The position numbers and the translations under genes were made by a program. Below are positions 1 to 64,000 of a DNA stretch of 64,000 nt, piece after piece; the stretch's first letter is position 1, and each line of letters starts with the position of its first letter. This stretch comes from Rikenellaceae bacterium (GTDB lineage Bacteria; Bacteroidota; Bacteroidia; Bacteroidales; Rikenellaceae), in the NCBI GenBank assembly GCA_044433665.1, contig JAWXTJ010000006.1, positions 5,369-69,368 of the forward strand, in the 5' to 3' direction. The notes under the pieces are model-generated. The model had not been told where the DNA came from. It saw nothing but the letters and a program-made list of their open reading frames with translations, and did not search any database.

Positions 1-1
1 T

Positions 2-145
2 AAAAATGCAATTAAATCTGTTGAGGTTGTTGACTTCGCAGAGTTAGGTATGGAGGCTGTACGTAAGATCTACGTTGAGAATTTCCCTGCATTTATCATT
101 GTTGATGATAAGGGTAACGACTTCTTCGAAGATTTCAAACATTAA
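2..145 (+). CDS. 3' terminal fragment of a class I (Fe-S) fumarate hydratase / tartrate dehydratase beta-like gene; 5' part lies outside the window
   Basis: Open frame from the window edge reads ...[39 protein letters not shown], then TAA at 143-145. The [14 protein letters not shown] tail matches my memory of the FumA/FumB C-terminus. Only 47 codons are visible. Confidence 0.5.
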
Positions 146-432
146 GTAGTGTGAAACAATTATTGCCATATTTTTAAAAGCACTCTTGGAGCGATATTTT
201 TCACTATTAAATCCCAATATAGAATAACTATATTTTCGATTCAATAGCAAAAAATCTCATCTCCAATAGCACTCTTAAAAATACACCAATAATTATTTTA
301 CTATACTTAGAGTTTTAAAACTCAATAATAATTTCTCAAAGTGAGAATCTGCAAAAAAAAAAACTTAATTTTGGCGCAGATTCTTACTTTCTAGTTATAA
401 TAAATAGGTATGTTCAATCGTTAGTATTGTCG

Positions 433-2292
433 ATGAAAAGATTAGGACTTAAAATATCACTTGCCGTAGCAGCGCTACTTGTCACCTTAGCAACGTTTGC
501 GCAGAGTGCTACTACCTTCACCACCAATGCGCCAATGCAGGTTGCCGTTGGTGAAACTTTCCGCATTGAGTTTGCTCTTAATGCAACTCCCGAAGACGAC
601 ACATTTACTCCGCCATCACTCTCAGGATTCGATGTTTTGGCTGGGCCAGCTATCTCACGAGGCTCTTCGGTGCAAATTATCAATGGCTCGATGACCAAGA
701 GCGTAAATGTCACCTACACATTTGTTGTTGTGGCAAATAGCGCAGGCACCAATACAATTGAGGCGGCATCGGTAATTGTCGATGGAAAAAAAATCACAAC
801 AAAACCACTACCGATTGAGGTAGTTGCTGAAACTGCACAACAGCAGCAACAATCAGCCTCATCTGGATCAAGAAACCAACAGCAAAATAACTCTCAAAAT
901 GATAGAATTGCTGAAGATGATGTTTTGCTTCGCACGGAGGTATCTCGCACATCACTCTTTAAAGGTGAGCCACTTAGAGCAACAATCAAACTATACTCTC
1001 GTGTAGCAATAGCTGGTGCTGAGAATGAGAAAATGCCATCTTTCAATGGCTTCTGGTCACAAGATATTCGAAGCAAAAACCGAGATGTTCAACGTGAAAC
1101 CTACAACGGCAAAGTATACGATACTCAAATCCTATACGATTATCTGCTATACCCTCAACAATCGGGAAGCCTTACAATAGACCCTGCGTCGCTGACGGTA
1201 ATAGCTCAAGTGAGAGTAAGAAGTAATAATATTGACCCATTCTTTGGTGGTGGTTTCGAGGTGATAAATGTTCGTCGTCCACTAACAACACAAAAAATTA
1301 CAATCGACGTTAAGGAGCTGCCAGCAGGTGCTCCAGCATCATTCAAAGGTGCTGTCGGTAACTTTACTCTCGACTGCTCACTCTCACCCGAGGGAAGCGT
1401 CACAAGTAACTCTTCGCTTGCATATACAGTGAAGATCTCAGGAACAGGAAATCTTTCGCTTCTTCAAGCACCAGAGGTTACACTTCCTTCAACATTCGAA
1501 CAATATAGTGTTAAGACAACCGAGTCGATCAACACAAATCAATATGGTGCAAGTGGATACAAGCAATTTGAATATCCAATTATACCACGTACGGAGGGTG
1601 AGTTTTCGATCAGCCCAACGCAATTTAGCTTCTTCAATACTCAAAAAATGAGATACGAGACTCTGGAGTCTCCACTCTATAACTTAGAGGTTCTACCCGA
1701 TAGCACAGCAACGGGTGGTGGTGACGGCTCTGCAACGGTACGTCGTTCAATGGCTCGTGAGGATGTGAAACTCTTGGGTGAAGATATTCGTTTTATAAAG
1801 ATCGGAAAGGCAAATCTTAGCACCGAGAGCAGACCATTTATCCTGTCACAAGCATATTACGCTGCGATAGCTGCAATCTTTGCAATCTTCGCTCTAATCT
1901 CTATCTTGCTTAATCGTCATATTAAAGAGTCTAAAAACTCAACTCTTGTACGTGGTAAACGTGCAAATAAGGTTGCTGTGCAGCGCTTCAAAGCGGCTAA
2001 CGCATTTATGACAGCTCACGACGAGAAATCATTCTACAAAGAGGTGCTGAGTGCAATATGGGGATATATGAGCGACAAATTCAATATTCCAGTTGCCAAC
2101 CTAACCAAAGAGAGTGTACGCAAGGAGCTTGGCCGACGAGGAGTATCACAAGAGCTTATCACGGGTTTCTCAGAGATCACAACGATTTGTGACGAGGCAC
2201 AATACTCTCCAATGGCTTCAGCTCAGATGAATGAGGTTTACACAACAACCGTTAAGTTAATTTCAAAAATTGAAACCGAGATTAAACGATAA
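433..2292 (+). CDS. batD: BatD-like aerotolerance-operon protein (secreted, C-terminal membrane anchor)
   Basis: Signal peptide MKRLGLKISLAVAALLVTLATFAQS, Q/N-rich linker, C-terminal TM helix YYAAIAAIFAIFALISILL. Directly followed by a TPR+SH3 gene, as in batD-batE. ATG at 433 preferred over the TTG at 427. Confidence 0.6.
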   Translation: MKRLGLKISLAVAALLVTLATFAQSATTFTTNAPMQVAVGETFRIEFALNATPEDDTFTPPSLSGFDVLAGPAISRGSSVQIINGSMTKSVNVTYTFVVVANSAGTNTIEAASVIVDGKKITTKPLPIEVVAETAQQQQQSASSGSRNQQQNNSQNDRIAEDDVLLRTEVSRTSLFKGEPLRATIKLYSRVAIAGAENEKMPSFNGFWSQDIRSKNRDVQRETYNGKVYDTQILYDYLLYPQQSGSLTIDPASLTVIAQVRVRSNNIDPFFGGGFEVINVRRPLTTQKITIDVKELPAGAPASFKGAVGNFTLDCSLSPEGSVTSNSSLAYTVKISGTGNLSLLQAPEVTLPSTFEQYSVKTTESINTNQYGASGYKQFEYPIIPRTEGEFSISPTQFSFFNTQKMRYETLESPLYNLEVLPDSTATGGGDGSATVRRSMAREDVKLLGEDIRFIKIGKANLSTESRPFILSQAYYAAIAAIFAIFALISILLNRHIKESKNSTLVRGKRANKVAVQRFKAANAFMTAHDEKSFYKEVLSAIWGYMSDKFNIPVANLTKESVRKELGRRGVSQELITGFSEITTICDEAQYSPMASAQMNEVYTTTVKLISKIETEIKR

Positions 2293-2298
2293 TATACT

Positions 2299-3117
2299 AT
2301 GAAACACTTATTTATAACCATTTCACTGTTATGGATCTCACTCTCGGCAATAGGCTCAGAGGTTGACTCACTGCAAACGGAGACCCTCGGACAAGAGAAA
2401 GTAATAGTTGCAGAAGAGGCATCAGCAGAGTTGCTTTGGGATAATGCAAACACCGCCTATATCAATGGAAATTTTGCCGAGGCAATAGAACTCTACACTG
2501 CAATTGTTGAGCAAGGGTTATCGTCCGATAAACTATTTTTTAACCTCGGAAATGCCTACTATAAAAGCGACGATATGGCACGTGCGATACTCAATTATCA
2601 GAAAGCGTTGCTTATCTCGCCCAACGATGCCGATATTCTATATAATTTAGGAGTTGCTCAATCTCAAATCAGAGATCAGATTGAGGAGATGCCTGAACTA
2701 TTCCTACGCAAATGGAATCACTCGATAGCTCAATCGTTTGACTGCACAGGCTGGAGTATCATTTCGCTTATTGCACTCTGCATTGTGCTTGCTTCGGTAC
2801 TTCTTTTTGTGCTCTCAGACACAATTAAGTTGCGCAAAACAGGTTTCAGCATCGGTCTACTCTTCCTGTTTATGTTTGCAATGTCGACAGGATATGCTTT
2901 AGCCGAACGCAAGGAGATATTGAACCATAATAAGGCGGTTATCATGAGCCAAAGTATTGCAATTAAAAGCTCTCCCGATCGTTCAGCGACAGATCTATTT
3001 GTGCTACACAGTGGTACCACAGTTAAGATCCTTCGTGAGATCGACGCATGGTATGAGATCGTTATTGCCGATGGAAAAACAGGTTGGATCGAAAGAACAC
3101 GAGTAGAACAAATATAG
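2299..3117 (+). CDS. batE: BatE-like TPR repeat / SH3b-domain membrane protein
   Basis: TPR-like repeats (FFNLGNAYYKSDDMARAILNYQKALLISPND), two TM segments and an SH3b-like C-terminus (WYEIVIADGKTGWIERTRV). Lies 7 nt after the batD-like gene. Confidence 0.55.
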   Translation: MKHLFITISLLWISLSAIGSEVDSLQTETLGQEKVIVAEEASAELLWDNANTAYINGNFAEAIELYTAIVEQGLSSDKLFFNLGNAYYKSDDMARAILNYQKALLISPNDADILYNLGVAQSQIRDQIEEMPELFLRKWNHSIAQSFDCTGWSIISLIALCIVLASVLLFVLSDTIKLRKTGFSIGLLFLFMFAMSTGYALAERKEILNHNKAVIMSQSIAIKSSPDRSATDLFVLHSGTTVKILREIDAWYEIVIADGKTGWIERTRVEQI

Positions 3118-3124
3118 GAAAGCC

Positions 3125-3721
3125 TTGTCAAAACTACTAGATAATGCAGTCGGGGAGCTCACAAAGCTACCTGGAATTGGACGACGCACAGCCTTGCGTC
3201 TAGCGCTCCACATCCTTAAGATGGAGAGCGGTTCTGTGGCAGAACTTACCGATGGCATAGATGATTTTCGCAATAAAATAAAGTTCTGTAGATCCTGCAA
3301 TAACCTCTCAGACGAGGATATATGCACAATATGTAGTGACACACAAAGGGATCACTCCACAATTTGCGTTGTGGAGCAGGTCTCAGATCTTCTATCCATT
3401 GAAAAGACAAATCAATATAAAGGGTTATATCATGTCCTCGGTGGAGTAATATCGCCGATGCAAGGCGTAGGCCCTTCAGACCTGAAGATTGACCTACTTA
3501 CAGAGCGTGCAGCAAAGAGCGAAGTAAAGGAGATTATCCTAGCTATATCAACCTCAATAGAGGGCGAAACGACACACTTCTTTATAATGAATCGTCTAAA
3601 GGGTATACCATCACTAAAGATCACAACAATAGCTAGAGGAATAGGCTTTGGCGATGAATTAGAGTACGTCGATGAGTTAACAATAACTCACGCTCTTAGA
3701 AACCGCAGACAAACAGAGTAA
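3125..3721 (+). CDS. recR: Recombination protein RecR
   Basis: 198 aa with the N-terminal HhH motif LTKLPGIGRRTALRLALHIL, the Cys4 zinc finger CRSCNNLSDEDICTIC and a Toprim-like C-terminus. TTG start. Confidence 0.9.
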   Translation: MSKLLDNAVGELTKLPGIGRRTALRLALHILKMESGSVAELTDGIDDFRNKIKFCRSCNNLSDEDICTICSDTQRDHSTICVVEQVSDLLSIEKTNQYKGLYHVLGGVISPMQGVGPSDLKIDLLTERAAKSEVKEIILAISTSIEGETTHFFIMNRLKGIPSLKITTIARGIGFGDELEYVDELTITHALRNRRQTE

Positions 3722-3726
3722 TTTTC

Positions 3727-3764
3727 CTCTCATCCTACCTATAACACAGGATGATGAGTTTTAT
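3727..3764 (+). terminator. Hairpin plus U-rich tail downstream of recR
   Basis: tcatcct (3730-3736) pairs with aggatga (3748-3754), extended by ctc/gag with a 1-nt bulge. Followed by gagttttatg. Confidence 0.4.
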
Positions 3765-3859
3765 GAATCTGTTTAAATTTTTCTCGCTAAAATTGTTAAG
3801 AGAGAAAAGTGAAGTGGCAGATCCTTAACAAATTAGATGAGATAAATTTAAACAGATTC
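3765..3859. repeat. 16-bp perfect inverted repeat pair enclosing a 63-nt spacer between convergent recR and recG
   Basis: gaatctgtttaaattt at 3765-3780 and its exact reverse complement aaatttaaacagattc at 3844-3859. An inner imperfect pair (aattgttaag / cttaacaaatt) nests inside. Confidence 0.6.
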
Positions 3860-5964
3860 TAAGAGATCATTGAGAAGTCTATTGATTCTTTTCCTGAGAA
3901 GGAGCGTTTTAGTTTTTGCAGTCCTTTGTTTTTATCATTTGATAGAGTTGGGTCGTCTGAAAGGATTGTTGCTGCTAGGTCTCGGGTTGTATTCAATAGC
4001 TCAATATCTAATGTGGGGTTTGCTATGCGGAGATTTATAGCTTCGCCACTCTGCATGGTTCCTGCAATGTCGCCTGCTCCTCGTAGTTCTAAGTCTAGTT
4101 CTGAAAGGCGGAAACCATCGTTCGTTTCACACATCGCTTCCATGCGTTTTCGGGACTCTTTAGAGAGTTTATCCCCCGTCATAAGTATACAATATGATTG
4201 CTCGGCTCCACGTCCTACACGACCTCGAAGTTGATGTAATTGTGATAACCCGAAGCGCTCGGCCGACTCTATGACCATCACCGAAGCGTTGGGAACATCT
4301 ACACCTACTTCAATTACAGATGTGGCAACCATTATTTGTGCTTCACCACTTTTGAATTGACGCATTGACTCCTCCTTGTCGACAGGCTTCATCTTGCCGT
4401 GACAAATTGAGGTGTTATATTGGGGAAGTGGAAAGTCTCGTGAGATTGACTCGTAACCATCTTCGAGATCCTTGTAATCCATGCTCTCGGACTCTCGAAT
4501 TAATGGGTAGACAACATATACTTGTCTGCCTTTACCGATCTCCTCTCGCATGAAACCTTGCACCCGTAGGCGGTTGGCATCTGTAAAATGGACTGTGCGT
4601 ATTGGTTGTCTATTTGGTGGGAGCTCGTCGATTATCGAAACATCAAGATCTCCGTATAGGGTCATCGCTAAGGTTCTCGGAATGGGGGTGGCAGTCATAA
4701 CGAGAATATGTGGTGGTTGAGCATTTTTATTCCATAGCTTCGCACGCTGCTCCACACCGAAACGATGTTGTTCGTCGATCACGACAAAGCCAAGATTGGA
4801 GAATTGAACTTTATGCTCAATTAGGGCGTGGGTGCCAATAAGAATGTCAATTGTGCCATCTATAGCACCTGCCAGTGAGGCCTTACGCTCCTTGGCCTTG
4901 GAGGCTCCCGTGAGTATTCCAATATTCACATCTAACCCCTCGCACATTCGACACATGTTAGCATAATGTTGACGTGCAAGAATCTCCGTGGGTGCCATTA
5001 TAGCTGCTTGAAAACCATTATCTACAGCGAGGAGCATCGACATTAAGGCAACGATAGTTTTTCCGCTACCTACGTCACCTTGCAGGAGGCGGTTCATTTG
5101 AAAACCTGTTACTGTATCTTGTCGAATCTCCTTGACCACTCGTTTTTGTGCTCCTGTGAGAGCAAAGGGGAGCTTCTGGGTGTAGAAATCATTGAAGTTA
5201 TTACCTACCTTGTTAAATATAAAACCATTGTTTTTACTTAGTCGCACGGTACGACGAGATTGAATATTGAGCTGCAAACCTAATAGCTCGTCGAATTTTA
5301 GTCGGTGACGTGCTCTTTGAAGTAATTCTGCGGATTGTGGAAAATGAATATTATAGAGTGCATCTCGGAGCGATAGCAGAGAGTATTGCGTGCGAATATA
5401 TTCTGGGCAGTGATCTTCGATCTTTCCATCGACATGAGGCCAAAGATTACAGATTGTTGTGTAGAGTCCTTTAGCTCCCATAGATTTTGTTATTCGTTCG
5501 GTTGTGGAGTATATTCCTTGCATTCCACTGAGCACCTTTCGGCTATATGCTTTCTCTACAGATTCAATTTCGGGGTGAACCATTGATAGTGTAACATTGA
5601 AGTGTGCAGGGCGACCAAAGATTAGATACTCTCGACCCACCTCAATCTGCTTTTCGATCCAGGAGATACCTTTAAACCAGATAAGCTCAGCTGTACCGCT
5701 CTTATCGGCCACGGTCACAATATAGCGACGTTTAGCCCCCTCACCCATATAACTCACTCCAATCACCCGACCTCGAATTTGAATTAAACTCTGTTCCGCA
5801 AGATCAACTTGCGAAATTGGGTATATCTGCGTGCGGTCGATATATCGGAATGGAAAGTGATAGAGCATATCTCCATAAGTACGTATAGAGAGCTCCTTGT
5901 CGAGCATTTTTGCCCGAGCATCGCCCACACCAGCCACAAACTTTATATCTGAAAGAAGTATCAT
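3859..5964 (-). CDS. recG: ATP-dependent DNA helicase RecG
   Basis: 701 aa with an N-terminal wedge/OB region, Walker A GDVGSGKT, DEQH box (VVIDEQHRFG) and the helicase C motif QLHQLRGRVGRG. Confidence 0.9.
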   Translation of the reverse strand: MILLSDIKFVAGVGDARAKMLDKELSIRTYGDMLYHFPFRYIDRTQIYPISQVDLAEQSLIQIRGRVIGVSYMGEGAKRRYIVTVADKSGTAELIWFKGISWIEKQIEVGREYLIFGRPAHFNVTLSMVHPEIESVEKAYSRKVLSGMQGIYSTTERITKSMGAKGLYTTICNLWPHVDGKIEDHCPEYIRTQYSLLSLRDALYNIHFPQSAELLQRARHRLKFDELLGLQLNIQSRRTVRLSKNNGFIFNKVGNNFNDFYTQKLPFALTGAQKRVVKEIRQDTVTGFQMNRLLQGDVGSGKTIVALMSMLLAVDNGFQAAIMAPTEILARQHYANMCRMCEGLDVNIGILTGASKAKERKASLAGAIDGTIDILIGTHALIEHKVQFSNLGFVVIDEQHRFGVEQRAKLWNKNAQPPHILVMTATPIPRTLAMTLYGDLDVSIIDELPPNRQPIRTVHFTDANRLRVQGFMREEIGKGRQVYVVYPLIRESESMDYKDLEDGYESISRDFPLPQYNTSICHGKMKPVDKEESMRQFKSGEAQIMVATSVIEVGVDVPNASVMVIESAERFGLSQLHQLRGRVGRGAEQSYCILMTGDKLSKESRKRMEAMCETNDGFRLSELDLELRGAGDIAGTMQSGEAINLRIANPTLDIELLNTTRDLAATILSDDPTLSNDKNKGLQKLKRSFSGKESIDFSMIS

Positions 5965-6019
5965 AGCACAAAATTACAATATTTTTCTCAATTTTTTTTG
6001 GCAATATTACCAAAAAAAG

Positions 6020-6027
6020 TATCTTTG
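6020..6027 (+). promoter_or_regulatory. Bacteroides-type -7 promoter box (TAtcTTTG) for the 6056 gene
   Basis: Exact match to TAnnTTTG, 28 nt upstream of the ATG at 6056. Confidence 0.5.
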
Positions 6028-6055
6028 TATCCAAACACTAAATATATAGTATATT

Positions 6056-6994
6056 ATGGAAGAGAAGAATTGGGAGTATGACCCATCAGAATTTGAGGAG
6101 AACCAATACGATAATGACACAAATAGCACTGATAAATCAATTTTTGGCTATCGTGTAGTGATTGGAATTTTAGCGGTGATTTTGGTTGCGCTATCGTTCT
6201 TATATTTTAATATTCATCGTCAGCAGCAGGCCGATTACGACCTTTTGTCGATTGCACGTGACTCTATTGAGAGTGATTTGAATGGTCTTATTTTAGATTT
6301 TGATGATCTGCAAGGTGTGAACGACAGTATGAATCTTACAATTGTCGAGGAGCGACACAAAGCCGATTCGATTATCAATCAGTTGAAGCGTGAGCGTACA
6401 TTTAACTATAACAAACTTAAGCAATACGAAAAAGAGGTTAGCACACTTACGGCAATTGCAAAGAGTTATCTTCACACGATCGACTCACTGAATAACCTCA
6501 ATGAGAAACTTATCACCGAGAATGTAACCTATCGCAAGAAGATCTCGGCTCAGGAGTTGCGTGCTGAGATGGCTGAGGAGCGAGCTAAGGAGTTGGATAA
6601 TATTGTAGCTCAAGGTTCTGTTTTGCGAGCTAGAGATCTTTCAATGGTGGCGCTTAATGAGCGTGGAAATGAGGTTTCACGTGTTAAGAGAGCTGAGAAG
6701 CTAAGAGTTGACTTTACTATCTCTTCAAATGAGTTTGCCGAACCAGGTAATGTTGAGATCTATTTGCGTATTATCTCGCCCGATGGTTTCCCGCTTTCGA
6801 CAGATGCTTTGCCAACATTCCAATATGATGGACAGACTCTAACATATTCGGCTTCACGTACCGTAGAGTTTAAAAACGAGGATCTTCCAGTAAGTATATA
6901 TTATGATGGTTCAGGATATATCGACGGAAAATATAAAATCGAACTTTACACGGGCGGTTATCAATTAGCTTCGAGTGAGATAAGCATGAGATAA
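6056..6994 (+). CDS. Hypothetical membrane-anchored coiled-coil protein
   Basis: 312 aa with an acidic N-terminus, one TM helix (VVIGILAVILVALSFLYF), a long heptad-like region and a beta-rich C-terminus. No family recognised. Confidence 0.55.
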   Translation: MEEKNWEYDPSEFEENQYDNDTNSTDKSIFGYRVVIGILAVILVALSFLYFNIHRQQQADYDLLSIARDSIESDLNGLILDFDDLQGVNDSMNLTIVEERHKADSIINQLKRERTFNYNKLKQYEKEVSTLTAIAKSYLHTIDSLNNLNEKLITENVTYRKKISAQELRAEMAEERAKELDNIVAQGSVLRARDLSMVALNERGNEVSRVKRAEKLRVDFTISSNEFAEPGNVEIYLRIISPDGFPLSTDALPTFQYDGQTLTYSASRTVEFKNEDLPVSIYYDGSGYIDGKYKIELYTGGYQLASSEISMR

Positions 6995-7011
6995 CGACCA
7001 TATGCACAAAC

Positions 7012-7041
7012 AAAAAAACCACCTCGAAAGGTGGTTTTTTT
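7012..7041. terminator. Bidirectional rho-independent terminator between convergent genes
   Basis: aaaaaaaCCACCtcgaaaGGTGGttttttt: a GC stem flanked by an A-run and a T-run. Confidence 0.75.
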
Positions 7042-7056
7042 GTTTGCCTGAGGAAA

Positions 7057-7431
7057 TTACTTCTTGATTGGCATTCTACGCTCTTTGATACGAGCTTTCT
7101 TACCTGTAAGTTCACGGAAGTAGTAGATACGTGCACGGCGTACAACACCATACTTGTTAACCTCGATCTTCTCGATGTGTGGAGAGTAAAGTGGGAAGAT
7201 ACGCTCAACGCCAATACCATTAGAGATCTTGCGGATTGTAAACATCTTAGTTTTACCTGTACCCTTGATTTGGATAACCACACCACGGAATGATTGAAGG
7301 CGCTCTTTGCTACCCTCAACAATTTTGTAAGTTACGGTGATTGTGTCACCTGCGCCAAATGCTGGAATATCAGCATCGGTCTTTGTCCACATCTGCTCGT
7401 TTACGAGCTTAATCAATGCGTCTTTGCTCAT
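7057..7431 (-). CDS. rplS: 50S ribosomal protein L19
   Basis: 124 aa; [30 protein letters not shown] and [20 protein letters not shown] are typical of bL19. Confidence 0.95.
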
Positions 7432-7610
7432 TGTTGCAATAGTTTTTTATTTTTTAGCGAACGACATTATCGCTGCATTGCCTCTACCATAACACTTAAC
7501 TAAGTGCTAATCCTAAAAGTCGCTTTTTTAAAGATTTATGCCTATAAAAAAACTCCCTAAAATGTGCAATACCCAATATAAGAGGTTGTTTCACTTCCCT
7601 TTCGGGACTG

Positions 7611-7618
7611 CAAAGATA
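7611..7618 (-). promoter_or_regulatory. Candidate -7 box (TAtcTTTG on the minus strand) for rplS, implying a leader of about 170 nt
   Basis: Plus-strand caaagata is the only CAAAnnTA match between rplS and the upstream gene. It sits in the arm of a hairpin. Confidence 0.35.
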
Positions 7619-7725
7619 ATGAAAAAAAAGAAAAAAGAGATCTTTTGCAGCTTTTTTTGAGAAACAATCTCTTTTTTTTGTGGTTCTTAACACATTTTAG
7701 AGAGTGATCGTTTTTTACAGTGCGC

Positions 7726-8244
7726 TTATTTTAGGCAGTCACCGATGGCGGATAGTGACGAGATGTCGGAAACAGAGAAGTTACCTGTTATGTATAATAT
7801 TACTCGTTGATCTTTTTGACGTACAAGCATCAAAAATTCACATATTTTATCCTTCGTGTCGTTGTGTGTTGCAAAGTAAAAATTACTAATCTCGCCGCTC
7901 TGGTTTATTGAGGTGATTAGATCAAAACCATCACAAAGTTTAGGTAGCTCTAAAATATCATCGTAGAGTATGCCTTTGCCCTCTTGTCTTTCGACCATTA
8001 TATTCATTGATTTTATTGAACTGAGCAGTTCTACATCATCTCCATCGGTATCACTAGATAGTTGAAGGACTGACGCTAACATATTTGTCATCGAAGAGCC
8101 AATCTCAATTATGGTTATATCTTGACAATCTCTATATGTGTCGAAGAATGTGTTGATTTTGTCGTTGTTACTCTTGAAACTATCCTGAGCCCAGAGCGTG
8201 CTGGAGAATAGAGATAAGCATATAATTAATAATATTCGTTTCAT
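7726..8244 (-). CDS. Secreted DUF4252-like protein
   Basis: 172 aa with signal peptide MKRILLIICLSLFSSTLWAQ. Its size and its position at the end of an ECF sigma/anti-sigma cluster fit the DUF4252 context as I remember it. The family was not verified. Confidence 0.4.
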   Translation of the reverse strand: MKRILLIICLSLFSSTLWAQDSFKSNNDKINTFFDTYRDCQDITIIEIGSSMTNMLASVLQLSSDTDGDDVELLSSIKSMNIMVERQEGKGILYDDILELPKLCDGFDLITSINQSGEISNFYFATHNDTKDKICEFLMLVRQKDQRVILYITGNFSVSDISSLSAIGDCLK

Positions 8245-8249
8245 GATCT

Positions 8250-9149
8250 TTATAGTTTAAATGTAATACCTGCCGAAAGTGTATTGGTTGCAGGGCCTTG
8301 ATCTTGGTTGAAAAGTGTCGATAGATTGTAGTCGCAATATACACCTATGCCGCTGTGATAAACTGCAAATGAGACTCCAGCTACGGCTTGATTTAGGCCG
8401 CTAAGTTGTTTGGTTTTGACTTTAGGCCTTTTATATTTTGTGTTTGAACTTGTGAGGATTCCAGCATAGAGAGAGGGTTCTATATATGTTTTTTTAGCAA
8501 CCTTTACCGAGAGCGATAACGGAATAGCTAAATATGTTGTTGTAAGTTTACTTTTCTTATTGCTACTATCTATTGCAACGGGGGTAACCATTCCATTTTG
8601 ACTCTCTAGGGTGATGTCATTCGAGAATGTGAAGTTGTAACACATTAAGTTGATACCTGTTTTTAGATTCAAACTGCCACTGTTGTTCAGCGGTAATCTT
8701 AAACTCATTAGGTCGAGTCCATAGAAGATTGATTTGCCCGTTTTAAGGTTAAGGAAATTTTTGTCGACTGTCGAGTATAATGAATAGTCGGGAGATACGA
8801 GAGCTATTAATCCCAATTTTGAGTTTGAGACAAATGATAATTTGCTCTTCTTCTCCTTAATTTTGGTAAATCCATCTTCTGCCACCTGCGCCTTATTAAT
8901 ACTTGCTCCTTGAGGGCCTATGTTAAGTTGGCGGGTGTTGTAATCGCTATCTTTTTTCTCTCCAGTTAGAGATATTTGGTAGCCTGCAATATTTATCAGG
9001 ACACCTTGCTCTTCGTTTTGTTGCAGGATTATATCGTCACCATTTTCAACTTTAAATGTTGCGAGGGTATCTTTTTTTTGTAGCTCTTGTCCTGAGAGGA
9101 TTGTAAGTGAGACGAAGAGCGAGACGAGGGTTAAGATTATTTTTTTCAT
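8250..9149 (-). CDS. Outer-membrane beta-barrel protein (porin-like)
   Basis: 299 aa with a signal peptide, alternating hydrophobic beta-strand pattern and C-terminal ...LSAGITFKL. Confidence 0.5.
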   Translation of the reverse strand: MKKIILTLVSLFVSLTILSGQELQKKDTLATFKVENGDDIILQQNEEQGVLINIAGYQISLTGEKKDSDYNTRQLNIGPQGASINKAQVAEDGFTKIKEKKSKLSFVSNSKLGLIALVSPDYSLYSTVDKNFLNLKTGKSIFYGLDLMSLRLPLNNSGSLNLKTGINLMCYNFTFSNDITLESQNGMVTPVAIDSSNKKSKLTTTYLAIPLSLSVKVAKKTYIEPSLYAGILTSSNTKYKRPKVKTKQLSGLNQAVAGVSFAVYHSGIGVYCDYNLSTLFNQDQGPATNTLSAGITFKL

Positions 9150-9152
9150 GGC

Positions 9153-9581
9153 CTATTTTTTTATTGATTCAAGTAGATTTATTGTTTGTGAGAGTTTATC
9201 GAGGTGACTTAGGTATTTAAGTTGCTCCTTTGCTATCTCCATGTCGGTGATCGGTTCACCGTTGATGTAACAGAGGATCTCCGCTTCGTTTAATGTAGAA
9301 GAGGTGGGGGAGAGGTTGATGAGTAGGCCAATGGCAATTATTGCTGCCGCCGCTGTAAGTGATGTGGCTAGCTTTATGATTTTTGCTCTGTTTTTAGGTT
9401 TTTGTGTCTCTTCGTGCTCTTTGCGGAGATCGGAGAATCCGTCAAGCATTATTTTTAGGGCTTGCTGCTCCTCGCTTCTTGGGTGCTGCTGTGAGAGTAG
9501 CTTGCGAAGTTCTTGCTGCTCTGTGGAGGTAATTGTTGCGCTCCAATAGGCTGCTGAGAGTTTATCTATTCTATTTTTCAT
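9153..9581 (-). CDS. Putative anti-sigma factor (single-pass membrane protein)
   Basis: 142 aa with a central TM segment (LTAAAAIIAIGLLI). Lies 2 nt downstream of the ECF sigma gene. Confidence 0.4.
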   Translation of the reverse strand: MKNRIDKLSAAYWSATITSTEQQELRKLLSQQHPRSEEQQALKIMLDGFSDLRKEHEETQKPKNRAKIIKLATSLTAAAAIIAIGLLINLSPTSSTLNEAEILCYINGEPITDMEIAKEQLKYLSHLDKLSQTINLLESIKK

Positions 9582-9583
9582 CG

Positions 9584-10063
9584 CTACATATTTTTTGTTA
9601 TTATCTCTTTTAATGCTGATCTGGCTCGTGATAGAATCATTCTGACATTCGTTGCTTCGATCTCTAATATCTGAGCAATTTCATGCGTCGAATAACCCTC
9701 AATATCTTTTAGGTGTAATACCTCTCGCTGTTTGTCGGGAAGTTGACTTATTGCAAATCGAACAAGCTCGATTGTATCTCGGCTCTCGATATTTTCACCA
9801 CTTCTGAGCTCGTTACTAGGTTCTTCGTGGTGTCGACGGTTTCTATATCGAGCATGGTCGTAGCAGCCGTTTCTCACCGAGGTCATCGCAAATGTTGAGG
9901 CTGAGCTTTTTGCCTCTAATCTAGTTCGATCTCGCCAAAGTCGCTCGCTAACCTTCGAGACAACATCTTGCGCATCTGCTTCGGAATGCAAGATGCTTTT
10001 GGCAAAGCGTAGCATGCGACCGTGCATATGGTTGATATATATGTTAAACTCGTTAGTTGTCAT
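9584..10063 (-). CDS. ECF-type RNA polymerase sigma-70 family factor
   Basis: 159 aa; region 4 helix-turn-helix LPDKQREVLHLKDIEGYSTHEIAQILEIEATNVRMILSRARSALKE. Confidence 0.8.
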   Translation of the reverse strand: MTTNEFNIYINHMHGRMLRFAKSILHSEADAQDVVSKVSERLWRDRTRLEAKSSASTFAMTSVRNGCYDHARYRNRRHHEEPSNELRSGENIESRDTIELVRFAISQLPDKQREVLHLKDIEGYSTHEIAQILEIEATNVRMILSRARSALKEIITKNM

Positions 10064-10218
10064 CTGTTGATTGAGGTTTGCTGTTCATCTGTTATACGTT
10101 TGTTAATGGCGAAGTGTAACAGAGATATGTAAAAAAATGCAGCGTGGTTAATAAGTAGCGTAAAATAATTATTTCACTCTACTTAAACCATCGCTGCAAT
10201 AACTCTTTGAGTTGGAAA

Positions 10219-10818
10219 TTACTCCTTTGCCTCGAAAACCATCCGAATCGTTGGATAGGTCGATTGTAGGTTTTTGGTAACTTGCTCCGCAGAACACCAT
10301 TCAACGGACTCTATTCCCTCTTCGCTTTGACCATGAGTTGATCTACATTCGCACTGCATGGAGTACCAATGAGTTGTTTTTATCTCCCACTTGCCATGCA
10401 GAGAGTATGTATGTTGAGTCTCGACAATCTTCTCACCGATGGTAATGCCGTCGATTCCAGTCTCCTCGCACACCTCTCGCACGGCACACTCCTCTAAGGT
10501 TTCTCCAGACTCTAGGTGTCCTTTGGGTAGATCCCAACGGCCATTTCGGAAGATCATAAGTGTCTCGTTGGAGCTATTTTGAACTAATCCTCCAGCGGCA
10601 TCAACATGGTGAAATTCTTTGCAGAAAGTGCTGTAGGCCTCTTCAGGAGTCGTAGATAAAAATAGAATCGAGTTGTATTTCTCGAAAAAATCCACTACCT
10701 TCGCTCTCGATAATTTTATTATGGAGGCGATTCGTGAGTCAAGAGTGAAATCGTAGCCTGGAAGGGGTGTAGAGGAGAATGTGATATATTTATCGGTAAA
10801 AAATATTGTCTTTTTCAT
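10219..10818 (-). CDS. NUDIX hydrolase
   Basis: Nudix box GHLESGETLEECAVREVCEETGI. Confidence 0.8.
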   Translation of the reverse strand: MKKTIFFTDKYITFSSTPLPGYDFTLDSRIASIIKLSRAKVVDFFEKYNSILFLSTTPEEAYSTFCKEFHHVDAAGGLVQNSSNETLMIFRNGRWDLPKGHLESGETLEECAVREVCEETGIDGITIGEKIVETQHTYSLHGKWEIKTTHWYSMQCECRSTHGQSEEGIESVEWCSAEQVTKNLQSTYPTIRMVFEAKE

Positions 10819-10843
10819 CTTTGTATAATTTAAATGACTAACA

Positions 10844-10851
10844 CAAATATA
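10844..10851 (-). promoter_or_regulatory. -7 box (TAtaTTTG on the minus strand) for the NUDIX gene
   Basis: Plus-strand caaatata lies about 25 nt upstream of the start at 10818, inside the N-terminal extension of the 10834 ORF call. Confidence 0.45.
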
Positions 10852-10869
10852 ATAAATATATTGATAACT

Positions 10870-12972
10870 ATGAAAAAAATCTTAATATTTATGATGGCAA
10901 TAGCAGCTGTTGCGACTGGGTGTAGCGATGCGCCAAAGCCGTTAAAGATTGATAATGAGCTTACTCGTGATGAGAAGAAGGCTGGAATTCTAACTCCCGA
11001 GGTGATGTGGAAGATGGGGCGTGTAGGCTCTTCGTCGCTCCGTGCTGCGGGCGATAAGTTGGTTTACACGGTCTCATATTATAATATGGAGGAGAATCGT
11101 GGTGTAACGGCAATATATGTTGAGGATATTGCAACAAAGAAGATCTCTCAACTTACAGATTATAAATCGAATAATGTAGCTCCAGCGTGGAGTGCCGATG
11201 GTGAGAAGATCTATTTTATGTCGAATCGTAGCGGCTCGATGCAGGTTTGGTCGATGTCGGCTTCGGGAGATGATGTTGCGGCAGTGACCGATTTTGATGG
11301 CGGCGTTGAGGGTTTTGGTGTTGCACCTAGCTCAGACAAACTGTTCTATCTCCAAAGCGTAAAGGTTGCAGATCGCACATCGGCAGATTTCCATAAGGAT
11401 ATGCCAAAGTCGAATGCGAGAATTTATGATGACTTGATGGTGCGTCACTGGAACTATTGGGATGAGGGTGAGTATCTTCATATCTTTGTGGCAAATATTG
11501 ATGAAAAGGGTCGTGCTCAAGTGGGAGTGGATATTATAGGTGAGAATGCAGCGTGGGATACTCCACTTGCTCCATATTTCGACTCGTCGGAGATTGCATG
11601 GAGTAATTCGGGTGATAAGTTAGCTTATACTTGTAAGCCGTTGGTTGGTGCTGAGTATGCTGTGTCGACAGATTCTGATATATTTATATATGATGTGGCT
11701 ACTGCTCGCACTGAGAATATTTGTAAAGCTGCGGATCGCTCGGCTTTTGTTGGTTACGATAAATACCCAGTTTGGTCACCAAACGACTCGTCGTTGGCAT
11801 TTATTTCGCAATGTAGAGCGGGTAATGAGTCGGATAAGGCTCGTCTGTTTGTTTATAATTTTGCTCAGAAGAGTATGAGTGATCTTACAGCTTCATTCGA
11901 TTATAACGCTTCGAATGTTGTTTGGGATGGTGAATCGGAGCTCTATTTTATTGCTCCAATTAATGCTACGCACCAACTTTGCAAGGTGAAACTCAATGGT
12001 ACGGTGGGTGTAATTACTCGTGGAGACCATGATATTAATTCAATTAGCATCGAGAAAGGTGTTGCAATTGCTGAGGTGACAAAACTTACACACGCAACCG
12101 AGCTCTTCGCAATTAACCTTGGAACGGGTGATATGACTCAGTTCTCGCAGGTGAATAAGGATATTTATGATAATATCACAATGGGAGAGGTTCAAAAGCG
12201 TTGGATTAAAACAACCGATGATTTGGAGATGTTGACTTGGGTGATCTTGCCTCCAAATTTTGATCCTAATAAGAAGTATCCAACTCTGCTTTATTGTCAA
12301 GGTGGTCCTCAAAGTGTGGTTTCGCAATCTTGGAGTTATCGTTGGAATTTCCAGGTGATGGCAGCTCAAGGGTATGTTGTCGTTGCTCCAAATCGACGTG
12401 GTCTGCCATCATTCGGTCAAGAGTGGTTAGATCAAATTTCGGGTGATTATTCGGGTCAAAATATTCAGGATTATCTATCGGCAATAGACTCTGTTTCGCA
12501 AGAGGCGTGGGTTGATAACGATCGTTTGGGTTGTGTCGGTGCTTCGTATGGTGGTTATTCGGTATACTATTTGGCGGGAATCCACCAAGGACGTTTTAAG
12601 TCGTTTATCTCACACTGTGGAATATTTAATTTCGACGCTATGTATGGTGAAACCGAGGAGCTGTTCTTCGTTAATAACGATTATGGTGGATCATATTGGG
12701 ATGCGGAGAATGAGATAGCTGTACGCTCGTATGCAAACTCTCCACACAAATTGGTTGATAAATGGGATACTCCAATTATGATTATCACGGGAGAGAATGA
12801 TTTTAGAATTCCATATACTCAGTCGTTGCAGGCTTTCACCGCTGCTCGATTGAAGGGTCTCGATTCTCGATTGGTAGAGTTTTCAGATGAGGGACACCAA
12901 GTATTTAAGCCACAAAACGCATTGGTTTGGCATAGAGAGTTTTTCTCGTGGTTGGACAAATACTTAAAGTAA
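10870..12972 (+). CDS. S9 family serine peptidase (prolyl oligopeptidase / dipeptidyl peptidase type) lipoprotein
   Basis: Lipoprotein signal MKKILIFMMAIAAVATGCS at the second Met, a beta-propeller-like N-terminal half, nucleophile elbow GASYGGYS, and later D/H residues. Start moved from 10834 to 10870. Confidence 0.85.
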   Translation: MKKILIFMMAIAAVATGCSDAPKPLKIDNELTRDEKKAGILTPEVMWKMGRVGSSSLRAAGDKLVYTVSYYNMEENRGVTAIYVEDIATKKISQLTDYKSNNVAPAWSADGEKIYFMSNRSGSMQVWSMSASGDDVAAVTDFDGGVEGFGVAPSSDKLFYLQSVKVADRTSADFHKDMPKSNARIYDDLMVRHWNYWDEGEYLHIFVANIDEKGRAQVGVDIIGENAAWDTPLAPYFDSSEIAWSNSGDKLAYTCKPLVGAEYAVSTDSDIFIYDVATARTENICKAADRSAFVGYDKYPVWSPNDSSLAFISQCRAGNESDKARLFVYNFAQKSMSDLTASFDYNASNVVWDGESELYFIAPINATHQLCKVKLNGTVGVITRGDHDINSISIEKGVAIAEVTKLTHATELFAINLGTGDMTQFSQVNKDIYDNITMGEVQKRWIKTTDDLEMLTWVILPPNFDPNKKYPTLLYCQGGPQSVVSQSWSYRWNFQVMAAQGYVVVAPNRRGLPSFGQEWLDQISGDYSGQNIQDYLSAIDSVSQEAWVDNDRLGCVGASYGGYSVYYLAGIHQGRFKSFISHCGIFNFDAMYGETEELFFVNNDYGGSYWDAENEIAVRSYANSPHKLVDKWDTPIMIITGENDFRIPYTQSLQAFTAARLKGLDSRLVEFSDEGHQVFKPQNALVWHREFFSWLDKYLK

Positions 12973-13122
12973 AAGTCGGTTGGTGCATTTTGGCTCTATT
13001 GTTGAGATGAAAAATGTGATATAATCGTTGTTCGGGTGGTGTGATTATACTTAGTTTTATAAGCAGAACGAAAAAATATAAAAAAAATATTATAGTTTGT
13101 TGGGAGATAATAAAATAAACCG

Positions 13123-13130
13123 TATATTTG
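13123..13130 (+). promoter_or_regulatory. -7 box (TAtaTTTG) for the HU gene
   Basis: Exact TAnnTTTG match about 50 nt upstream of the ATG at 13182. Confidence 0.5.
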
Positions 13131-13181
13131 CAGACCCAATAAGAGGTTACAATATATAAACACAATAAATAATAACAAAAA

Positions 13182-13454
13182 ATGACAAAGGCAGATATCG
13201 TAAGCGAAATCGCTAAAACAACAGGTATTGAGAAGATGCAAGTGCAAACTATCGTTGAGGCTTTTATGGAGACAGTAAAAGACTCTATGGCTGCTGATAA
13301 CAATGTTTACCTACGTGGTTTTGGTAGTTTTATCATTAAGAAACGTGCACAAAAAGTAGCTCGTAACATCTCTAAGAATACAACAATAACCATTCCTGAG
13401 CACAATATCCCTGCTTTTAAGCCAGCAAAGAGTTTCGTAGCGAAGGTAAAGTAA
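13182..13454 (+). CDS. HU family DNA-binding protein
   Basis: 90 aa; MTKADIVSEIA...VYLRGFGSFIIKKRAQKVARN...IPEHNIPAFKPAK is the classic HU/IHF fold signature. Confidence 0.9.
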   Translation: MTKADIVSEIAKTTGIEKMQVQTIVEAFMETVKDSMAADNNVYLRGFGSFIIKKRAQKVARNISKNTTITIPEHNIPAFKPAKSFVAKVK

Positions 13455-13488
13455 AAATTTATACGAACAACTAATAAAAATTAAGATT

Positions 13489-13578
13489 ATGCCAAGCGGT
13501 AAGAAGAGAAAAAGGCATAAGATGGCTACCCACAAGCGTAAAAAACAACTACGCAAGAATCGTCACAAGAAGAAATAG
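13489..13578 (+). CDS. Unlisted 29-codon Arg/Lys-rich ORF (MPSGKKRKRHKMATHKRKKQLRKNRHKKK), candidate tiny ribosomal-type protein
   Basis: ATG at 13489, TAG at 13576-13578. Starts 34 nt after the HU stop and is followed by a perfect 15-bp terminator hairpin. Its composition resembles bS22-like small ribosomal proteins from memory. Too short for the ORF track. Confidence 0.5.
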   Translation: MPSGKKRKRHKMATHKRKKQLRKNRHKKK

Positions 13579-13616
13579 TGACTTTCTGGGCAGACAACTT
13601 ATAATGTCAACGAAGT

Positions 13617-13650
13617 ATTAAAGCTAAAGAGTTAACTCTTTAGCTTTAAT
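13617..13650 (+). terminator. Perfect 15-bp stem hairpin ending the HU / small-ORF unit
   Basis: attaaagctaaagag-ttaa-ctctttagctttaat. Confidence 0.65.
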
Positions 13651-13712
13651 ACGTTAATAAACAAATTTATTGCGCTTCTTAAAAGTGCACTACCCACCTA
13701 AAACAGATTGTC

Positions 13713-13735
13713 GGGGAGAGATTAGAACTTCCCTA
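13713..13735. repeat. Solo sequence resembling the terminal inverted repeat of the 160-bp element
   Basis: ggggagagattagaacttcccta against the element end tagggagaaattagaactcccc. The core GGGAGA-ATTAGAACT-CCC is shared with about 2 mismatches. Confidence 0.45.
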
Positions 13736-13766
13736 TAGATTTGTTCTAAAAATTTATTTCGATTTT

Positions 13767-15317
13767 ATGAATCGAGAGTTAGTAATAAATGTAACTCCAT
13801 CGGAGATCTCTATAGCGCTATGCGAAGATAAGGTTTTGGTTGAGCTCAATAAGGAGCAGAGCCAGATGGGCTTCGCTGTGGGCGATATTTACCTGGGCAA
13901 AGTTCGTAAGATTATGCCTGGGTTGAACGCTGCGTTTGTCAATATTGGCCACGAGAGAGATGCTTTCCTCCATTACCTAGATTTAGGTAATCACTTCGAG
14001 AGTCTCGATAAGGTTGTATCGAGCCATCAACCTTCAAAGAAAGGTGTTAAGGTTGAGTCGTTGAAACTTAACGATCAACTGGAGCGAAATGGAAAGATTG
14101 CATCACATCTTCAATCGGGTCAGATGGTGATGGTTCAGATCACCAAAGAGGCAATCTCGACAAAGGGGCCTCGCTTAACTTCTGAAATCTCACTTGCAGG
14201 GCGAAACGTAGTTTTGGTGCCCTTTACAAATAAAGTTTTTTTATCACAAAAGATTCGTGCGGCAGAGGATAAGAAGCGTCTGCGAAGAATTGCTTCGTCA
14301 ATTTTGCCTAAGAATTTCGGTGTTATTATCCGTACGGCGGCAGTTTCAGCTAAGGATGAAGATATAGAACAGGATATAGAGCAGTTGTTGCATAAATGGA
14401 ATGAGATACTGCAAAATGTTCGTAAACACACCTCTCCAGCGCTTATTATGAGCGAGATGGGGCGAGCAAATGCAATTATTCGTGATACGCTCAATGGGTC
14501 GTATTCGCAAATTGTTGTTGACGATGAGGCGATGTATTCAAATATTCGCAACTATATTCGTTCGATAGAGCCCGAGCAAGAGAAGATTGTGAAGTTGTAT
14601 CGTGGCAGTGTGCCAATTTTTGATAACTTTGATATTTCTAAGCAGATCAAGTCACTTTTTGCAAAGTATGTATCTTTGCGACGAGGTGCTTATTTGATTA
14701 TTGAGCATACCGAGGCTATGAATGTGATTGATGTTAACTCGGGAAATCGTACCAAAGCGGAGGATAATCAGGAGCAAACGGCTCTGGATGTGAACTTGGC
14801 GGCGGCGGCTGAGGTGGCACGTCAATTGCGTTTGCGTGATATGGGCGGAATTGTTATCGTCGATTTTATTGATCTGCACAAAGCTCCTAATCGTCAACTT
14901 TTGTATGAGGAGATGGTGAAGTTGATGTCGACCGACAAGGCGAAGCATACGGTTCTTCCAATTACAAAATTTGGTTTGATGCAGATTACACGTCAGCGTG
15001 TTCGACCTGTTCCAATTGAAAATACAGAGGATATTTGTCCAACGTGTCAAGGTACAGGAAAGGTTCAGCCAACAATTTTGCTTGATAAAACAATCGAGAA
15101 TCAAATCTCATTTTTGGCTATAGATAGAAAAACGAAGTTTATAAATTTGCGTGTAAGCAACTATATTGCAGCATATTTAAGCAAGGGTCTTTTTTCACTT
15201 CAACGTCGTTGGGCATGGAAGTATAAATGCAGAATTAAGATCACAACCGATCAGAGTATGGGTATCCTCGATGTTGGATATTACGATAATGCGGGAAAGA
15301 GCCTAATAAAAAAATAG
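13767..15317 (+). CDS. rng: Ribonuclease E/G family protein (RNase G-sized)
   Basis: 516 aa with the S1 domain GDIYLGKVRKIMPGLNAAFVNIG, the catalytic-region motif VIDVNSG and a C-terminal CPTCQGTG zinc link. Confidence 0.85.
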   Translation: MNRELVINVTPSEISIALCEDKVLVELNKEQSQMGFAVGDIYLGKVRKIMPGLNAAFVNIGHERDAFLHYLDLGNHFESLDKVVSSHQPSKKGVKVESLKLNDQLERNGKIASHLQSGQMVMVQITKEAISTKGPRLTSEISLAGRNVVLVPFTNKVFLSQKIRAAEDKKRLRRIASSILPKNFGVIIRTAAVSAKDEDIEQDIEQLLHKWNEILQNVRKHTSPALIMSEMGRANAIIRDTLNGSYSQIVVDDEAMYSNIRNYIRSIEPEQEKIVKLYRGSVPIFDNFDISKQIKSLFAKYVSLRRGAYLIIEHTEAMNVIDVNSGNRTKAEDNQEQTALDVNLAAAAEVARQLRLRDMGGIVIVDFIDLHKAPNRQLLYEEMVKLMSTDKAKHTVLPITKFGLMQITRQRVRPVPIENTEDICPTCQGTGKVQPTILLDKTIENQISFLAIDRKTKFINLRVSNYIAAYLSKGLFSLQRRWAWKYKCRIKITTDQSMGILDVGYYDNAGKSLIKK

Positions 15318-15351
15318 GGAGCTGAGGCTTCCATAAAAGTATTACTCCTAG

Positions 15352-18300
15352 ATGGAACTCAAAGAGAGTATTATAAAACAATTTGCCAGCTCTAGAGGCT
15401 TGGCGGAGCTCGAAAGAGCTTATAGATCTAATAGCACTACTATCCACCTCAAAGAGTTGGTTAGTGGTGCTCTTTCGTCCTATGCAGCTGCTGCAATCTC
15501 TTCGATTGGTGGGGTGCATATTTTTGTTGCCGAGGATCGTGATGCTTCGGCTTATCTGCTTAATGATTTCTACTCGCTATTGGGTGAGGAGCATGTTTTC
15601 TTTTTGCCGACATCTTATAAGCGCTCTATTATATATGGTAAGGAGGATGCTAATGGACTGGTTCAGCGTACCTCGACACTCAATAGGTTGCGAAGTGGTG
15701 GTGGGGTAGCTCCTTTTACTGTGGTTTGTACCTATACGGATGCTTTGGCCGAGAGTGTGGTTGATACTTCGGTGATGCGTCGAGAGCAGATTTCGATTAA
15801 TGTTGGTGATAGGCTTTCGGTTGATTTTCTGCGGGAGGCTCTGGAGGCTTTGGGGTTTGTTAAGGTTAATTTTGTCTATGAGCCTGGTCAATACTCTTCG
15901 AGAGGAGGTATCTTTGATATTTTTTCTTATAGTCAGTCTCGTCCGTTTCGTGTAGATTTCTTTGATGATGAGGTGGAGTCTATTCGTTGTTTTAATATTT
16001 CGAATCAGCTCTCTTATGAGAAGGTTGAGCGGGCTGAGATCTTGCCTAGCTTTAATCAAAGTGAGGTGCCTGAGGAGAAGAGAGTGAGTTTTGCGGAGTT
16101 TACGGGAGAGGTTAATTATTGGTTTTTTGATCCAGCCTTTGTGTTGAATAAGGTTAATGATATTCGTCGCAAGCTGCTTGGTGTGATGGAGGATCCATCG
16201 CTGATTGATTCTAAGGTGTCGAGTCGAAATATTTTGCTTTCGGGGATGAAGCAGAGTCGATTGTTTGTGCTTCGGGATACACTCTCCGAGCGTTCGGCGG
16301 ATGCTGTTGTTGAGTTCTCGACATCTGCACAATTGGAGTTTAATAAGAACTTTGAGTTGTTGGCAAGCGATATTATTTCGACCACGGAGCGAGGTTTTCG
16401 AACATATATCGTCTCGAAAAATCGTGCTCAGGTGGAGCGTTTAGAGAATATTTTTCATCAGATTGGATATAAAGGTATTGATGTTGAGTCTGTGCCGATC
16501 GCTCTGCATAATGGGTTTGTTGATAATGACCTAAAATTGAGATTGTTTACCGATCATCAGCTCTTTGATCGTTATCAGCGTTATAAAATCAAAGATGAGA
16601 TTAAGCGTGATGAGCAGATGACAATTGCTGAGCTCAACGAGTTGAAACTCGGTGATTATGTTGTTCATTATGACCATGGTGTTGCGAAGTTTGGTGGTTT
16701 GGTGAAAATTGAGGTTAACGGAGCAATGAAAGAGGTTATTAAGTTGATTTATAAGGATCAGGATCTCTTGTTTGTCAATGTTCACTCTCTGCACTGTATA
16801 GCTAGATATAGGAGTAGCGATGCCGAGCCGCCAAAGATATATAAGTTGGGTGGTGGAGCATGGCAGAAACTTAAAAATACCACCAAAAAGGTTGTTAAAG
16901 ATATTTCACGAGAGCTTATTGCGCTCTATGCTAAGCGAAAAGCGAGCAAAGGTTTTGCCTTCTCGGCAGATGGATATTTGCAACAGGAGCTCGAAGCATC
17001 GTTTATGTATGAAGATACTCCCGATCAAAATAGCGCTTCGGAGGCTGTTAAACGAGATATGGAGTCGGATGAGCCAATGGATCGTTTGGTGTGTGGAGAT
17101 GTTGGTTTCGGAAAGACGGAGGTTGCTATCCGTGCAGCGTTTAAGGCTGCTGTGGATGGTAAGCAGGTTGCAGTTTTGGTGCCGACAACGATTTTGGCGA
17201 TGCAACATTATCGTTCATTTTGTTCGAGATTGAGAGATTTTCCGATTCGAATTGAGTATCTGAATCGAACAAAATCGGTTCGTGATGTGAATCTTATTCT
17301 CGCAGATTTGGCCGAAGGTAAGGTTGATATATTGATCGGAACGCATAAAATTTTAGGCAAGAGTGTTAAATTTAAAGATTTAGGACTTTTGATAATTGAT
17401 GAGGAACAGAAATTTGGTGTGGCGGCTAAGGAGAAGCTCACGCAGATAAGTGTGAGTGTCGATACTCTGACTTTGACGGCAACACCGATTCCGAGAACTT
17501 TGCAATTCTCGTTGATGGGTTCTCGTGACTTGTCGGTGATTTCGACTCCTCCACCGAATAGGCAGCCTATTATGACCGAGTCACATCTATTCTCGGAGGA
17601 TATTATTTCGGAGGCTATCGAGACGGAGATCGCAAGAGGTGGTCAGGTCTATTTTGTCCATAATCGAGTTGATGACATTTTCTCGGTGAAGGCTATGATC
17701 GGTAGAATTTGTCCAAAGGCGAGAGTTGCTGTGGGTCATGGTCAGATGCCTCCAAAGGAGTTGGAGGAGGTTGTAATGGACTTTATATATGGTGAGTATG
17801 ATGTTTTGTTGGCAACGACCATCGTTGAGAATGGAATTGATGTGCCGAATGCGAACACGATTATAATTAATAATGCACATCGTTTTGGTCTTTCGGCTCT
17901 GCATCAATTGCGTGGTCGAGTGGGGCGAAGCGATAGAAAGGCATATTGTTATCTCCTCTCACCTCCCGAGGAACTTTTAACTTCGGATGCAAGACATAGA
18001 TTGCGTGCAATCGAGGAGTTTTCGGATCTTGGTTCTGGGTTTAATATCGCTATGCAGGATTTGGATATTCGAGGTGCGGGTAATCTTTTGGGTGCCGAGC
18101 AGAGTGGATTTATTGCAAATATTGGTTTCGAGACCTATCAGCGTATTATGCAGGAGGCAATCTTGGAGTTACGACAGGAGGGTCTGGATGTTGCAGGTCT
18201 TTCGCCTAAGGAGCAGGAGGTGATCGAGCAGTTAAACTATATTGAGGATTCACATATTGATGTGGAGGTTCCAGCATCGCTTCCAGATAGTTATATTGGT

Positions 18301-18687
18301 CATGCTGCCGAAAAGCTCAAATTATATCGAGAGTTGGACTCTATACGCAATGAGCAGGAGTTGGTGGCTTTTGCCGAGCGACTCGTCGATAGATTTGGAC
18401 GTATGCCTCGTGAGACCGAAGAGCTTTTGAATGTTGTTCGTCTGCGTCGTGAGGCTATACGATTGGGTATGGAGAGAGTGAAGGTTAAGAATGGTTTGAT
18501 GATCGTGCAGTTTGTAGGCGAGCAAAATTCACCTTATTATAAGAGTGAACTATTTATGTCGCTGCTGAAAACAATAACCTCGAAGCCCGATAAATTTGTA
18601 TTGCGCCAAAACAATAACCGTTTGGCAATGACCGTTAGAGGTGTGAAAGATATTGAAGAGGCATATAAACTACTCCTCTCTTTTTAA
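15352..18687 (+). CDS. mfd: Transcription-repair coupling factor Mfd
   Basis: 1111 aa with a UvrB-homology N-terminus, a CarD-like domain (GDYVVHYDHGVAKFGG), helicase motifs GDVGFGKTE, DEEQKFG and QLRGRVGRS, and a TRCF C-terminus. Confidence 0.95.
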   Translation: MELKESIIKQFASSRGLAELERAYRSNSTTIHLKELVSGALSSYAAAAISSIGGVHIFVAEDRDASAYLLNDFYSLLGEEHVFFLPTSYKRSIIYGKEDANGLVQRTSTLNRLRSGGGVAPFTVVCTYTDALAESVVDTSVMRREQISINVGDRLSVDFLREALEALGFVKVNFVYEPGQYSSRGGIFDIFSYSQSRPFRVDFFDDEVESIRCFNISNQLSYEKVERAEILPSFNQSEVPEEKRVSFAEFTGEVNYWFFDPAFVLNKVNDIRRKLLGVMEDPSLIDSKVSSRNILLSGMKQSRLFVLRDTLSERSADAVVEFSTSAQLEFNKNFELLASDIISTTERGFRTYIVSKNRAQVERLENIFHQIGYKGIDVESVPIALHNGFVDNDLKLRLFTDHQLFDRYQRYKIKDEIKRDEQMTIAELNELKLGDYVVHYDHGVAKFGGLVKIEVNGAMKEVIKLIYKDQDLLFVNVHSLHCIARYRSSDAEPPKIYKLGGGAWQKLKNTTKKVVKDISRELIALYAKRKASKGFAFSADGYLQQELEASFMYEDTPDQNSASEAVKRDMESDEPMDRLVCGDVGFGKTEVAIRAAFKAAVDGKQVAVLVPTTILAMQHYRSFCSRLRDFPIRIEYLNRTKSVRDVNLILADLAEGKVDILIGTHKILGKSVKFKDLGLLIIDEEQKFGVAAKEKLTQISVSVDTLTLTATPIPRTLQFSLMGSRDLSVISTPPPNRQPIMTESHLFSEDIISEAIETEIARGGQVYFVHNRVDDIFSVKAMIGRICPKARVAVGHGQMPPKELEEVVMDFIYGEYDVLLATTIVENGIDVPNANTIIINNAHRFGLSALHQLRGRVGRSDRKAYCYLLSPPEELLTSDARHRLRAIEEFSDLGSGFNIAMQDLDIRGAGNLLGAEQSGFIANIGFETYQRIMQEAILELRQEGLDVAGLSPKEQEVIEQLNYIEDSHIDVEVPASLPDSYIGHAAEKLKLYRELDSIRNEQELVAFAERLVDRFGRMPRETEELLNVVRLRREAIRLGMERVKVKNGLMIVQFVGEQNSPYYKSELFMSLLKTITSKPDKFVLRQNNNRLAMTVRGVKDIEEAYKLLLSF

Positions 18688-18707
18688 CCTAAACTTTTTT
18701 TCATACA

Positions 18708-19427
18708 ATGAATTTAGTTATTGATATAGGCAATACCTTAGCTAAAGCGGCGATAATCGACAATAGTATGATTATTGCTACATTTACAGCTGAGACATTG
18801 CAGGAATTACCCTTGCGCCAAGTGGTGGATGAGTATGGCGCAGAGCGATCCATACTCTGTACGACACGAGGGTGTGAGGCGGAATCGACTCATTACGTTC
18901 GCCAAATTGTTGGACATTGTTTGCTGTTCGACCATAATGTAGAGGTTCCCTTAAAGGTGGAGTATTCTCGTAAGAGCTTGGGTAAGGATCGTTTAGCTGC
19001 TGCCGTTGGAGCTTTCTCGACTCATCCTGGAGCGGAGATTATGATTGTCGATTTTGGAACAGCTATCACCATTGACTTTGTTTCGAGTGATGGAGTCTTT
19101 AAAGGAGGCTTTATTTCGCCAGGTCTTGCCACTCGATTGCGATCGCTTCACGATTATACCGCAACTTTGCCTCTGTGTGATCCGATGGAACCTTATGGCT
19201 CGATCGCAAAGAGTACAGAAGAGGCTATAGTTGGCGGAGTGGTCAATGGCATAATTTACGAAATTGAGGGGTATATTCAGAAGAAAAATGAGGAAAAATG
19301 TAATTTTTTTGTAATTTTTTCGGGTGGAGACTCAAATTTCTTTGATAAACGAATTAAAAATGCGATATTTGCAGACCAGTACATCCTTTTTAAAGGGTTG
19401 GACACAATTTTAGATTATAATGCGTAG
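18708..19427 (+). CDS. coaX: Type III pantothenate kinase
   Basis: N-terminal MNLVIDIGNT motif, an ASKHA fold pattern and the DFGTA motif. Confidence 0.85.
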   Translation: MNLVIDIGNTLAKAAIIDNSMIIATFTAETLQELPLRQVVDEYGAERSILCTTRGCEAESTHYVRQIVGHCLLFDHNVEVPLKVEYSRKSLGKDRLAAAVGAFSTHPGAEIMIVDFGTAITIDFVSSDGVFKGGFISPGLATRLRSLHDYTATLPLCDPMEPYGSIAKSTEEAIVGGVVNGIIYEIEGYIQKKNEEKCNFFVIFSGGDSNFFDKRIKNAIFADQYILFKGLDTILDYNA

Positions 19428-20766
19428 ATATAAAAATATACTTTTAGTTGCTGTAGCAGCACTAACATTGGTTCCTTCTGTTCTCTTTGCGCAGACTTAT
19501 GGAAGTATCAACACCTTCTCTCCATATTCAATGTATGGATTAGGTGAGTTGACAACTCCAGGTACAACAGCCACTCGTGCAATGGGTGGTATGGGCGTTG
19601 CTATGCGTACATATACAGATATTAACTTATTGAATCCAGCATCGTATAGTGCGGCTCTTAGTCGAAGCGTGCTATTTAGTTATAGTATGGAGGGATACAA
19701 TATGTATAATAAGCAGAATCAAAATGGTTCAAATGTTTATAACTCATATGCAGGCGTAAATATTCATGATATTGCCATCCAAATGCCATTGGCTAAGAAT
19801 TTAGGTATGGGATTTAGTGTAACCCCATACAGTTCTACAGGTTACGATATTGCAACTACAGAGAACATTACAGATATTGGCCTTTTGAGTTATATCTATA
19901 GCGGTTCGGGAGATGTTACTCAAGTTAAGTTGGGTGTGGGTTGGATGCCATTCAAAAACTTCTCGATTGGTGCTGCGGCTCAATATTTTTGGGGATCTTT
20001 GGATCGTACATTTACTCTCTATCCTTATGTTGTTACAGGTAATGGTACATATTATTCGGCAGTTGGAATCACTAGCTATGATGTCTCTCGAATTAGAGGT
20101 CAGGTGGGTTTCCAATGGTCGCCTATAAGTACTGCAAAGAATAATTTGACGATTGGTGCGGCATATGACCTAGGAGGTAATTTGAATCCTGATTATAGCC
20201 ATACGGTTTATGGAGATGCTTCATTGTTGGTTTTCACCGCTTCCGAGGAGGAGGAGTCTTTGTCGCTTATCCTGCCTAATCAAATTAATGCGGGTGTTAC
20301 ATACCAAAACTTGCAGTGGGTTGTGGGTGTTGATTATACATATCAAAACTGGTTGGCTAAAAATAGTACGTTGGTTGAGTATACCTCGTCGGGTGTTGCT
20401 ATAGCATATAACGACTTCGGAACAGTAAAGTTCGGTGTGCAGTGGACTCCAAATCGCAATGATGTTCGTAGCTATATTAAAAGAGTCTCTTATCGAGGTG
20501 GTGTGCGCTATGGAGGTTACCAAAACACCTTTGGTGGCGAGGAGATAGAGCAGTTTGCAGCAACCCTTGGTGCGAGCTTCCCAATTAAAACAAATGGAAT
20601 CTCGAAAATAGATTTCGGTATGGAGTATGGTTCGCTCGGTTCGAGTGACCTATTTATTGATGCCGATTCGAAGGTTGGCCTTATTGGTCAAAAGTATTTC
20701 AAGGTATCGTTAGGATTCTCACTATTTGGAGAAGACTACTGGTTCCAACGTCCAAAATTTGATTAG
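19420..20766 (+). CDS. Predicted outer-membrane beta-barrel protein, family unassigned
   Basis: 448 aa with signal peptide ...LVPSVLFAQT and Gly/Tyr-rich amphipathic strands throughout. Overlaps the coaX stop by 8 nt. Confidence 0.45.
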   Translation: MRRYKNILLVAVAALTLVPSVLFAQTYGSINTFSPYSMYGLGELTTPGTTATRAMGGMGVAMRTYTDINLLNPASYSAALSRSVLFSYSMEGYNMYNKQNQNGSNVYNSYAGVNIHDIAIQMPLAKNLGMGFSVTPYSSTGYDIATTENITDIGLLSYIYSGSGDVTQVKLGVGWMPFKNFSIGAAAQYFWGSLDRTFTLYPYVVTGNGTYYSAVGITSYDVSRIRGQVGFQWSPISTAKNNLTIGAAYDLGGNLNPDYSHTVYGDASLLVFTASEEEESLSLILPNQINAGVTYQNLQWVVGVDYTYQNWLAKNSTLVEYTSSGVAIAYNDFGTVKFGVQWTPNRNDVRSYIKRVSYRGGVRYGGYQNTFGGEEIEQFAATLGASFPIKTNGISKIDFGMEYGSLGSSDLFIDADSKVGLIGQKYFKVSLGFSLFGEDYWFQRPKFD

Positions 20767-20803
20767 AAAAACTTATAAAATAATTAAATTAATAACGTAA
20801 AGT

Positions 20804-22153
20804 ATGAAGAAAATTAAACTTTTGCTAGTTTGTGCATTCGCAGCTCTTTCATTTAACGCTGTAGCACAAATTGATTACAATGATCCACAGTGGGCAGCGT
20901 GGGGCGAGACAGCAGCAGATCGTGAAGCTAACATGTTGAATGGTTCTTTCTTGAAAGAGGCTATCGACAATAAAGATTATGATGCAGCTACAAAGTATCT
21001 TAACCTGTTGATTAATGGTGCTCCAAAAGCATCACACAACACTTACGCTCGTGGAATTTTGCTTTATCGCAATAAAATTAATCGTGCACGTAGTTTAGCT
21101 GAAAAAGAGATGTATATCGACTCAGTTATGTTGCTTCATGATTTACGTTTAGAGCACTTTGCAGATCATGCAACTTATGGTGCTCCTGTAATCCTTGATA
21201 GTAAGGCTCGTATGTATGCAACTTATAAAGTTAAGGATCGTGAGGGTCTTCGTGAGGTATTTAAAGAGGCTATCGAGGTTGGTGGTCAAGCTACAAAACC
21301 TGATTTGGTTTGCATCTACTTCCAAAATCTTTGTGACGATTACCAAATGGACGAGGTTATGGCAGATGAGATTCTTGCTGAGTATGACCGTTTGACTCCA
21401 TATTTCGAGACTTTGGGTGCTGAGGGTGCTGAGTACAAAGAGAAATTTGATGGTATGTTCGGTGTGAGTGGTGCTGCAAGTTGCGAGAACTTGGAGACTC
21501 TATTCTCTAAGAAACTTGCTGAGGCTCCAGATGATGTTGATCTTTTGGCTAAAGCTGTTGCTTTGATGGATCGTGCATCTTGTCTATCTCCATTCTATAC
21601 AGCTACCGCTGAGAAGTTGTATGAGGTTCGCCCAACAGCTAACGCTGCAATGTCGTTGGCTTCAATCTTCCAAAATCAAGGTGATTACGATAAAGCGTCA
21701 TTGTATTTAACAGAGACTCTTGCAACTGAGGAGGATGTAGAGGCTCGTGAGGCTCTATATAGCCGTATTGCACTTGTTAAACTTGCAGCTGGTGATATGT
21801 CTGAGGCATTGAAAGCAGCTAATCAAGCTATTGCAACCGAGGATGGAACACTTGAGGATAATGGTGTTGCTCTATTTGTTAAGGCGCAGGCTTACGCTCG
21901 TTCAATTACATGTAGTGACTTCGCTTGTTTGGCAGCTTACTGGGCAGCTTATGATGTGATGAGTCAAGCTATTGCGAACTTCTCAGCAGAGGAGGCAGCA
22001 TACCTTGAGCCAGCTCAAGCAATGGCAGCTAGCTACCGTAGCGCATTCCCAACTCAAGAGGAGTGTTTCTTTAATGAGGTTACAGCAGGTAGCTCATACC
22101 GTGTATCACATGGTGCTGCTACAGGAGCTACAACAACTGTAAGATATAGATAA
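20804..22153 (+). CDS. Secreted helical-repeat (TPR-like) protein, function unknown
   Basis: 449 aa with signal peptide MKKIKLLLVCAFAALSFNAVAQ and Ala/Leu/Glu-rich helical content. Confidence 0.4.
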   Translation: MKKIKLLLVCAFAALSFNAVAQIDYNDPQWAAWGETAADREANMLNGSFLKEAIDNKDYDAATKYLNLLINGAPKASHNTYARGILLYRNKINRARSLAEKEMYIDSVMLLHDLRLEHFADHATYGAPVILDSKARMYATYKVKDREGLREVFKEAIEVGGQATKPDLVCIYFQNLCDDYQMDEVMADEILAEYDRLTPYFETLGAEGAEYKEKFDGMFGVSGAASCENLETLFSKKLAEAPDDVDLLAKAVALMDRASCLSPFYTATAEKLYEVRPTANAAMSLASIFQNQGDYDKASLYLTETLATEEDVEAREALYSRIALVKLAAGDMSEALKAANQAIATEDGTLEDNGVALFVKAQAYARSITCSDFACLAAYWAAYDVMSQAIANFSAEEAAYLEPAQAMAASYRSAFPTQEECFFNEVTAGSSYRVSHGAATGATTTVRYR

Positions 22154-22166
22154 ATTAGGTGCGTTG

Positions 22167-22964
22167 ATGCGCAAAAAGTTTACAAATAATTGCTTGGTAG
22201 CACTTCTCGTTTTGGGAAGTGCTATCTCGCTGTTATCATGCGACGATCAAAAAAGTGTTTCGTCGAAGGTCTCGCTGGAGACTTTGATGAGTGAATCAAG
22301 CGATAGCCTTACGGTTCTTGTTTCGGAAAATGGTCGTCCCTCTTATCATTTCTTCGCACCTTTGGTCGAAGGGTATAGTTTGGCTCGTGAACCATATCGT
22401 GAGTTTCGCAAGGGAGTTAATATTGTTACATATTTGGATGACTCTTTAAAGAGTGTCGACGTTACTTTGCGAGCAAATTATGCTATAAATTATCCAAATC
22501 TGAATCTTTGGGAGGCTAAGGGTGATGTCGAGGTGATTAAGCATGATGGCAAGGAGCTATACACTCAACAACTTTTCTGGAACTCTACTACCAAGCGAAT
22601 TTACTCGAATGTTGATACTAAGATTGTTGACTCGGTGAGCGAAGATGTCTATACAGGCGAGGGTTTCGAATCGGATGAGGAGATGAAGGTGTGGAGCTTT
22701 AGAAAGATGAAAGGTACCATTCGAGTTGATACATCGCCTATGCAATCAGATTCAACGGTGGTCGATAAACCAACTCTGATCGACACTTTAGAGGTGCCGA
22801 AAGAGACGGTGAAACCACGAACGACAATGACACCCAAAAGAGAGCCATTTCGTCAAAGTGCTGAGCCTGGAGGTTTGGATAGTGGTAGTCTGAGAGCTGT
22901 TAACCGAGAGGAGAGACCTTTGCCTGCTCGTCCCGATAGCTTGAGTCGAATCAAGAAGGAGTAA
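22167..22964 (+). CDS. LptC-like periplasmic lipoprotein (tentative)
   Basis: Lipobox LLSC, a beta-rich body and a low-complexity C-terminus. Its position upstream of the CBS/hemolysin-type gene matches the gene order I recall in Bacteroidia. ATG at 22167 preferred to the TTG at 22164. Confidence 0.4.
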   Translation: MRKKFTNNCLVALLVLGSAISLLSCDDQKSVSSKVSLETLMSESSDSLTVLVSENGRPSYHFFAPLVEGYSLAREPYREFRKGVNIVTYLDDSLKSVDVTLRANYAINYPNLNLWEAKGDVEVIKHDGKELYTQQLFWNSTTKRIYSNVDTKIVDSVSEDVYTGEGFESDEEMKVWSFRKMKGTIRVDTSPMQSDSTVVDKPTLIDTLEVPKETVKPRTTMTPKREPFRQSAEPGGLDSGSLRAVNREERPLPARPDSLSRIKKE

Positions 22965-23010
22965 CCTCTTTTGAGTGAACTCCCTGTAATTATCCCAAAA
23001 TAAATAATCT

Positions 23011-24282
23011 ATGATAAATATAATCGTTGTTATACTCTTAACATTGTTGCTCTCAGCCTTTTTCTCAGGTATGGAGATTGCCTTTGTGAGTAAAAACCGA
23101 TTGAAATTAGAGATAGAGCGTAAGCAGAATAGAGCCTTCGACTATCTAGTTGAAATATTTGCTAATAACCCAGGGCAATATATCACAACGATATTGGTGG
23201 GTAATAATATTTCGCTTGTTATCTATTCGCTCTTTATGTCGAAATTAGTCCGTGAGGTTGCTCTCCATTTTGGGTGGTTCTCGATTGCTCACAATGGGTC
23301 GGTGTTTGTTGAGACTATACTTTCGACTTTGATGATTATTTTTATTGGAGAGTTTCTTCCGAAGTCTATTTTTAAGCATAATCCAAATTTTTACTTTCGG
23401 ATTTTTGCTGCTCCAATCTACTTTTTTTACCTTTTACTCTATCCTATTGCGAAGTTTACGACACTTCTCTCGATGCTTATGTTGCGTCTTATTGGACACA
23501 AAGTTGATGAGCAGAGTGTTGATGCAACTTTCGATAGGTCGGATTTAGCGAGTCTACTCGATACTTCGACTCCTGAGGTTGCCAGTGAGACTGAGAATGA
23601 GATTAAGTTGTTTCAAAATGCCTTGGATTTTGCCGATCAGAGAGTTCGGGATTGCATGACGCAACGTGTAGATATTGAGGCGGTTGATATAGATGCAACT
23701 TCAATTAAAGATATTACCGAGCGTTTCACACAGACGAAATATTCACGTTTGTTTGTGTGGCGAGGCAGTATTGATAATATTATCGGATATGTAAACTCTA
23801 AATCTCTGTTTCACGACCCGCAAGATCTGAGCTCAATTGTTAAGAGCGTAAATTGTGTTCCTGAGTCTATGCCGTTGACACTTTTGATTCAGACGTTGAC
23901 CAAGGATAAACGCAATATTGCAGTGGTTATTGATGAATTTGGCGGTACGGCTGGTGTAATATCATTGGAGGATGTTTTGGAGCAGATTTTCGGTGAAATC
24001 GAAGATGAGCATGATGAACCAGAGATGATCGAGAAGGAGCTAGCCGAGAATGAATATCTTTTTGCAGGTCGCTTGGAGGTGAAGTATCTCAATGAACGTT
24101 ATGATCTTGATTTGGAGGAGAGTGAAGATTATGATACCTTGGCGGGATATATTATCTATACACACAAAGGTATTCCCGTACCAGGTGAGAGTGTCGCAAT
24201 ATCACATTTTGACTTTAAAATTCTGAAAACTACAGATACTCGTATAGAGTTAGTTAGGGTGAAGCTCATAAGTGAGAGGTAA
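23011..24282 (+). CDS. DUF21-CBS-CorC/HlyC family membrane protein (GldE / hemolysin-like)
   Basis: 423 aa with four N-terminal TM helices, a CBS pair and a C-terminal CorC_HlyC-like domain. Confidence 0.8.
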   Translation: MINIIVVILLTLLLSAFFSGMEIAFVSKNRLKLEIERKQNRAFDYLVEIFANNPGQYITTILVGNNISLVIYSLFMSKLVREVALHFGWFSIAHNGSVFVETILSTLMIIFIGEFLPKSIFKHNPNFYFRIFAAPIYFFYLLLYPIAKFTTLLSMLMLRLIGHKVDEQSVDATFDRSDLASLLDTSTPEVASETENEIKLFQNALDFADQRVRDCMTQRVDIEAVDIDATSIKDITERFTQTKYSRLFVWRGSIDNIIGYVNSKSLFHDPQDLSSIVKSVNCVPESMPLTLLIQTLTKDKRNIAVVIDEFGGTAGVISLEDVLEQIFGEIEDEHDEPEMIEKELAENEYLFAGRLEVKYLNERYDLDLEESEDYDTLAGYIIYTHKGIPVPGESVAISHFDFKILKTTDTRIELVRVKLISER

Positions 24283-24313
24283 TCTTTGAGGATAATTTAC
24301 TCTTTTAGTTTAA

Positions 24314-24473
24314 GGGGAGTTCTAATTTCTCCCTAAAATACTTTTCGATTACTAACCACCCCTTTTTGATTTTACAAAAATAGGTGGTAGAGCTACTACA
24401 ACCCACTTTTGCAAAATCAAAAATGGATAATTATTAACCAAAAAATAAAATTAGGGAGAAAATAGAACTCCCC
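24314..24473. mobile_element. 160-bp hairpin MITE-like element, copy 1, flanked by a TTAA direct duplication
   Basis: Ends are ggggagttctaatttctcccta and tagggagaaaatagaactcccc (21 of 22 complementary). TTAA occurs at 24310-24313 and 24474-24477. Nearly identical to the copies at 59767 and 59884. Confidence 0.8.
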
Positions 24474-24529
24474 TTAAAAGATTTTGTTATTTTAAGTCAC
24501 ATCTTATCTATTCTTTAAAATTATTTTAT

Positions 24530-24537
24530 TACCTTTG
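24530..24537 (+). promoter_or_regulatory. -7 box (TAccTTTG) for the PpiD-like gene
   Basis: Exact TAnnTTTG match about 40 nt upstream of the ATG at 24578. Confidence 0.5.
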
Positions 24538-24577
24538 GTGTCAATTTAGAAATTTAAAATAAACAATTAATAAATAT

Positions 24578-26608
24578 ATGGCAAGTTTAAACACGCTACG
24601 AACCAAATTTGGTTATGTGCTTTCGGCAATTATTGCCTTTGCACTTTTGGCATTTATCTTCTCGTTGAAGAACGAGATGGGATTCTCATCTAATGATGTA
24701 AAGGTTGGAGAGATTAATTCAGAGGATGTGTTGTACACGGAGTACTATGCAGAGTATGAGAACATTAAGGATCAATCAGGCGCTACCGAGTCTACAGAGC
24801 AACAAGCTGCTGCTTTGGCGACAGCTGCATGGCAATCAATGATCTCGAAGAAACTTTTTATTCCAGGCTTCGAGCAGTTGGGTATCACAATGAGTGAGGC
24901 TGAGCGCATGGCTGTAATCAGCGGTGAGATCATGACTCAATCGTTCAGCTCTGCATTTGCAGATCCTGCAACAGGAGTTTTCAATCCAGCATATCTTGCT
25001 CAATTCTTGAGTCAAGCGTCTGTAAATCCTCAAGTAGATGTTGCTTGGGCTCAAATCAATGAACAAGCTCGTGAGGAGCGTGCAGCATTGAAGTTCAGTA
25101 CCTTGGTTCGCACTGGAGCTTATGCCAATAAGTTGGAGGTTGCGCAAGGTGTAACCTCAGCAAACAATAGCTACTCAGGAAAATGGGTTAGCAAGCCATA
25201 CACATCTATGCCAGACTCTCTTTTCACAGTGACAGACGCTGAGATTAAGAAATATTACGAGGCTAATAAGGCTGCATATCGCAAGTCGCCAACTCGTACA
25301 TTAAGTTATGTAACTTTTGCATTCGATCCTACTGAGGAGGATATTGTTAATTTGGAGAATACCGCATTGAGTGTAAGCAAGGAGTTTGCAGCGGCTGAGG
25401 ATCTTAAGAGTTTTGTACGTGGAAACCTTAATGGTTCTATTACTGATAACTATATGTCGACAGCTCAACTTACAGCGGCTCAGGCTGAGGCATTTGCCAA
25501 GGGTGAGATGTATGGTCCATTGAATACAAATAATATCTGGACAATGTCGAGAGTTGCTTCAACGATCTCTGCACCAGATTCAGTAGGTCTTCGTCACATA
25601 GTTCTTAGCTATACTCAAGAGGCTTTGGCCGATAGCTTGGTTACAGCGCTTAAGGGTGGTGCAGATTTTGCACAGGCAGCTTTGGAGAACTCTCTATACA
25701 CACAAACTGCTCAAGTTGGTGGTGAGGTTGGAGTGTTACCTTTCTCTTCTTTCTCGGATGAATTCGTTTCGGTTCTAGCAACAGCTAAGGCTGGCGATAT
25801 TGTGAAGATCTCGGCAGGTGATATGATTCAAATCCTTGAGGTTTATCGTGCTGATAGCCGTAAGCCACACTATCAAGTTGCAACGGTTGAGTATCCAGTG
25901 GAGGCATCTCAAACGACTATCTCGGCTCTTCATACTGATGCAGGTATGTACTCGGTTGATGCTAAGGGTGGTGTAAGTAAGTTCAACAGTGCAGCAAATG
26001 AGCATGGCATAGTTGTAAGAACAGCTTCTATTACTAATGGCGATCGCACAATTCGCACAATCAATGACTCTCGCGAGATTACTCGTTGGGCTTATGGTGC
26101 TGAGGTTGGTGATATGTCAGATATTTTCAAGACTGAAGATGGTTATGTTGTTGCAGTTCTAACAGGAATCGACGATGAAGAGTATCGTTCACTTGCAAGT
26201 GTAACCCCTACAATTCGTACAGTTCTTATTCGTGATAAGAAGTTTGCTGAGGCATCTAAGTCAATGACAGGTTCTTCGATTGAGGTGATTGGAGCGGCAG
26301 TTGATAGCGAGGTTGGTGAGTTTGCAGATGTGCAGTTTGTATCGCAATATATTGCAGGAATTGGTGTTGAGCCTAAGGTTGTAGGTGCTATTACGCTTAG
26401 TGGCACGGTAGGTCTTACAGCTCCAATTCAAGGTCTTTCGGGAGTTTATGTTCTTGACATTGCACCAGCAGTAACAACAGCGGATCAAACAGAGAGCATG
26501 GAGAGTGCACTTGCACAAGCGACAGTTGAAGACAGAATGTCACAATATGTATTCAATGCTGTACAGGGTATGGCTAGTATTAAAGATCTTAGAGGTAAGT
26601 ATTTTTAA
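24578..26608 (+). CDS. PpiD-like membrane-anchored periplasmic chaperone / peptidylprolyl isomerase
   Basis: 676 aa with an N-terminal TM anchor (YVLSAIIAFALLAFIF), a SurA-N-like region and a parvulin-like segment (GLRHIVLSY...GGEVGVL). Confidence 0.65.
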   Translation: MASLNTLRTKFGYVLSAIIAFALLAFIFSLKNEMGFSSNDVKVGEINSEDVLYTEYYAEYENIKDQSGATESTEQQAAALATAAWQSMISKKLFIPGFEQLGITMSEAERMAVISGEIMTQSFSSAFADPATGVFNPAYLAQFLSQASVNPQVDVAWAQINEQAREERAALKFSTLVRTGAYANKLEVAQGVTSANNSYSGKWVSKPYTSMPDSLFTVTDAEIKKYYEANKAAYRKSPTRTLSYVTFAFDPTEEDIVNLENTALSVSKEFAAAEDLKSFVRGNLNGSITDNYMSTAQLTAAQAEAFAKGEMYGPLNTNNIWTMSRVASTISAPDSVGLRHIVLSYTQEALADSLVTALKGGADFAQAALENSLYTQTAQVGGEVGVLPFSSFSDEFVSVLATAKAGDIVKISAGDMIQILEVYRADSRKPHYQVATVEYPVEASQTTISALHTDAGMYSVDAKGGVSKFNSAANEHGIVVRTASITNGDRTIRTINDSREITRWAYGAEVGDMSDIFKTEDGYVVAVLTGIDDEEYRSLASVTPTIRTVLIRDKKFAEASKSMTGSSIEVIGAAVDSEVGEFADVQFVSQYIAGIGVEPKVVGAITLSGTVGLTAPIQGLSGVYVLDIAPAVTTADQTESMESALAQATVEDRMSQYVFNAVQGMASIKDLRGKYF

Positions 26609-26626
26609 TCTAATACAATAGATTGA

Positions 26627-26662
26627 GAAAAGGGTAGCAAAAATAATTTGCTACCCTTTTTC
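26627..26662. terminator. Rho-independent terminator after the PpiD-like gene
   Basis: gaaaagggtagcaaa-aataa-tttgctaccctttttc, with flanking A and T runs. Confidence 0.75.
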
Positions 26663-26842
26663 TCGCCTTAAAACCACTCTCTACTGTGCTCATGCTGCAC
26701 GGGCACCAAGTGGATCCAAGAAGTGTTGTTTTGATTCTGTATTGCACTTATTTAGTGGGGTTTCGCCCATAGATATATCTATGTTAATATGCGGTTGTCA
26801 TCACTAAATCTGCGCAGTGAACTTTGTGGATGGTCGTAAAAG

Positions 26843-27265
26843 TTATATGTTTAGATTTTTTAGGTATTTATTCTCTTTGGCTCGCATGGCGATTGCGTCT
26901 TCGGGTGATTTGTCGCCTTGGCCGCATAGGTGCATTACTCCGTGGATTAGGATACGGTGCATCTCTTCGAGTGGGGTAGCATCATATTGAGTTGCATTGT
27001 CGGCTACCGTCTCAATGTCTATAAAAAGATCGCCTGATATGTATCCCTCGTCGAGGTCGCTGTAATCGAACGTTATTATATCTGTGAAGTAATCGTGTTG
27101 TAGAAACTCTCGGTTAATCTCCAATAGACGATCTGCTGAGCAGAATATTATGTTTATATCGCCCATTTGGAAGCCCTCAGTTGCAGCGGACTCCTTTAGC
27201 CATTTATTGATTATTCGGCGATTACCAAAGCTGTATTTGCAGCTGTCGTGGTTGTATCGTATCAT
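26843..27265 (-). CDS. ybeY: rRNA maturation endoribonuclease YbeY
   Basis: 140 aa with the metal-binding motif HGVMHLCG. Confidence 0.85.
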   Translation of the reverse strand: MIRYNHDSCKYSFGNRRIINKWLKESAATEGFQMGDINIIFCSADRLLEINREFLQHDYFTDIITFDYSDLDEGYISGDLFIDIETVADNATQYDATPLEEMHRILIHGVMHLCGQGDKSPEDAIAMRAKENKYLKNLNI

Positions 27266-27270
27266 TTTAT

Positions 27271-28398
27271 CTATTTTTTAAAGCAATCTGAGGCTTTCAT
27301 CTTCTCGGTTGGTGAGGGTGGGTAGATTCCAAAGATAATTTTATACTCGGTGTTCATCGTTATAACATCTATCGAAGCTCCTACTTTTCCAATGTTCTGA
27401 TTTCTATTTACTACTTGGTTTTTTGTAACTGTGGTGCTTTTCAAACCTGCGTATGAGGCGATATACTCTCCGTGGGCGATGTAGACATCATATTTGCCTG
27501 TGATTCTATTTTGTTTAATGTCGACGACTTTTCCCTCGTAGATGGATATAACATTTGAATTGTCTTTGCCTGTTATTTCGGCCATGTTGTCCATATATCG
27601 TTTTACCTTGCCTCCTTGAACTGGGAGGTTTAGATTTGAGGTGCGTGTGCTAAATGAGCCTCCTTGAGTATTACCTTTAGAGAGCTTTCTTAGTTCGTTA
27701 ATCGCTGCATCGAGCATCTGTTCTTGAAGTGCTTTTGATTGCAGTGCATTGCGCTCCTCTGCTGTCATTTTGCTGATTGATGCACGTGCGGAGTTGATAT
27801 TTTTTTGGATGCTATTTTTTTGGCGTATTATATCTTGCGCTATAGAATCGAGTGAGGCTTTACGATTGACGAGAAGCGTGTGTTTAGAATCGAGATCTCG
27901 TGCCATGGAGTCTATACTATACATATGCTCATGACGAATTTGTGCCATGCGACGGATGCTGACAATACGGCGAGCTATATCTTTGAAGTTGTCGGAGGCG
28001 AAGATATAACTTACAAAGTTGTTGTGTCGATAGTTGCGATAGGCCTCACGCACCATTTTGCTATACTCGGTTCTTTGTATGGTGAGGTCATTATCTAGTT
28101 TGATTATCTGCTCAGATGTTGTGTTAATGTCGACTGTGATAAGTCTGATTTGTTTGTTTTGAGCCTCTAATAATCTATTGCGTTGCTCCACTTGGCGTGC
28201 TAGGGTTTGCACTTTGGTTTGCTCTGCATTTTTATCTTTTTGAATTGCAGTTATCTTTTTCTCATCTTCGGCAATTTGCTTCTCGATAGAGGCTATAACT
28301 CGCTTTTGGGCATCGACACTACTCTGCTCCTGAGCACGGAGAGGTGCTACAGTGGCGAGTAAGAGTGTGATGAAAATTGAGGTTAGTGCTCTGCGCAT
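27271..28398 (-). CDS. EnvC-like coiled-coil protein with a degenerate M23/LytM domain
   Basis: Signal peptide, about 230 aa of coiled coil, and a C-terminal LytM-like beta domain (YIAHGEYIASYAGL) without obvious catalytic His residues. Confidence 0.55.
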   Translation of the reverse strand: MRRALTSIFITLLLATVAPLRAQEQSSVDAQKRVIASIEKQIAEDEKKITAIQKDKNAEQTKVQTLARQVEQRNRLLEAQNKQIRLITVDINTTSEQIIKLDNDLTIQRTEYSKMVREAYRNYRHNNFVSYIFASDNFKDIARRIVSIRRMAQIRHEHMYSIDSMARDLDSKHTLLVNRKASLDSIAQDIIRQKNSIQKNINSARASISKMTAEERNALQSKALQEQMLDAAINELRKLSKGNTQGGSFSTRTSNLNLPVQGGKVKRYMDNMAEITGKDNSNVISIYEGKVVDIKQNRITGKYDVYIAHGEYIASYAGLKSTTVTKNQVVNRNQNIGKVGASIDVITMNTEYKIIFGIYPPSPTEKMKASDCFKK

Positions 28399-28400
28399 AA

Positions 28401-30152
28401 TTATTTCAATTTAGCTTTCTTTTCTTCAATTATTTGGGCATCATATCCCAAACTTAGGGCTTTATCGTAGTATACTTCGGCCATAAAATTTTCTCCCAAT
28501 ACGGCTAAGATCTCAGCGTAATGGAATTGAATTTCGGCACTTTGTGTCGTGTCAAGTGCTATAACTTGACGCATGATTTTCTTTGCCTCTTCGTAGCGAC
28601 CTAGTTCAAAGAGTACCCATGCGTAGGTGTCGAGGTATGTTGGATTATTCTCTTCGATGGCTATCGCTCGGCCTGCCATGTTTAGTGCAGTTTCGAGATT
28701 TCGGTTTTCGAGGCTCAGGAAGTAGGCGTAATTATTTAGTACCATTGCATTGTTTGCGTAGGTGTCAAGCGATTTATCGTATGATTTATATGCTTTACGC
28801 ATCATCGACTTCTCTTTTGAGCTACCTGGTTTTTCCAATAGGCTCAATTGATGGTAATTGTCACCGATGTAACCATAAACTGCTCCTTGAAGTGAGTCTG
28901 AGGGGATTATTTTTACAATTTTATTGTAATTCTCTATCGCTTGAGTGTGTCGCTTTGTGTAGCTATAAAGATTTGCTAACGATAGCTGTAACTCATGTCG
29001 ATCGGGGAATATTTCAATAGCTCGTGCAGCGTAGAGTTCAACTGAGTCTACACGTTGTTTGTAGCTCTCAATATCAATTATTGTTGTGTAATAATCATAT
29101 TGCACAGGCTCATCTGCCGTATGTTTTTTGTATAACTCTAAGGCTTGATCTAGGCTTCCAGCTGCAATAAGGTGTTTTGCGTATAGCTCAACGACTTGCT
29201 TGTTTGTTGGGTAGAGTTGGTATAGTTGCAATGCGAGCTCGCTTACTGCAATTAGATTTTTTGCGTAAAAATTCCTGTCTGAGGTTACTCTATTAAATGT
29301 TGCAATTTTACCCTCCAACTCTTCGTTTGGATCGGCAAAGATCCGTTTCATTACTGAAAAATATGAGACGAAATTTCCACGGTCTGCATGAAATTTAGCT
29401 AAGGAGTTCAACACGACGCTCGACGATGGGTCGATTTGCAGAGCTGTTTCATACTCCACCCGAGCTAATGAATCTTGCTTGGTTGAGATATATAATTCAG
29501 CTAAGGCCAAGCGGCTCTCAATATCTGCGGGGTTCATCTCAACGAGTTCAACGGCTTCGGTTACAGCTTTTTCGTGTTGTCCCGTGAGAATTAGAAACTC
29601 TTGTTTTAGGGAGCTAACATAGGCGTTTTTACCCGTTCTTACCTCCGCTGAGTCTAGGACTGAGAGGGCTAAAAGTGGCTCGGAGAGTTGTCGGTGGATT
29701 ATCGCAAGCATGATGTAAGAGTTGAGATTTTGAGGTTCCAACTCTATAGCTCGTTCGTATAATCTTTTGGCTGTTTGATAGTCGCCTTTAACGGCTAATG
29801 TTTGAGCGTAGGTTTGACTATACCATTTGTTTAGTGAGTCAAGTTCGTATGCTCTCTGTGCAAATTTTACGACCGAATCCACAGCTCCTCTGCTCGACAT
29901 TAGCGACTGAGCCAAATAATAATAGGCTGGTGCATATGTAGAGTCTGCCGAGATTGCTGATCGAAACAGCGAGTCTCCACCTTGCCAATCTTGATATAGA
30001 TATATTCGCTTCTGCCCATCGGTTGTAAGCGTCACTGCTTGTCGAATGGGGAGTGAATCGGGTTGCTCAACAACACTAGAAGCTCCCTTAGTGGGGATAA
30101 ACCCAGCTAAGAAGAGCGTCGTAAGTGATAATGTTACAAATAGTTGTTTCAT
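28401..30152 (-). CDS. Tetratricopeptide repeat protein
   Basis: 583 aa with a signal peptide and many TPR-like units (AxxYYxLAxxL, YxxALxLDP patterns). Confidence 0.7.
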   Translation of the reverse strand: MKQLFVTLSLTTLFLAGFIPTKGASSVVEQPDSLPIRQAVTLTTDGQKRIYLYQDWQGGDSLFRSAISADSTYAPAYYYLAQSLMSSRGAVDSVVKFAQRAYELDSLNKWYSQTYAQTLAVKGDYQTAKRLYERAIELEPQNLNSYIMLAIIHRQLSEPLLALSVLDSAEVRTGKNAYVSSLKQEFLILTGQHEKAVTEAVELVEMNPADIESRLALAELYISTKQDSLARVEYETALQIDPSSSVVLNSLAKFHADRGNFVSYFSVMKRIFADPNEELEGKIATFNRVTSDRNFYAKNLIAVSELALQLYQLYPTNKQVVELYAKHLIAAGSLDQALELYKKHTADEPVQYDYYTTIIDIESYKQRVDSVELYAARAIEIFPDRHELQLSLANLYSYTKRHTQAIENYNKIVKIIPSDSLQGAVYGYIGDNYHQLSLLEKPGSSKEKSMMRKAYKSYDKSLDTYANNAMVLNNYAYFLSLENRNLETALNMAGRAIAIEENNPTYLDTYAWVLFELGRYEEAKKIMRQVIALDTTQSAEIQFHYAEILAVLGENFMAEVYYDKALSLGYDAQIIEEKKAKLK

Positions 30153-30197
30153 TGATAAAACCTTGAAAGTTTAACTCTCACCACCCAGCGTAGGCAG

Positions 30198-31262
30198 CTA
30201 TAGAGCTTTGTCAAACTGCTTCAAGAAACGAACATCGTTCTCAAAGTAGAGACGTAGGTCACGTACTCCATAGAGTAGCATTGCAATACGTTCAACTCCC
30301 ATACCAAACGCGAAGCCGCTATATTTTGTTGAGTCTATTCCATTAGATTCCAAAACATTTGGATCAACCATACCGCAACCCATAATCTCTAGCCAGCCGC
30401 TACCTTTGCAGACGTTACATCCCTTGCCGCCACACAATACACACGATACGTCGACCTCGGCCGAAGGCTCCGTGAATGGGAAGTATGATGGACGCATGCG
30501 GATTGTTGCGCTCTCTCCGAAGATCTCCTTTGCGAAGTATAGAATTGATTGCTTCATATCGGCAAATGAGACTCCCTCGTCGATGTATAGTCCCTCAATC
30601 TGGTGGAAGATACAGTGTGCACGATATGAAATCGCCTCGTTACGGAATACACGACCTGGACATATAACGCGAATTGGTGGTTTTTGTTGCTCCATCACTC
30701 TCACCTGAATTGATGAGGTGTGTGTGCGAAGCAAAATATCTGGATTCTGCTGAATGAAGAATGTATCTTGCATATCACGTGCAGGGTGCTCAGGTGGGAA
30801 ATTTAGAGCCGAGAATACATGCCAATCATCTTCAATCTCGGGACCATCGGCTACGGTGTAACCCAAACGAGCGAAAGTCTCCACGATACGGTTACGCACA
30901 AGTGAGATTGGGTGACGAGAACCGATCTGCTCAGCGCTTCCTGGGCGGGTCATATCACCAATGGCAGTTTTCGACTCACTCAATGATGACTCTTCTACCG
31001 ACTCACGAGCTGCTGCAATTGCTGCGTTCGCTGCATTTTTTAGTGCATTAAGTCGTTGTCCTAAATCTCGTTTCATCTCAGGTGCTACACCCTTAAACTC
31101 CTCCATCAAAGCGTTAAGTTCACCCTTTTTTCCGAGCATTTTAATACGCATAGCCTCCACCTCGGCCGCAGCCTTTGGTTTGAAATCTTCTAGCTGTTTT
31201 AAAAGATTGTCTATTTTTTCAATCATGATTTGGTTATATTCAATTTTTTTACTACTTTTCAC
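30198..31262 (-). CDS. pheS: Phenylalanine--tRNA ligase alpha subunit
   Basis: 354 aa with class II motifs (HPARDMQDTFF, FRNEAISYRAHCIFHQIEG, GFAFGMGVERIAML). GTG start. Confidence 0.95.
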   Translation of the reverse strand: MKSSKKIEYNQIMIEKIDNLLKQLEDFKPKAAAEVEAMRIKMLGKKGELNALMEEFKGVAPEMKRDLGQRLNALKNAANAAIAAARESVEESSLSESKTAIGDMTRPGSAEQIGSRHPISLVRNRIVETFARLGYTVADGPEIEDDWHVFSALNFPPEHPARDMQDTFFIQQNPDILLRTHTSSIQVRVMEQQKPPIRVICPGRVFRNEAISYRAHCIFHQIEGLYIDEGVSFADMKQSILYFAKEIFGESATIRMRPSYFPFTEPSAEVDVSCVLCGGKGCNVCKGSGWLEIMGCGMVDPNVLESNGIDSTKYSGFAFGMGVERIAMLLYGVRDLRLYFENDVRFLKQFDKAL

Positions 31263-31294
31263 ACGTAAAATATATTGTTTTTACGTTTACAGCA

Positions 31295-31302
31295 CAAAGT
31301 TA
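31295..31302 (-). promoter_or_regulatory. -7 box (TAacTTTG on the minus strand) for pheS
   Basis: Plus-strand caaagtta lies about 32 nt upstream of the GTG at 31262. Confidence 0.45.
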
Positions 31303-31318
31303 TAAAAAAGTTGCGAAT

Positions 31319-33739
31319 ATGTTTAGAAATCTAAAATCTTTTATTACACTGTTTTTGTTGTTTTTTGCCATTCGTGGCGGAGCACAAAGCGTTGGAGTAG
31401 TCATGAGTGGAGGTGGTGCGAAGGGTCTATATCATATCGGAGTGCTCGAAGCGCTCGAAGAAAATGGTATTCCAATTGATTATGTTGCAGGTACTTCAAT
31501 GGGTTCAATCGTTGCAGGTCTCTACGCTGCGGGTTACTCACCAGCCGAGATGCGGGAGATTGTAACCTCGGGAGAGATTGAAAAATGGATCTCAGGAAAA
31601 ATCGACAGTAGCTATGGAGCTTATTATCGTCAATATCGCTCAATCCCAACATTATTTAGTTTGAGGCTCGATACCAAAAGTTTTGCACCCATTAATGAGG
31701 AGATTTCGGGAAATATAAATGCCAAAGATGTTGAGCAGAGTGTGTCGGAGGCGAAAGGAAATAACCTTTCAATTAAACCAAGTTTATACCTTCCAGGAAG
31801 TATAATTTCATCAACGCAGGTTGATTTAACCCTCAGTAAACTATTTACAACAGCTTCGATTAAAGCAGACGGTGATTTCAACAGCCTAATGATTCCTTTT
31901 TTATGCGTTGCTAGTGATATGCGCAACCATCAAGCTGCTGTCCTCGATAAAGGTGATTTGGGAGAGGCTATACGTGCTTCTATGGCTATACCTGTTGCGT
32001 TTAAACCTATCGAGCGGGATTCAATGGTTTTATATGATGGTGGTATTTATGACAACTTCCCATGGGAGCCGCTCTTGGAGAATCATGCGCCTGATATTAT
32101 GATCGGTTCAATCTGCACTGAGGGTAATACTGAGCTTACACTAAAAAGTAATCTTATAGATCAAATTCTTGCAATTGCAATGCAGAAAAGTAATTATGAT
32201 CTTCCAGAGGGGAATATTACTATTCAGCGGGATGTGCCTGTCGGGATGTTGGAGTTTAGTAATGGAGATTGGATTATCAATTTAGGATATGAAGATACTA
32301 TGGCTCAAATGGAGCAGATCAAGGAGAGTATCGACAGACGTTGCGACACGTTATTTTATGAAAAGCGTAGAGCAGATTTTTTAGAGGATGTAAAACCACT
32401 TATTTTCGATAGTTATAATATAAATGGGCTCACCGAGCAGCAGAATTTATATGTGCATGACTTTCTGCATACTTCGAAAAATCGTAAGGATATACTTCAA
32501 AGAAAGATGCCTTTCGAGGAGCTTGAAGAGAATCTGTATAGAATATTGTCGAGCGGTGATTTTTCAACGGAGTACCCAACGATTCAGTTTAATAAGCAAA
32601 CTGAATTATATAGCTTCGATATTGATTTAGCGACCAAGCCACAATTGAAATTATCGGTGGGAGGTCTGCTTACTTCGACAGGCTTCAATCAGCTATTTGT
32701 TTCGCTTAATTATAAGCAGATTAATCGTGTGGCTCAATCTTATTACTCCGATATATATTTGGGAACGATGACCACAAGTGTAATGATTGGAGGACGAACA
32801 GATTTCTATATCTCCTCGCCTCTATTTATGGATTATTACTATTCGTATTCAAATATAAACAGAACCTATAGTAACTTAGGAAATATTACAGATGTAACCA
32901 ACTGTGAGAGTGTTAAAACTCGTGATAATTACTTCTCGATTGCTGGAGGATTTCCAATTTCGCAACGTAGCCTTTTTTCTTTGAGGGCAAATATCGGGTG
33001 GAATCACTATTATTATGATGCTTCTGAAATCTATGATTCAACGAGTATTACAGAGAGTCAATATTCTGATCGCACTCGTCTCTTCTTTGGTGCTGTGAAA
33101 GCTGAGTATCAACGGAGTACACTCAATCGACTGACATATCCATCGAGTGGTTCAAAACTTGAAATTTCGGCTATTGCTGTTGCAGGTAAGGAGAATAACT
33201 ATCAAAGTGAATATAGTCGCTCTTCGCTATACTCGTCGACCGATCAATCTTGGGTTGGCGGAAGGGTGAAATATGATAAATATTTTACTCCTCCAGGGGA
33301 TTCATGGTTCTCGTTGGGTGTTAATATAGATGCTGTTTTTACCACACTTAAACTGTTTGGTAATCCGACAGCTTCGATGCTTATTTTGCCATCTTATCAA
33401 CCTGTTACTCACTCGCAGATGATATTTATGCCTGATTTTTCAGCCGATAAATATCTTGGTGCGGGAGTTATTCCAATTTTTAATCTTGGTTCAAATATGC
33501 TTCTGCGCACAGGATTTTATGGTATGTATCGTGCACATTACTCTATTGATGGAATTGAACCAGGTATTATCGGTTCTGATAATTTCCATTATGTTTCGGA
33601 GTTGTCAATGGTTTATAATTCAACTCTTGGGGCGTTGAGTCTTTCAGCCATAAAATATGATCTGAATGATTGGAATAACTTATATATTACGTTTGGTTTA
33701 GGTGTTCCGATCTTCTCACCTAAGGGGACGTATTATTAA
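31319..33739 (+). CDS. Patatin-like phospholipase fused to a large C-terminal beta-barrel-like region
   Basis: 806 aa with a signal peptide, oxyanion GGGAKG, nucleophile GTSMGS and the DGG motif (LYDGGIYDNFP). The C-terminal roughly 400 aa are Tyr/Gly/Ser-rich and strand-like, ending ...GTYY. Confidence 0.8.
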   Translation: MFRNLKSFITLFLLFFAIRGGAQSVGVVMSGGGAKGLYHIGVLEALEENGIPIDYVAGTSMGSIVAGLYAAGYSPAEMREIVTSGEIEKWISGKIDSSYGAYYRQYRSIPTLFSLRLDTKSFAPINEEISGNINAKDVEQSVSEAKGNNLSIKPSLYLPGSIISSTQVDLTLSKLFTTASIKADGDFNSLMIPFLCVASDMRNHQAAVLDKGDLGEAIRASMAIPVAFKPIERDSMVLYDGGIYDNFPWEPLLENHAPDIMIGSICTEGNTELTLKSNLIDQILAIAMQKSNYDLPEGNITIQRDVPVGMLEFSNGDWIINLGYEDTMAQMEQIKESIDRRCDTLFYEKRRADFLEDVKPLIFDSYNINGLTEQQNLYVHDFLHTSKNRKDILQRKMPFEELEENLYRILSSGDFSTEYPTIQFNKQTELYSFDIDLATKPQLKLSVGGLLTSTGFNQLFVSLNYKQINRVAQSYYSDIYLGTMTTSVMIGGRTDFYISSPLFMDYYYSYSNINRTYSNLGNITDVTNCESVKTRDNYFSIAGGFPISQRSLFSLRANIGWNHYYYDASEIYDSTSITESQYSDRTRLFFGAVKAEYQRSTLNRLTYPSSGSKLEISAIAVAGKENNYQSEYSRSSLYSSTDQSWVGGRVKYDKYFTPPGDSWFSLGVNIDAVFTTLKLFGNPTASMLILPSYQPVTHSQMIFMPDFSADKYLGAGVIPIFNLGSNMLLRTGFYGMYRAHYSIDGIEPGIIGSDNFHYVSELSMVYNSTLGALSLSAIKYDLNDWNNLYITFGLGVPIFSPKGTYY

Positions 33740-33751
33740 TGCGTTTGAATT

Positions 33752-34732
33752 TTAGAGTAGTTTTCTCTGTAGGGAGACTTTGATATAGAGGCCAAAATTT
33801 ACCAAAACACTAAAGATATAGACAAGTGGTTTTATGCCGCTGTCAATGACTTTATTGTATAGCCAAAGTAATGGATAGCCAGTCAAACTCTCCTCAATAT
33901 TAAAATACTCTTTAGGCGCTGCACCTCGCTTAAATATCCATTTTCGAATATTCACTTTTCCCAGTAAAAGTGATCGACGATAAGTTTTAAATTCAGGCTG
34001 AGATTTAAAGAAATCGTTAACGATTTTCTCGGCTGCAATATAATTTCGTATGTGACGCTCACCGATGGTGTTCATATATGAAGAGTCGTTGCAGACTCTA
34101 TAGTAATATAGATACTCTTGAAGTGTTGAGAGTTTGCGAGCGAAATATATTATTTGAGGTAGAAGCGAATAATCCTCACCAAAATCGACTTTTGGTGTGA
34201 ATTGTAAGTTGTTCTGCTCGAAGATTGAGCGTCTGAGTAGCATGCCTCGAACATGGTTAGGAACGAGGTGGCTTTGGCCTAGAATTGCTTTTATGTGAGC
34301 TTCTCTATTGGGTAGCCAATTGGTGCTTTCTTGTAAGCGAGTGTCGTTGGCCGTAACGCTTTCACACCAAGCATTACAAACATCAGCGTCGGTTTCAATT
34401 GTTTTTTTTACCAATTTTTCGACAATATCTTTATCTACCCAATCGTCAGCGTCAACAAAGAGAATATAATCCCCCGTTGCAGCGTTAATGGCAATATTGC
34501 GAGCAGTGGCAACACCTCCATTCTTTAGACACTCAATTATATTAATTCTCTTTTCTAAATGCGGAAACTCATTTGCCGTCTGTTTCAATAACTCCAAACT
34601 TTGATCTGGAGAGGCATCATCGACAAAAATAAATTCACAGTTAGAGTAACTCTGAGAAAAGAGCGAGCGAGCACACTCAACAATATATTGCTGAGCACCA
34701 TATACAGGCACAAGAATAGAGACCAAAATCAT
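33752..34732 (-). CDS. Family 2 glycosyltransferase
   Basis: N-terminal VSILVPVYGAQQYI, then FVDDASPD and LFVDADDW (DXD) motifs. Confidence 0.8.
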   Translation of the reverse strand: MILVSILVPVYGAQQYIVECARSLFSQSYSNCEFIFVDDASPDQSLELLKQTANEFPHLEKRINIIECLKNGGVATARNIAINAATGDYILFVDADDWVDKDIVEKLVKKTIETDADVCNAWCESVTANDTRLQESTNWLPNREAHIKAILGQSHLVPNHVRGMLLRRSIFEQNNLQFTPKVDFGEDYSLLPQIIYFARKLSTLQEYLYYYRVCNDSSYMNTIGERHIRNYIAAEKIVNDFFKSQPEFKTYRRSLLLGKVNIRKWIFKRGAAPKEYFNIEESLTGYPLLWLYNKVIDSGIKPLVYIFSVLVNFGLYIKVSLQRKLL

Positions 34733-34736
34733 AATA

Positions 34737-35693
34737 TCACTGAATTAATAGGTTGCAACCACGAATTTCACTCTGCTCCACTCTGCCGTCAACCGTAAAG
34801 CGACCATCGGTAAAAAGTTGGCCAATATCCTGCGTCTCGATAAAGGCACACGAATAACGAGAGGCCAAATCTATTATGTTTATCGCTCCTCGACCCTCCG
34901 AGTGAAGAGTAAAAGGATCGTTGATCTCTCGCATGACAACACGCATCCATGGGGGAGTTGTAAAAATATTGTCTCCTGAAGAGTATGCTTGTGATGTTAG
35001 CTCCGCCATTCCATATTCGGAGTGAATTTTATCAACTCCGAAACCCTCACAGAGGATTTTATGAAACTCAGTTTTACCGATCTCCTCACGATGTCCTTTC
35101 ATGCCGCCAGTCTCCATTATAATTGTGTTTTTTAGCTTTGGAGCATAGGCCTCAACTAGATCCCAAAGTGCATAACTCACGCCTAAAAGTATTTTTGAGT
35201 GTGGGTCTGAGGCCATATCTGAGAGTAATTTTTTATGATCGTGTAGATAAAATCCACCTCCCGCAGCCTCTTGGATAAGTTTGTCAACCATATAAATTAG
35301 GGACGAACCATCACGCTCAAGATAGGAGGGTAGTAATCCATATATACTCCACTCTTTCACATCGCCATAAAAGGTTTTGAATCCTTCAAAAAATGCTTTT
35401 TCATAAATTGAAAGATCTGCCATAAGATGTCGTGAGGGGTGTGAACCCGTGGTGCTGCTCGAAGTGAAAACCTTTACAGCAGGGTTCGGAGCGCAATAAA
35501 CATCACATGTTTTAAAGAGTTCGATAGGCATATAACGCAGATCAGCCATCGAGTGCACAGTATCGGGGTCACACCCAATTAATGAGAGATAGCGAGCAAA
35601 AGGCTCACACTCCCGTCCTTGAAATCGAAATAACTCCAAAGCTGCACGCTCAAATTGCTCATCTGAGTCTATTTTCCAAAAATCATGAATCAT
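34737..35693 (-). CDS. LuxE/PaaK-like adenylate-forming acyl-protein synthetase family protein (tentative)
   Basis: 318 aa; the TSSSTTG P-loop-like motif and overall layout match Bacteroidota proteins I recall being annotated as LuxE-type acyltransferases. Not verified. Confidence 0.45.
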   Translation of the reverse strand: MIHDFWKIDSDEQFERAALELFRFQGRECEPFARYLSLIGCDPDTVHSMADLRYMPIELFKTCDVYCAPNPAVKVFTSSSTTGSHPSRHLMADLSIYEKAFFEGFKTFYGDVKEWSIYGLLPSYLERDGSSLIYMVDKLIQEAAGGGFYLHDHKKLLSDMASDPHSKILLGVSYALWDLVEAYAPKLKNTIIMETGGMKGHREEIGKTEFHKILCEGFGVDKIHSEYGMAELTSQAYSSGDNIFTTPPWMRVVMREINDPFTLHSEGRGAINIIDLASRYSCAFIETQDIGQLFTDGRFTVDGRVEQSEIRGCNLLIQ

Positions 35694-35702
35694 AAAATAT
35701 AT

Positions 35703-36245
35703 TTATCTTGAAGCAACATCCGATCCAGTAACACCGCCAGTATGTTTTGCCCAATCACCTTTTGCCCGAAGAACCTGTTCGATAATATCACGCACACAAC
35801 CACATCCACCTTTATACTCTGAAACGTAGCGAGCTACCTCGATAACCTCCATTACAGCGTCAGCTGGCGCAACGGGAATACCAACAAGTTTCATGCAGTC
35901 TAAATCTGGAATATCATCACCCATGTATACTACATTTTCTAAATTTACACCAGTTTTTGCACAGAAATCATTTATTGCTGCGATTTTATCCATGCAGTCA
36001 ATATAAACATGCTTAATGCCAAGCATCGTTAAACGGTTCAATAAGCTCTGTCCACGTCCTCCAGAGATGATGCAAATTTTGTATCCCTCCTTAATTGCGT
36101 AGGCCAAGGCGTAACCATCTTTAGCATTATATTGACGAATAAAATCTCCGTCAATCATTGGAATGATTCCGCCATTTGTCAACACGCCATCAACATCTAG
36201 TATTATAGCCTCGCATGCAGCTATATCTTCTTTGAAGTTTCCCAT
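35703..36245 (-). CDS. kdsC: KDO 8-phosphate phosphatase (HAD-IIIA)
   Basis: 180 aa with ILDVDGVLTNG, AKDGYAL, IISGG and MGDDIPD motifs. Confidence 0.75.
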   Translation of the reverse strand: MGNFKEDIAACEAIILDVDGVLTNGGIIPMIDGDFIRQYNAKDGYALAYAIKEGYKICIISGGRGQSLLNRLTMLGIKHVYIDCMDKIAAINDFCAKTGVNLENVVYMGDDIPDLDCMKLVGIPVAPADAVMEVIEVARYVSEYKGGCGCVRDIIEQVLRAKGDWAKHTGGVTGSDVASR

Positions 36246-36997
36246 ATATATTTACTTATATTTTGATAAATTATCTTTAATTCCTCCTGCTCATCAAGCA
36301 TAGAGGTGTGTCGTTCAACGGTTGTCCAATCACCTCTCACCGCTGGACCCGTTTGTACATCTTTCGGAGAGTCGACATCAAGCGCCTTAGCGCAGCACTC
36401 TCCAATAAGTGGTTTTAATATCTCAAATGGCAATCCTGATTCACCGACAAGCTGTTCCCCAGCAATAAACATCGCATTGGCAAAATTGCAGACAAAAACA
36501 GCCGAGAGATGCAATCGTCGACGCTGTTCACTATCGAGCTTTATCACACTTCGACTAAGTGCTATGCCAAGAGTTTCAAGCTGTAAAAGCGTCTCCGCAT
36601 CTTCAGCCTCAATAAAAATTGGAATTACACTAAAATCAACCCTGCGTCCACGAGTAAAGGTCTGCATTGGATAAAATACCGCTCGACGAAGCTCTGGATT
36701 AATCGCCTCTATAGAGGTGCTCCCCGCAGTATGAGCCACAACTGCTCCAGGTGTAAAGTTCAGTGAATGACTAAGTTCCCCAATTGCCGAATCACTAACG
36801 GCCAAAAGGTAAATATCAGCTTCTGCCAACCTCTCATCGAAAGTTGCATAAGGCGCTCCCGTAACTTTAGAGAGCTCCTCACCACGCTCCCTATTTCGCA
36901 AATATATCTGCACAAGCTCAGCCTTAGTAGACTTCGCAATAGCCACGGCTACTGCCTCTGCTAAGTTTCCACCTCCAATTATAACTACTCTATTCAT
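36221..36997 (-). CDS. Rossmann-fold plus DUF2520-like protein
   Basis: N-terminal VVIIGGGNLAEAVAVAI dinucleotide-binding motif. Size and C-terminal domain fit the DUF2520 family as I remember it. Confidence 0.5.
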   Translation of the reverse strand: MNRVVIIGGGNLAEAVAVAIAKSTKAELVQIYLRNRERGEELSKVTGAPYATFDERLAEADIYLLAVSDSAIGELSHSLNFTPGAVVAHTAGSTSIEAINPELRRAVFYPMQTFTRGRRVDFSVIPIFIEAEDAETLLQLETLGIALSRSVIKLDSEQRRRLHLSAVFVCNFANAMFIAGEQLVGESGLPFEILKPLIGECCAKALDVDSPKDVQTGPAVRGDWTTVERHTSMLDEQEELKIIYQNISKYIWETSKKI

Positions 36998-38142
36998 CGT
37001 AAAAAGATTACTAATTTTTTTCCTGCGACCATAGTAAATGCAATTCTACAATCTCCACCCTCCTTAATTTTTAGCTGCTCGGTAATTTGACGAGTGCTAT
37101 AGGGGAAATCTCGTTTTAGAATTTCTATTTTCTTTCCTGTTAGCTCCCTCTTTAAAGCCTTTGGGTTGTACTCAACAATGCGTTCAATTTCAAAGCATCG
37201 ACCTAAAATATCAATAGGCTTCTGTTCGGCAAACCCAAAACCATTATTACTCCAAATATCCATCTTTGAAGATAAAACAGTCGAGACCATCCGAGCCTTT
37301 TGTAAAGCAACATCGGGGATAATTAGATAGTTATATATCTCTTTATCAAATTGCGATGCGCAAAAATATTGTTTTATATGCTCTCGATCAATCTCAATTG
37401 TCCCAAGACCTACAGCTGTTGCCACCAATTGATTTTTCAAAGTTGTTGACACAAGTACCTCTTTACACTCATCCCCCAAAGAAACCACCTCAACACGAGC
37501 AGGTGAGAATAATCGAAAAGCCTCATCAACATCAAAAAGAGGTGAATTTTTCAACATTAACCGCCCCTCGGAGACTCTTTGAATGTCGGTCATTAATGCC
37601 AAAATATTTGGAGAACACTCTTCTAACTTTACCAATTTCTGCCCCGTTTCACTTCGCCTATCTGGATCTGCATAGACCCAATCAAATCTCTCTTGACATG
37701 CTGCCAAATACTCCTCAGCAGAGCTGCAAACAACCTCAATATTTTCAACATCCATACGTTGAAAATTCTCACGAGCTACCTGCGCTAAAATTTCATTGCG
37801 CTCCAAAGTAACCACTCGCTTAAAATTATAGGAGAAGTGCAAAGCATCGACTCCCAATCCACAAGTTAAATCCAGCAGACTCTCTCCCGCAATTTTTTTT
37901 ACCTTAGCAGCCCTCTCACTTGAAGCCTGCTCGAAGCTCAACGGAGGAATAATGCAGCGTGCAGCAAAATATGTAGGTAACTTATTTTCGGCACGTTGCA
38001 GATATTTAACCTGCGTTGCAACCATAGAGGCATATGCAATCTTTTTATCGAGCGCTACAGCATCAGCCTTGCGATCGAGGTTAGCCTCAATTGAGGCTTT
38101 TAGCTCTGCGCTACATAATATATTGAGTTCTTCAATTGTCAT
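36994..38142 (-). CDS. Class I SAM-dependent methyltransferase
   Basis: SAM motif I LLDLTCGLGVDA. Start placed at the ATG at 38142 (MTIEELN...) because a -7 box at 38151-38158 lies inside the longer TTG-initiated call. Confidence 0.6.
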   Translation of the reverse strand: MTIEELNILCSAELKASIEANLDRKADAVALDKKIAYASMVATQVKYLQRAENKLPTYFAARCIIPPLSFEQASSERAAKVKKIAGESLLDLTCGLGVDALHFSYNFKRVVTLERNEILAQVARENFQRMDVENIEVVCSSAEEYLAACQERFDWVYADPDRRSETGQKLVKLEECSPNILALMTDIQRVSEGRLMLKNSPLFDVDEAFRLFSPARVEVVSLGDECKEVLVSTTLKNQLVATAVGLGTIEIDREHIKQYFCASQFDKEIYNYLIIPDVALQKARMVSTVLSSKMDIWSNNGFGFAEQKPIDILGRCFEIERIVEYNPKALKRELTGKKIEILKRDFPYSTRQITEQLKIKEGGDCRIAFTMVAGKKLVIFLR

Positions 38143-38150
38143 AAACGATA

Positions 38151-38158
38151 CAAATATA
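38151..38158 (-). promoter_or_regulatory. -7 box (TAtaTTTG on the minus strand) for the methyltransferase operon
   Basis: Plus-strand caaatata is only about 8 nt upstream of the ATG at 38142, implying a very short leader or none. Confidence 0.4.
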
Positions 38159-38190
38159 CCCAATTATATTGGTATTATAAAAAGTTTTCA

Positions 38191-38198
38191 TACTTTTG
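38191..38198 (+). promoter_or_regulatory. -7 box (TActTTTG) for fabI
   Basis: Exact TAnnTTTG match. It overlaps the TTG at 38196 used by the ORF track, so the ATG at 38223 is the likely start. Confidence 0.5.
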
Positions 38199-38222
38199 CG
38201 ACGTATAATTAAACAAAAACTT

Positions 38223-39095
38223 ATGTCATACAACTTACTAAAAGGTAAAAAAGGTCTTATTTTTGGAGCACTTAACGAGCAGTCTATTGCATGGAAAGTG
38301 GCTCAGAGAGCGGTTGAAGAGGGTGCAGAGATTGTGCTTACTAACACTGCCGTATCTATCCGTATGGGTACAATCAACGACCTAGCTAAGGAGTGTAACG
38401 CAATTGTCGTTGCTGCCGATGCAACAAACATCGAGGATTTGGAGAATCTTATAGACAAGACAATGGAGCACTTCGGAGGTAAATTTGATTTTATCCTTCA
38501 CTCAATTGGAATGTCTCCAAACGTGCGTAAAGGTCGCACCTATGATGATCTCGATTACGATTTCTTGTCAAAAACCTTAGATATTTCAGCTGTGTCATTC
38601 CACAAAGCTATTCAAGTAGCTCGCAAGAAAGATGCAATCAATGATTGGGGTTCTATCGTTGCTCTAAGCTATATCGCTGCGCAACGCACACTTTATGGTT
38701 ACAACGATATGGCCGATGCAAAGGCTCTATTGGAGTCTATCGCACGTAGCTTTGGATATATCTATGGTCGTGAGAAGAACGTACGTATCAACACCGTTTC
38801 ACAATCGCCAACCCCAACTACAGCTGGTAGCGGTGTTCTTGGATTGGGTGATTTGATGGAGTTCTCTGAGAGCATGTCTCCACTAGGCAACGCTTCGGCT
38901 GAGGATTGTGCAGATTATGTTATCACACTCTTCTCGGATCTTACACGCAAGGTAACAATGCAGAATCTATTCCACGATGGAGGTTTCTCGTCGATTGGTA
39001 TGACTCGTCGTGCAATGAAAACTTACGAAAAAGGTCTTCGTTTCGATGATGTTCACTCAAATCAATATCCATTTGGAAAGAACGAGGAGGAGTAA
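38223..39095 (+). CDS. fabI: Enoyl-[acyl-carrier-protein] reductase (NADH), FabI
   Basis: MSYNLLKGKKGLIFGALNEQSIAWKVA N-terminus, and SDR-type Tyr/Lys residues in ...LSYIAAQR...YNDMADAKALLE. Confidence 0.9.
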   Translation: MSYNLLKGKKGLIFGALNEQSIAWKVAQRAVEEGAEIVLTNTAVSIRMGTINDLAKECNAIVVAADATNIEDLENLIDKTMEHFGGKFDFILHSIGMSPNVRKGRTYDDLDYDFLSKTLDISAVSFHKAIQVARKKDAINDWGSIVALSYIAAQRTLYGYNDMADAKALLESIARSFGYIYGREKNVRINTVSQSPTPTTAGSGVLGLGDLMEFSESMSPLGNASAEDCADYVITLFSDLTRKVTMQNLFHDGGFSSIGMTRRAMKTYEKGLRFDDVHSNQYPFGKNEEE

Positions 39096-39149
39096 CGCAC
39101 CATCATTAGCGTGAGAATGTGGTCAAATATAGATTGATCGACATTATTC

Positions 39150-39200
39150 AAAAAATCGAGCTATTCAAAATTATGATTTTGAATAGCTCGGTTTTTTTTT
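39150..39200. terminator. Strong bidirectional rho-independent terminator
   Basis: A-run, then a 14-bp stem cgagctattcaaaa / ttttgaatagctcg, then a 9-nt T-run. Confidence 0.8.
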
Positions 39201-39226
39201 ATAAGTATGACAATAATTGTTTTACA

Positions 39227-39853
39227 CTACTTTACCTCTTCTGCAAAGATTTTGTCGAAGCGCTCACGAAGCTCTTTTGGGTTTGCTATTACTTTGCGTA
39301 ATTGAGCTAGGCGTTCGGCATTGTTTGAGTGGGGGATGTATAATTTTAGGTAGCCACCTTCTGCGTATTTGGTTTCGAGGTGCTCTTTGAATCTTTCGAA
39401 GTGTTGCTCTATTGTAGCCTCGGGATTCTGTTTTAATCCATATTGAACTGTGCGGCGGAGGGTAATTTCGGTTGAGATTACTCGATCGGCTTCGGCTACA
39501 ATGCGTCCGTAAAGAGACCTTGGTTCACTCTTTGATGATGCTCTGTGATCCTCTATCGCTTCGCATATTGTTTGGATTTGTTGCTCGGTAAAGAGTTTTG
39601 TGATAAATGGGTCGGCTCGGAGGATTTCAGCTGAGACTATGTGGTGGCGTTCTCTGCTCTCTCGAAGTCCTGTATCGTGAAATGCAGCGATGATATAGAC
39701 CATTTCTGGATTTAACTCTTTGTAATAGGTTGCAAGTGTGGCGCTCTCTTGGATTACTGTCTCTGCATGATCTATATTATGCGCTTTGTCGAATGTTGCG
39801 TATAGAGGTATTATATTCTGCTCTATATATTCAATGATCTCTTTTCTAATCAT
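39227..39853 (-). CDS. HD domain phosphohydrolase
   Basis: 208 aa with H...HD motifs (AHNIDHAE, AAFHDTG). Confidence 0.7.
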   Translation of the reverse strand: MIRKEIIEYIEQNIIPLYATFDKAHNIDHAETVIQESATLATYYKELNPEMVYIIAAFHDTGLRESRERHHIVSAEILRADPFITKLFTEQQIQTICEAIEDHRASSKSEPRSLYGRIVAEADRVISTEITLRRTVQYGLKQNPEATIEQHFERFKEHLETKYAEGGYLKLYIPHSNNAERLAQLRKVIANPKELRERFDKIFAEEVK

Positions 39854-39865
39854 TTTTTTATTGAG

Positions 39866-40381
39866 TTAAAGTGTAAGCAATACTTCGCAGAGTGCTTCGC
39901 ATGCTTTGTCGACTTGCCATAGTGGAAATGGGTCACCTACTTTGTTTGATATTGCACGAATTTGAAGATGTTCAATATTTGCTTTTGCGCATATTGCCAT
40001 AAAGGCTGCTCCCTCCATATTTTCGATTTTGACTGAGGTCTTGCTTTCGTTTTGTTGGTTGACTGTGTTTGAATCGACGGTGCGCAGTGTGGTTTGTGCT
40101 TTGGTTTTATATTTTGTGGCAAAGCGGGGTGGGATGGCTGAGATCTCTTCGCTTATAACCTCGACAACTTCGCATAAGGCAACATCTTCAAGTGAGTAGC
40201 TTCCCGCTATGCCTGCAAGGATGAGTTTTTGAGGGTTATTTTGTTGTTTCATTTTAGCGATCACCTCGGCTGTGGTCGCTGCGCACTCTGCCATTCCCAC
40301 ACCACAGATGATAATTGTGGCGTGGGGTGCAGCGTCTCTAAATTTTTGAGCTTCTAGCTCGGTTGCAAAAAGGAATATCAT
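39866..40381 (-). CDS. Nucleoside phosphorylase-superfamily protein, futalosine hydrolase-like (tentative)
   Basis: 171 aa; the CGVGMAECAATTAE and LILAGIAGSY motifs resemble the MTA/SAH nucleosidase / MqnB family. Confidence 0.45.
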   Translation of the reverse strand: MIFLFATELEAQKFRDAAPHATIIICGVGMAECAATTAEVIAKMKQQNNPQKLILAGIAGSYSLEDVALCEVVEVISEEISAIPPRFATKYKTKAQTTLRTVDSNTVNQQNESKTSVKIENMEGAAFMAICAKANIEHLQIRAISNKVGDPFPLWQVDKACEALCEVLLTL

Positions 40382-40396
40382 TAATTTGCTTTATGG

Positions 40397-41785
40397 CTAT
40401 TTACTCATAAATGCCTCAATATCCTCAACTGAAGTTGGGATATGTTTGTCTCCCATAACTTCGTTACCCGATTCGGTGATGATTAGATCATCCTCAATGC
40501 GGATACCTCCAAAGTTACGTAACTCCTCTAATTTGTCGTAATTTACAATATCTGTGTAGAGTCCATTTGCACGTGATTGGTCGATAAGAGCAGGGATAAA
40601 GTAGATTCCAGGTTCGTCGGTAATCACTGCGCCAGCTCGAAGTTGCCAATCTTTGCGGTAGATGCAGGTTCCAGAGGCAGAAGCACGCTCGGCAAACTCT
40701 GAGAAGTCGAAGCTACGCTCTCCAAATCCCTCGCAATCGTGAACATCAAGACCAAGACCGTGACCCAAACCATGAGGCATAAAGAGAGTCATCGCCTTAG
40801 ATTCGATAATTTGGTCGATTGAGCCATTGATAAGGCCAATATCTTTAAGTCCCTCGGCCATAATACGGAATGCCGCTGTGTGAAGATCAGCATATGGCAT
40901 TGGGCGAGCTATATCAATAACATGATCGTGTGCCGCCAAAACAATATTGTATATATCTCGCTGCAATGGGGTGAATTTTCCGCTAACTGGATATGTGCGG
41001 GTGTGATCCGAGCAATAACCATCAAGATTCTCGCCACCAGCATCGCAGAGGAATAGGCGACCATTTTCCAAAATTCCATCTTGATTGATATTGTGAAGAG
41101 TCTCTCCATGTTGTGTGCAGATAGATTGGAATGCAACACCCTGCCCCATACTGCGTACAACACCCTCTAAGGCTCCTGCAATTTCACGTTCGCATAATCC
41201 CTCACGACACATGCCCATTGCTGTGGTGTGCATTTTGTAGCCAATTTGGAAAGCATCTTGCATTGAGGCAATCTCTTCGGCTGATTTTACCTCACGCATT
41301 TCAGCCACGGCAAAGATCATATCGAGGGATTTGTAGGTGTGAAGCATTGAGGGAGCTATTCCCAAAAGATCTGAGAGTTGCAGTTTGTTTTCACCACGAT
41401 AGGGTGGTAGGTAGTGCACTCTGCGACCTGCACGAACAGCCTTTGCAATGCACTCCTTAAGTTCGCTCATTGGAGCTGTTTTCTCGATTCCGACCGTTGC
41501 ACCTAGCTCCTTGAGTGTAGGTTGAGGACCAGTCCAGATAATATCATCGACCGTATAGTCGTCACCGAATAACATGTCGCAACCCGCCTCAACGTCGATC
41601 ACCGCAAAAAGTGAAGGGATATTGAGCCCGAAGAAGTAACGTAAAGTTGAATCTTGACGGAAATAGTATGCGTTATTTGGGTAGCTATTTGGAACTAGCA
41701 TATTTCCTGGAATTAGGATCAAACCACTGCCAATCTTTGCACGAAGTGTAGCACGACGCTCCACGAAACTTTTCATTGAAATCAT
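40397..41785 (-). CDS. Xaa-Pro aminopeptidase (M24B)
   Basis: 462 aa with metal ligand motifs DAGGE..YCSDHTRT, HGLGHGLGLDVHD and IRIEDD. Confidence 0.8.
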   Translation of the reverse strand: MISMKSFVERRATLRAKIGSGLILIPGNMLVPNSYPNNAYYFRQDSTLRYFFGLNIPSLFAVIDVEAGCDMLFGDDYTVDDIIWTGPQPTLKELGATVGIEKTAPMSELKECIAKAVRAGRRVHYLPPYRGENKLQLSDLLGIAPSMLHTYKSLDMIFAVAEMREVKSAEEIASMQDAFQIGYKMHTTAMGMCREGLCEREIAGALEGVVRSMGQGVAFQSICTQHGETLHNINQDGILENGRLFLCDAGGENLDGYCSDHTRTYPVSGKFTPLQRDIYNIVLAAHDHVIDIARPMPYADLHTAAFRIMAEGLKDIGLINGSIDQIIESKAMTLFMPHGLGHGLGLDVHDCEGFGERSFDFSEFAERASASGTCIYRKDWQLRAGAVITDEPGIYFIPALIDQSRANGLYTDIVNYDKLEELRNFGGIRIEDDLIITESGNEVMGDKHIPTSVEDIEAFMSK

Positions 41786-42022
41786 AATCTGTAAGTTTTT
41801 TTTGTTCTCTATTTATTAGAGGATTTATCTCTATTTATGCAAAGTTACATATTATTTTTTAATTTATGGCTCTGTTTTGCGCTAAAGTGAAGATGATATT
41901 TTTGTTGGAAATGAAAAAAATATGCTTTGTAATAAATTCAGATTATTTTGTTAACTTTGTGGTCGGTGAGGCTCTTCTTAAAAGAGATATTTGACTCTTT
42001 CTAATTCAAAAATAATAGCGTA

Positions 42023-42748
42023 ATGAAAAAAATCTTATCTTCTCTGTTTGTAATTATTTCGGTTTTAACTCTTTATTCATGTGGTTCGAGTGGTGATGTG
42101 GAGAGTGTTGTGACACTCGAAACATCTATGGGCGTAATTTCGGTGAAGCTCTATAATGACACACCTCTGCACAAGGCAAATTTTGAGAAAATGGTTAGCG
42201 AGGGTGTTTATGATGGTATGCTATTTCATCGTGTAATTGATAATTTTATGATTCAAGCGGGTGACCCAACATCTAAGGGGGCTGCCCCAGATGTTATGCT
42301 TGGTGAAGATTCATTTGGTGAGGATGTGGATAATGAGATCTCAAGTAACCATTTTCATAAAAAGGGAGTTTTGGCCGCTGCACGTGAGGGTAATGGTGTG
42401 AACCCTGAAAGAAAGTCGAGTGGATCACATTTTTATATTGCTAGAGGGCGAATCTTTGAGCAAGAGGAGTTAATGCAGTTTGTCGTAGAGGTGAATGAAA
42501 AACGACATAAAGCATTTTTAGAGTCAGAAGATCCAAAGGCTACAGAGGTGCCTTTAACACTTTCAGCGGAGCAGATTGAGGCATATACAACCGTTGGCGG
42601 TATTCCACATTTGGATGGTGAGTATACAATTTTTGGTGAAGTTGTCGAGGGGTTAGAGGTGTTAGATAAGATCATTGTTGTTGATACCGATGATCGTGAT
42701 CGGCCTGTTGAGGATGTGATAATTAAAAAAGCAACAATTATTCGATAA
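42023..42748 (+). CDS. Cyclophilin-type peptidylprolyl isomerase lipoprotein
   Basis: Lipobox LYSC, and the FHRVIDNFMIQAGDP and GEYTIFGEVVEG motifs. Confidence 0.85.
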   Translation: MKKILSSLFVIISVLTLYSCGSSGDVESVVTLETSMGVISVKLYNDTPLHKANFEKMVSEGVYDGMLFHRVIDNFMIQAGDPTSKGAAPDVMLGEDSFGEDVDNEISSNHFHKKGVLAAAREGNGVNPERKSSGSHFYIARGRIFEQEELMQFVVEVNEKRHKAFLESEDPKATEVPLTLSAEQIEAYTTVGGIPHLDGEYTIFGEVVEGLEVLDKIIVVDTDDRDRPVEDVIIKKATIIR

Positions 42749-42830
42749 AATGTAAGGAGTGATTTATTAAAAAAAATAGATTACTCTTTTTTTTGCGCAA
42801 AACAATATTGTCGTTTAGATTATTTATGCT

Positions 42831-42838
42831 TACCTTTG
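42831..42838 (+). promoter_or_regulatory. -7 box (TAccTTTG) for the polyferredoxin-AKR-tatAC unit
   Basis: Exact TAnnTTTG match 32 nt upstream of the ATG at 42871. It lies inside the longer TTG-initiated ORF call. Confidence 0.5.
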
Positions 42839-42870
42839 CCCATGGCGTTGGATACTATAAACAAATAAAA

Positions 42871-44358
42871 ATGAATAAACTTAGACGATTACGAACTATT
42901 GGTGGCTCGCTATTCTTGATTGCGGCTACTCTGCTCTTCTTGGACTTCACGGGAGCTATTCACAATTGGCTTGGCTGGGTGGCTAAAGTTCAATTTTTGC
43001 CTGCTCTATTTGCGGCGCATATCGCTGTTATTATTGTACTTTTGTGCTTGACCTTTCTTTTTGGACGACTCTACTGTTCGGTGATCTGTCCTATGGGTCT
43101 ATTTCAAGATGCAGTCTCTCGATTTGCTTCACTGACAAATAAGAAGCGTAAATTTAGCTACTCACCTGCGAAGAATCTGCTTCGTTACACTTTGTTGGCG
43201 CTCTTTATTGTAGCATTTTTTGTTGGCATTGGGTCGATTGTAGCTCTTTTGGATCCTTATGGAGCGTTTGGACGTATGATCTCCGCTCTTTTTGCTCCGC
43301 TTTATCAGTTGGGTAACAATCTGTTGGCAGGCATGGCTGAGCGTATGGATAGCTACGCATTTTACTCTGTGGAGGTGATTTTGATGTCGGCAGGTGTTAT
43401 TGCTGTTGCTGCTATCACTTTCTTGGCAATTGGTACGCTCGCTTGGCGTGGTGGTCGTACATATTGCAATACTATCTGTCCTGTAGGTACTCTGTTGGGG
43501 TTTGTTTCTAAATATTCGATTTTTAAAATTACTGTCGATGAGTCGAAGTGTAATGGGTGTCGTAAATGTGTTAGAAGTTGTAAATCGGCTTGTATCACCC
43601 CTGAGGATCGAAAAATTGATTATAGTCGTTGCGTGCTCTGTTTCGATTGTATTGATAGCTGTAATCAAGGTGCAATAAGTTATACTCGTCGCAAGAGTGA
43701 GAGTAAATCGGAGGTTAAGGCAACCGATAAATCAAAACGTGATATGTTGGCTGTGTCGTCAGCACTTTTAGTCACTACAGCGCTTAAAGCCGAGGAGAAA
43801 CTCTTCGATGGTGGAGTTGCTTTAATTGATGGAAAGAGCGTTGTTAAGCGTAATACTCCAATTGTTCCTCCAGGTTCAAAAAGTTTGAAAAACTTTGCGC
43901 AAAAATGCGTTGGTTGTCAGCTTTGTGTTACTGTTTGTCCAAATGATGTTCTTCGTGCGTCAACCTCACTTAAAAATTTTATGCAGCCTGAGGCTTCATA
44001 CGAGAGAGGTTTTTGTCGTCCAGAGTGTAATAAATGCTCTGAGGTGTGTCCAGCAGGAGCAATCTCTCCAATTGACTTGGCAACAAAATCATCAACAAAG
44101 ATTGGTTGCGCAACATTCGTTCGAGAGAATTGTGTGATTTTGACCGATGGCGTTCAATGCGAGGGTTGTGCAACTCACTGCCCAACGGGAGCTATTATGT
44201 TGGTTGAGGCTACCGATAAGGAGAAATATGGAGATCTTAAAATCCCAACTGTCGATCCATCTCGTTGCATCGGCTGTGGAGCATGCGAAAATCTCTGTCC
44301 AGCACGTCCATTTAGTGCGGTATATGTTGAGGGAGTTCAGAAACATTTAACAATTTAA
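42871..44358 (+). CDS. Membrane-bound polyferredoxin (NapH/MauN-like N-terminus plus multiple 4Fe-4S motifs)
   Basis: Several TM helices with CxxxCP motifs (CSVICPMG, CNTICPVG), followed by five or more CxxCxxCxxxCP-type clusters. Confidence 0.7.
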   Translation: MNKLRRLRTIGGSLFLIAATLLFLDFTGAIHNWLGWVAKVQFLPALFAAHIAVIIVLLCLTFLFGRLYCSVICPMGLFQDAVSRFASLTNKKRKFSYSPAKNLLRYTLLALFIVAFFVGIGSIVALLDPYGAFGRMISALFAPLYQLGNNLLAGMAERMDSYAFYSVEVILMSAGVIAVAAITFLAIGTLAWRGGRTYCNTICPVGTLLGFVSKYSIFKITVDESKCNGCRKCVRSCKSACITPEDRKIDYSRCVLCFDCIDSCNQGAISYTRRKSESKSEVKATDKSKRDMLAVSSALLVTTALKAEEKLFDGGVALIDGKSVVKRNTPIVPPGSKSLKNFAQKCVGCQLCVTVCPNDVLRASTSLKNFMQPEASYERGFCRPECNKCSEVCPAGAISPIDLATKSSTKIGCATFVRENCVILTDGVQCEGCATHCPTGAIMLVEATDKEKYGDLKIPTVDPSRCIGCGACENLCPARPFSAVYVEGVQKHLTI

Positions 44359-44369
44359 TTAAGGTAGCT

Positions 44370-45761
44370 ATGTCAGGAATAAAGAAAAATATAGATCGTC
44401 GCGATTTTCTTAAATTTTTGGGTGGTGCGGCTGCCCTAACAACACTCTCTAGCTGCTCTTCGGGGGGTGAATCAACCTCAGAGAAGAGTGGTAAGTCTAG
44501 CGGTAAGAAGAGCTTGAATGGTAAAATCGAGATGCGTGAATCGGCAAATGGAGATCAAGTAGGTCTACTAGGTTACGGATGTATGCGTTGGCCACTCCTC
44601 GATACTCCCGCAGCTGATGGCAATGTAATCGACCAAGAGGCGGTAAACGATCTTGTTGATTATGCTTTGGAGCATGGTGTGAACTATTTCGATACAGCTC
44701 CAGTATACCTTCAAGGCTGGTCGGAGTATACAATGGGTGTGGCATTGAGCCGTCATCCTCGTGAGAGCTACCGTATAGCAACAAAAATTTCGAACTTCAA
44801 TGCTTCAACTTGGAGCAAGGAGGGGTCGATAGCGATGTATAAAAACTCATTCGAGAAACTTAAGGTCGATTATGTCGATTACCTGCTTCTGCACTCTGTG
44901 GGTGGCGGAAATTGGGAGCGTTTCAAGACTCGATATATTGATAATGGAATCTTAGATTTTGCAATCGAGGAGCGTGAGGCTGGTCGTGTTCGCAATATCG
45001 GTTTCTCATTCCATGGAGATGTTACAGTCTTTGATTACCTGCTCTCTCGGCACGATGAGATCAAATGGGATTTTGTGCAAATCCAGCTCAATTATGTCGA
45101 TTGGAAATATGCAGATCCAACACGCAATATCAACGCAGAGTATCTATATACTGAGTTGGAAAAGCGAGGAATTGCCGTTGTTGTTATGGAACCGCTTTTG
45201 GGAGGCCGACTAGCTACACTTCCAGAGCACCTTTCAAAGAGATTACTCGCTGAGCGTCCTGATGAGTCGATTGCTTCGTGGGCATTTAGATATGCAGCGA
45301 CACATAAAAATGTACTTACGGTGCTTAGTGGAATGACCTATTTGGAACACCTCCAAGATAATATCGGAACGTATAGTGATTTTGAACCAATCACCGAGGA
45401 GGAGAATAAACTACTGATGGATACTGCAAAAATGCTTATGGAGTATCCGATGATCTCATGTACCGCATGTCAATATTGTATGCCATGTCCTTATGGAATC
45501 GACATTCCAAAGACATTCAGTCATTATAATAAATGTATCAACGAGGGTAACTACCCTTTGAGCACACAAGATGAGAACTATGCAGCTCAGCGTCGAGCAT
45601 TCCTTATTGGCTACGACCGTTCAGTGCCAAAACTTCGTCAAGCGGATCACTGCATTGGTTGCAAGAAATGTGTAGATCATTGTCCTCAGTCGATCGACAT
45701 TCCCTCAGAGATGAAGCGAGTAAATAAATATGTTGAATCGTTGAAGCAGAATAAATTTTAA
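44370..45761 (+). CDS. Tat-signal lipoprotein aldo/keto reductase with a C-terminal 2x[4Fe-4S] ferredoxin domain
   Basis: Twin-arginine motif DRRDFLKF, followed by the hydrophobic stretch and lipobox LSSC. AKR motifs GVNYFDTAPVY. C-terminal CTACQYCMPCP and CIGCKKCVDHCP. Confidence 0.8.
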   Translation: MSGIKKNIDRRDFLKFLGGAAALTTLSSCSSGGESTSEKSGKSSGKKSLNGKIEMRESANGDQVGLLGYGCMRWPLLDTPAADGNVIDQEAVNDLVDYALEHGVNYFDTAPVYLQGWSEYTMGVALSRHPRESYRIATKISNFNASTWSKEGSIAMYKNSFEKLKVDYVDYLLLHSVGGGNWERFKTRYIDNGILDFAIEEREAGRVRNIGFSFHGDVTVFDYLLSRHDEIKWDFVQIQLNYVDWKYADPTRNINAEYLYTELEKRGIAVVVMEPLLGGRLATLPEHLSKRLLAERPDESIASWAFRYAATHKNVLTVLSGMTYLEHLQDNIGTYSDFEPITEEENKLLMDTAKMLMEYPMISCTACQYCMPCPYGIDIPKTFSHYNKCINEGNYPLSTQDENYAAQRRAFLIGYDRSVPKLRQADHCIGCKKCVDHCPQSIDIPSEMKRVNKYVESLKQNKF

Positions 45762-45771
45762 GGGCGAAAAT

Positions 45772-45798
45772 ATAGAAGAGAATTAATTTCTCTTCTAT
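45772..45798 (+). terminator. 11-bp hairpin between the AKR gene and tatA (possible attenuator; no U-tract)
   Basis: atagaagagaa-ttaat-ttctcttctat. Confidence 0.35.
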
Positions 45799-45836
45799 TG
45801 ACCCCCTTGTTTTAAAATATAGAAAAAGAAATAATT

Positions 45837-46055
45837 ATGTTGCCACTTTTTATCGCAGGTTTGCGACTTCCCGAGATTTTATTTATAATTTTAATCGTAT
45901 TGTTGCTCTTCGGAGGCAAGAAGATTCCAGAGTTAATGCGAGGAATCGGTGAGGGAATACGTAGTTTTAAGGAGGGAGTAAACGATATTTCGAAAGAGGC
46001 ATCAAGCACCTCAACAACAAAATCAGAGGATAAAAGCAAAAGCGAAGAAGAGTAG
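45837..46055 (+). CDS. tatA: Twin-arginine translocase subunit TatA/E
   Basis: 72 aa; TM helix followed by [23 protein letters not shown]. Confidence 0.85.
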
Positions 46056-46873
46056 TGTCAAGTAACACCGCAACAACCTTTTGGGATCATCTCGACGAGC
46101 TCCGCAGTGTGTTAATTCGCATTGCGGTAGTTGTCGTTGTGGCAGGAGGTGTAGCATTCTCATTTAAGGATCAACTCTTTTCGATAGTCTTTGCAGCTCG
46201 CAATAGTGATTTTATTACTTATCGAGTATTCGACAAAATAAGCGTGCTGATAAATCAACTTCTAAGCGGTGAAGCAAGCTCTGTTGCAGTGCAAAATATA
46301 GGTGTTGAAAACTTCTCGATAGAGCTGATAAACACTCAACTAACTCAGCAATTTACCACACATATTTCGATTGCAATGTGGGCTGGTGTGTTGGTGGTTT
46401 TTCCATATATTTTATTTGAGATTTTCCGTTTTATTTCACCTGCGTTATATTCTAATGAGCGTCGATATACCTCATGGGTTGTAGGTTGTGGATATATAAT
46501 GTTTATCTTGGGCGTTGCACTGAGTTACTTTCTTATTTTCCCGCTTACATTTCGTTTTTTAGCTACCTATCAAGTAAGCAGCAGTGTTGCAAACATGATT
46601 GCAATGGAGTCATATATCGGCACATTAATAACACTGAGTTTAATGATGGGTGTAGTTTTCGAAATGCCAATTTTATGTTGGTTATTTGCAAAATTAGGCT
46701 TTTTGACAGCCGATTTTATGCGTCGTTATCGTCGCTATGCAATAGTTATTTTGCTTCTGATTTCAGCAATAATCACCCCAACGGCAGATATTGTCACGAT
46801 GCTTTTGGTTGCAATGCCAATGTATATGCTTTATGAATTGAGTATTTTGATCGTTGCTTTGGCACGAAGATAA
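46055..46873 (+). CDS. tatC: Twin-arginine translocase subunit TatC
   Basis: 272 aa; FWDHLDELR N-terminus and six TM segments. GTG start overlaps the tatA stop by 1 nt. Confidence 0.9.
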   Translation: MSSNTATTFWDHLDELRSVLIRIAVVVVVAGGVAFSFKDQLFSIVFAARNSDFITYRVFDKISVLINQLLSGEASSVAVQNIGVENFSIELINTQLTQQFTTHISIAMWAGVLVVFPYILFEIFRFISPALYSNERRYTSWVVGCGYIMFILGVALSYFLIFPLTFRFLATYQVSSSVANMIAMESYIGTLITLSLMMGVVFEMPILCWLFAKLGFLTADFMRRYRRYAIVILLLISAIITPTADIVTMLLVAMPMYMLYELSILIVALARR

Positions 46874-46876
46874 TAG

Positions 46877-48043
46877 TTATTTCTTCCGTTGCAGTCGGTC
46901 AACAAGCCAGTAGGGTAGGAGGCTACAAATAGCTCTTTTTATTGTGATCTCTATTTGTCTGCTTATTGGGACGTAGACCAAACGTTGGAGCTCTCCGATC
47001 ATATCTGTGTCGATCGCTGTAAAGAATTTTTCTCTGGATACTGGTGTCGGTGTCGAGTTGTTCGCTGAGGGGTTCCATTGGATGGCGGTGGGGTAGTCTA
47101 CCTCTATTGTGTTTAATTTTATCTTTTGAATGGTTTCAACTCCTTTGGGAGTATTAACTATCAACAAGTTTACACCTTTATTATCATTGAATTTCGGTGC
47201 AACTCTTTCTATCCCCCAAAAATCACCTAATGTAATGTCGCTACCGCTTTTCCCAGATTTCGCTGGACAGTGGTGACATGCAGGACGTAGAAATAGATCG
47301 TTGAAGAAACCTTGCATAAAAAGATTTTGGGTCGCTTTTTGGTCTATTATCGTTTTATTGTTTGCAACGATTGAGATATTATAATCGTTCCAACTTCGTT
47401 TTTTGTCTCGAAAATTGATTGCGCTAATTGTTGATGTGTCAGCTATATTGTTCAAATATTGTCGCCAAACTTTTGGGCTCGGTGTACCGTGACATATAAA
47501 ATCTATAGTTGTTAATTTTGTATCGTCGGAGCCAATATGAAGTCTAAGTGCCGCAATTTGACAAGGTGTGCCGCAAAAAAGCACCTCTCTATTCTTTTTT
47601 AGATATGCTTTTACTTCATTAAATGTATCTCCAATTCGACTTTGTGAATATTTTGAACCTCGCAGGGCTGCAAGCTCTTCAATATTGCTCGCCCCAATGT
47701 GAACAACCTCCCATTGAGAGTTAAACTTTGCACCAAAGACAACGCCTCCATTTTGGATGGTGTTTTGAGCAAGAGAGGTGAAAAGTCCACCCGATGTGCT
47801 TTGTTTGCGGATCTGTTCATCTATGTTGCGTGCTGCATATACCTTTATTGGCTCATGACTCTCGGATTGATTTATAACAGGACACACTTTTTCGCATAGG
47901 CCGCAGTCGATGCAGCTTTTAATCTCTACGCTTGGATAGATGAAACCCTCATTATCTTCACGCATGGAAATGCAATTTGTCGGGCAACTTTGCGCACATG
48001 CTTCACATCCGCAACAATCTTTTTTATGCTCAATTTTTATCAT
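46877..48043 (-). CDS. FrhB-family (coenzyme F420 hydrogenase/dehydrogenase beta-like) Fe-S protein typical of polysaccharide loci
   Basis: N-terminal CCGCEACAQSCP and CIDCGLCEKVCP clusters plus an FrhB-like body. Overlaps the wzx-like gene by 4 nt. Confidence 0.65.
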   Translation of the reverse strand: MIKIEHKKDCCGCEACAQSCPTNCISMREDNEGFIYPSVEIKSCIDCGLCEKVCPVINQSESHEPIKVYAARNIDEQIRKQSTSGGLFTSLAQNTIQNGGVVFGAKFNSQWEVVHIGASNIEELAALRGSKYSQSRIGDTFNEVKAYLKKNREVLFCGTPCQIAALRLHIGSDDTKLTTIDFICHGTPSPKVWRQYLNNIADTSTISAINFRDKKRSWNDYNISIVANNKTIIDQKATQNLFMQGFFNDLFLRPACHHCPAKSGKSGSDITLGDFWGIERVAPKFNDNKGVNLLIVNTPKGVETIQKIKLNTIEVDYPTAIQWNPSANNSTPTPVSREKFFTAIDTDMIGELQRLVYVPISRQIEITIKRAICSLLPYWLVDRLQRKK

Positions 48044-49563
48044 TTTTTTGTGCGTGTTATGATTTTATTTACTGTACTTTTGAGTAATCCTTTTTCGTAG
48101 TTGTTAATAGAAAAAAGCCAAAATAGAGGTAGGTAGATAACTGAAAATAGCGTTGCTGCGATTGCGAATTGACCAATTGTTTGCACGCAGAATATATTGT
48201 TTAGATAGCCACCGAGAGCAAGTAAAATAGCTGGAATAATCGACATCTTGCCAATTTCACGCCAAAAATTGATAATATCAATTTTGATTTTAGTGTGATA
48301 ATATATATTCATTATGATAATTTGGCCAGTAATTAGCGCTGCTGCTGTAGCAATTGCACATCCCATACCACCGTAGCGAGGAGCCAAAATGACGGATAGA
48401 ATCAAACTTAATAGAGCAATACAAAGATAGAGCACAGAGCGGAATTTCATGCGATTTTGAGCTTGAAGGATAGTGATACCTAAATTTTGAATTAGAGGAA
48501 TGGTGAGCGGAATAAAAAATAGAAGGGCGATGTAGTATGCTTGGTCGTAATCTGCACCTGCCCACAGAGTTATAAATGGTCTACCGAGTAGGATAAATCC
48601 CGTGAGAATAAACGCCATCACAGAGTATTGAATCCTGCCTGTTTTTATAAATAGGTCTGAAATCTCGGCTTGGCAATCTCCTTTGGTTACCATTGCTGTA
48701 ACCTTAGGCAAGAAAACTCCAGATATTGCAGTTGAGAAGAGCATATATAATTGTTGCAATTGAATCGCAACAGAGTAGATTGCAACGGACACGGCACCTT
48801 TATAAATACCTAATATAAACTGCCCTGAGCTCCAATATATTTTGTCCATGATGGCATTTAGGAAGATCCAAAAGGAGTATATAAATATCTCTTTGAAAAA
48901 ATACCATTTAAACTTGCCGTAGATAATTTTTATATGTAGTTTGTTGCGACAATACCACCAATTTATAAGTAGGGTAGTGAGGTTGAAGATTGTTGTAATG
49001 ATGACCAGCGCAATAGCTTTATAACCCATTAGCAATACAATCACCATCACAGGCGGATTAAGTATCATTCGAATTATACAGACAACACGCTGAAAAATAA
49101 AATCTTCATAAGCAGTGATAATAGATCCAAAGATTGAAAGCGGAAAAGTAAAGGCAAGATTTAGCGACATAAGAATAATTATAATTCTCATCTTTTCAAC
49201 CTCTTCACCATTCATTGTATCTCCAAAGAGAGCTTGGGTGTTGAGCATCAAAGCAAGACCAGCAAGGAGTGCAATGGCTCCAATGCCAATATATAGCCTA
49301 AGGAACATCCCAAACATTTCATATTGATCTTGAAGTCTCCCTTCGGCACGAAATTTAGCAGTGTATCTGATTATAGCATTTCCAAAACCAAGATCAAGAA
49401 GTGTAAGGTATGCAATCAGCGACGCAGCTAGAGAGTATAATCCATACTCCACCTGCCCCAGCGTCCTTAACATAAATGGAGTGTAGATCACACCAATAAG
49501 AATGTTAAAAACGATGATAATATATGAAAGTGCAGCTCCTGCTTTTAGTTGATTTATGCCCAT
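48040..49563 (-). CDS. wzx: Wzx-type oligosaccharide flippase (polysaccharide biosynthesis protein family)
   Basis: 507 aa with about 12-14 TM helices and a MOP-superfamily-like layout. Confidence 0.7.
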   Translation of the reverse strand: MGINQLKAGAALSYIIIVFNILIGVIYTPFMLRTLGQVEYGLYSLAASLIAYLTLLDLGFGNAIIRYTAKFRAEGRLQDQYEMFGMFLRLYIGIGAIALLAGLALMLNTQALFGDTMNGEEVEKMRIIIILMSLNLAFTFPLSIFGSIITAYEDFIFQRVVCIIRMILNPPVMVIVLLMGYKAIALVIITTIFNLTTLLINWWYCRNKLHIKIIYGKFKWYFFKEIFIYSFWIFLNAIMDKIYWSSGQFILGIYKGAVSVAIYSVAIQLQQLYMLFSTAISGVFLPKVTAMVTKGDCQAEISDLFIKTGRIQYSVMAFILTGFILLGRPFITLWAGADYDQAYYIALLFFIPLTIPLIQNLGITILQAQNRMKFRSVLYLCIALLSLILSVILAPRYGGMGCAIATAAALITGQIIIMNIYYHTKIKIDIINFWREIGKMSIIPAILLALGGYLNNIFCVQTIGQFAIAATLFSVIYLPLFWLFSINNYEKGLLKSTVNKIITRTKK

Positions 49564-49606
49564 TTTTTCTGGTTTGTATTTAAGAAAGGTTCACTTCGAA
49601 TTGGGT

Positions 49607-49712
49607 TTAAATGCCTTTAGGCATTTAATGAATTTTAGGGGTTAAGGAGTTTGCAAATTTATTTGCGGAACTCCTTAATTTCTAAAATCATCTAGCTTTA
49701 AAAAAGCTAGAT
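49607..49712. repeat. Three consecutive unrelated palindromic hairpins in the spacer upstream of wzx
   Basis: H1 49607-49628 ttaaatgcc/ggcatttaa. H2 49632-49688 attttag..ttaaggagtt(t)gcaaat / atttgc(gg)aactccttaa..ctaaaat. H3 49690-49712 atctagctt/aagctagat. Confidence 0.7.
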
Positions 49713-49798
49713 GCCCAATATCGCAAGAGGAGAGTGCACCAGCGGGGGTGCTATCCCCGCCCGTCGGAGACAGTCCGCAACGTAAGAAACTATAAACC
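49710..49798. other. Conserved-end block A, unknown element or sRNA candidate, paralogous to 61801-61928
   Basis: Shares GATGC..CG(C/T)AAGAG at one end and CCGCCCG..CAGTC(C/T)G(C/A)AACGTAAGAA..ACTATAAA at the other with block B. The middles differ. Confidence 0.35.
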
Positions 49799-49807
49799 AT
49801 CCTACAC

Positions 49808-49843
49808 AAAAGACCAATAAACAGGATTATTTATTGGTCTTTT
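49808..49843. terminator. Bidirectional terminator hairpin downstream of the HAD-like gene
   Basis: aaaagaccaataaa-caggatta-tttattggtctttt. Confidence 0.7.
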
Positions 49844-49851
49844 ATTCGTTT

Positions 49852-50286
49852 TTATTTGTTGCTCCAGCCTGAAAGTCTCTCTTTGAGAGTGAGCTTTCTT
49901 GGTTTTGCTTCCGATCTATAATCTGATGGAATTGGTTTAAGATGTCTTCGGCTGCTTACCATCTGATAAATCACGCCCCAACCTGGGAGCCCACCAAGGC
50001 TACGATCATCTATAAATAGATCAGCTTTCACCTTTCTCGAAAAGCCTCTCTCTCCGCCAACCTCTTCTGGAAAGTCACGATTAATAGCGTAAAACTCTAC
50101 TCCCCGCTGACGACACCACTCTACAGCCTCATCTAAAAGTTCTCCTTCGCGAACTGTCCAAAGTATCAAGCGATGTTGATCCTTTAGAAGTAACTTTAAT
50201 GTGTCAATTGCAAAAGGTATCTCTTCTCCAATTCTCGGATAACGGTGTTCGACTATTGTTCCGTCGAAATCTACAGCTATTACCAT
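49852..50286 (-). CDS. Small HAD-superfamily-like hydrolase
   Basis: 144 aa with N-terminal VIAVDFDGTIV (DxDGT nucleophile motif) and a later FIDD. Confidence 0.5.
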   Translation of the reverse strand: MVIAVDFDGTIVEHRYPRIGEEIPFAIDTLKLLLKDQHRLILWTVREGELLDEAVEWCRQRGVEFYAINRDFPEEVGGERGFSRKVKADLFIDDRSLGGLPGWGVIYQMVSSRRHLKPIPSDYRSEAKPRKLTLKERLSGWSNK

Positions 50287-50314
50287 ATTATCAAATAAAT
50301 TTTTCTGTTAGAGA

Positions 50315-50725
50315 TTATGGCCTATTGGCATAATCATCATTCTCTTTTTTAGTCAATTGCAGTATTGCAAAATATGAACATCCAAGCCCAACTTCCCCGA
50401 CAATCATATCTAAAATATTAAACTCTCGATAGGGTATAAGTGCCTGCAATAATTCCAAAGCAATAACAAATGTAGTGCCAATCAAAAACCAAGATCGGTG
50501 TTGAAACTTAGATCCATATATGTAACATCCAAAAAACATCCAAGGTGTGTAGACTAAAAAGTGCATTACATAGTCACCTAGTTCTCCATATCCAATTGGA
50601 TTATGAATCCCAGTGTCACCTGGAGAGTAAACCATAGCAGCAATCAATAATATTAGATAAACTGAAAATGTGTATTTATTAAATAAAAATTTCATACTTA
50701 ATGCTAAAGTTAACTCTCTGTACAC
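50315..50725 (-). CDS. VanZ-like membrane protein
   Basis: 136 aa with four TM segments and LELLQALIPYREFNILDMIVGEVG, resembling the VanZ signature. Confidence 0.55.
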   Translation of the reverse strand: MYRELTLALSMKFLFNKYTFSVYLILLIAAMVYSPGDTGIHNPIGYGELGDYVMHFLVYTPWMFFGCYIYGSKFQHRSWFLIGTTFVIALELLQALIPYREFNILDMIVGEVGLGCSYFAILQLTKKENDDYANRP

Positions 50726-50734
50726 TTAATAATC

Positions 50735-53173
50735 TTATTTTTTCTCCTCTGGCTCGTTACCATATCCGTAACCATAGCCATATTGAGCACCATAACCATA
50801 TCCATACTTGTTACCGTAACCATATTTATTACCATAACCATAGTAACCGTAACGACGCTTACGAAGGTCAACATCATTGATTACTGTAGATAGATTTGGA
50901 ACTTTATTATTGTGATATAGCTCGTTGATGAAGCGGTAATCAGACTTGTTCGAGTAGTTTGCACGACAAACGTATATTGAAATGTCAGCTACACGAGCAA
51001 TAATTTGAGTATCGGTAATCATTCCGATAGGAGCAGTATCAAGGATAACATAATCGTAATTCTCTTTAAGAATCTCAATCGCCTTATCCAATGTGTCACG
51101 TGAAAGTAGCTCAGTTGGGTTTGGTGGGATTGTTCCACCAAAAAGTATTGACAGGTTCTCTGTAATCCCAGATGGTTGAATCAGCGACAATAAATCAATT
51201 GATGGATTCGATAAATAGTTGCTGATACCCTTAAGTTTACCCGACATACCAAAGGCTCTATTCAAACCAGGTTTACGAATATCCAAACCAACGATTACAA
51301 CTTTCTTACCCATAAGAGCTAAACTCAAGGCTAAGTTTGAAGAGGTAAAACTCTTACCCTCACCACTACATGTTGATGTAATTAAGGCAACTTTTTGATT
51401 CTCCTTGAACATAAAGAGCATATTGGTTCTCAGAGCACGGAAAGACTCTGCCATAATGTCATTTTTATTCTCTTGAACAACTATACTCTTGTTGTTTTCT
51501 GGGAACTCAATGCAGGTTGGAATATCCGCCAAGACAGGAACTGGAGTGATCTTTTCTATATCTGTGCGATCTTCAATCTTAAAGCTGAATAGATCTTTCA
51601 AATATACTATAGCCATAGGGATTCCCATTCCAAGAATTAATGCTATTAATATATACATCTTCTTGTTTGGGGATACAGGAGCATCTGAACCAAGAGGTTC
51701 ATTGAACATGCGAGCATTGTTCGCCGTTGATGCCAATGTTAAGGCATTCTCTTCACGCTTTTGTAGAAGCATCAAATAAAGCGTAGATTGAATCTCTTGT
51801 TGGCGTGCTATATTCATAAACTCCTTTTCCTTGGTTGGAGCACTGCTAATACGTCTTGCATAGACATTAGCCTCTGTCTCAATATCTTTTTGCGTTATCA
51901 AAAGACCCTCGTATACACTTGAAATAGTTGTGAGGACACTGTTGCGCATCGAGCTAATATTTGTATCAATATTAACAACAGCAGGGTTGTTTTCTGAAGA
52001 TGTTAAAAGCAGACGTTTACGCTCAAGAATAATTTCGTTGTAGTTGCCAATTAACTCAGTTAACTTATTATTTGTAAGACCTACATCGACTGGAAGAACC
52101 TCGTATTTATTTGCAGGATCAGTTGCATAATTATTCAAGAATTGAACCATGCGCATTTGCGTGCTGTTCTCTACTATACGTTGTTGGTAAGTAGAATTTC
52201 CCTGTAATGCTAACTCTGCCTCACTTTGAATATTGGTGATTCCAGCCTCTTTTTTGAAGTTCTCTAACTCGGTCTCAGTAATACCCAACTCTTGGTCGAT
52301 GATAATGATACGCTCACTAATGAACTCAGAGGTTTTCAGTGCAACTTCATTTTTGAAGTCGTTTGCATCTTGGTTGTATAGTTCGACTAGCTTGTTAATA
52401 AAGTCAACTCCACGTGCAACAGAACTTCCAGTAAAGGTAATATTTGCAATAGTTGTAGTTTTTGAACTTGCTGCGATAGCCAAGTTTTTAGAATAGCCTC
52501 TAGCTACAGCTATAGGATTCGAGATAGAGACAAGCAATTCATCATCTTCGCTCCATGTGGTTAGAGCCTCCTCTGAACCTTTATTGAAACTGAATGTTCC
52601 TTGTGGTGTAACAAGAACAGATGGGAATTTATCAAATGTTTTAGAGTATTCTACCTCTTCCTTATTTTCATCTAACATCGTTGCTACAACACTAAACTTA
52701 GTTGGAGATATAAGTTTAATTGATATGTCAGCCTTTCCTATTTCAGTTGCCTCTTCAGGTGACATCCATACATCTATTGGACTATTCTTATAAATATCTT
52801 CATTGCGGAAGATACCTCTTCTTGCATAGTTTATATATAGATTCTCACTAATAACAGTATTTTTAATAAGAGTTCTTGAACTTAAAATCTCTAGCTCATT
52901 ATCAAAGTTGTTTGTTACAGCAAAAAAACCTAAATTCTCCATGTCAAGCATGGAATTACTATGATTGTTTTGACTCTCGTGATCGATGATTACCGATGCC
53001 GTAACTTCATAAATAGGTGTTAATGTCTTTAAATAAAGATACATTCCTGCAATGAGTAAAAATACCGAAGCTACAAAATAGTACCAGTAGTTAAGGTATC
53101 TAAACAGCAGAGCAATAATATCAAAGCTCTCTTCGTTTTGTTCGTTCTGTTCGTTGAATAAATTCTCGTTCAT
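50735..53173 (-). CDS. wzc: Wzc-type polysaccharide co-polymerase / BY-kinase (GumC/EpsB family)
   Basis: 812 aa with a Wzz-like periplasmic domain between two TM helices, Walker A TSTCSGEGKSF, Walker B-like YVILDTAP, and a Tyr-rich C-terminal tail. Confidence 0.85.
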   Translation of the reverse strand: MNENLFNEQNEQNEESFDIIALLFRYLNYWYYFVASVFLLIAGMYLYLKTLTPIYEVTASVIIDHESQNNHSNSMLDMENLGFFAVTNNFDNELEILSSRTLIKNTVISENLYINYARRGIFRNEDIYKNSPIDVWMSPEEATEIGKADISIKLISPTKFSVVATMLDENKEEVEYSKTFDKFPSVLVTPQGTFSFNKGSEEALTTWSEDDELLVSISNPIAVARGYSKNLAIAASSKTTTIANITFTGSSVARGVDFINKLVELYNQDANDFKNEVALKTSEFISERIIIIDQELGITETELENFKKEAGITNIQSEAELALQGNSTYQQRIVENSTQMRMVQFLNNYATDPANKYEVLPVDVGLTNNKLTELIGNYNEIILERKRLLLTSSENNPAVVNIDTNISSMRNSVLTTISSVYEGLLITQKDIETEANVYARRISSAPTKEKEFMNIARQQEIQSTLYLMLLQKREENALTLASTANNARMFNEPLGSDAPVSPNKKMYILIALILGMGIPMAIVYLKDLFSFKIEDRTDIEKITPVPVLADIPTCIEFPENNKSIVVQENKNDIMAESFRALRTNMLFMFKENQKVALITSTCSGEGKSFTSSNLALSLALMGKKVVIVGLDIRKPGLNRAFGMSGKLKGISNYLSNPSIDLLSLIQPSGITENLSILFGGTIPPNPTELLSRDTLDKAIEILKENYDYVILDTAPIGMITDTQIIARVADISIYVCRANYSNKSDYRFINELYHNNKVPNLSTVINDVDLRKRRYGYYGYGNKYGYGNKYGYGYGAQYGYGYGYGNEPEEKK

Positions 53174-53194
53174 GATATTTTGTATAATGTACTG

Positions 53195-53992
53195 TTATAA
53201 TAGAATTGAGACTAGTAGTGTCGCAAGTGATACTGTTGTGCTTACTACCGAGAACCAAATTGTTGTACTGCTACTAATTCCAGCTGTTTTCGCCTTAGAT
53301 TTATTTGGTGTTACATAAAGAACATCGTTTTGTTGTAGGTAGTAATAAGGTGATGCAATAATATCTGGATTAGTAATATCTAATTCGACAACTTTACGCT
53401 CGCCTAAGTGGTCTTCTCTTACAAGTTTTACGTTTGTACGTTGTCCATAGATAGACATATCACCTGCCATTGCTAATGCTTCAAGTATTGTTACTTTTTC
53501 ATTGTCAATAGTGAAAGTTCCAGGTTTGCTCACCTCTCCCAAAACAGAGATATTGTAGTTTGTCATTCGAACACTTACGATAGGTGTCTCTTTTAGGTAA
53601 ATTTTCAACTCTTCCTTTATAAGATCTTCTGCTTGACCTTTTGTTAAACCACCAACTTTAATTGCTCCAATGATGGGGAAATCAATATATCCCTCATTAC
53701 TTACAAGGTACTTTTGGAGAGCTGGCTGAGATGTTGATGATTGGTTTGTTGATGATGTAACAAGTGTAGGTACAGTCAAATTAAAAGGTATTGCTACTGT
53801 TGGATCACTTGTACTAACAGTAATTGTAATAAGATCCTTAGGCATGATTACAGCATCATACAATGAAATTTCTGTACCTGTTGTGTAGTCATCAGAACCC
53901 TGTAAATAAGGCACTTGCATATAAGCCTTGCTACAGCTTGTAATAAATGCAGCAAACGTTACTAATAGCAATAAATAAAATCTTTTTTGCAT
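53195..53992 (-). CDS. wza: Wza-type polysaccharide export outer-membrane lipoprotein
   Basis: 265 aa with lipobox ITSC and Poly_export/SLBB-like segments (GYIDFPIIGAIKVGGLT, GEVSKPGTF). Confidence 0.75.
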   Translation of the reverse strand: MQKRFYLLLLVTFAAFITSCSKAYMQVPYLQGSDDYTTGTEISLYDAVIMPKDLITITVSTSDPTVAIPFNLTVPTLVTSSTNQSSTSQPALQKYLVSNEGYIDFPIIGAIKVGGLTKGQAEDLIKEELKIYLKETPIVSVRMTNYNISVLGEVSKPGTFTIDNEKVTILEALAMAGDMSIYGQRTNVKLVREDHLGERKVVELDITNPDIIASPYYYLQQNDVLYVTPNKSKAKTAGISSSTTIWFSVVSTTVSLATLLVSILL

Positions 53993-54013
53993 ATCTAAAT
54001 ATTATTAATTTTT

Positions 54014-55408
54014 CTAAAACGCTTTATCATCCTTTTGAGCTATAACATTAGCTACAGTCTTATATATAATGTATAGGTCAAGCATAAATGTCCAGTGCTC
54101 CATATACCATATGTCAGCTTTCACACGACCCTCCATCTCTGAGAGTTCTTTCGTTTCACCTCTAAACCCTGTAACTTGAGCCCATCCTGTAACACCTGGT
54201 TTCACGAAGTGACGAACCATATATGTATCAATGAGTTTCGAGTACTCTTCGGTATGTTTTATCATATGAGGACGTGGCCCTACAATTGACATCTGACCTA
54301 TAAATACATTGAGAAATTGAGGTAATTCATCAATGCTTGTTTTGCGCATAAACTCTCCGATCTTCGTTACGCGTGGATCTCCTTTAGTGGCTTGCTTCGT
54401 ATTAGCATCAGCGCTATTTTTCATTGAACGGAATTTAAGACATTTAAACTCTCTGCCATCCAATCCATGTCTTTTTTGACTAAAGAAAATAGGTCCTTTA
54501 GAGGTTGCTTTAATCAATATTCCAAATATTAGCAATATTATTGGAAATAGTGTAACTAAAAAGATACCAGAGAAGATTACATCAGCTATTCGTTTGATAC
54601 ATCTATTGTCTAATTTTGCCAATGGCTCTGGGTGAATAGAGAGTACAGGAGTATTACTAAATTGTTCAAGATTCACTCGACGACTAAGATAATTGCGTAA
54701 ATTAGGCACACTATAAAAGCGGGTCAAATGACGTTCACAATGAGTAATTATTGGAACAATAATGTCTTTCATTGCAGACGGAAGCGAACAATATAGGCGT
54801 TGCACTTCATGTTTTTCAAGATATGAAACAACATCTTCACATTTGCCAAGATATTCCGCTTCAAACTTTTCATTCTGCTCCGTATCAAAATATCCTAAGA
54901 CTCTATATCCCGTCTCGTTGTTGACCATCTCTTTGTATAGCTCACGAATATTACTTTTGCTGCCAACAAAGACTACATCACAAGATTGCCCACCACGTCG
55001 GCGAGCCCCTTTAAGTAAACCTTGATAACACAATCTAAATGCAGAAATTGCTAAAAATGTAAGTGTAATTAGTGTTGCAATTGATTGCGTCATGCTCCAA
55101 GAAAACTTAAAGTCTGTAGATGATGCCCAAAGTGAGATAAACCAAATAATAGTAAATCCGATAATGTTTTTAGCTACGGATGTCACAATTTGGTCTGCAC
55201 GCACACGTCGGCGATGCAGTTTAACACCTCCAAACGTCGTAACGCTTACTAGATAGCATAGTGTCAGAATGATATAGTGTTGAGGAGTCTCCCACAACAG
55301 AGCAAAATCATTTGGGAATGACAATATACTAAATAGAAAATTTAAAATAACAATATCTACTATTATTACACTTCCAATAATAAACTTACTCTCTTTATCT
55401 GGTTCCAT
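54014..55408 (-). CDS. Undecaprenyl-phosphate hexose-1-phosphate transferase (WbaP/WcaJ-like initiating sugar transferase)
   Basis: 464 aa with N-terminal TM helices and a C-terminal bacterial sugar transferase domain (KFRSM, DELPQFLNV, SIVGPRP). Confidence 0.85.
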   Translation of the reverse strand: MEPDKESKFIIGSVIIVDIVILNFLFSILSFPNDFALLWETPQHYIILTLCYLVSVTTFGGVKLHRRRVRADQIVTSVAKNIIGFTIIWFISLWASSTDFKFSWSMTQSIATLITLTFLAISAFRLCYQGLLKGARRRGGQSCDVVFVGSKSNIRELYKEMVNNETGYRVLGYFDTEQNEKFEAEYLGKCEDVVSYLEKHEVQRLYCSLPSAMKDIIVPIITHCERHLTRFYSVPNLRNYLSRRVNLEQFSNTPVLSIHPEPLAKLDNRCIKRIADVIFSGIFLVTLFPIILLIFGILIKATSKGPIFFSQKRHGLDGREFKCLKFRSMKNSADANTKQATKGDPRVTKIGEFMRKTSIDELPQFLNVFIGQMSIVGPRPHMIKHTEEYSKLIDTYMVRHFVKPGVTGWAQVTGFRGETKELSEMEGRVKADIWYMEHWTFMLDLYIIYKTVANVIAQKDDKAF

Positions 55409-55826
55409 AATAATTATTATATTTAAAAGTTTTCGCCAAAAAATAAAAAAGTTTAACCCTATTATACATCCCTACCTTCAAACCTGCCGAGTTGACTAGT
55501 TTGTCAATTAGTAGGTTTAATTTCTAAATTTATCACATTTATATCCTTTTTATTTGAATATTGATAATATCTAGATGAGTTTAAGATACTCCCCATACAA
55601 AAAAAGGTGTTTTAAACCGACGTAAAGGTAGTAAAGATATTTATCTAATCCAACTTTTTTGGCTTAATTAATAGTGTGTTTACAACAATATAAGTGCATC
55701 TTTTTTTAAATATCAGAATATAAGCATTTTATAACAACCTTTTTATTATAGATAAAATTAATAAATTTATAAAAACAATTAATTATTTTACACTGCTTAA
55801 GTGTGTGGTTTATTAGATGATATATT

Positions 55827-55887
55827 TATAAACAAATAACTACGGTCATTAATTATTAAAATTAACGACCGTAGTTATTTGTTTATA
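55827..55887 (-). terminator. Long hairpin (21+5 bp stem) downstream of the secA / dCMP-deaminase unit
   Basis: tataaacaaataactacggtc...gaccgtagttatttgtttata, 24 nt after the stop at 55911. Confidence 0.6.
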
Positions 55888-55910
55888 GAAAAAGTAAGTG
55901 GTTACTCAAC

Positions 55911-56345
55911 TTAATCAATCTTACAGAATACACACTCTATTCCAACCCTATCTAATAAATCAGGGCCATCCTCACAGTGATATTTATCTGAGTAAACAAC
56001 TCGTTTAATCCCTGCTTGAATAATCAACTTTGCGCATTCGATGCAGGGCGAAGTTGTAACATATAGAGTAGCCCCTTGGCAATTATTTGCACTTTTAGCC
56101 ACTTTAGTTATTGCATTTGCTTCTGCATGAAGGACATAAGCCTTGGTTTTACCCGTTGTGTCATCTTCGCAGATATTTTCAAAACCAGATGGCGTACCAT
56201 TGTAACCATCCGAGATAATCATTTGATCTTTGACAATTAGTGCACCTACTTGTCGACGCACGCAATATGAGTTCTCAGCCCATATTGCGGCCATGCGCAA
56301 GTAACGTTGATCCAATAATCGTTGCTTTTGCTCTTGATAACCCAT
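55911..56345 (-). CDS. dCMP deaminase (ComEB-type cytidine/deoxycytidylate deaminase)
   Basis: 144 aa with zinc motifs HAEANAI and PCIECAKLI. Confidence 0.85.
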   Translation of the reverse strand: MGYQEQKQRLLDQRYLRMAAIWAENSYCVRRQVGALIVKDQMIISDGYNGTPSGFENICEDDTTGKTKAYVLHAEANAITKVAKSANNCQGATLYVTTSPCIECAKLIIQAGIKRVVYSDKYHCEDGPDLLDRVGIECVFCKID

Positions 56346-56353
56346 TGCAAAAA

Positions 56354-59300
56354 TTACTGTAATTTACCGTGACACGCTTTATACTTTTTGCCACTTCCGC
56401 ATGGACATGGATCATTGCGACCCACTTTTTTCTCCGCTTGAGCTGGCATTGGCTTCTGCTTCTCTGCTTGTCCTGCTTGAGCCGCAGCTTGTACACGTGA
56501 CTCTTGAAGTTTATTTACGTCAACTTTCGGACGCTCCGCACGAGCCTTTGGGGCTTCAACGCGATCTGTGCGTACTGGAATATATGATTTGTTAATCACA
56601 GCCAACACATCACGATTAATCTTAAGAAGCATCTTCGAGAAGAGCTCAAACGACTCAAATTTGTAGATCAAAAGTGGATCCTTTTGCTCATAAGTTGCAT
56701 TTTGTACACTTTGACGAAGATCATCCATCTCACGCAAGTGCTCACGCCAAGCATCATCAATTGTTGTAAACATAACAACTTTTGAGAATACCTTAAAGAT
56801 CTCCAATCCCTCGCTATCCTTACAACGTTGAATATTTACAGGTACATTATAACCCAAATGTCCGTTAGTAATCGGGAATACAATGTTTGAGTCTAAATTA
56901 TCTTGACGATCAATGTAAACCTTAGCCATAACTGGAGCAACCATATCGGCAATTTGTTTTGCACGACGAGTATAGTGAGCTTGAATATCCGATACTATAA
57001 GATCAACCAACTCCCCCTTTTTAGCATTTGAATATTGTGCAGCGTCGAATGATGGCTCAACAGCAATATCTCGCATCAACTCTAAGCGGAAATCCTCAAA
57101 GTCTACACCCTCATTCTGTGCAACAAAATTCTCAGCATAGTCACACATTATATTATTAAGGTCAATTTCGATACGCTCACCATGAAGTGCATGGCGACGA
57201 CGAGTGTAAATCACCTCACGTTGCGAGTTCATCACATCATCATACTCCAAAAGACGTTTACGAACACCGAAGTTATTCTCCTCGACTTTCTTTTGCGCAC
57301 GCTCGATGGTCTTGGTCATAACACCTGCTTGAATTACTTCGCCCTCTTCAAGACCCATTCTATCCATAATTGAAGCTACACGCTCCGAACCAAATAGACG
57401 CATCAAATTATCCTCAAACGAGACAAAGAATTGTGAAGAACCTGGATCACCCTGACGACCTGCACGACCACGCAACTGACGGTCAACACGACGGCTATCA
57501 TGACGCTCAGTACCGATAATTGCCAAACCGCCAGCAGCCTTTACCTCAGCTGTAAGTTTAATATCCGTACCACGACCCGCCATATTTGTTGCAATTGTCA
57601 CCTGACCTGGACGACCCGCCTCAGCAACAATTTGCGCCTCCGCTTGGTGCTGCTTCGCATTAAGTACATTATGCTTGATCTTACGCAAAGTAAGCATTCG
57701 ACTCAAAAGCTCAGAGATCTCCACCGAAGTTGTACCAACCAAAACTGGACGATTCTGCTCAACTAATTTTTGAATCTCCTCGATTACCGCATTATATTTC
57801 TCACGTTTAGTCTTATAGATCAAATCCTCACGGTCATCACGCAAAATTGGACGATTCGTTGGGATAACAACAACATCAAGCTCGTAAATACTCCAAAACT
57901 CCGAAGCCTCAGTCTCAGCGGTACCAGTCATACCACCCAACTTATGATACATGCGGAAATAATTTTGAAGCGTCACTGTAGCAAAAGTCTGTGTCGCAGC
58001 CTCCACAACAACACGCTCCTTAGCCTCGATAGCTTGGTGTAATCCATCCGAGTAACGACGGCCATCCATAATACGACCTGTCTGCTCGTCGACGATTTTC
58101 ACTTTGTTATCCATAACCACATATTCAGTATCCTTTTCGAACATTGAATATGCTTTAAGAAGTTGATTTACTGTATGTACACGCTCAGATTTCACCGCAT
58201 ACTCCTTAATCAACTCATCTTTCTTCTCTACACGCTCCTCAGCCGAGAATGAACTCTTCTCAAGCTCGGCAATCTCAGAACCAATATCAGGCAAAACGAA
58301 GAAACCATCCTCCTTGAAATATTTCGATAGCATCTCATGTCCCTTATCGGTAAGTTCCACAGAGTTAGATTTCTCGTCAATCACAAAGAATAACTCATCG
58401 GTAATCTCGTGCATACGACGATTATTATCCTGCATATAGATATTCTCGGTCTTTTGCATCTGACTCTTAATACCTGTCTCAGAGAGGAACTTAATAAGTG
58501 GTTTCGATTTAGGTAGAGCCTTGTGAGCACGATAAAGAGCTACGCCACCTTCATCTGTATTTCCTGCACTAATCAATCTGCGAGAATCTGAAAGCAATGA
58601 TGTCGCTAAACTCTTTTGAAGATTATATAGCTGGTCTATAGCTGGTCTATATTGCTCAAACATCTGATCGTCACCCTTTGGCACAGGACCCGAGATAATC
58701 AAAGGTGTACGAGCATCATCAATCAAAACTGAATCGACCTCATCGACAATTGCGAAATGGTGCTTGCGTTGTACAAGATCCTTTGGCGAAGATGCCATAT
58801 TATCACGCAAATAGTCAAAACCATATTCGTTATTTGTTCCAAAGGTAATATCAGCCATATACGCTTGACGACGAGCCTCAGAATTTGGCTTGTAACGGTC
58901 TATACAATCCACCGATAAACCATGGAATTGATAGATTGGCCCCATCCATTCAGAGTCACGCTTCGAAAGGTAGTCATTGACGGTAACCAAGTGAACACCC
59001 TTGCCAGCCAAGGCATTAAGGAATACAGGAAGTGTCGCAACAAGCGTCTTACCCTCACCCGTAGCCATCTCGGCAATCTTACCCTTGTGAAGAACCACAC
59101 CACCGAAAAGCTGAACATCATAATGAATCATCTCCCACTTAATGTCGTTTCCACCAGCTAGCCAATGTGTGGCAAAAATAGCTTTGTCACCCTCGATAGT
59201 TACAAAATCTTTGGTTGCTGAAAGGTCTCTATCGAAGTCGGTTGCTGTAACCTCTATTGTCTCACTCTCGGTAAAACGACGAGCGGTATCTTTCATAATT

Positions 59301-59644
59301 GCAAAGGCCTCGGGAAGAATCTCATCGAGCTTTTGTTCAATCTTCTCGTCTATACTCTTTTTGATCTGGTCAACCTCTTTCGAGATGCTCTCCTTTTCAG
59401 AAAGTGAGATCTCCGAAGATTCCAATTTCGATTTAAGCTCTACAATTCGAGCCTCGTCATCGGCAATAAAATCGGCAATAAGATGACGCAATGCTACGCT
59501 ACGTTCACGCAACTCATCATTCGAGAGTTTAGAGATTGAAGGGTAAATGGCCTTGACTTTCTCTACATAGGGTTCGATCTCTTTGCGATCTTTATCGCTC
59601 TTTGATCCAAATACTAGTTTTATTAAACTTGCTACAATGTCCAT
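56354..59644 (-). CDS. secA: Preprotein translocase ATPase SecA
   Basis: 1096 aa with [14 protein letters not shown], the [23 protein letters not shown] box and the C-terminal zinc motif [14 protein letters not shown]. Confidence 0.97.
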
Positions 59645-59681
59645 ATATAATTTCTATTCTTTTTTTCTATGATCTATCCCG

Positions 59682-59689
59682 CAAAGATA
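59682..59689 (-). promoter_or_regulatory. -7 box (TAtcTTTG on the minus strand) for secA
   Basis: Plus-strand caaagata lies about 38 nt upstream of the start at 59644. Confidence 0.5.
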
Positions 59690-59766
59690 CAAATATAATT
59701 CTAATATCAATAACCTTTGTGGGCTTATTTCAGTGTAAAACCGCTAAAAGTTATATGAAATCTAAA

Positions 59767-60090
59767 GGGGAGTTCTAATTTCTCCCTAAAATACTTTTCG
59801 ATTACTAACCACCCCTTTTTGGTTTTACAAAAATAGCTGGTAGAGCTACTACAACCCACTTTTGCAAAATCAAAAATGGATAAGTGGAGTTCTAATTTCT
59901 CCCTAAAATACTTTTCGATTACTAACTACCCATTTTTGATTTTACAAAAATCGGTAGTAGAGCTACTACAACCCATATTTGCAAAATCAAAAATGGGTAA
60001 TTATTAACCAAAAATTAAAATCAGGGAGAAAATAGAACTCCCCATAATTATTAACCAAAAATTAAAATTAGGGAGAAAATAGAACTCCCC
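59767..60090. mobile_element. 160-bp hairpin MITE-like element, copy 2 (outer), interrupted by copy 3; flanked by a TAAA duplication
   Basis: 59767-59883 plus 60048-60090 total 160 bp, with 3 substitutions against copy 1. TAAA occurs at 59763-59766 and 60091-60094. Confidence 0.85.
59884..60043. mobile_element. 160-bp hairpin MITE-like element, copy 3 (inner), inserted into copy 2 with an ATAA duplication
   Basis: gtggagttc...gaactcccc, 160 bp, about ten substitutions against copy 1. ATAA occurs at 59880-59883 and 60044-60047, whereas intact copy 1 has a single ATAA at the same internal position. Confidence 0.85.
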
Positions 60091-60190
60091 TAAATTTAAA
60101 ATAAAAGTTTATCGATTACATTATCCTCGTAAAAGTGAAATAAAAATAAAAAACTTGCACTATTTGTGTTAATATTATAATAATTTTTAA

Positions 60191-60198
60191 TACCTTTG
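60191..60198 (+). promoter_or_regulatory. -7 box (TAccTTTG) for metK
   Basis: Exact TAnnTTTG match. A TTTG at 60163-60166 could be a -33 element, although the spacing is longer than typical. Confidence 0.5.
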
Positions 60199-60368
60199 CA
60201 TCGCTTTTCTAATTAAAAAAGCGGTGTGGAAAGATTTGACTGATTGCAAACCACAATAAAAAAGAGCTAAAACAGCCCTCGAAAGAGCCTATAGCCCCTA
60301 TTTATTTTCTTTGTATCAGGCCAACTTCCCCAATTTAAAGTTTAATAACAAAACATAAATTAAATATT
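60199..60368 (+). promoter_or_regulatory. Long structured metK 5' leader, candidate SAM-responsive riboswitch of unassigned class
   Basis: About 165 nt lie between the -7 box and the ATG, against 20-45 nt for other genes here. It contains the hairpin cgctttt/aaaagcg (60202-60223), a helix tgtgg/ccaca around a 21-nt loop, and an A-rich tail AAAAAAGAGCTAAAA. Confidence 0.3.
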
Positions 60369-61658
60369 ATGGGATTTTTATTTACATCTGAGTCTGTCTC
60401 TGAGGGACATCCAGATAAAGTTTCAGACCAGATCTCTGATGCCATTCTTGACGAATTTTTGCGTCACGATCAAAATTCAAAGGTAGCTTGCGAGACCCTT
60501 TGTACAACAGGACTTGTCGTTGTTTCGGGTGAGGTTCGCTCGGAGGCTTATGTCGATGTGCAGTCAATTACTCGCTCGGTAATCAACAAAATCGGATATA
60601 ATAAAAGCGAGTATCAATTCGATGGTAACTCATGCGGAATACTCTCGGCAATTCACGAGCAATCGGCAGACATTAACCAAGGTGTTGTTCGTGCTGAGGA
60701 GGCTGAGCAAGGTGCTGGAGATCAAGGAATCATGTTTGGATATGCAACCAACGAAACACTTGAACTTATGCCTGCAACATTGATCCTTTCACATGTTATT
60801 TTAAAGGAGCTAGCAGACGTGCGTCGTCAGGGAGAGGTTATGACATATCTTCGTCCAGATTCGAAGAGTCAAGTAACAATTGAGTATGGTGATGATCGTA
60901 AACCACAGAGAGTTCACACGATAGTTGTTTCAACACAACATGATGAATTTATTGCAACGACATCAGAGATAAGCGAAAAAGAGGCTGAGGTGCAGATGCA
61001 AAATAAGATTCGTGAGGATGTTCGCACAATCTTAATTCCACGTGTTAAGGCTCGTTTGGAGCGTGCTGGAGATAAATTAGCTGAACTAATTGGTGATGAT
61101 TATATCTTGCATGTTAACCCAACAGGAAAATTTGTCATTGGTGGCCCTCACGGAGACACAGGCCTTACGGGACGTAAAATCATTGTTGATACGTATGGTG
61201 GTCGAGGAGCTCATGGTGGTGGTGCATTCTCGGGTAAGGACTCTTCAAAGGTGGATCGCTCGGCAGCATATGCGGCACGTCATATTGCAAAAAATATGGT
61301 TGCAGCAGGTGTAGCTGATGAGGTTATGGTTCAATTAAGTTACGCAATCGGTATTGCAGAGCCATTATCAATATATGTCAGCACCTATGGCAGCAATAAC
61401 CTCTCAATTAGCGAGGGAGAAATTGCAGAAAAAATTGGTAAACTTTTCGATTTACGTCCAGCAGCTATTGTGAAACGTTACGGTTTGAAAAATCCAATTT
61501 TCCAGGCAACAGCGTCATATGGACACTTTGGAAATAGACCATACAAGGCGAATGCAACTATCTTTGAGGATGGAAAAGCTGTTGAAAAAGAGATTGAATT
61601 CTTCGGCTGGGAGCGTCTTGATGCCGTTGATGTTATCAAAGCAGAATTTGGATTGTAA
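60369..61658 (+). CDS. metK: S-adenosylmethionine synthase
   Basis: 429 aa with [34 protein letters not shown] and DRSAAYAAR motifs. Confidence 0.97.
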
Positions 61659-61732
61659 TCAAATACATCCACATTTTCGATTTGCTGATTAGCAGCCACC
61701 TCGACTTGTGGGTAGTTTTGCGAAGCAAAAAA

Positions 61733-61797
61733 ATATTAAAGGTCTAATTTTTGGAATTTGAGCTTGCTCAGAATTCTAAAAATTAGACCTTTAATAT
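61733..61797. repeat. 65-bp imperfect palindrome (arms of about 30 bp) between metK and radC
   Basis: atattaaaggtctaatttttggaatttgagc / gctcagaattctaaaaattagacctttaatat. On the minus strand it is followed by a 7-nt U-run, consistent with a terminator for minus-strand transcripts. Confidence 0.6.
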
Positions 61798-61800
61798 TTC

Positions 61801-61928
61801 GATGCTCGTAAGAGCAGCGCCTACAAGACGCAATAAAAAGAAGAAACGAAGTTTCTGACATCCAAGCTGAGCTTGGCGGCCGCCCGCTGTTAGGGCAGTC
61901 TGAAACGTAAGAAGGTGGAACTATAAAA
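61801..61928. other. Conserved-end block B, paralogous to 49710-49798
   Basis: Has the same end motifs as block A. The interior holds small hairpins (gctc-gtaa-gagc, gaaac-gaa-gtttc, ccaagc-tga-gcttgg, gccc-gctgtta-gggc). The right end overlaps the radC stop codon. Confidence 0.35.
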
Positions 61929-62565
61929 TTCCTCGGCTGAGAAAACTATAATAATTTGAACTTGAAACGATAATATGATCTATGAGTGAAATGTCGAATA
62001 GAGCAGCTGCTTTTTTCACTCTTTGGGTGAGGTTAATATCCTCTCGACTGGGTTCTACGGCTCCTGAGGGGTGGTTGTGAACCATAATCATCTGCGTTGA
62101 TAACAACTCTAGCGCTCGCTTAACAATCAACCTATGATCTACGACCGTTGCTGTAACTCCGCCTTGGCTTACTCTGTAGCGCTCTACCACTCTATTCGAT
62201 GCGGATAAAAACAATACCCAACACTCTTCATATTTCATCGACTGGAAATAGGGGCGAAACATATCGACCACATCTGTACTGCTCGAAATAACTTGCTCTA
62301 TCTCCACTGTTGCCGCCGCTGAACGCCTTCCCCATTCTGCCGCCGCCTTAATATTTAGAGCACTCTTTATCCCAATACCTTCAGCCATGCGCAGTCGTGA
62401 CAACTCCTCTTTAGCTATTGCGGGAAGTGAATTATTGTAATTTTTTAGAAGTGCTGACGCTTGTATTGCAGCTTGATCTGTTGCCCCTAGAAGTATCGTG
62501 ATAAGCTCAGTATCGGAGAGTGACTCGATACCTCGAACAGCTATTTTATCGTGTAGTGACAACAT
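61921..62565 (-). CDS. radC: RadC-family JAB/MPN domain protein
   Basis: 214 aa with an N-terminal HhH-like region and the JAMM motif HNHPSG. Confidence 0.85.
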   Translation of the reverse strand: MLSLHDKIAVRGIESLSDTELITILLGATDQAAIQASALLKNYNNSLPAIAKEELSRLRMAEGIGIKSALNIKAAAEWGRRSAAATVEIEQVISSSTDVVDMFRPYFQSMKYEECWVLFLSASNRVVERYRVSQGGVTATVVDHRLIVKRALELLSTQMIMVHNHPSGAVEPSREDINLTQRVKKAAALFDISLIDHIIVSSSNYYSFLSRGIL

Positions 62566-62582
62566 TTTTGTGCATCAATAAA

Positions 62583-63365
62583 TTACTCCTCACCATCAAT
62601 TATTTTGTCAACGAGCTCAAGGATATTATCCCCCGCTTTGTCACTCACACCTTGAGATACAGAGTAAGCAGCCCTTTGTTCAGCCTCCTTTTTTGAGTCA
62701 CCAATACCGTGACCAACCTCAACTCCACCAATAAATACCATCGAGTAAAACAGAGGTCTAAGCTGTGTTGAATCCTTGTCATTGCGTGTGCGGAACTCTA
62801 TTGAGAGATGCTCCTTTTGAGCCCACTCAATAAGTCGACTCTTATAATCGGTCTCGGAGCTAAGCATTTGGTCAATATCAAGATGCTTATAGTATATATT
62901 ATTGATTAGTAAACGATTAACAAAGTCGTACCCCTTATCAAGATATATTGCACCTATTAACGCTTCGAAAGCATCACCAAAAATATGCTTCTGAGTGAAG
63001 TTTCCGCTTGAGTTGCTGATTATATGCTTATCTAAGCCAATTGCCTTGGCAAGATTATTCAGTGAGTGACGAGAGACAATCTTCGAGCGCAATTGCGTCA
63101 AGAACCCCTCATCCTCAGTTGGATATTGAATATATAAATAGTCAGATGTAACCGACTCGATTACAGCATCTCCGAGATATTCTAGCCTTTCGTTGTTAAT
63201 TGAGGTGCCATCTTCAAGTACCAAAGAAGCTGACTTATGAACCAAAGCCAGCTTGTAAAGGTCGATATTGTGTGGGGCATACCCAAACATATCGTTGAAA
63301 ATTTTGTAATATTCCTTATCGGAGCCGAATCGGCACATTATTGTGCGACGAATATAGTTAATCAC
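62583..63365 (-). CDS. rnc: Ribonuclease III
   Basis: Signature ERLEYLGDAV, a later DAFEALIGAIYLD, and a C-terminal dsRBD (GVEVGHGIGDSKKEAEQRAA). The true start may be the second Met at 63338. Confidence 0.9.
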   Translation of the reverse strand: MINYIRRTIMCRFGSDKEYYKIFNDMFGYAPHNIDLYKLALVHKSASLVLEDGTSINNERLEYLGDAVIESVTSDYLYIQYPTEDEGFLTQLRSKIVSRHSLNNLAKAIGLDKHIISNSSGNFTQKHIFGDAFEALIGAIYLDKGYDFVNRLLINNIYYKHLDIDQMLSSETDYKSRLIEWAQKEHLSIEFRTRNDKDSTQLRPLFYSMVFIGGVEVGHGIGDSKKEAEQRAAYSVSQGVSDKAGDNILELVDKIIDGEE

Positions 63366-63379
63366 GGCTATGATAGGTA

Positions 63380-64000
63380 TTAGATCTTACGGAAAATAAT
63401 TGTTGCATTGTGTCCACCAAATCCGAACGTGTTACTCAATGCACAGTTTACCTCACGTTTTTGAGCTACATCCAAAGTTAGATTTAATTTTGGATCGATC
63501 TCTGGGTCTATATCCTTGCAGTTGATTGATGGAGGAACCACTCCATTTTGAATTGCAAAAAGACAAGCCAAAGCCTCTACAGCTCCAGTTGCTCCCAACA
63601 AGTGTCCAGTCATAGACTTTGAAGAGGAGATGTTTAGTTTGTAAGCGTGCTCGCCAAATACACCTTGAACAGCCTTAAGTTCAGCTTTATCGCCAAGTGG
63701 AGTCGATGTACCGTGAACGTTGATGTAATCAATATCCTCAGGGGTGATTGAAGCATCTTTGATTGCGTCACGCATAGATTTCATTGCACCTAATCCCTCT
63801 GGATGTGGTGCTGTAAAGTGGTGAGCATCAGCTGAACATCCACCACCGATAACCTCGCAGTAGATCTTCGCACCACGAGCTTTAGCGTGCTCATACTCCT
63901 CAAAGATAAGTGCTGCTCCACCCTCACCAACAACGAAACCATCACGGTTAACGTCGAATGGACGAGAAGCAGTTGTGCAATCATCGTTGCGAGTCGAAAG
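63380..64000 (-). CDS. fabF: 3-oxoacyl-ACP synthase II, C-terminal part (5' end beyond the window)
   Basis: The frame stays open upstream of the listed Met to the window edge, reading ...RPFDVNRDGFVVGEGGAALIFEEYEHAKARGAKIYCEVIGGGCSADAHHFTAPHPEGLGA.... Downstream are NVHGTSTPLGD and SNTFGFGGHNATIIF. Confidence 0.9.
   Translation of the reverse strand, partial: LSTRNDDCTTASRPFDVNRDGFVVGEGGAALIFEEYEHAKARGAKIYCEVIGGGCSADAHHFTAPHPEGLGAMKSMRDAIKDASITPEDIDYINVHGTSTPLGDKAELKAVQGVFGEHAYKLNISSSKSMTGHLLGATGAVEALACLFAIQNGVVPPSINCKDIDPEIDPKLNLTLDVAQKREVNCALSNTFGFGGHNATIIFRKI

Follow-up and report, generated by a model that had tools for sequence, protein, structure and literature searches.

The Correia elements of Neisseria and the pneumococcal RUP elements are about 100-160 bp long, carry terminal inverted repeats, lie in intergenic DNA, have the potential to form hairpins and duplicate TA. 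In Porphyromonas gingivalis, MITE239, MITE700, MITEPgRS/MITE464 and BrickBuilt are likewise short, intergenic, non-coding and multicopy, and have terminal inverted repeats (PMC4596501). These repeats correspond to the ends of resident insertion sequences, and ISPg1, ISPg3, ISPg4 and ISPg9 have been identified as the parents; ACGTGAGTTCG, for instance, forms the termini of both ISPg3 and MITE239 (PMC4596501).

The DNA analyzed here is a stretch of 64,000 nucleotides from a Rikenellaceae bacterium, hereafter called the window. It carries an element that is, with high probability, a mobile non-autonomous DNA transposon (MITE) with 4-bp T-W-W-A target duplications, presumably served in trans by a DDE transposase. 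An earlier note had described one copy of this element inserted into another in the spacer between the divergent genes secA and metK. When the region was read again and the copies were aligned, coordinates, lengths, ends and flanks were reproduced to the base. The relevant features are the following:

56354-59644, minus strand: secA (NF009536, 1779 bits), context, outside the element
59763-59766: TAAA, left target duplication of the outer element, directly 5' of GGGGAG at 59767, recurring at 60091-60094
59767-59883, plus strand: outer MITE, positions 1-117, from the left terminal inverted repeat GGGGAGTTCTAATTTCTCCC to ATAA, the target of the inner copy
59880-59883 and 60044-60047: ATAA duplication flanking the inner copy, the second unit being 60044-60047
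59884-60043, plus strand: inner MITE, complete, 160 bp, in the same orientation as the outer one, with both termini and one substitution in the left tip (GTGGAG)
60048-60090, plus strand: outer MITE, positions 118-160, with the right terminal inverted repeat GGGAGAAAATAGAACTCCCC (family D2 of the repeat scan)
60091-60094: TAAA, right target duplication of the outer element
60220-60280, plus strand: SAM-II long-loop riboswitch (RF01726) in the leader of metK, scoring 62.7 bits where the gathering score is 44
60369-61658, plus strand: metK open reading frame (TIGR01034), context
24314-24473, plus strand: copy 1, an uninterrupted paralogue, with TTAA at 24310-24313 and 24474-24477

The window harbors three copies of the MITE, and a repeat scan of its whole length detected no other dispersed repeat family of this size. 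The 22-nt terminus, allowing up to three mismatches, occurs six times in the window and was not found in any of 100 dinucleotide shuffles. Copy 1 is intergenic, with a CNNM/CorC-type transporter gene (23011-24282) on one side and a PpiD/SurA-like gene (24578-26608) on the other. At the position where the outer copy is split, copy 1 has a single ATAA (24427-24430). Positions 1-117 of the outer copy are 98% identical to copy 1, and the two parts of the outer copy, once rejoined, add up to 160 bp (117 + 43). Alignment of the three copies gave 3 substitutions between the outer copy and copy 1 and 10 between the inner copy and copy 1, in agreement with the earlier counts, as well as 11 between the inner and the outer copy.

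Because copy 1 displays the target before insertion, the nested pair brings its own empty-site control. The boundaries, the length of the duplication and the order of events are therefore fixed without experiment, and the pair documents transposition together with its own control. At the secA/metK site, the younger insertion must be the inner copy, whose larger divergence reflects a different source lineage, not age. One copy entered the spacer at TAAA first; a copy of another sub-lineage later entered at an ATAA that lies in the right, AT-rich arm of the earlier copy.

Since the sequences were assembled from short metagenomic reads, and several contigs of the census described below break within copies, the nested arrangement might have arisen because reads from two or three separate copies were wrongly joined. 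Several observations speak against such an artefact. The inner copy is complete and is cleanly bounded by a duplicated ATAA that is single in copy 1. The inner and outer copies have not been collapsed, because 11 positions differ between them. A stretch of 6.6 kb that includes the whole 724-bp spacer shows 0 mismatches to contigs of GCA_047172605.1 and GCA_047172585.1, which are separate NCBI MAG assemblies with contigs of differing length. There are nine contigs with a MetK identical to that of the window, and the two that were compared belong to these assemblies. Comparable nested insertions are also found in other MAGs (L028 and L057). Judging from these sequences, we consider it very unlikely that the nesting is an artefact.

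The same divergent secA-metK order is conserved in three related species whose MetK is 91-92% identical to that of the window, and their secA-metK spacers, 336-358 bp long, do not contain any MITE copy. The insertion is real and lineage-specific. The spacers of the nearest species, while lacking the element, are too diverged to display the single TAAA that an empty site for the outer copy would have. The pair is absent from species with so similar a MetK, but the word "recent" holds for its transposition only in a relative sense.

Two short motifs of the spacer are conserved in the four species: CAAAGATA at 59682-59689 (on the secA strand, TATCTTTG) and TACCTTTG at 60191-60198. The consensus of the Bacteroidetes -7 promoter box is TAnnTTTG, and both TATCTTTG (on the secA strand) and TACCTTTG fit it. 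On the basis of these motifs, the nested pair (59767-60090) would lie between two likely divergent promoters, neither of which is interrupted; given the positions of the conserved motifs, its end therefore lies some 100 bp upstream of the probable promoter of metK. The sequence of the SAM-II riboswitch is nearly invariant across the four aligned species. On the far side of secA, the interval 48000-56000 of the window has a low GC content (34-37%, compared with about 41% for the window) and contains genes for polysaccharide synthesis and export. An open reading frame of 812 aa in this interval (50735-53173) has no Pfam hit and carries an internal repeat of 18-24 nt (family D3).

Copies in other genomes were sought by an exact match to the 19-nt terminus GGAGTTCTAWTTTCTCCCT, using one genome per species, and the copies present in the fetched loci were located by BLAST and pattern searches. 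Scanning of public genomes for the terminus returned at least 75 loci, nearly all of them in Rikenellaceae MAGs; the matches in other taxa were a handful of single ones that look like chance. Because the census was seeded by an exact terminus match, the conservation of the termini is partly an ascertainment effect. Among the loci listed there are 40 full-length copies of 160-162 bp, and none of these 40 lies inside an open reading frame of 120 aa or more. Further classes are internal-deletion derivatives, copies cut at contig ends and solo termini. The deletion derivatives measure 47 bp in L029 and 78 bp in L046, and each retains both ends and a TTAA duplication.

The 47-bp copy (L029, 1095-1141) and a full-length copy (L045, 5787-5948), both flanked by TTAA, adjoin an orthologous block of 1.4 kb that is 85% identical between the two MAGs. 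The two copies may be one ancestral insertion in two states.

Altogether, the census bears out the proposal of a mobile element with terminal inverted repeats. It is small and non-coding, ends in inverted repeats, makes a duplication of fixed length and variable sequence, and occurs in dispersed copies, as bacterial MITEs do; with 160-161 bp, it has no room for a transposase gene. Copies of the family abound in a clade of uncultured Rikenellaceae and break the assemblies of these bacteria. The names of the MAGs (FM_nn_Gnnn_IV/V) resemble those of Kyphosus gut sections in PMC11748540, and the MAGs may therefore come from fish hindgut. Neither the terminus sequence nor the accessions of the source MAGs were found in the searchable literature, and the element is not described in MITE reviews or in papers on Alistipes genomics. 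The family thus appears to be undescribed.

We then compared the flanks of all copies in element orientation. Perfect 4-bp duplications were found at 34 of the 45 copies among the loci listed, a count that takes in nested hosts and the two deletion derivatives. In the 32 copies with a perfect duplication for which the longest flank match was determined, it was exactly 4 bp in every case (32/32). Full-length copies with perfectly duplicated targets and sufficient flank (29 copies) gave this target logo: T (27/29), A/T, A/T (with one G) and A (29/29). The surroundings of the targets are AT-rich and otherwise unspecific. At least eight different tetranucleotides are duplicated, and TTAA makes up about 40-50% of the targets; the central dinucleotide can be TA, AT, AA, TT or TG. 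The 4-bp A/T-rich duplications reported for the window are thus present at other copies too, perfect in 34/45, and the preferred target is T-W-W-A, a near-palindrome.

A peculiarity of the flanks permits, however, a second reading. Immediately to the left of the element stands A in 45/45 copies, and immediately to its right T in 43/45. Among the 11 imperfect duplications, seven are mismatched at the base farthest from the element, and at that base alone, while none is mismatched at the proximal base. A near-invariant proximal base and distal mismatches make a 2-bp parse possible: the true ends of the element would be A-GGGG...CCCC-T (162 bp), and only the central WW would be duplicated within a preferred T-WW-A target. 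IS630-type elements duplicate TA within CTAG in a similar manner, and both parses predict identical sequences wherever T and A are invariant. The informative cases are those in which the first base is not T and is nevertheless duplicated on both sides, namely ATAA at the inner copy of the window, AATA in L005 and CTAA in L018, a copy of a sister family described below. Under the 2-bp parse, each of these (ATAA/ATAA, AATA/AATA, CTAA/CTAA) needs a mutated tip that matches the flank by chance. In addition, a central AT is nearly as frequent as TA, and AA or TT also occur, unlike in TA-specific families. We consider the 2-bp parse unlikely and keep the 4-bp reading because the three informative cases duplicate a non-T outer base on both flanks. 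Judging from the flanks, the element very probably duplicates 4 bp rather than 2.

The element is non-coding and AT-rich, with 32.5% GC compared with 40.6% for the window. Its terminal inverted repeats, GGGGAGTTCTA(A/T)TTTCTCCC, are 20-22 bp long, and the two 22-nt ends of copy 1 differ at one position. Each terminus is in turn a small palindrome, GGGAG-N9-CTCCC, and left/right polarity is consistent among copies. As single-stranded DNA, copy 1 is predicted to fold into a full-length hairpin (-35.3 kcal/mol, z = -9.2). In an alignment of 41 sequences that includes a diverged subfamily (L007, L012, L052, L067 and L071), helix 1 is 98.5% paired over 19 pairs, and the central stem-loop (GTAGT...ACTAC) is maintained through compensatory changes. 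Changes on both sides were counted by pair and by cell:

Pairs with changes on both sides: 8 observed, 4.5 in shuffled alignments, 1-5 in slid registers
Cells with changes on both sides: 43 observed, 7.4 in shuffled alignments, 1-6 in slid registers

The compensatory changes admit more than one explanation. One is that they could reflect selection on structure. An alternative possibility is that they could be the product of template-switch correction, which quasi-palindromes typically undergo and which yields compensatory changes without selection.

An element that is a hairpin as a whole, with a central stem-loop maintained by compensatory changes, with a small palindrome at each terminus and with solo termini, also calls to mind a REP/REPIN-like hairpin that owes its spread to a RAYT or to an HUH transposase of the IS200/IS605 type, or else a structured RNA family. 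Aside from the fact that template switching could account for the compensatory changes, this idea has to face the variable 4-bp duplications at 34/45 copies, as HUH-type elements make no target duplication. The window contains no RAYT or IS200-like gene, and the element does not attain the gathering score of any Rfam family. No linked RAYT/TnpA(Y1) gene flanked by MITE repeats was seen, nor any regular insertion 3' of a single invariant tetranucleotide in which duplications are lacking. Because target duplications are made, the element is not a REP/REPIN, and we give hardly any credence to this class of explanations.

The tendency of the element to land in A/T-rich DNA, its own body included, was already pointed out in the earlier note, and it is further illustrated by four insertions into copies outside the window. 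All five insertions, that of the window and those in L057, L028, L036 and L098, hit the right arm, which is rich in A/T, between about positions 114 and 140, and can be summarized as follows. In L057, a family-1 copy with a TATA duplication is split at 4705-4867 by a MITE of a sister family, with a TAAA duplication. The sister family has ends GGGGACTTCTAATAATTCCC, a length of about 161-163 bp and 4-bp duplications, as seen in that copy (TAAA) and in L018 at 4777-4937 (CTAA). In L028, a family-1 copy with a TTAA duplication is split at about 4658-4820 by an unrelated inverted-repeat element of about 163 bp, whose ends are TAAGTAGTGTAAAAC...GTTTTACCCTACTTA. In L036, a family-1 copy (4615-4720) is cut short by an element with LNNRPRKRLGYLTPNEKF encoded at its end, and the contig stops there; this terminal coding sequence resembles, as we take it, the C-terminus of IS30-family transposases. 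In L098, a MITE-like element is interrupted by an IS982-family element. Copy bodies thus attract unrelated elements too. The AT-rich and selectively neutral body of the MITE would provide a favored landing site both for the MITE itself and for other elements.

Solo termini deserve separate consideration. Among the loci listed, 12 clear solo termini of exactly 20 bp were found, and 6 of the 12 have matching 4-bp flanks (TATA in three, TAAA in two, TTAA in one; permutation P = 0.03). A relic of this kind is also present in the window, 33 bp upstream of an RNase E/G gene (13767-15317); a match of its quality is expected by chance about 2e-4 times in 128 kb of both strands.

13714-13733, minus strand: relic solo terminus GGGAAGTTCTAATCTCTCCC, an 18/20 match to the terminal repeat
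L006 2973, L025 5585, L032 3278, L072 1019, L042 5425 and L073 1289: solo termini with matching flanks

Matching flanks might suggest that solo termini are independently mobile units of 20 bp. This candidate is not favored because a deletion between direct repeats predicts exactly the same product. The deletion would take place between the CCCT at positions 18-21 and the CCCT formed by positions 158-160 and the first base of the right duplication; its product would retain both original duplications and would have three, not four, terminal Cs. Such an event is analogous to the "nearly precise excision" of Tn10. Solo termini are therefore best explained as CCCT direct-repeat deletion products.

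The mobility of so small an element would depend on a transposase encoded elsewhere in the genome. In the proposed mechanism, a DDE-type transposase acting in trans would bind the terminal repeats and join the ends to the target at cuts with a 4-bp stagger. No transposase is present in the window, as had been stated before: the Pfam annotation of the matching contig, which covers about 21-64 kb of the window, lists none, and a direct Pfam scan of the ten open reading frames of 250 aa or more within 427-22964 detected none either. An open reading frame of 712 aa (10834-12972) is annotated as a peptidase.

Searches for an autonomous partner beyond the window were also negative. Long repeats common to the fetched loci did not reveal one, as only one orthologous pair was detected, and inverted pairs of termini 0.4-3.5 kb apart in the loci never had matching duplications or full termini. 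In the JGI metagenomes, a search for termini followed by non-MITE sequence gave 0 hits, while a general terminus scan gave 30, mostly single matches by chance, together with two diverged copies (L088 and L098). Viral contigs yielded one chance match, without duplication, and the plasmid collection PLSDB, searched in distant mode, yielded nothing beyond chance. Because MAGs usually lack multi-copy insertion sequences, the absence of a partner from MAGs and from the other searches is weak evidence against its existence.

One of the metagenomic copies offered a lead. L098 contains TTAA and an exact MITE terminus, followed 240 bp further on by a truncated transposase gene of the IS982 family (NF033520, E = 3.5e-54). 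Examination of the locus indicated that an IS982-family element (150-927) lies inside a MITE-like element, and that the two do not have their ends in common. The remainder of the L098 contig looks unrelated and may be chimeric. Full-length relatives of the IS982-family element are found in L119 (2899-3928), L120 (481-1511) and L121, with ends ACGTGAGTTCG...CGAACTCACGT, and that of L121 is flanked by a 7-bp duplication, TATATTA. None of the 75 Rikenellaceae loci listed contains an IS982-family homologue. As a parent of the MITE, this element was rejected: its ends are its own and differ from those of the MITE, its duplication measures 7 bp, and it is therefore a passenger that inserted into the MITE-like element.

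Because no autonomous partner with these termini was found, we can only infer the family of the transposase and its DDE chemistry. By analogy, and from the 4-bp duplication and the G-rich tips alone, the transposase would most likely belong to the IS4/IS5-type DDE group.

A more adventurous idea is that palindromic T-W-W-A targets and exact 4-bp duplications are the mark of a transposase lineage unrecognised in bacteria or, in a weaker variant, that solo termini are mobile. We consider both improbable. If true, the former would be a new transposase lineage and a prokaryotic counterpart of TTAA-type targeting, and mobile solo termini would be the smallest known transposable units. For the rest, the element is an ordinary bacterial MITE that opens no long-standing question. 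The T-W-W-A logo and the conserved termini provide a precise search key for the missing transposase as soon as complete genomes become available, and the consensus of the MITE can aid scaffolding, strain typing via insertion polymorphism and annotation of intergenic DNA.

Comparison with known systems delimits the place of this family. The IS5 group (IS5 family) makes 4-bp duplications at short, often palindromic targets that contain A/T (YTAR, CTAG), and its ends begin with G. The Rikenellaceae MITE is alike in the 4-bp duplication and the G-rich tip; its TATA and TAAA targets, however, do not fit YTAR, and no IS5-type transposase flanked by MITE termini was found in the searches made. Tn3-derived miniature elements (TIMEs) have inverted repeats of about 38 bp that start with GGGG, and make 5-bp duplications. 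The GGGG tip is present here, yet the repeats are only 20-22 bp long and 4 bp, not 5, are duplicated, so that a Tn3-derived origin was discarded.

Correia and RUP elements are similar to the Rikenellaceae MITE in size, inverted repeats and intergenic location, and differ in the duplication, which is TA in the former and a 4-bp TWWA in the latter. A TA-duplicating MITE of the IS630/Tc1-mariner type was likewise rejected in view of the 4-bp duplication, with the outer base duplicated in the three informative cases. Among eukaryotic elements, piggyBac-type (TTAA) and Tourist/Harbinger-type (TWA) MITEs have short, palindromic A/T targets and perfect duplications, and MITE-in-MITE nesting is frequent in plants. 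The target of piggyBac is strictly TTAA and its ends are CCC...GGG, whereas TTAA accounts for a part only of the targets of the Rikenellaceae MITE, whose ends are GGGG...CCCC.

The IS982-family element of L098 and L119-L121 has in common with the MITE a GAGTTC-N-AA core, AT-rich sites and an origin in Bacteroidales-type metagenomes, and differs in its tip, which is ACGT instead of GGG. The core is offset by 1 nt between the two tips and is weak evidence of kinship at most. A derivative of the IS982 family, such as MITE239 with its termini ACGTGAGTTCGA, was discarded as an identity for the Rikenellaceae MITE: 9/12 bases match, and only with an offset of 1 nt, and the duplication in L121 is 7 bp long. 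The MITEs of P. gingivalis and that of Rikenellaceae belong to the same order, Bacteroidales, and all are short, intergenic and non-coding. Their termini are, however, different (GAGACC... or ACGTGAGTTCGA in P. gingivalis, GGGGAGTTCTAA in Rikenellaceae), and parent insertion sequences are known for the former while none was found for the latter. Lastly, BrickBuilt and PgRS contain internal tandem repeats, whereas the Rikenellaceae MITE is a simple foldback.
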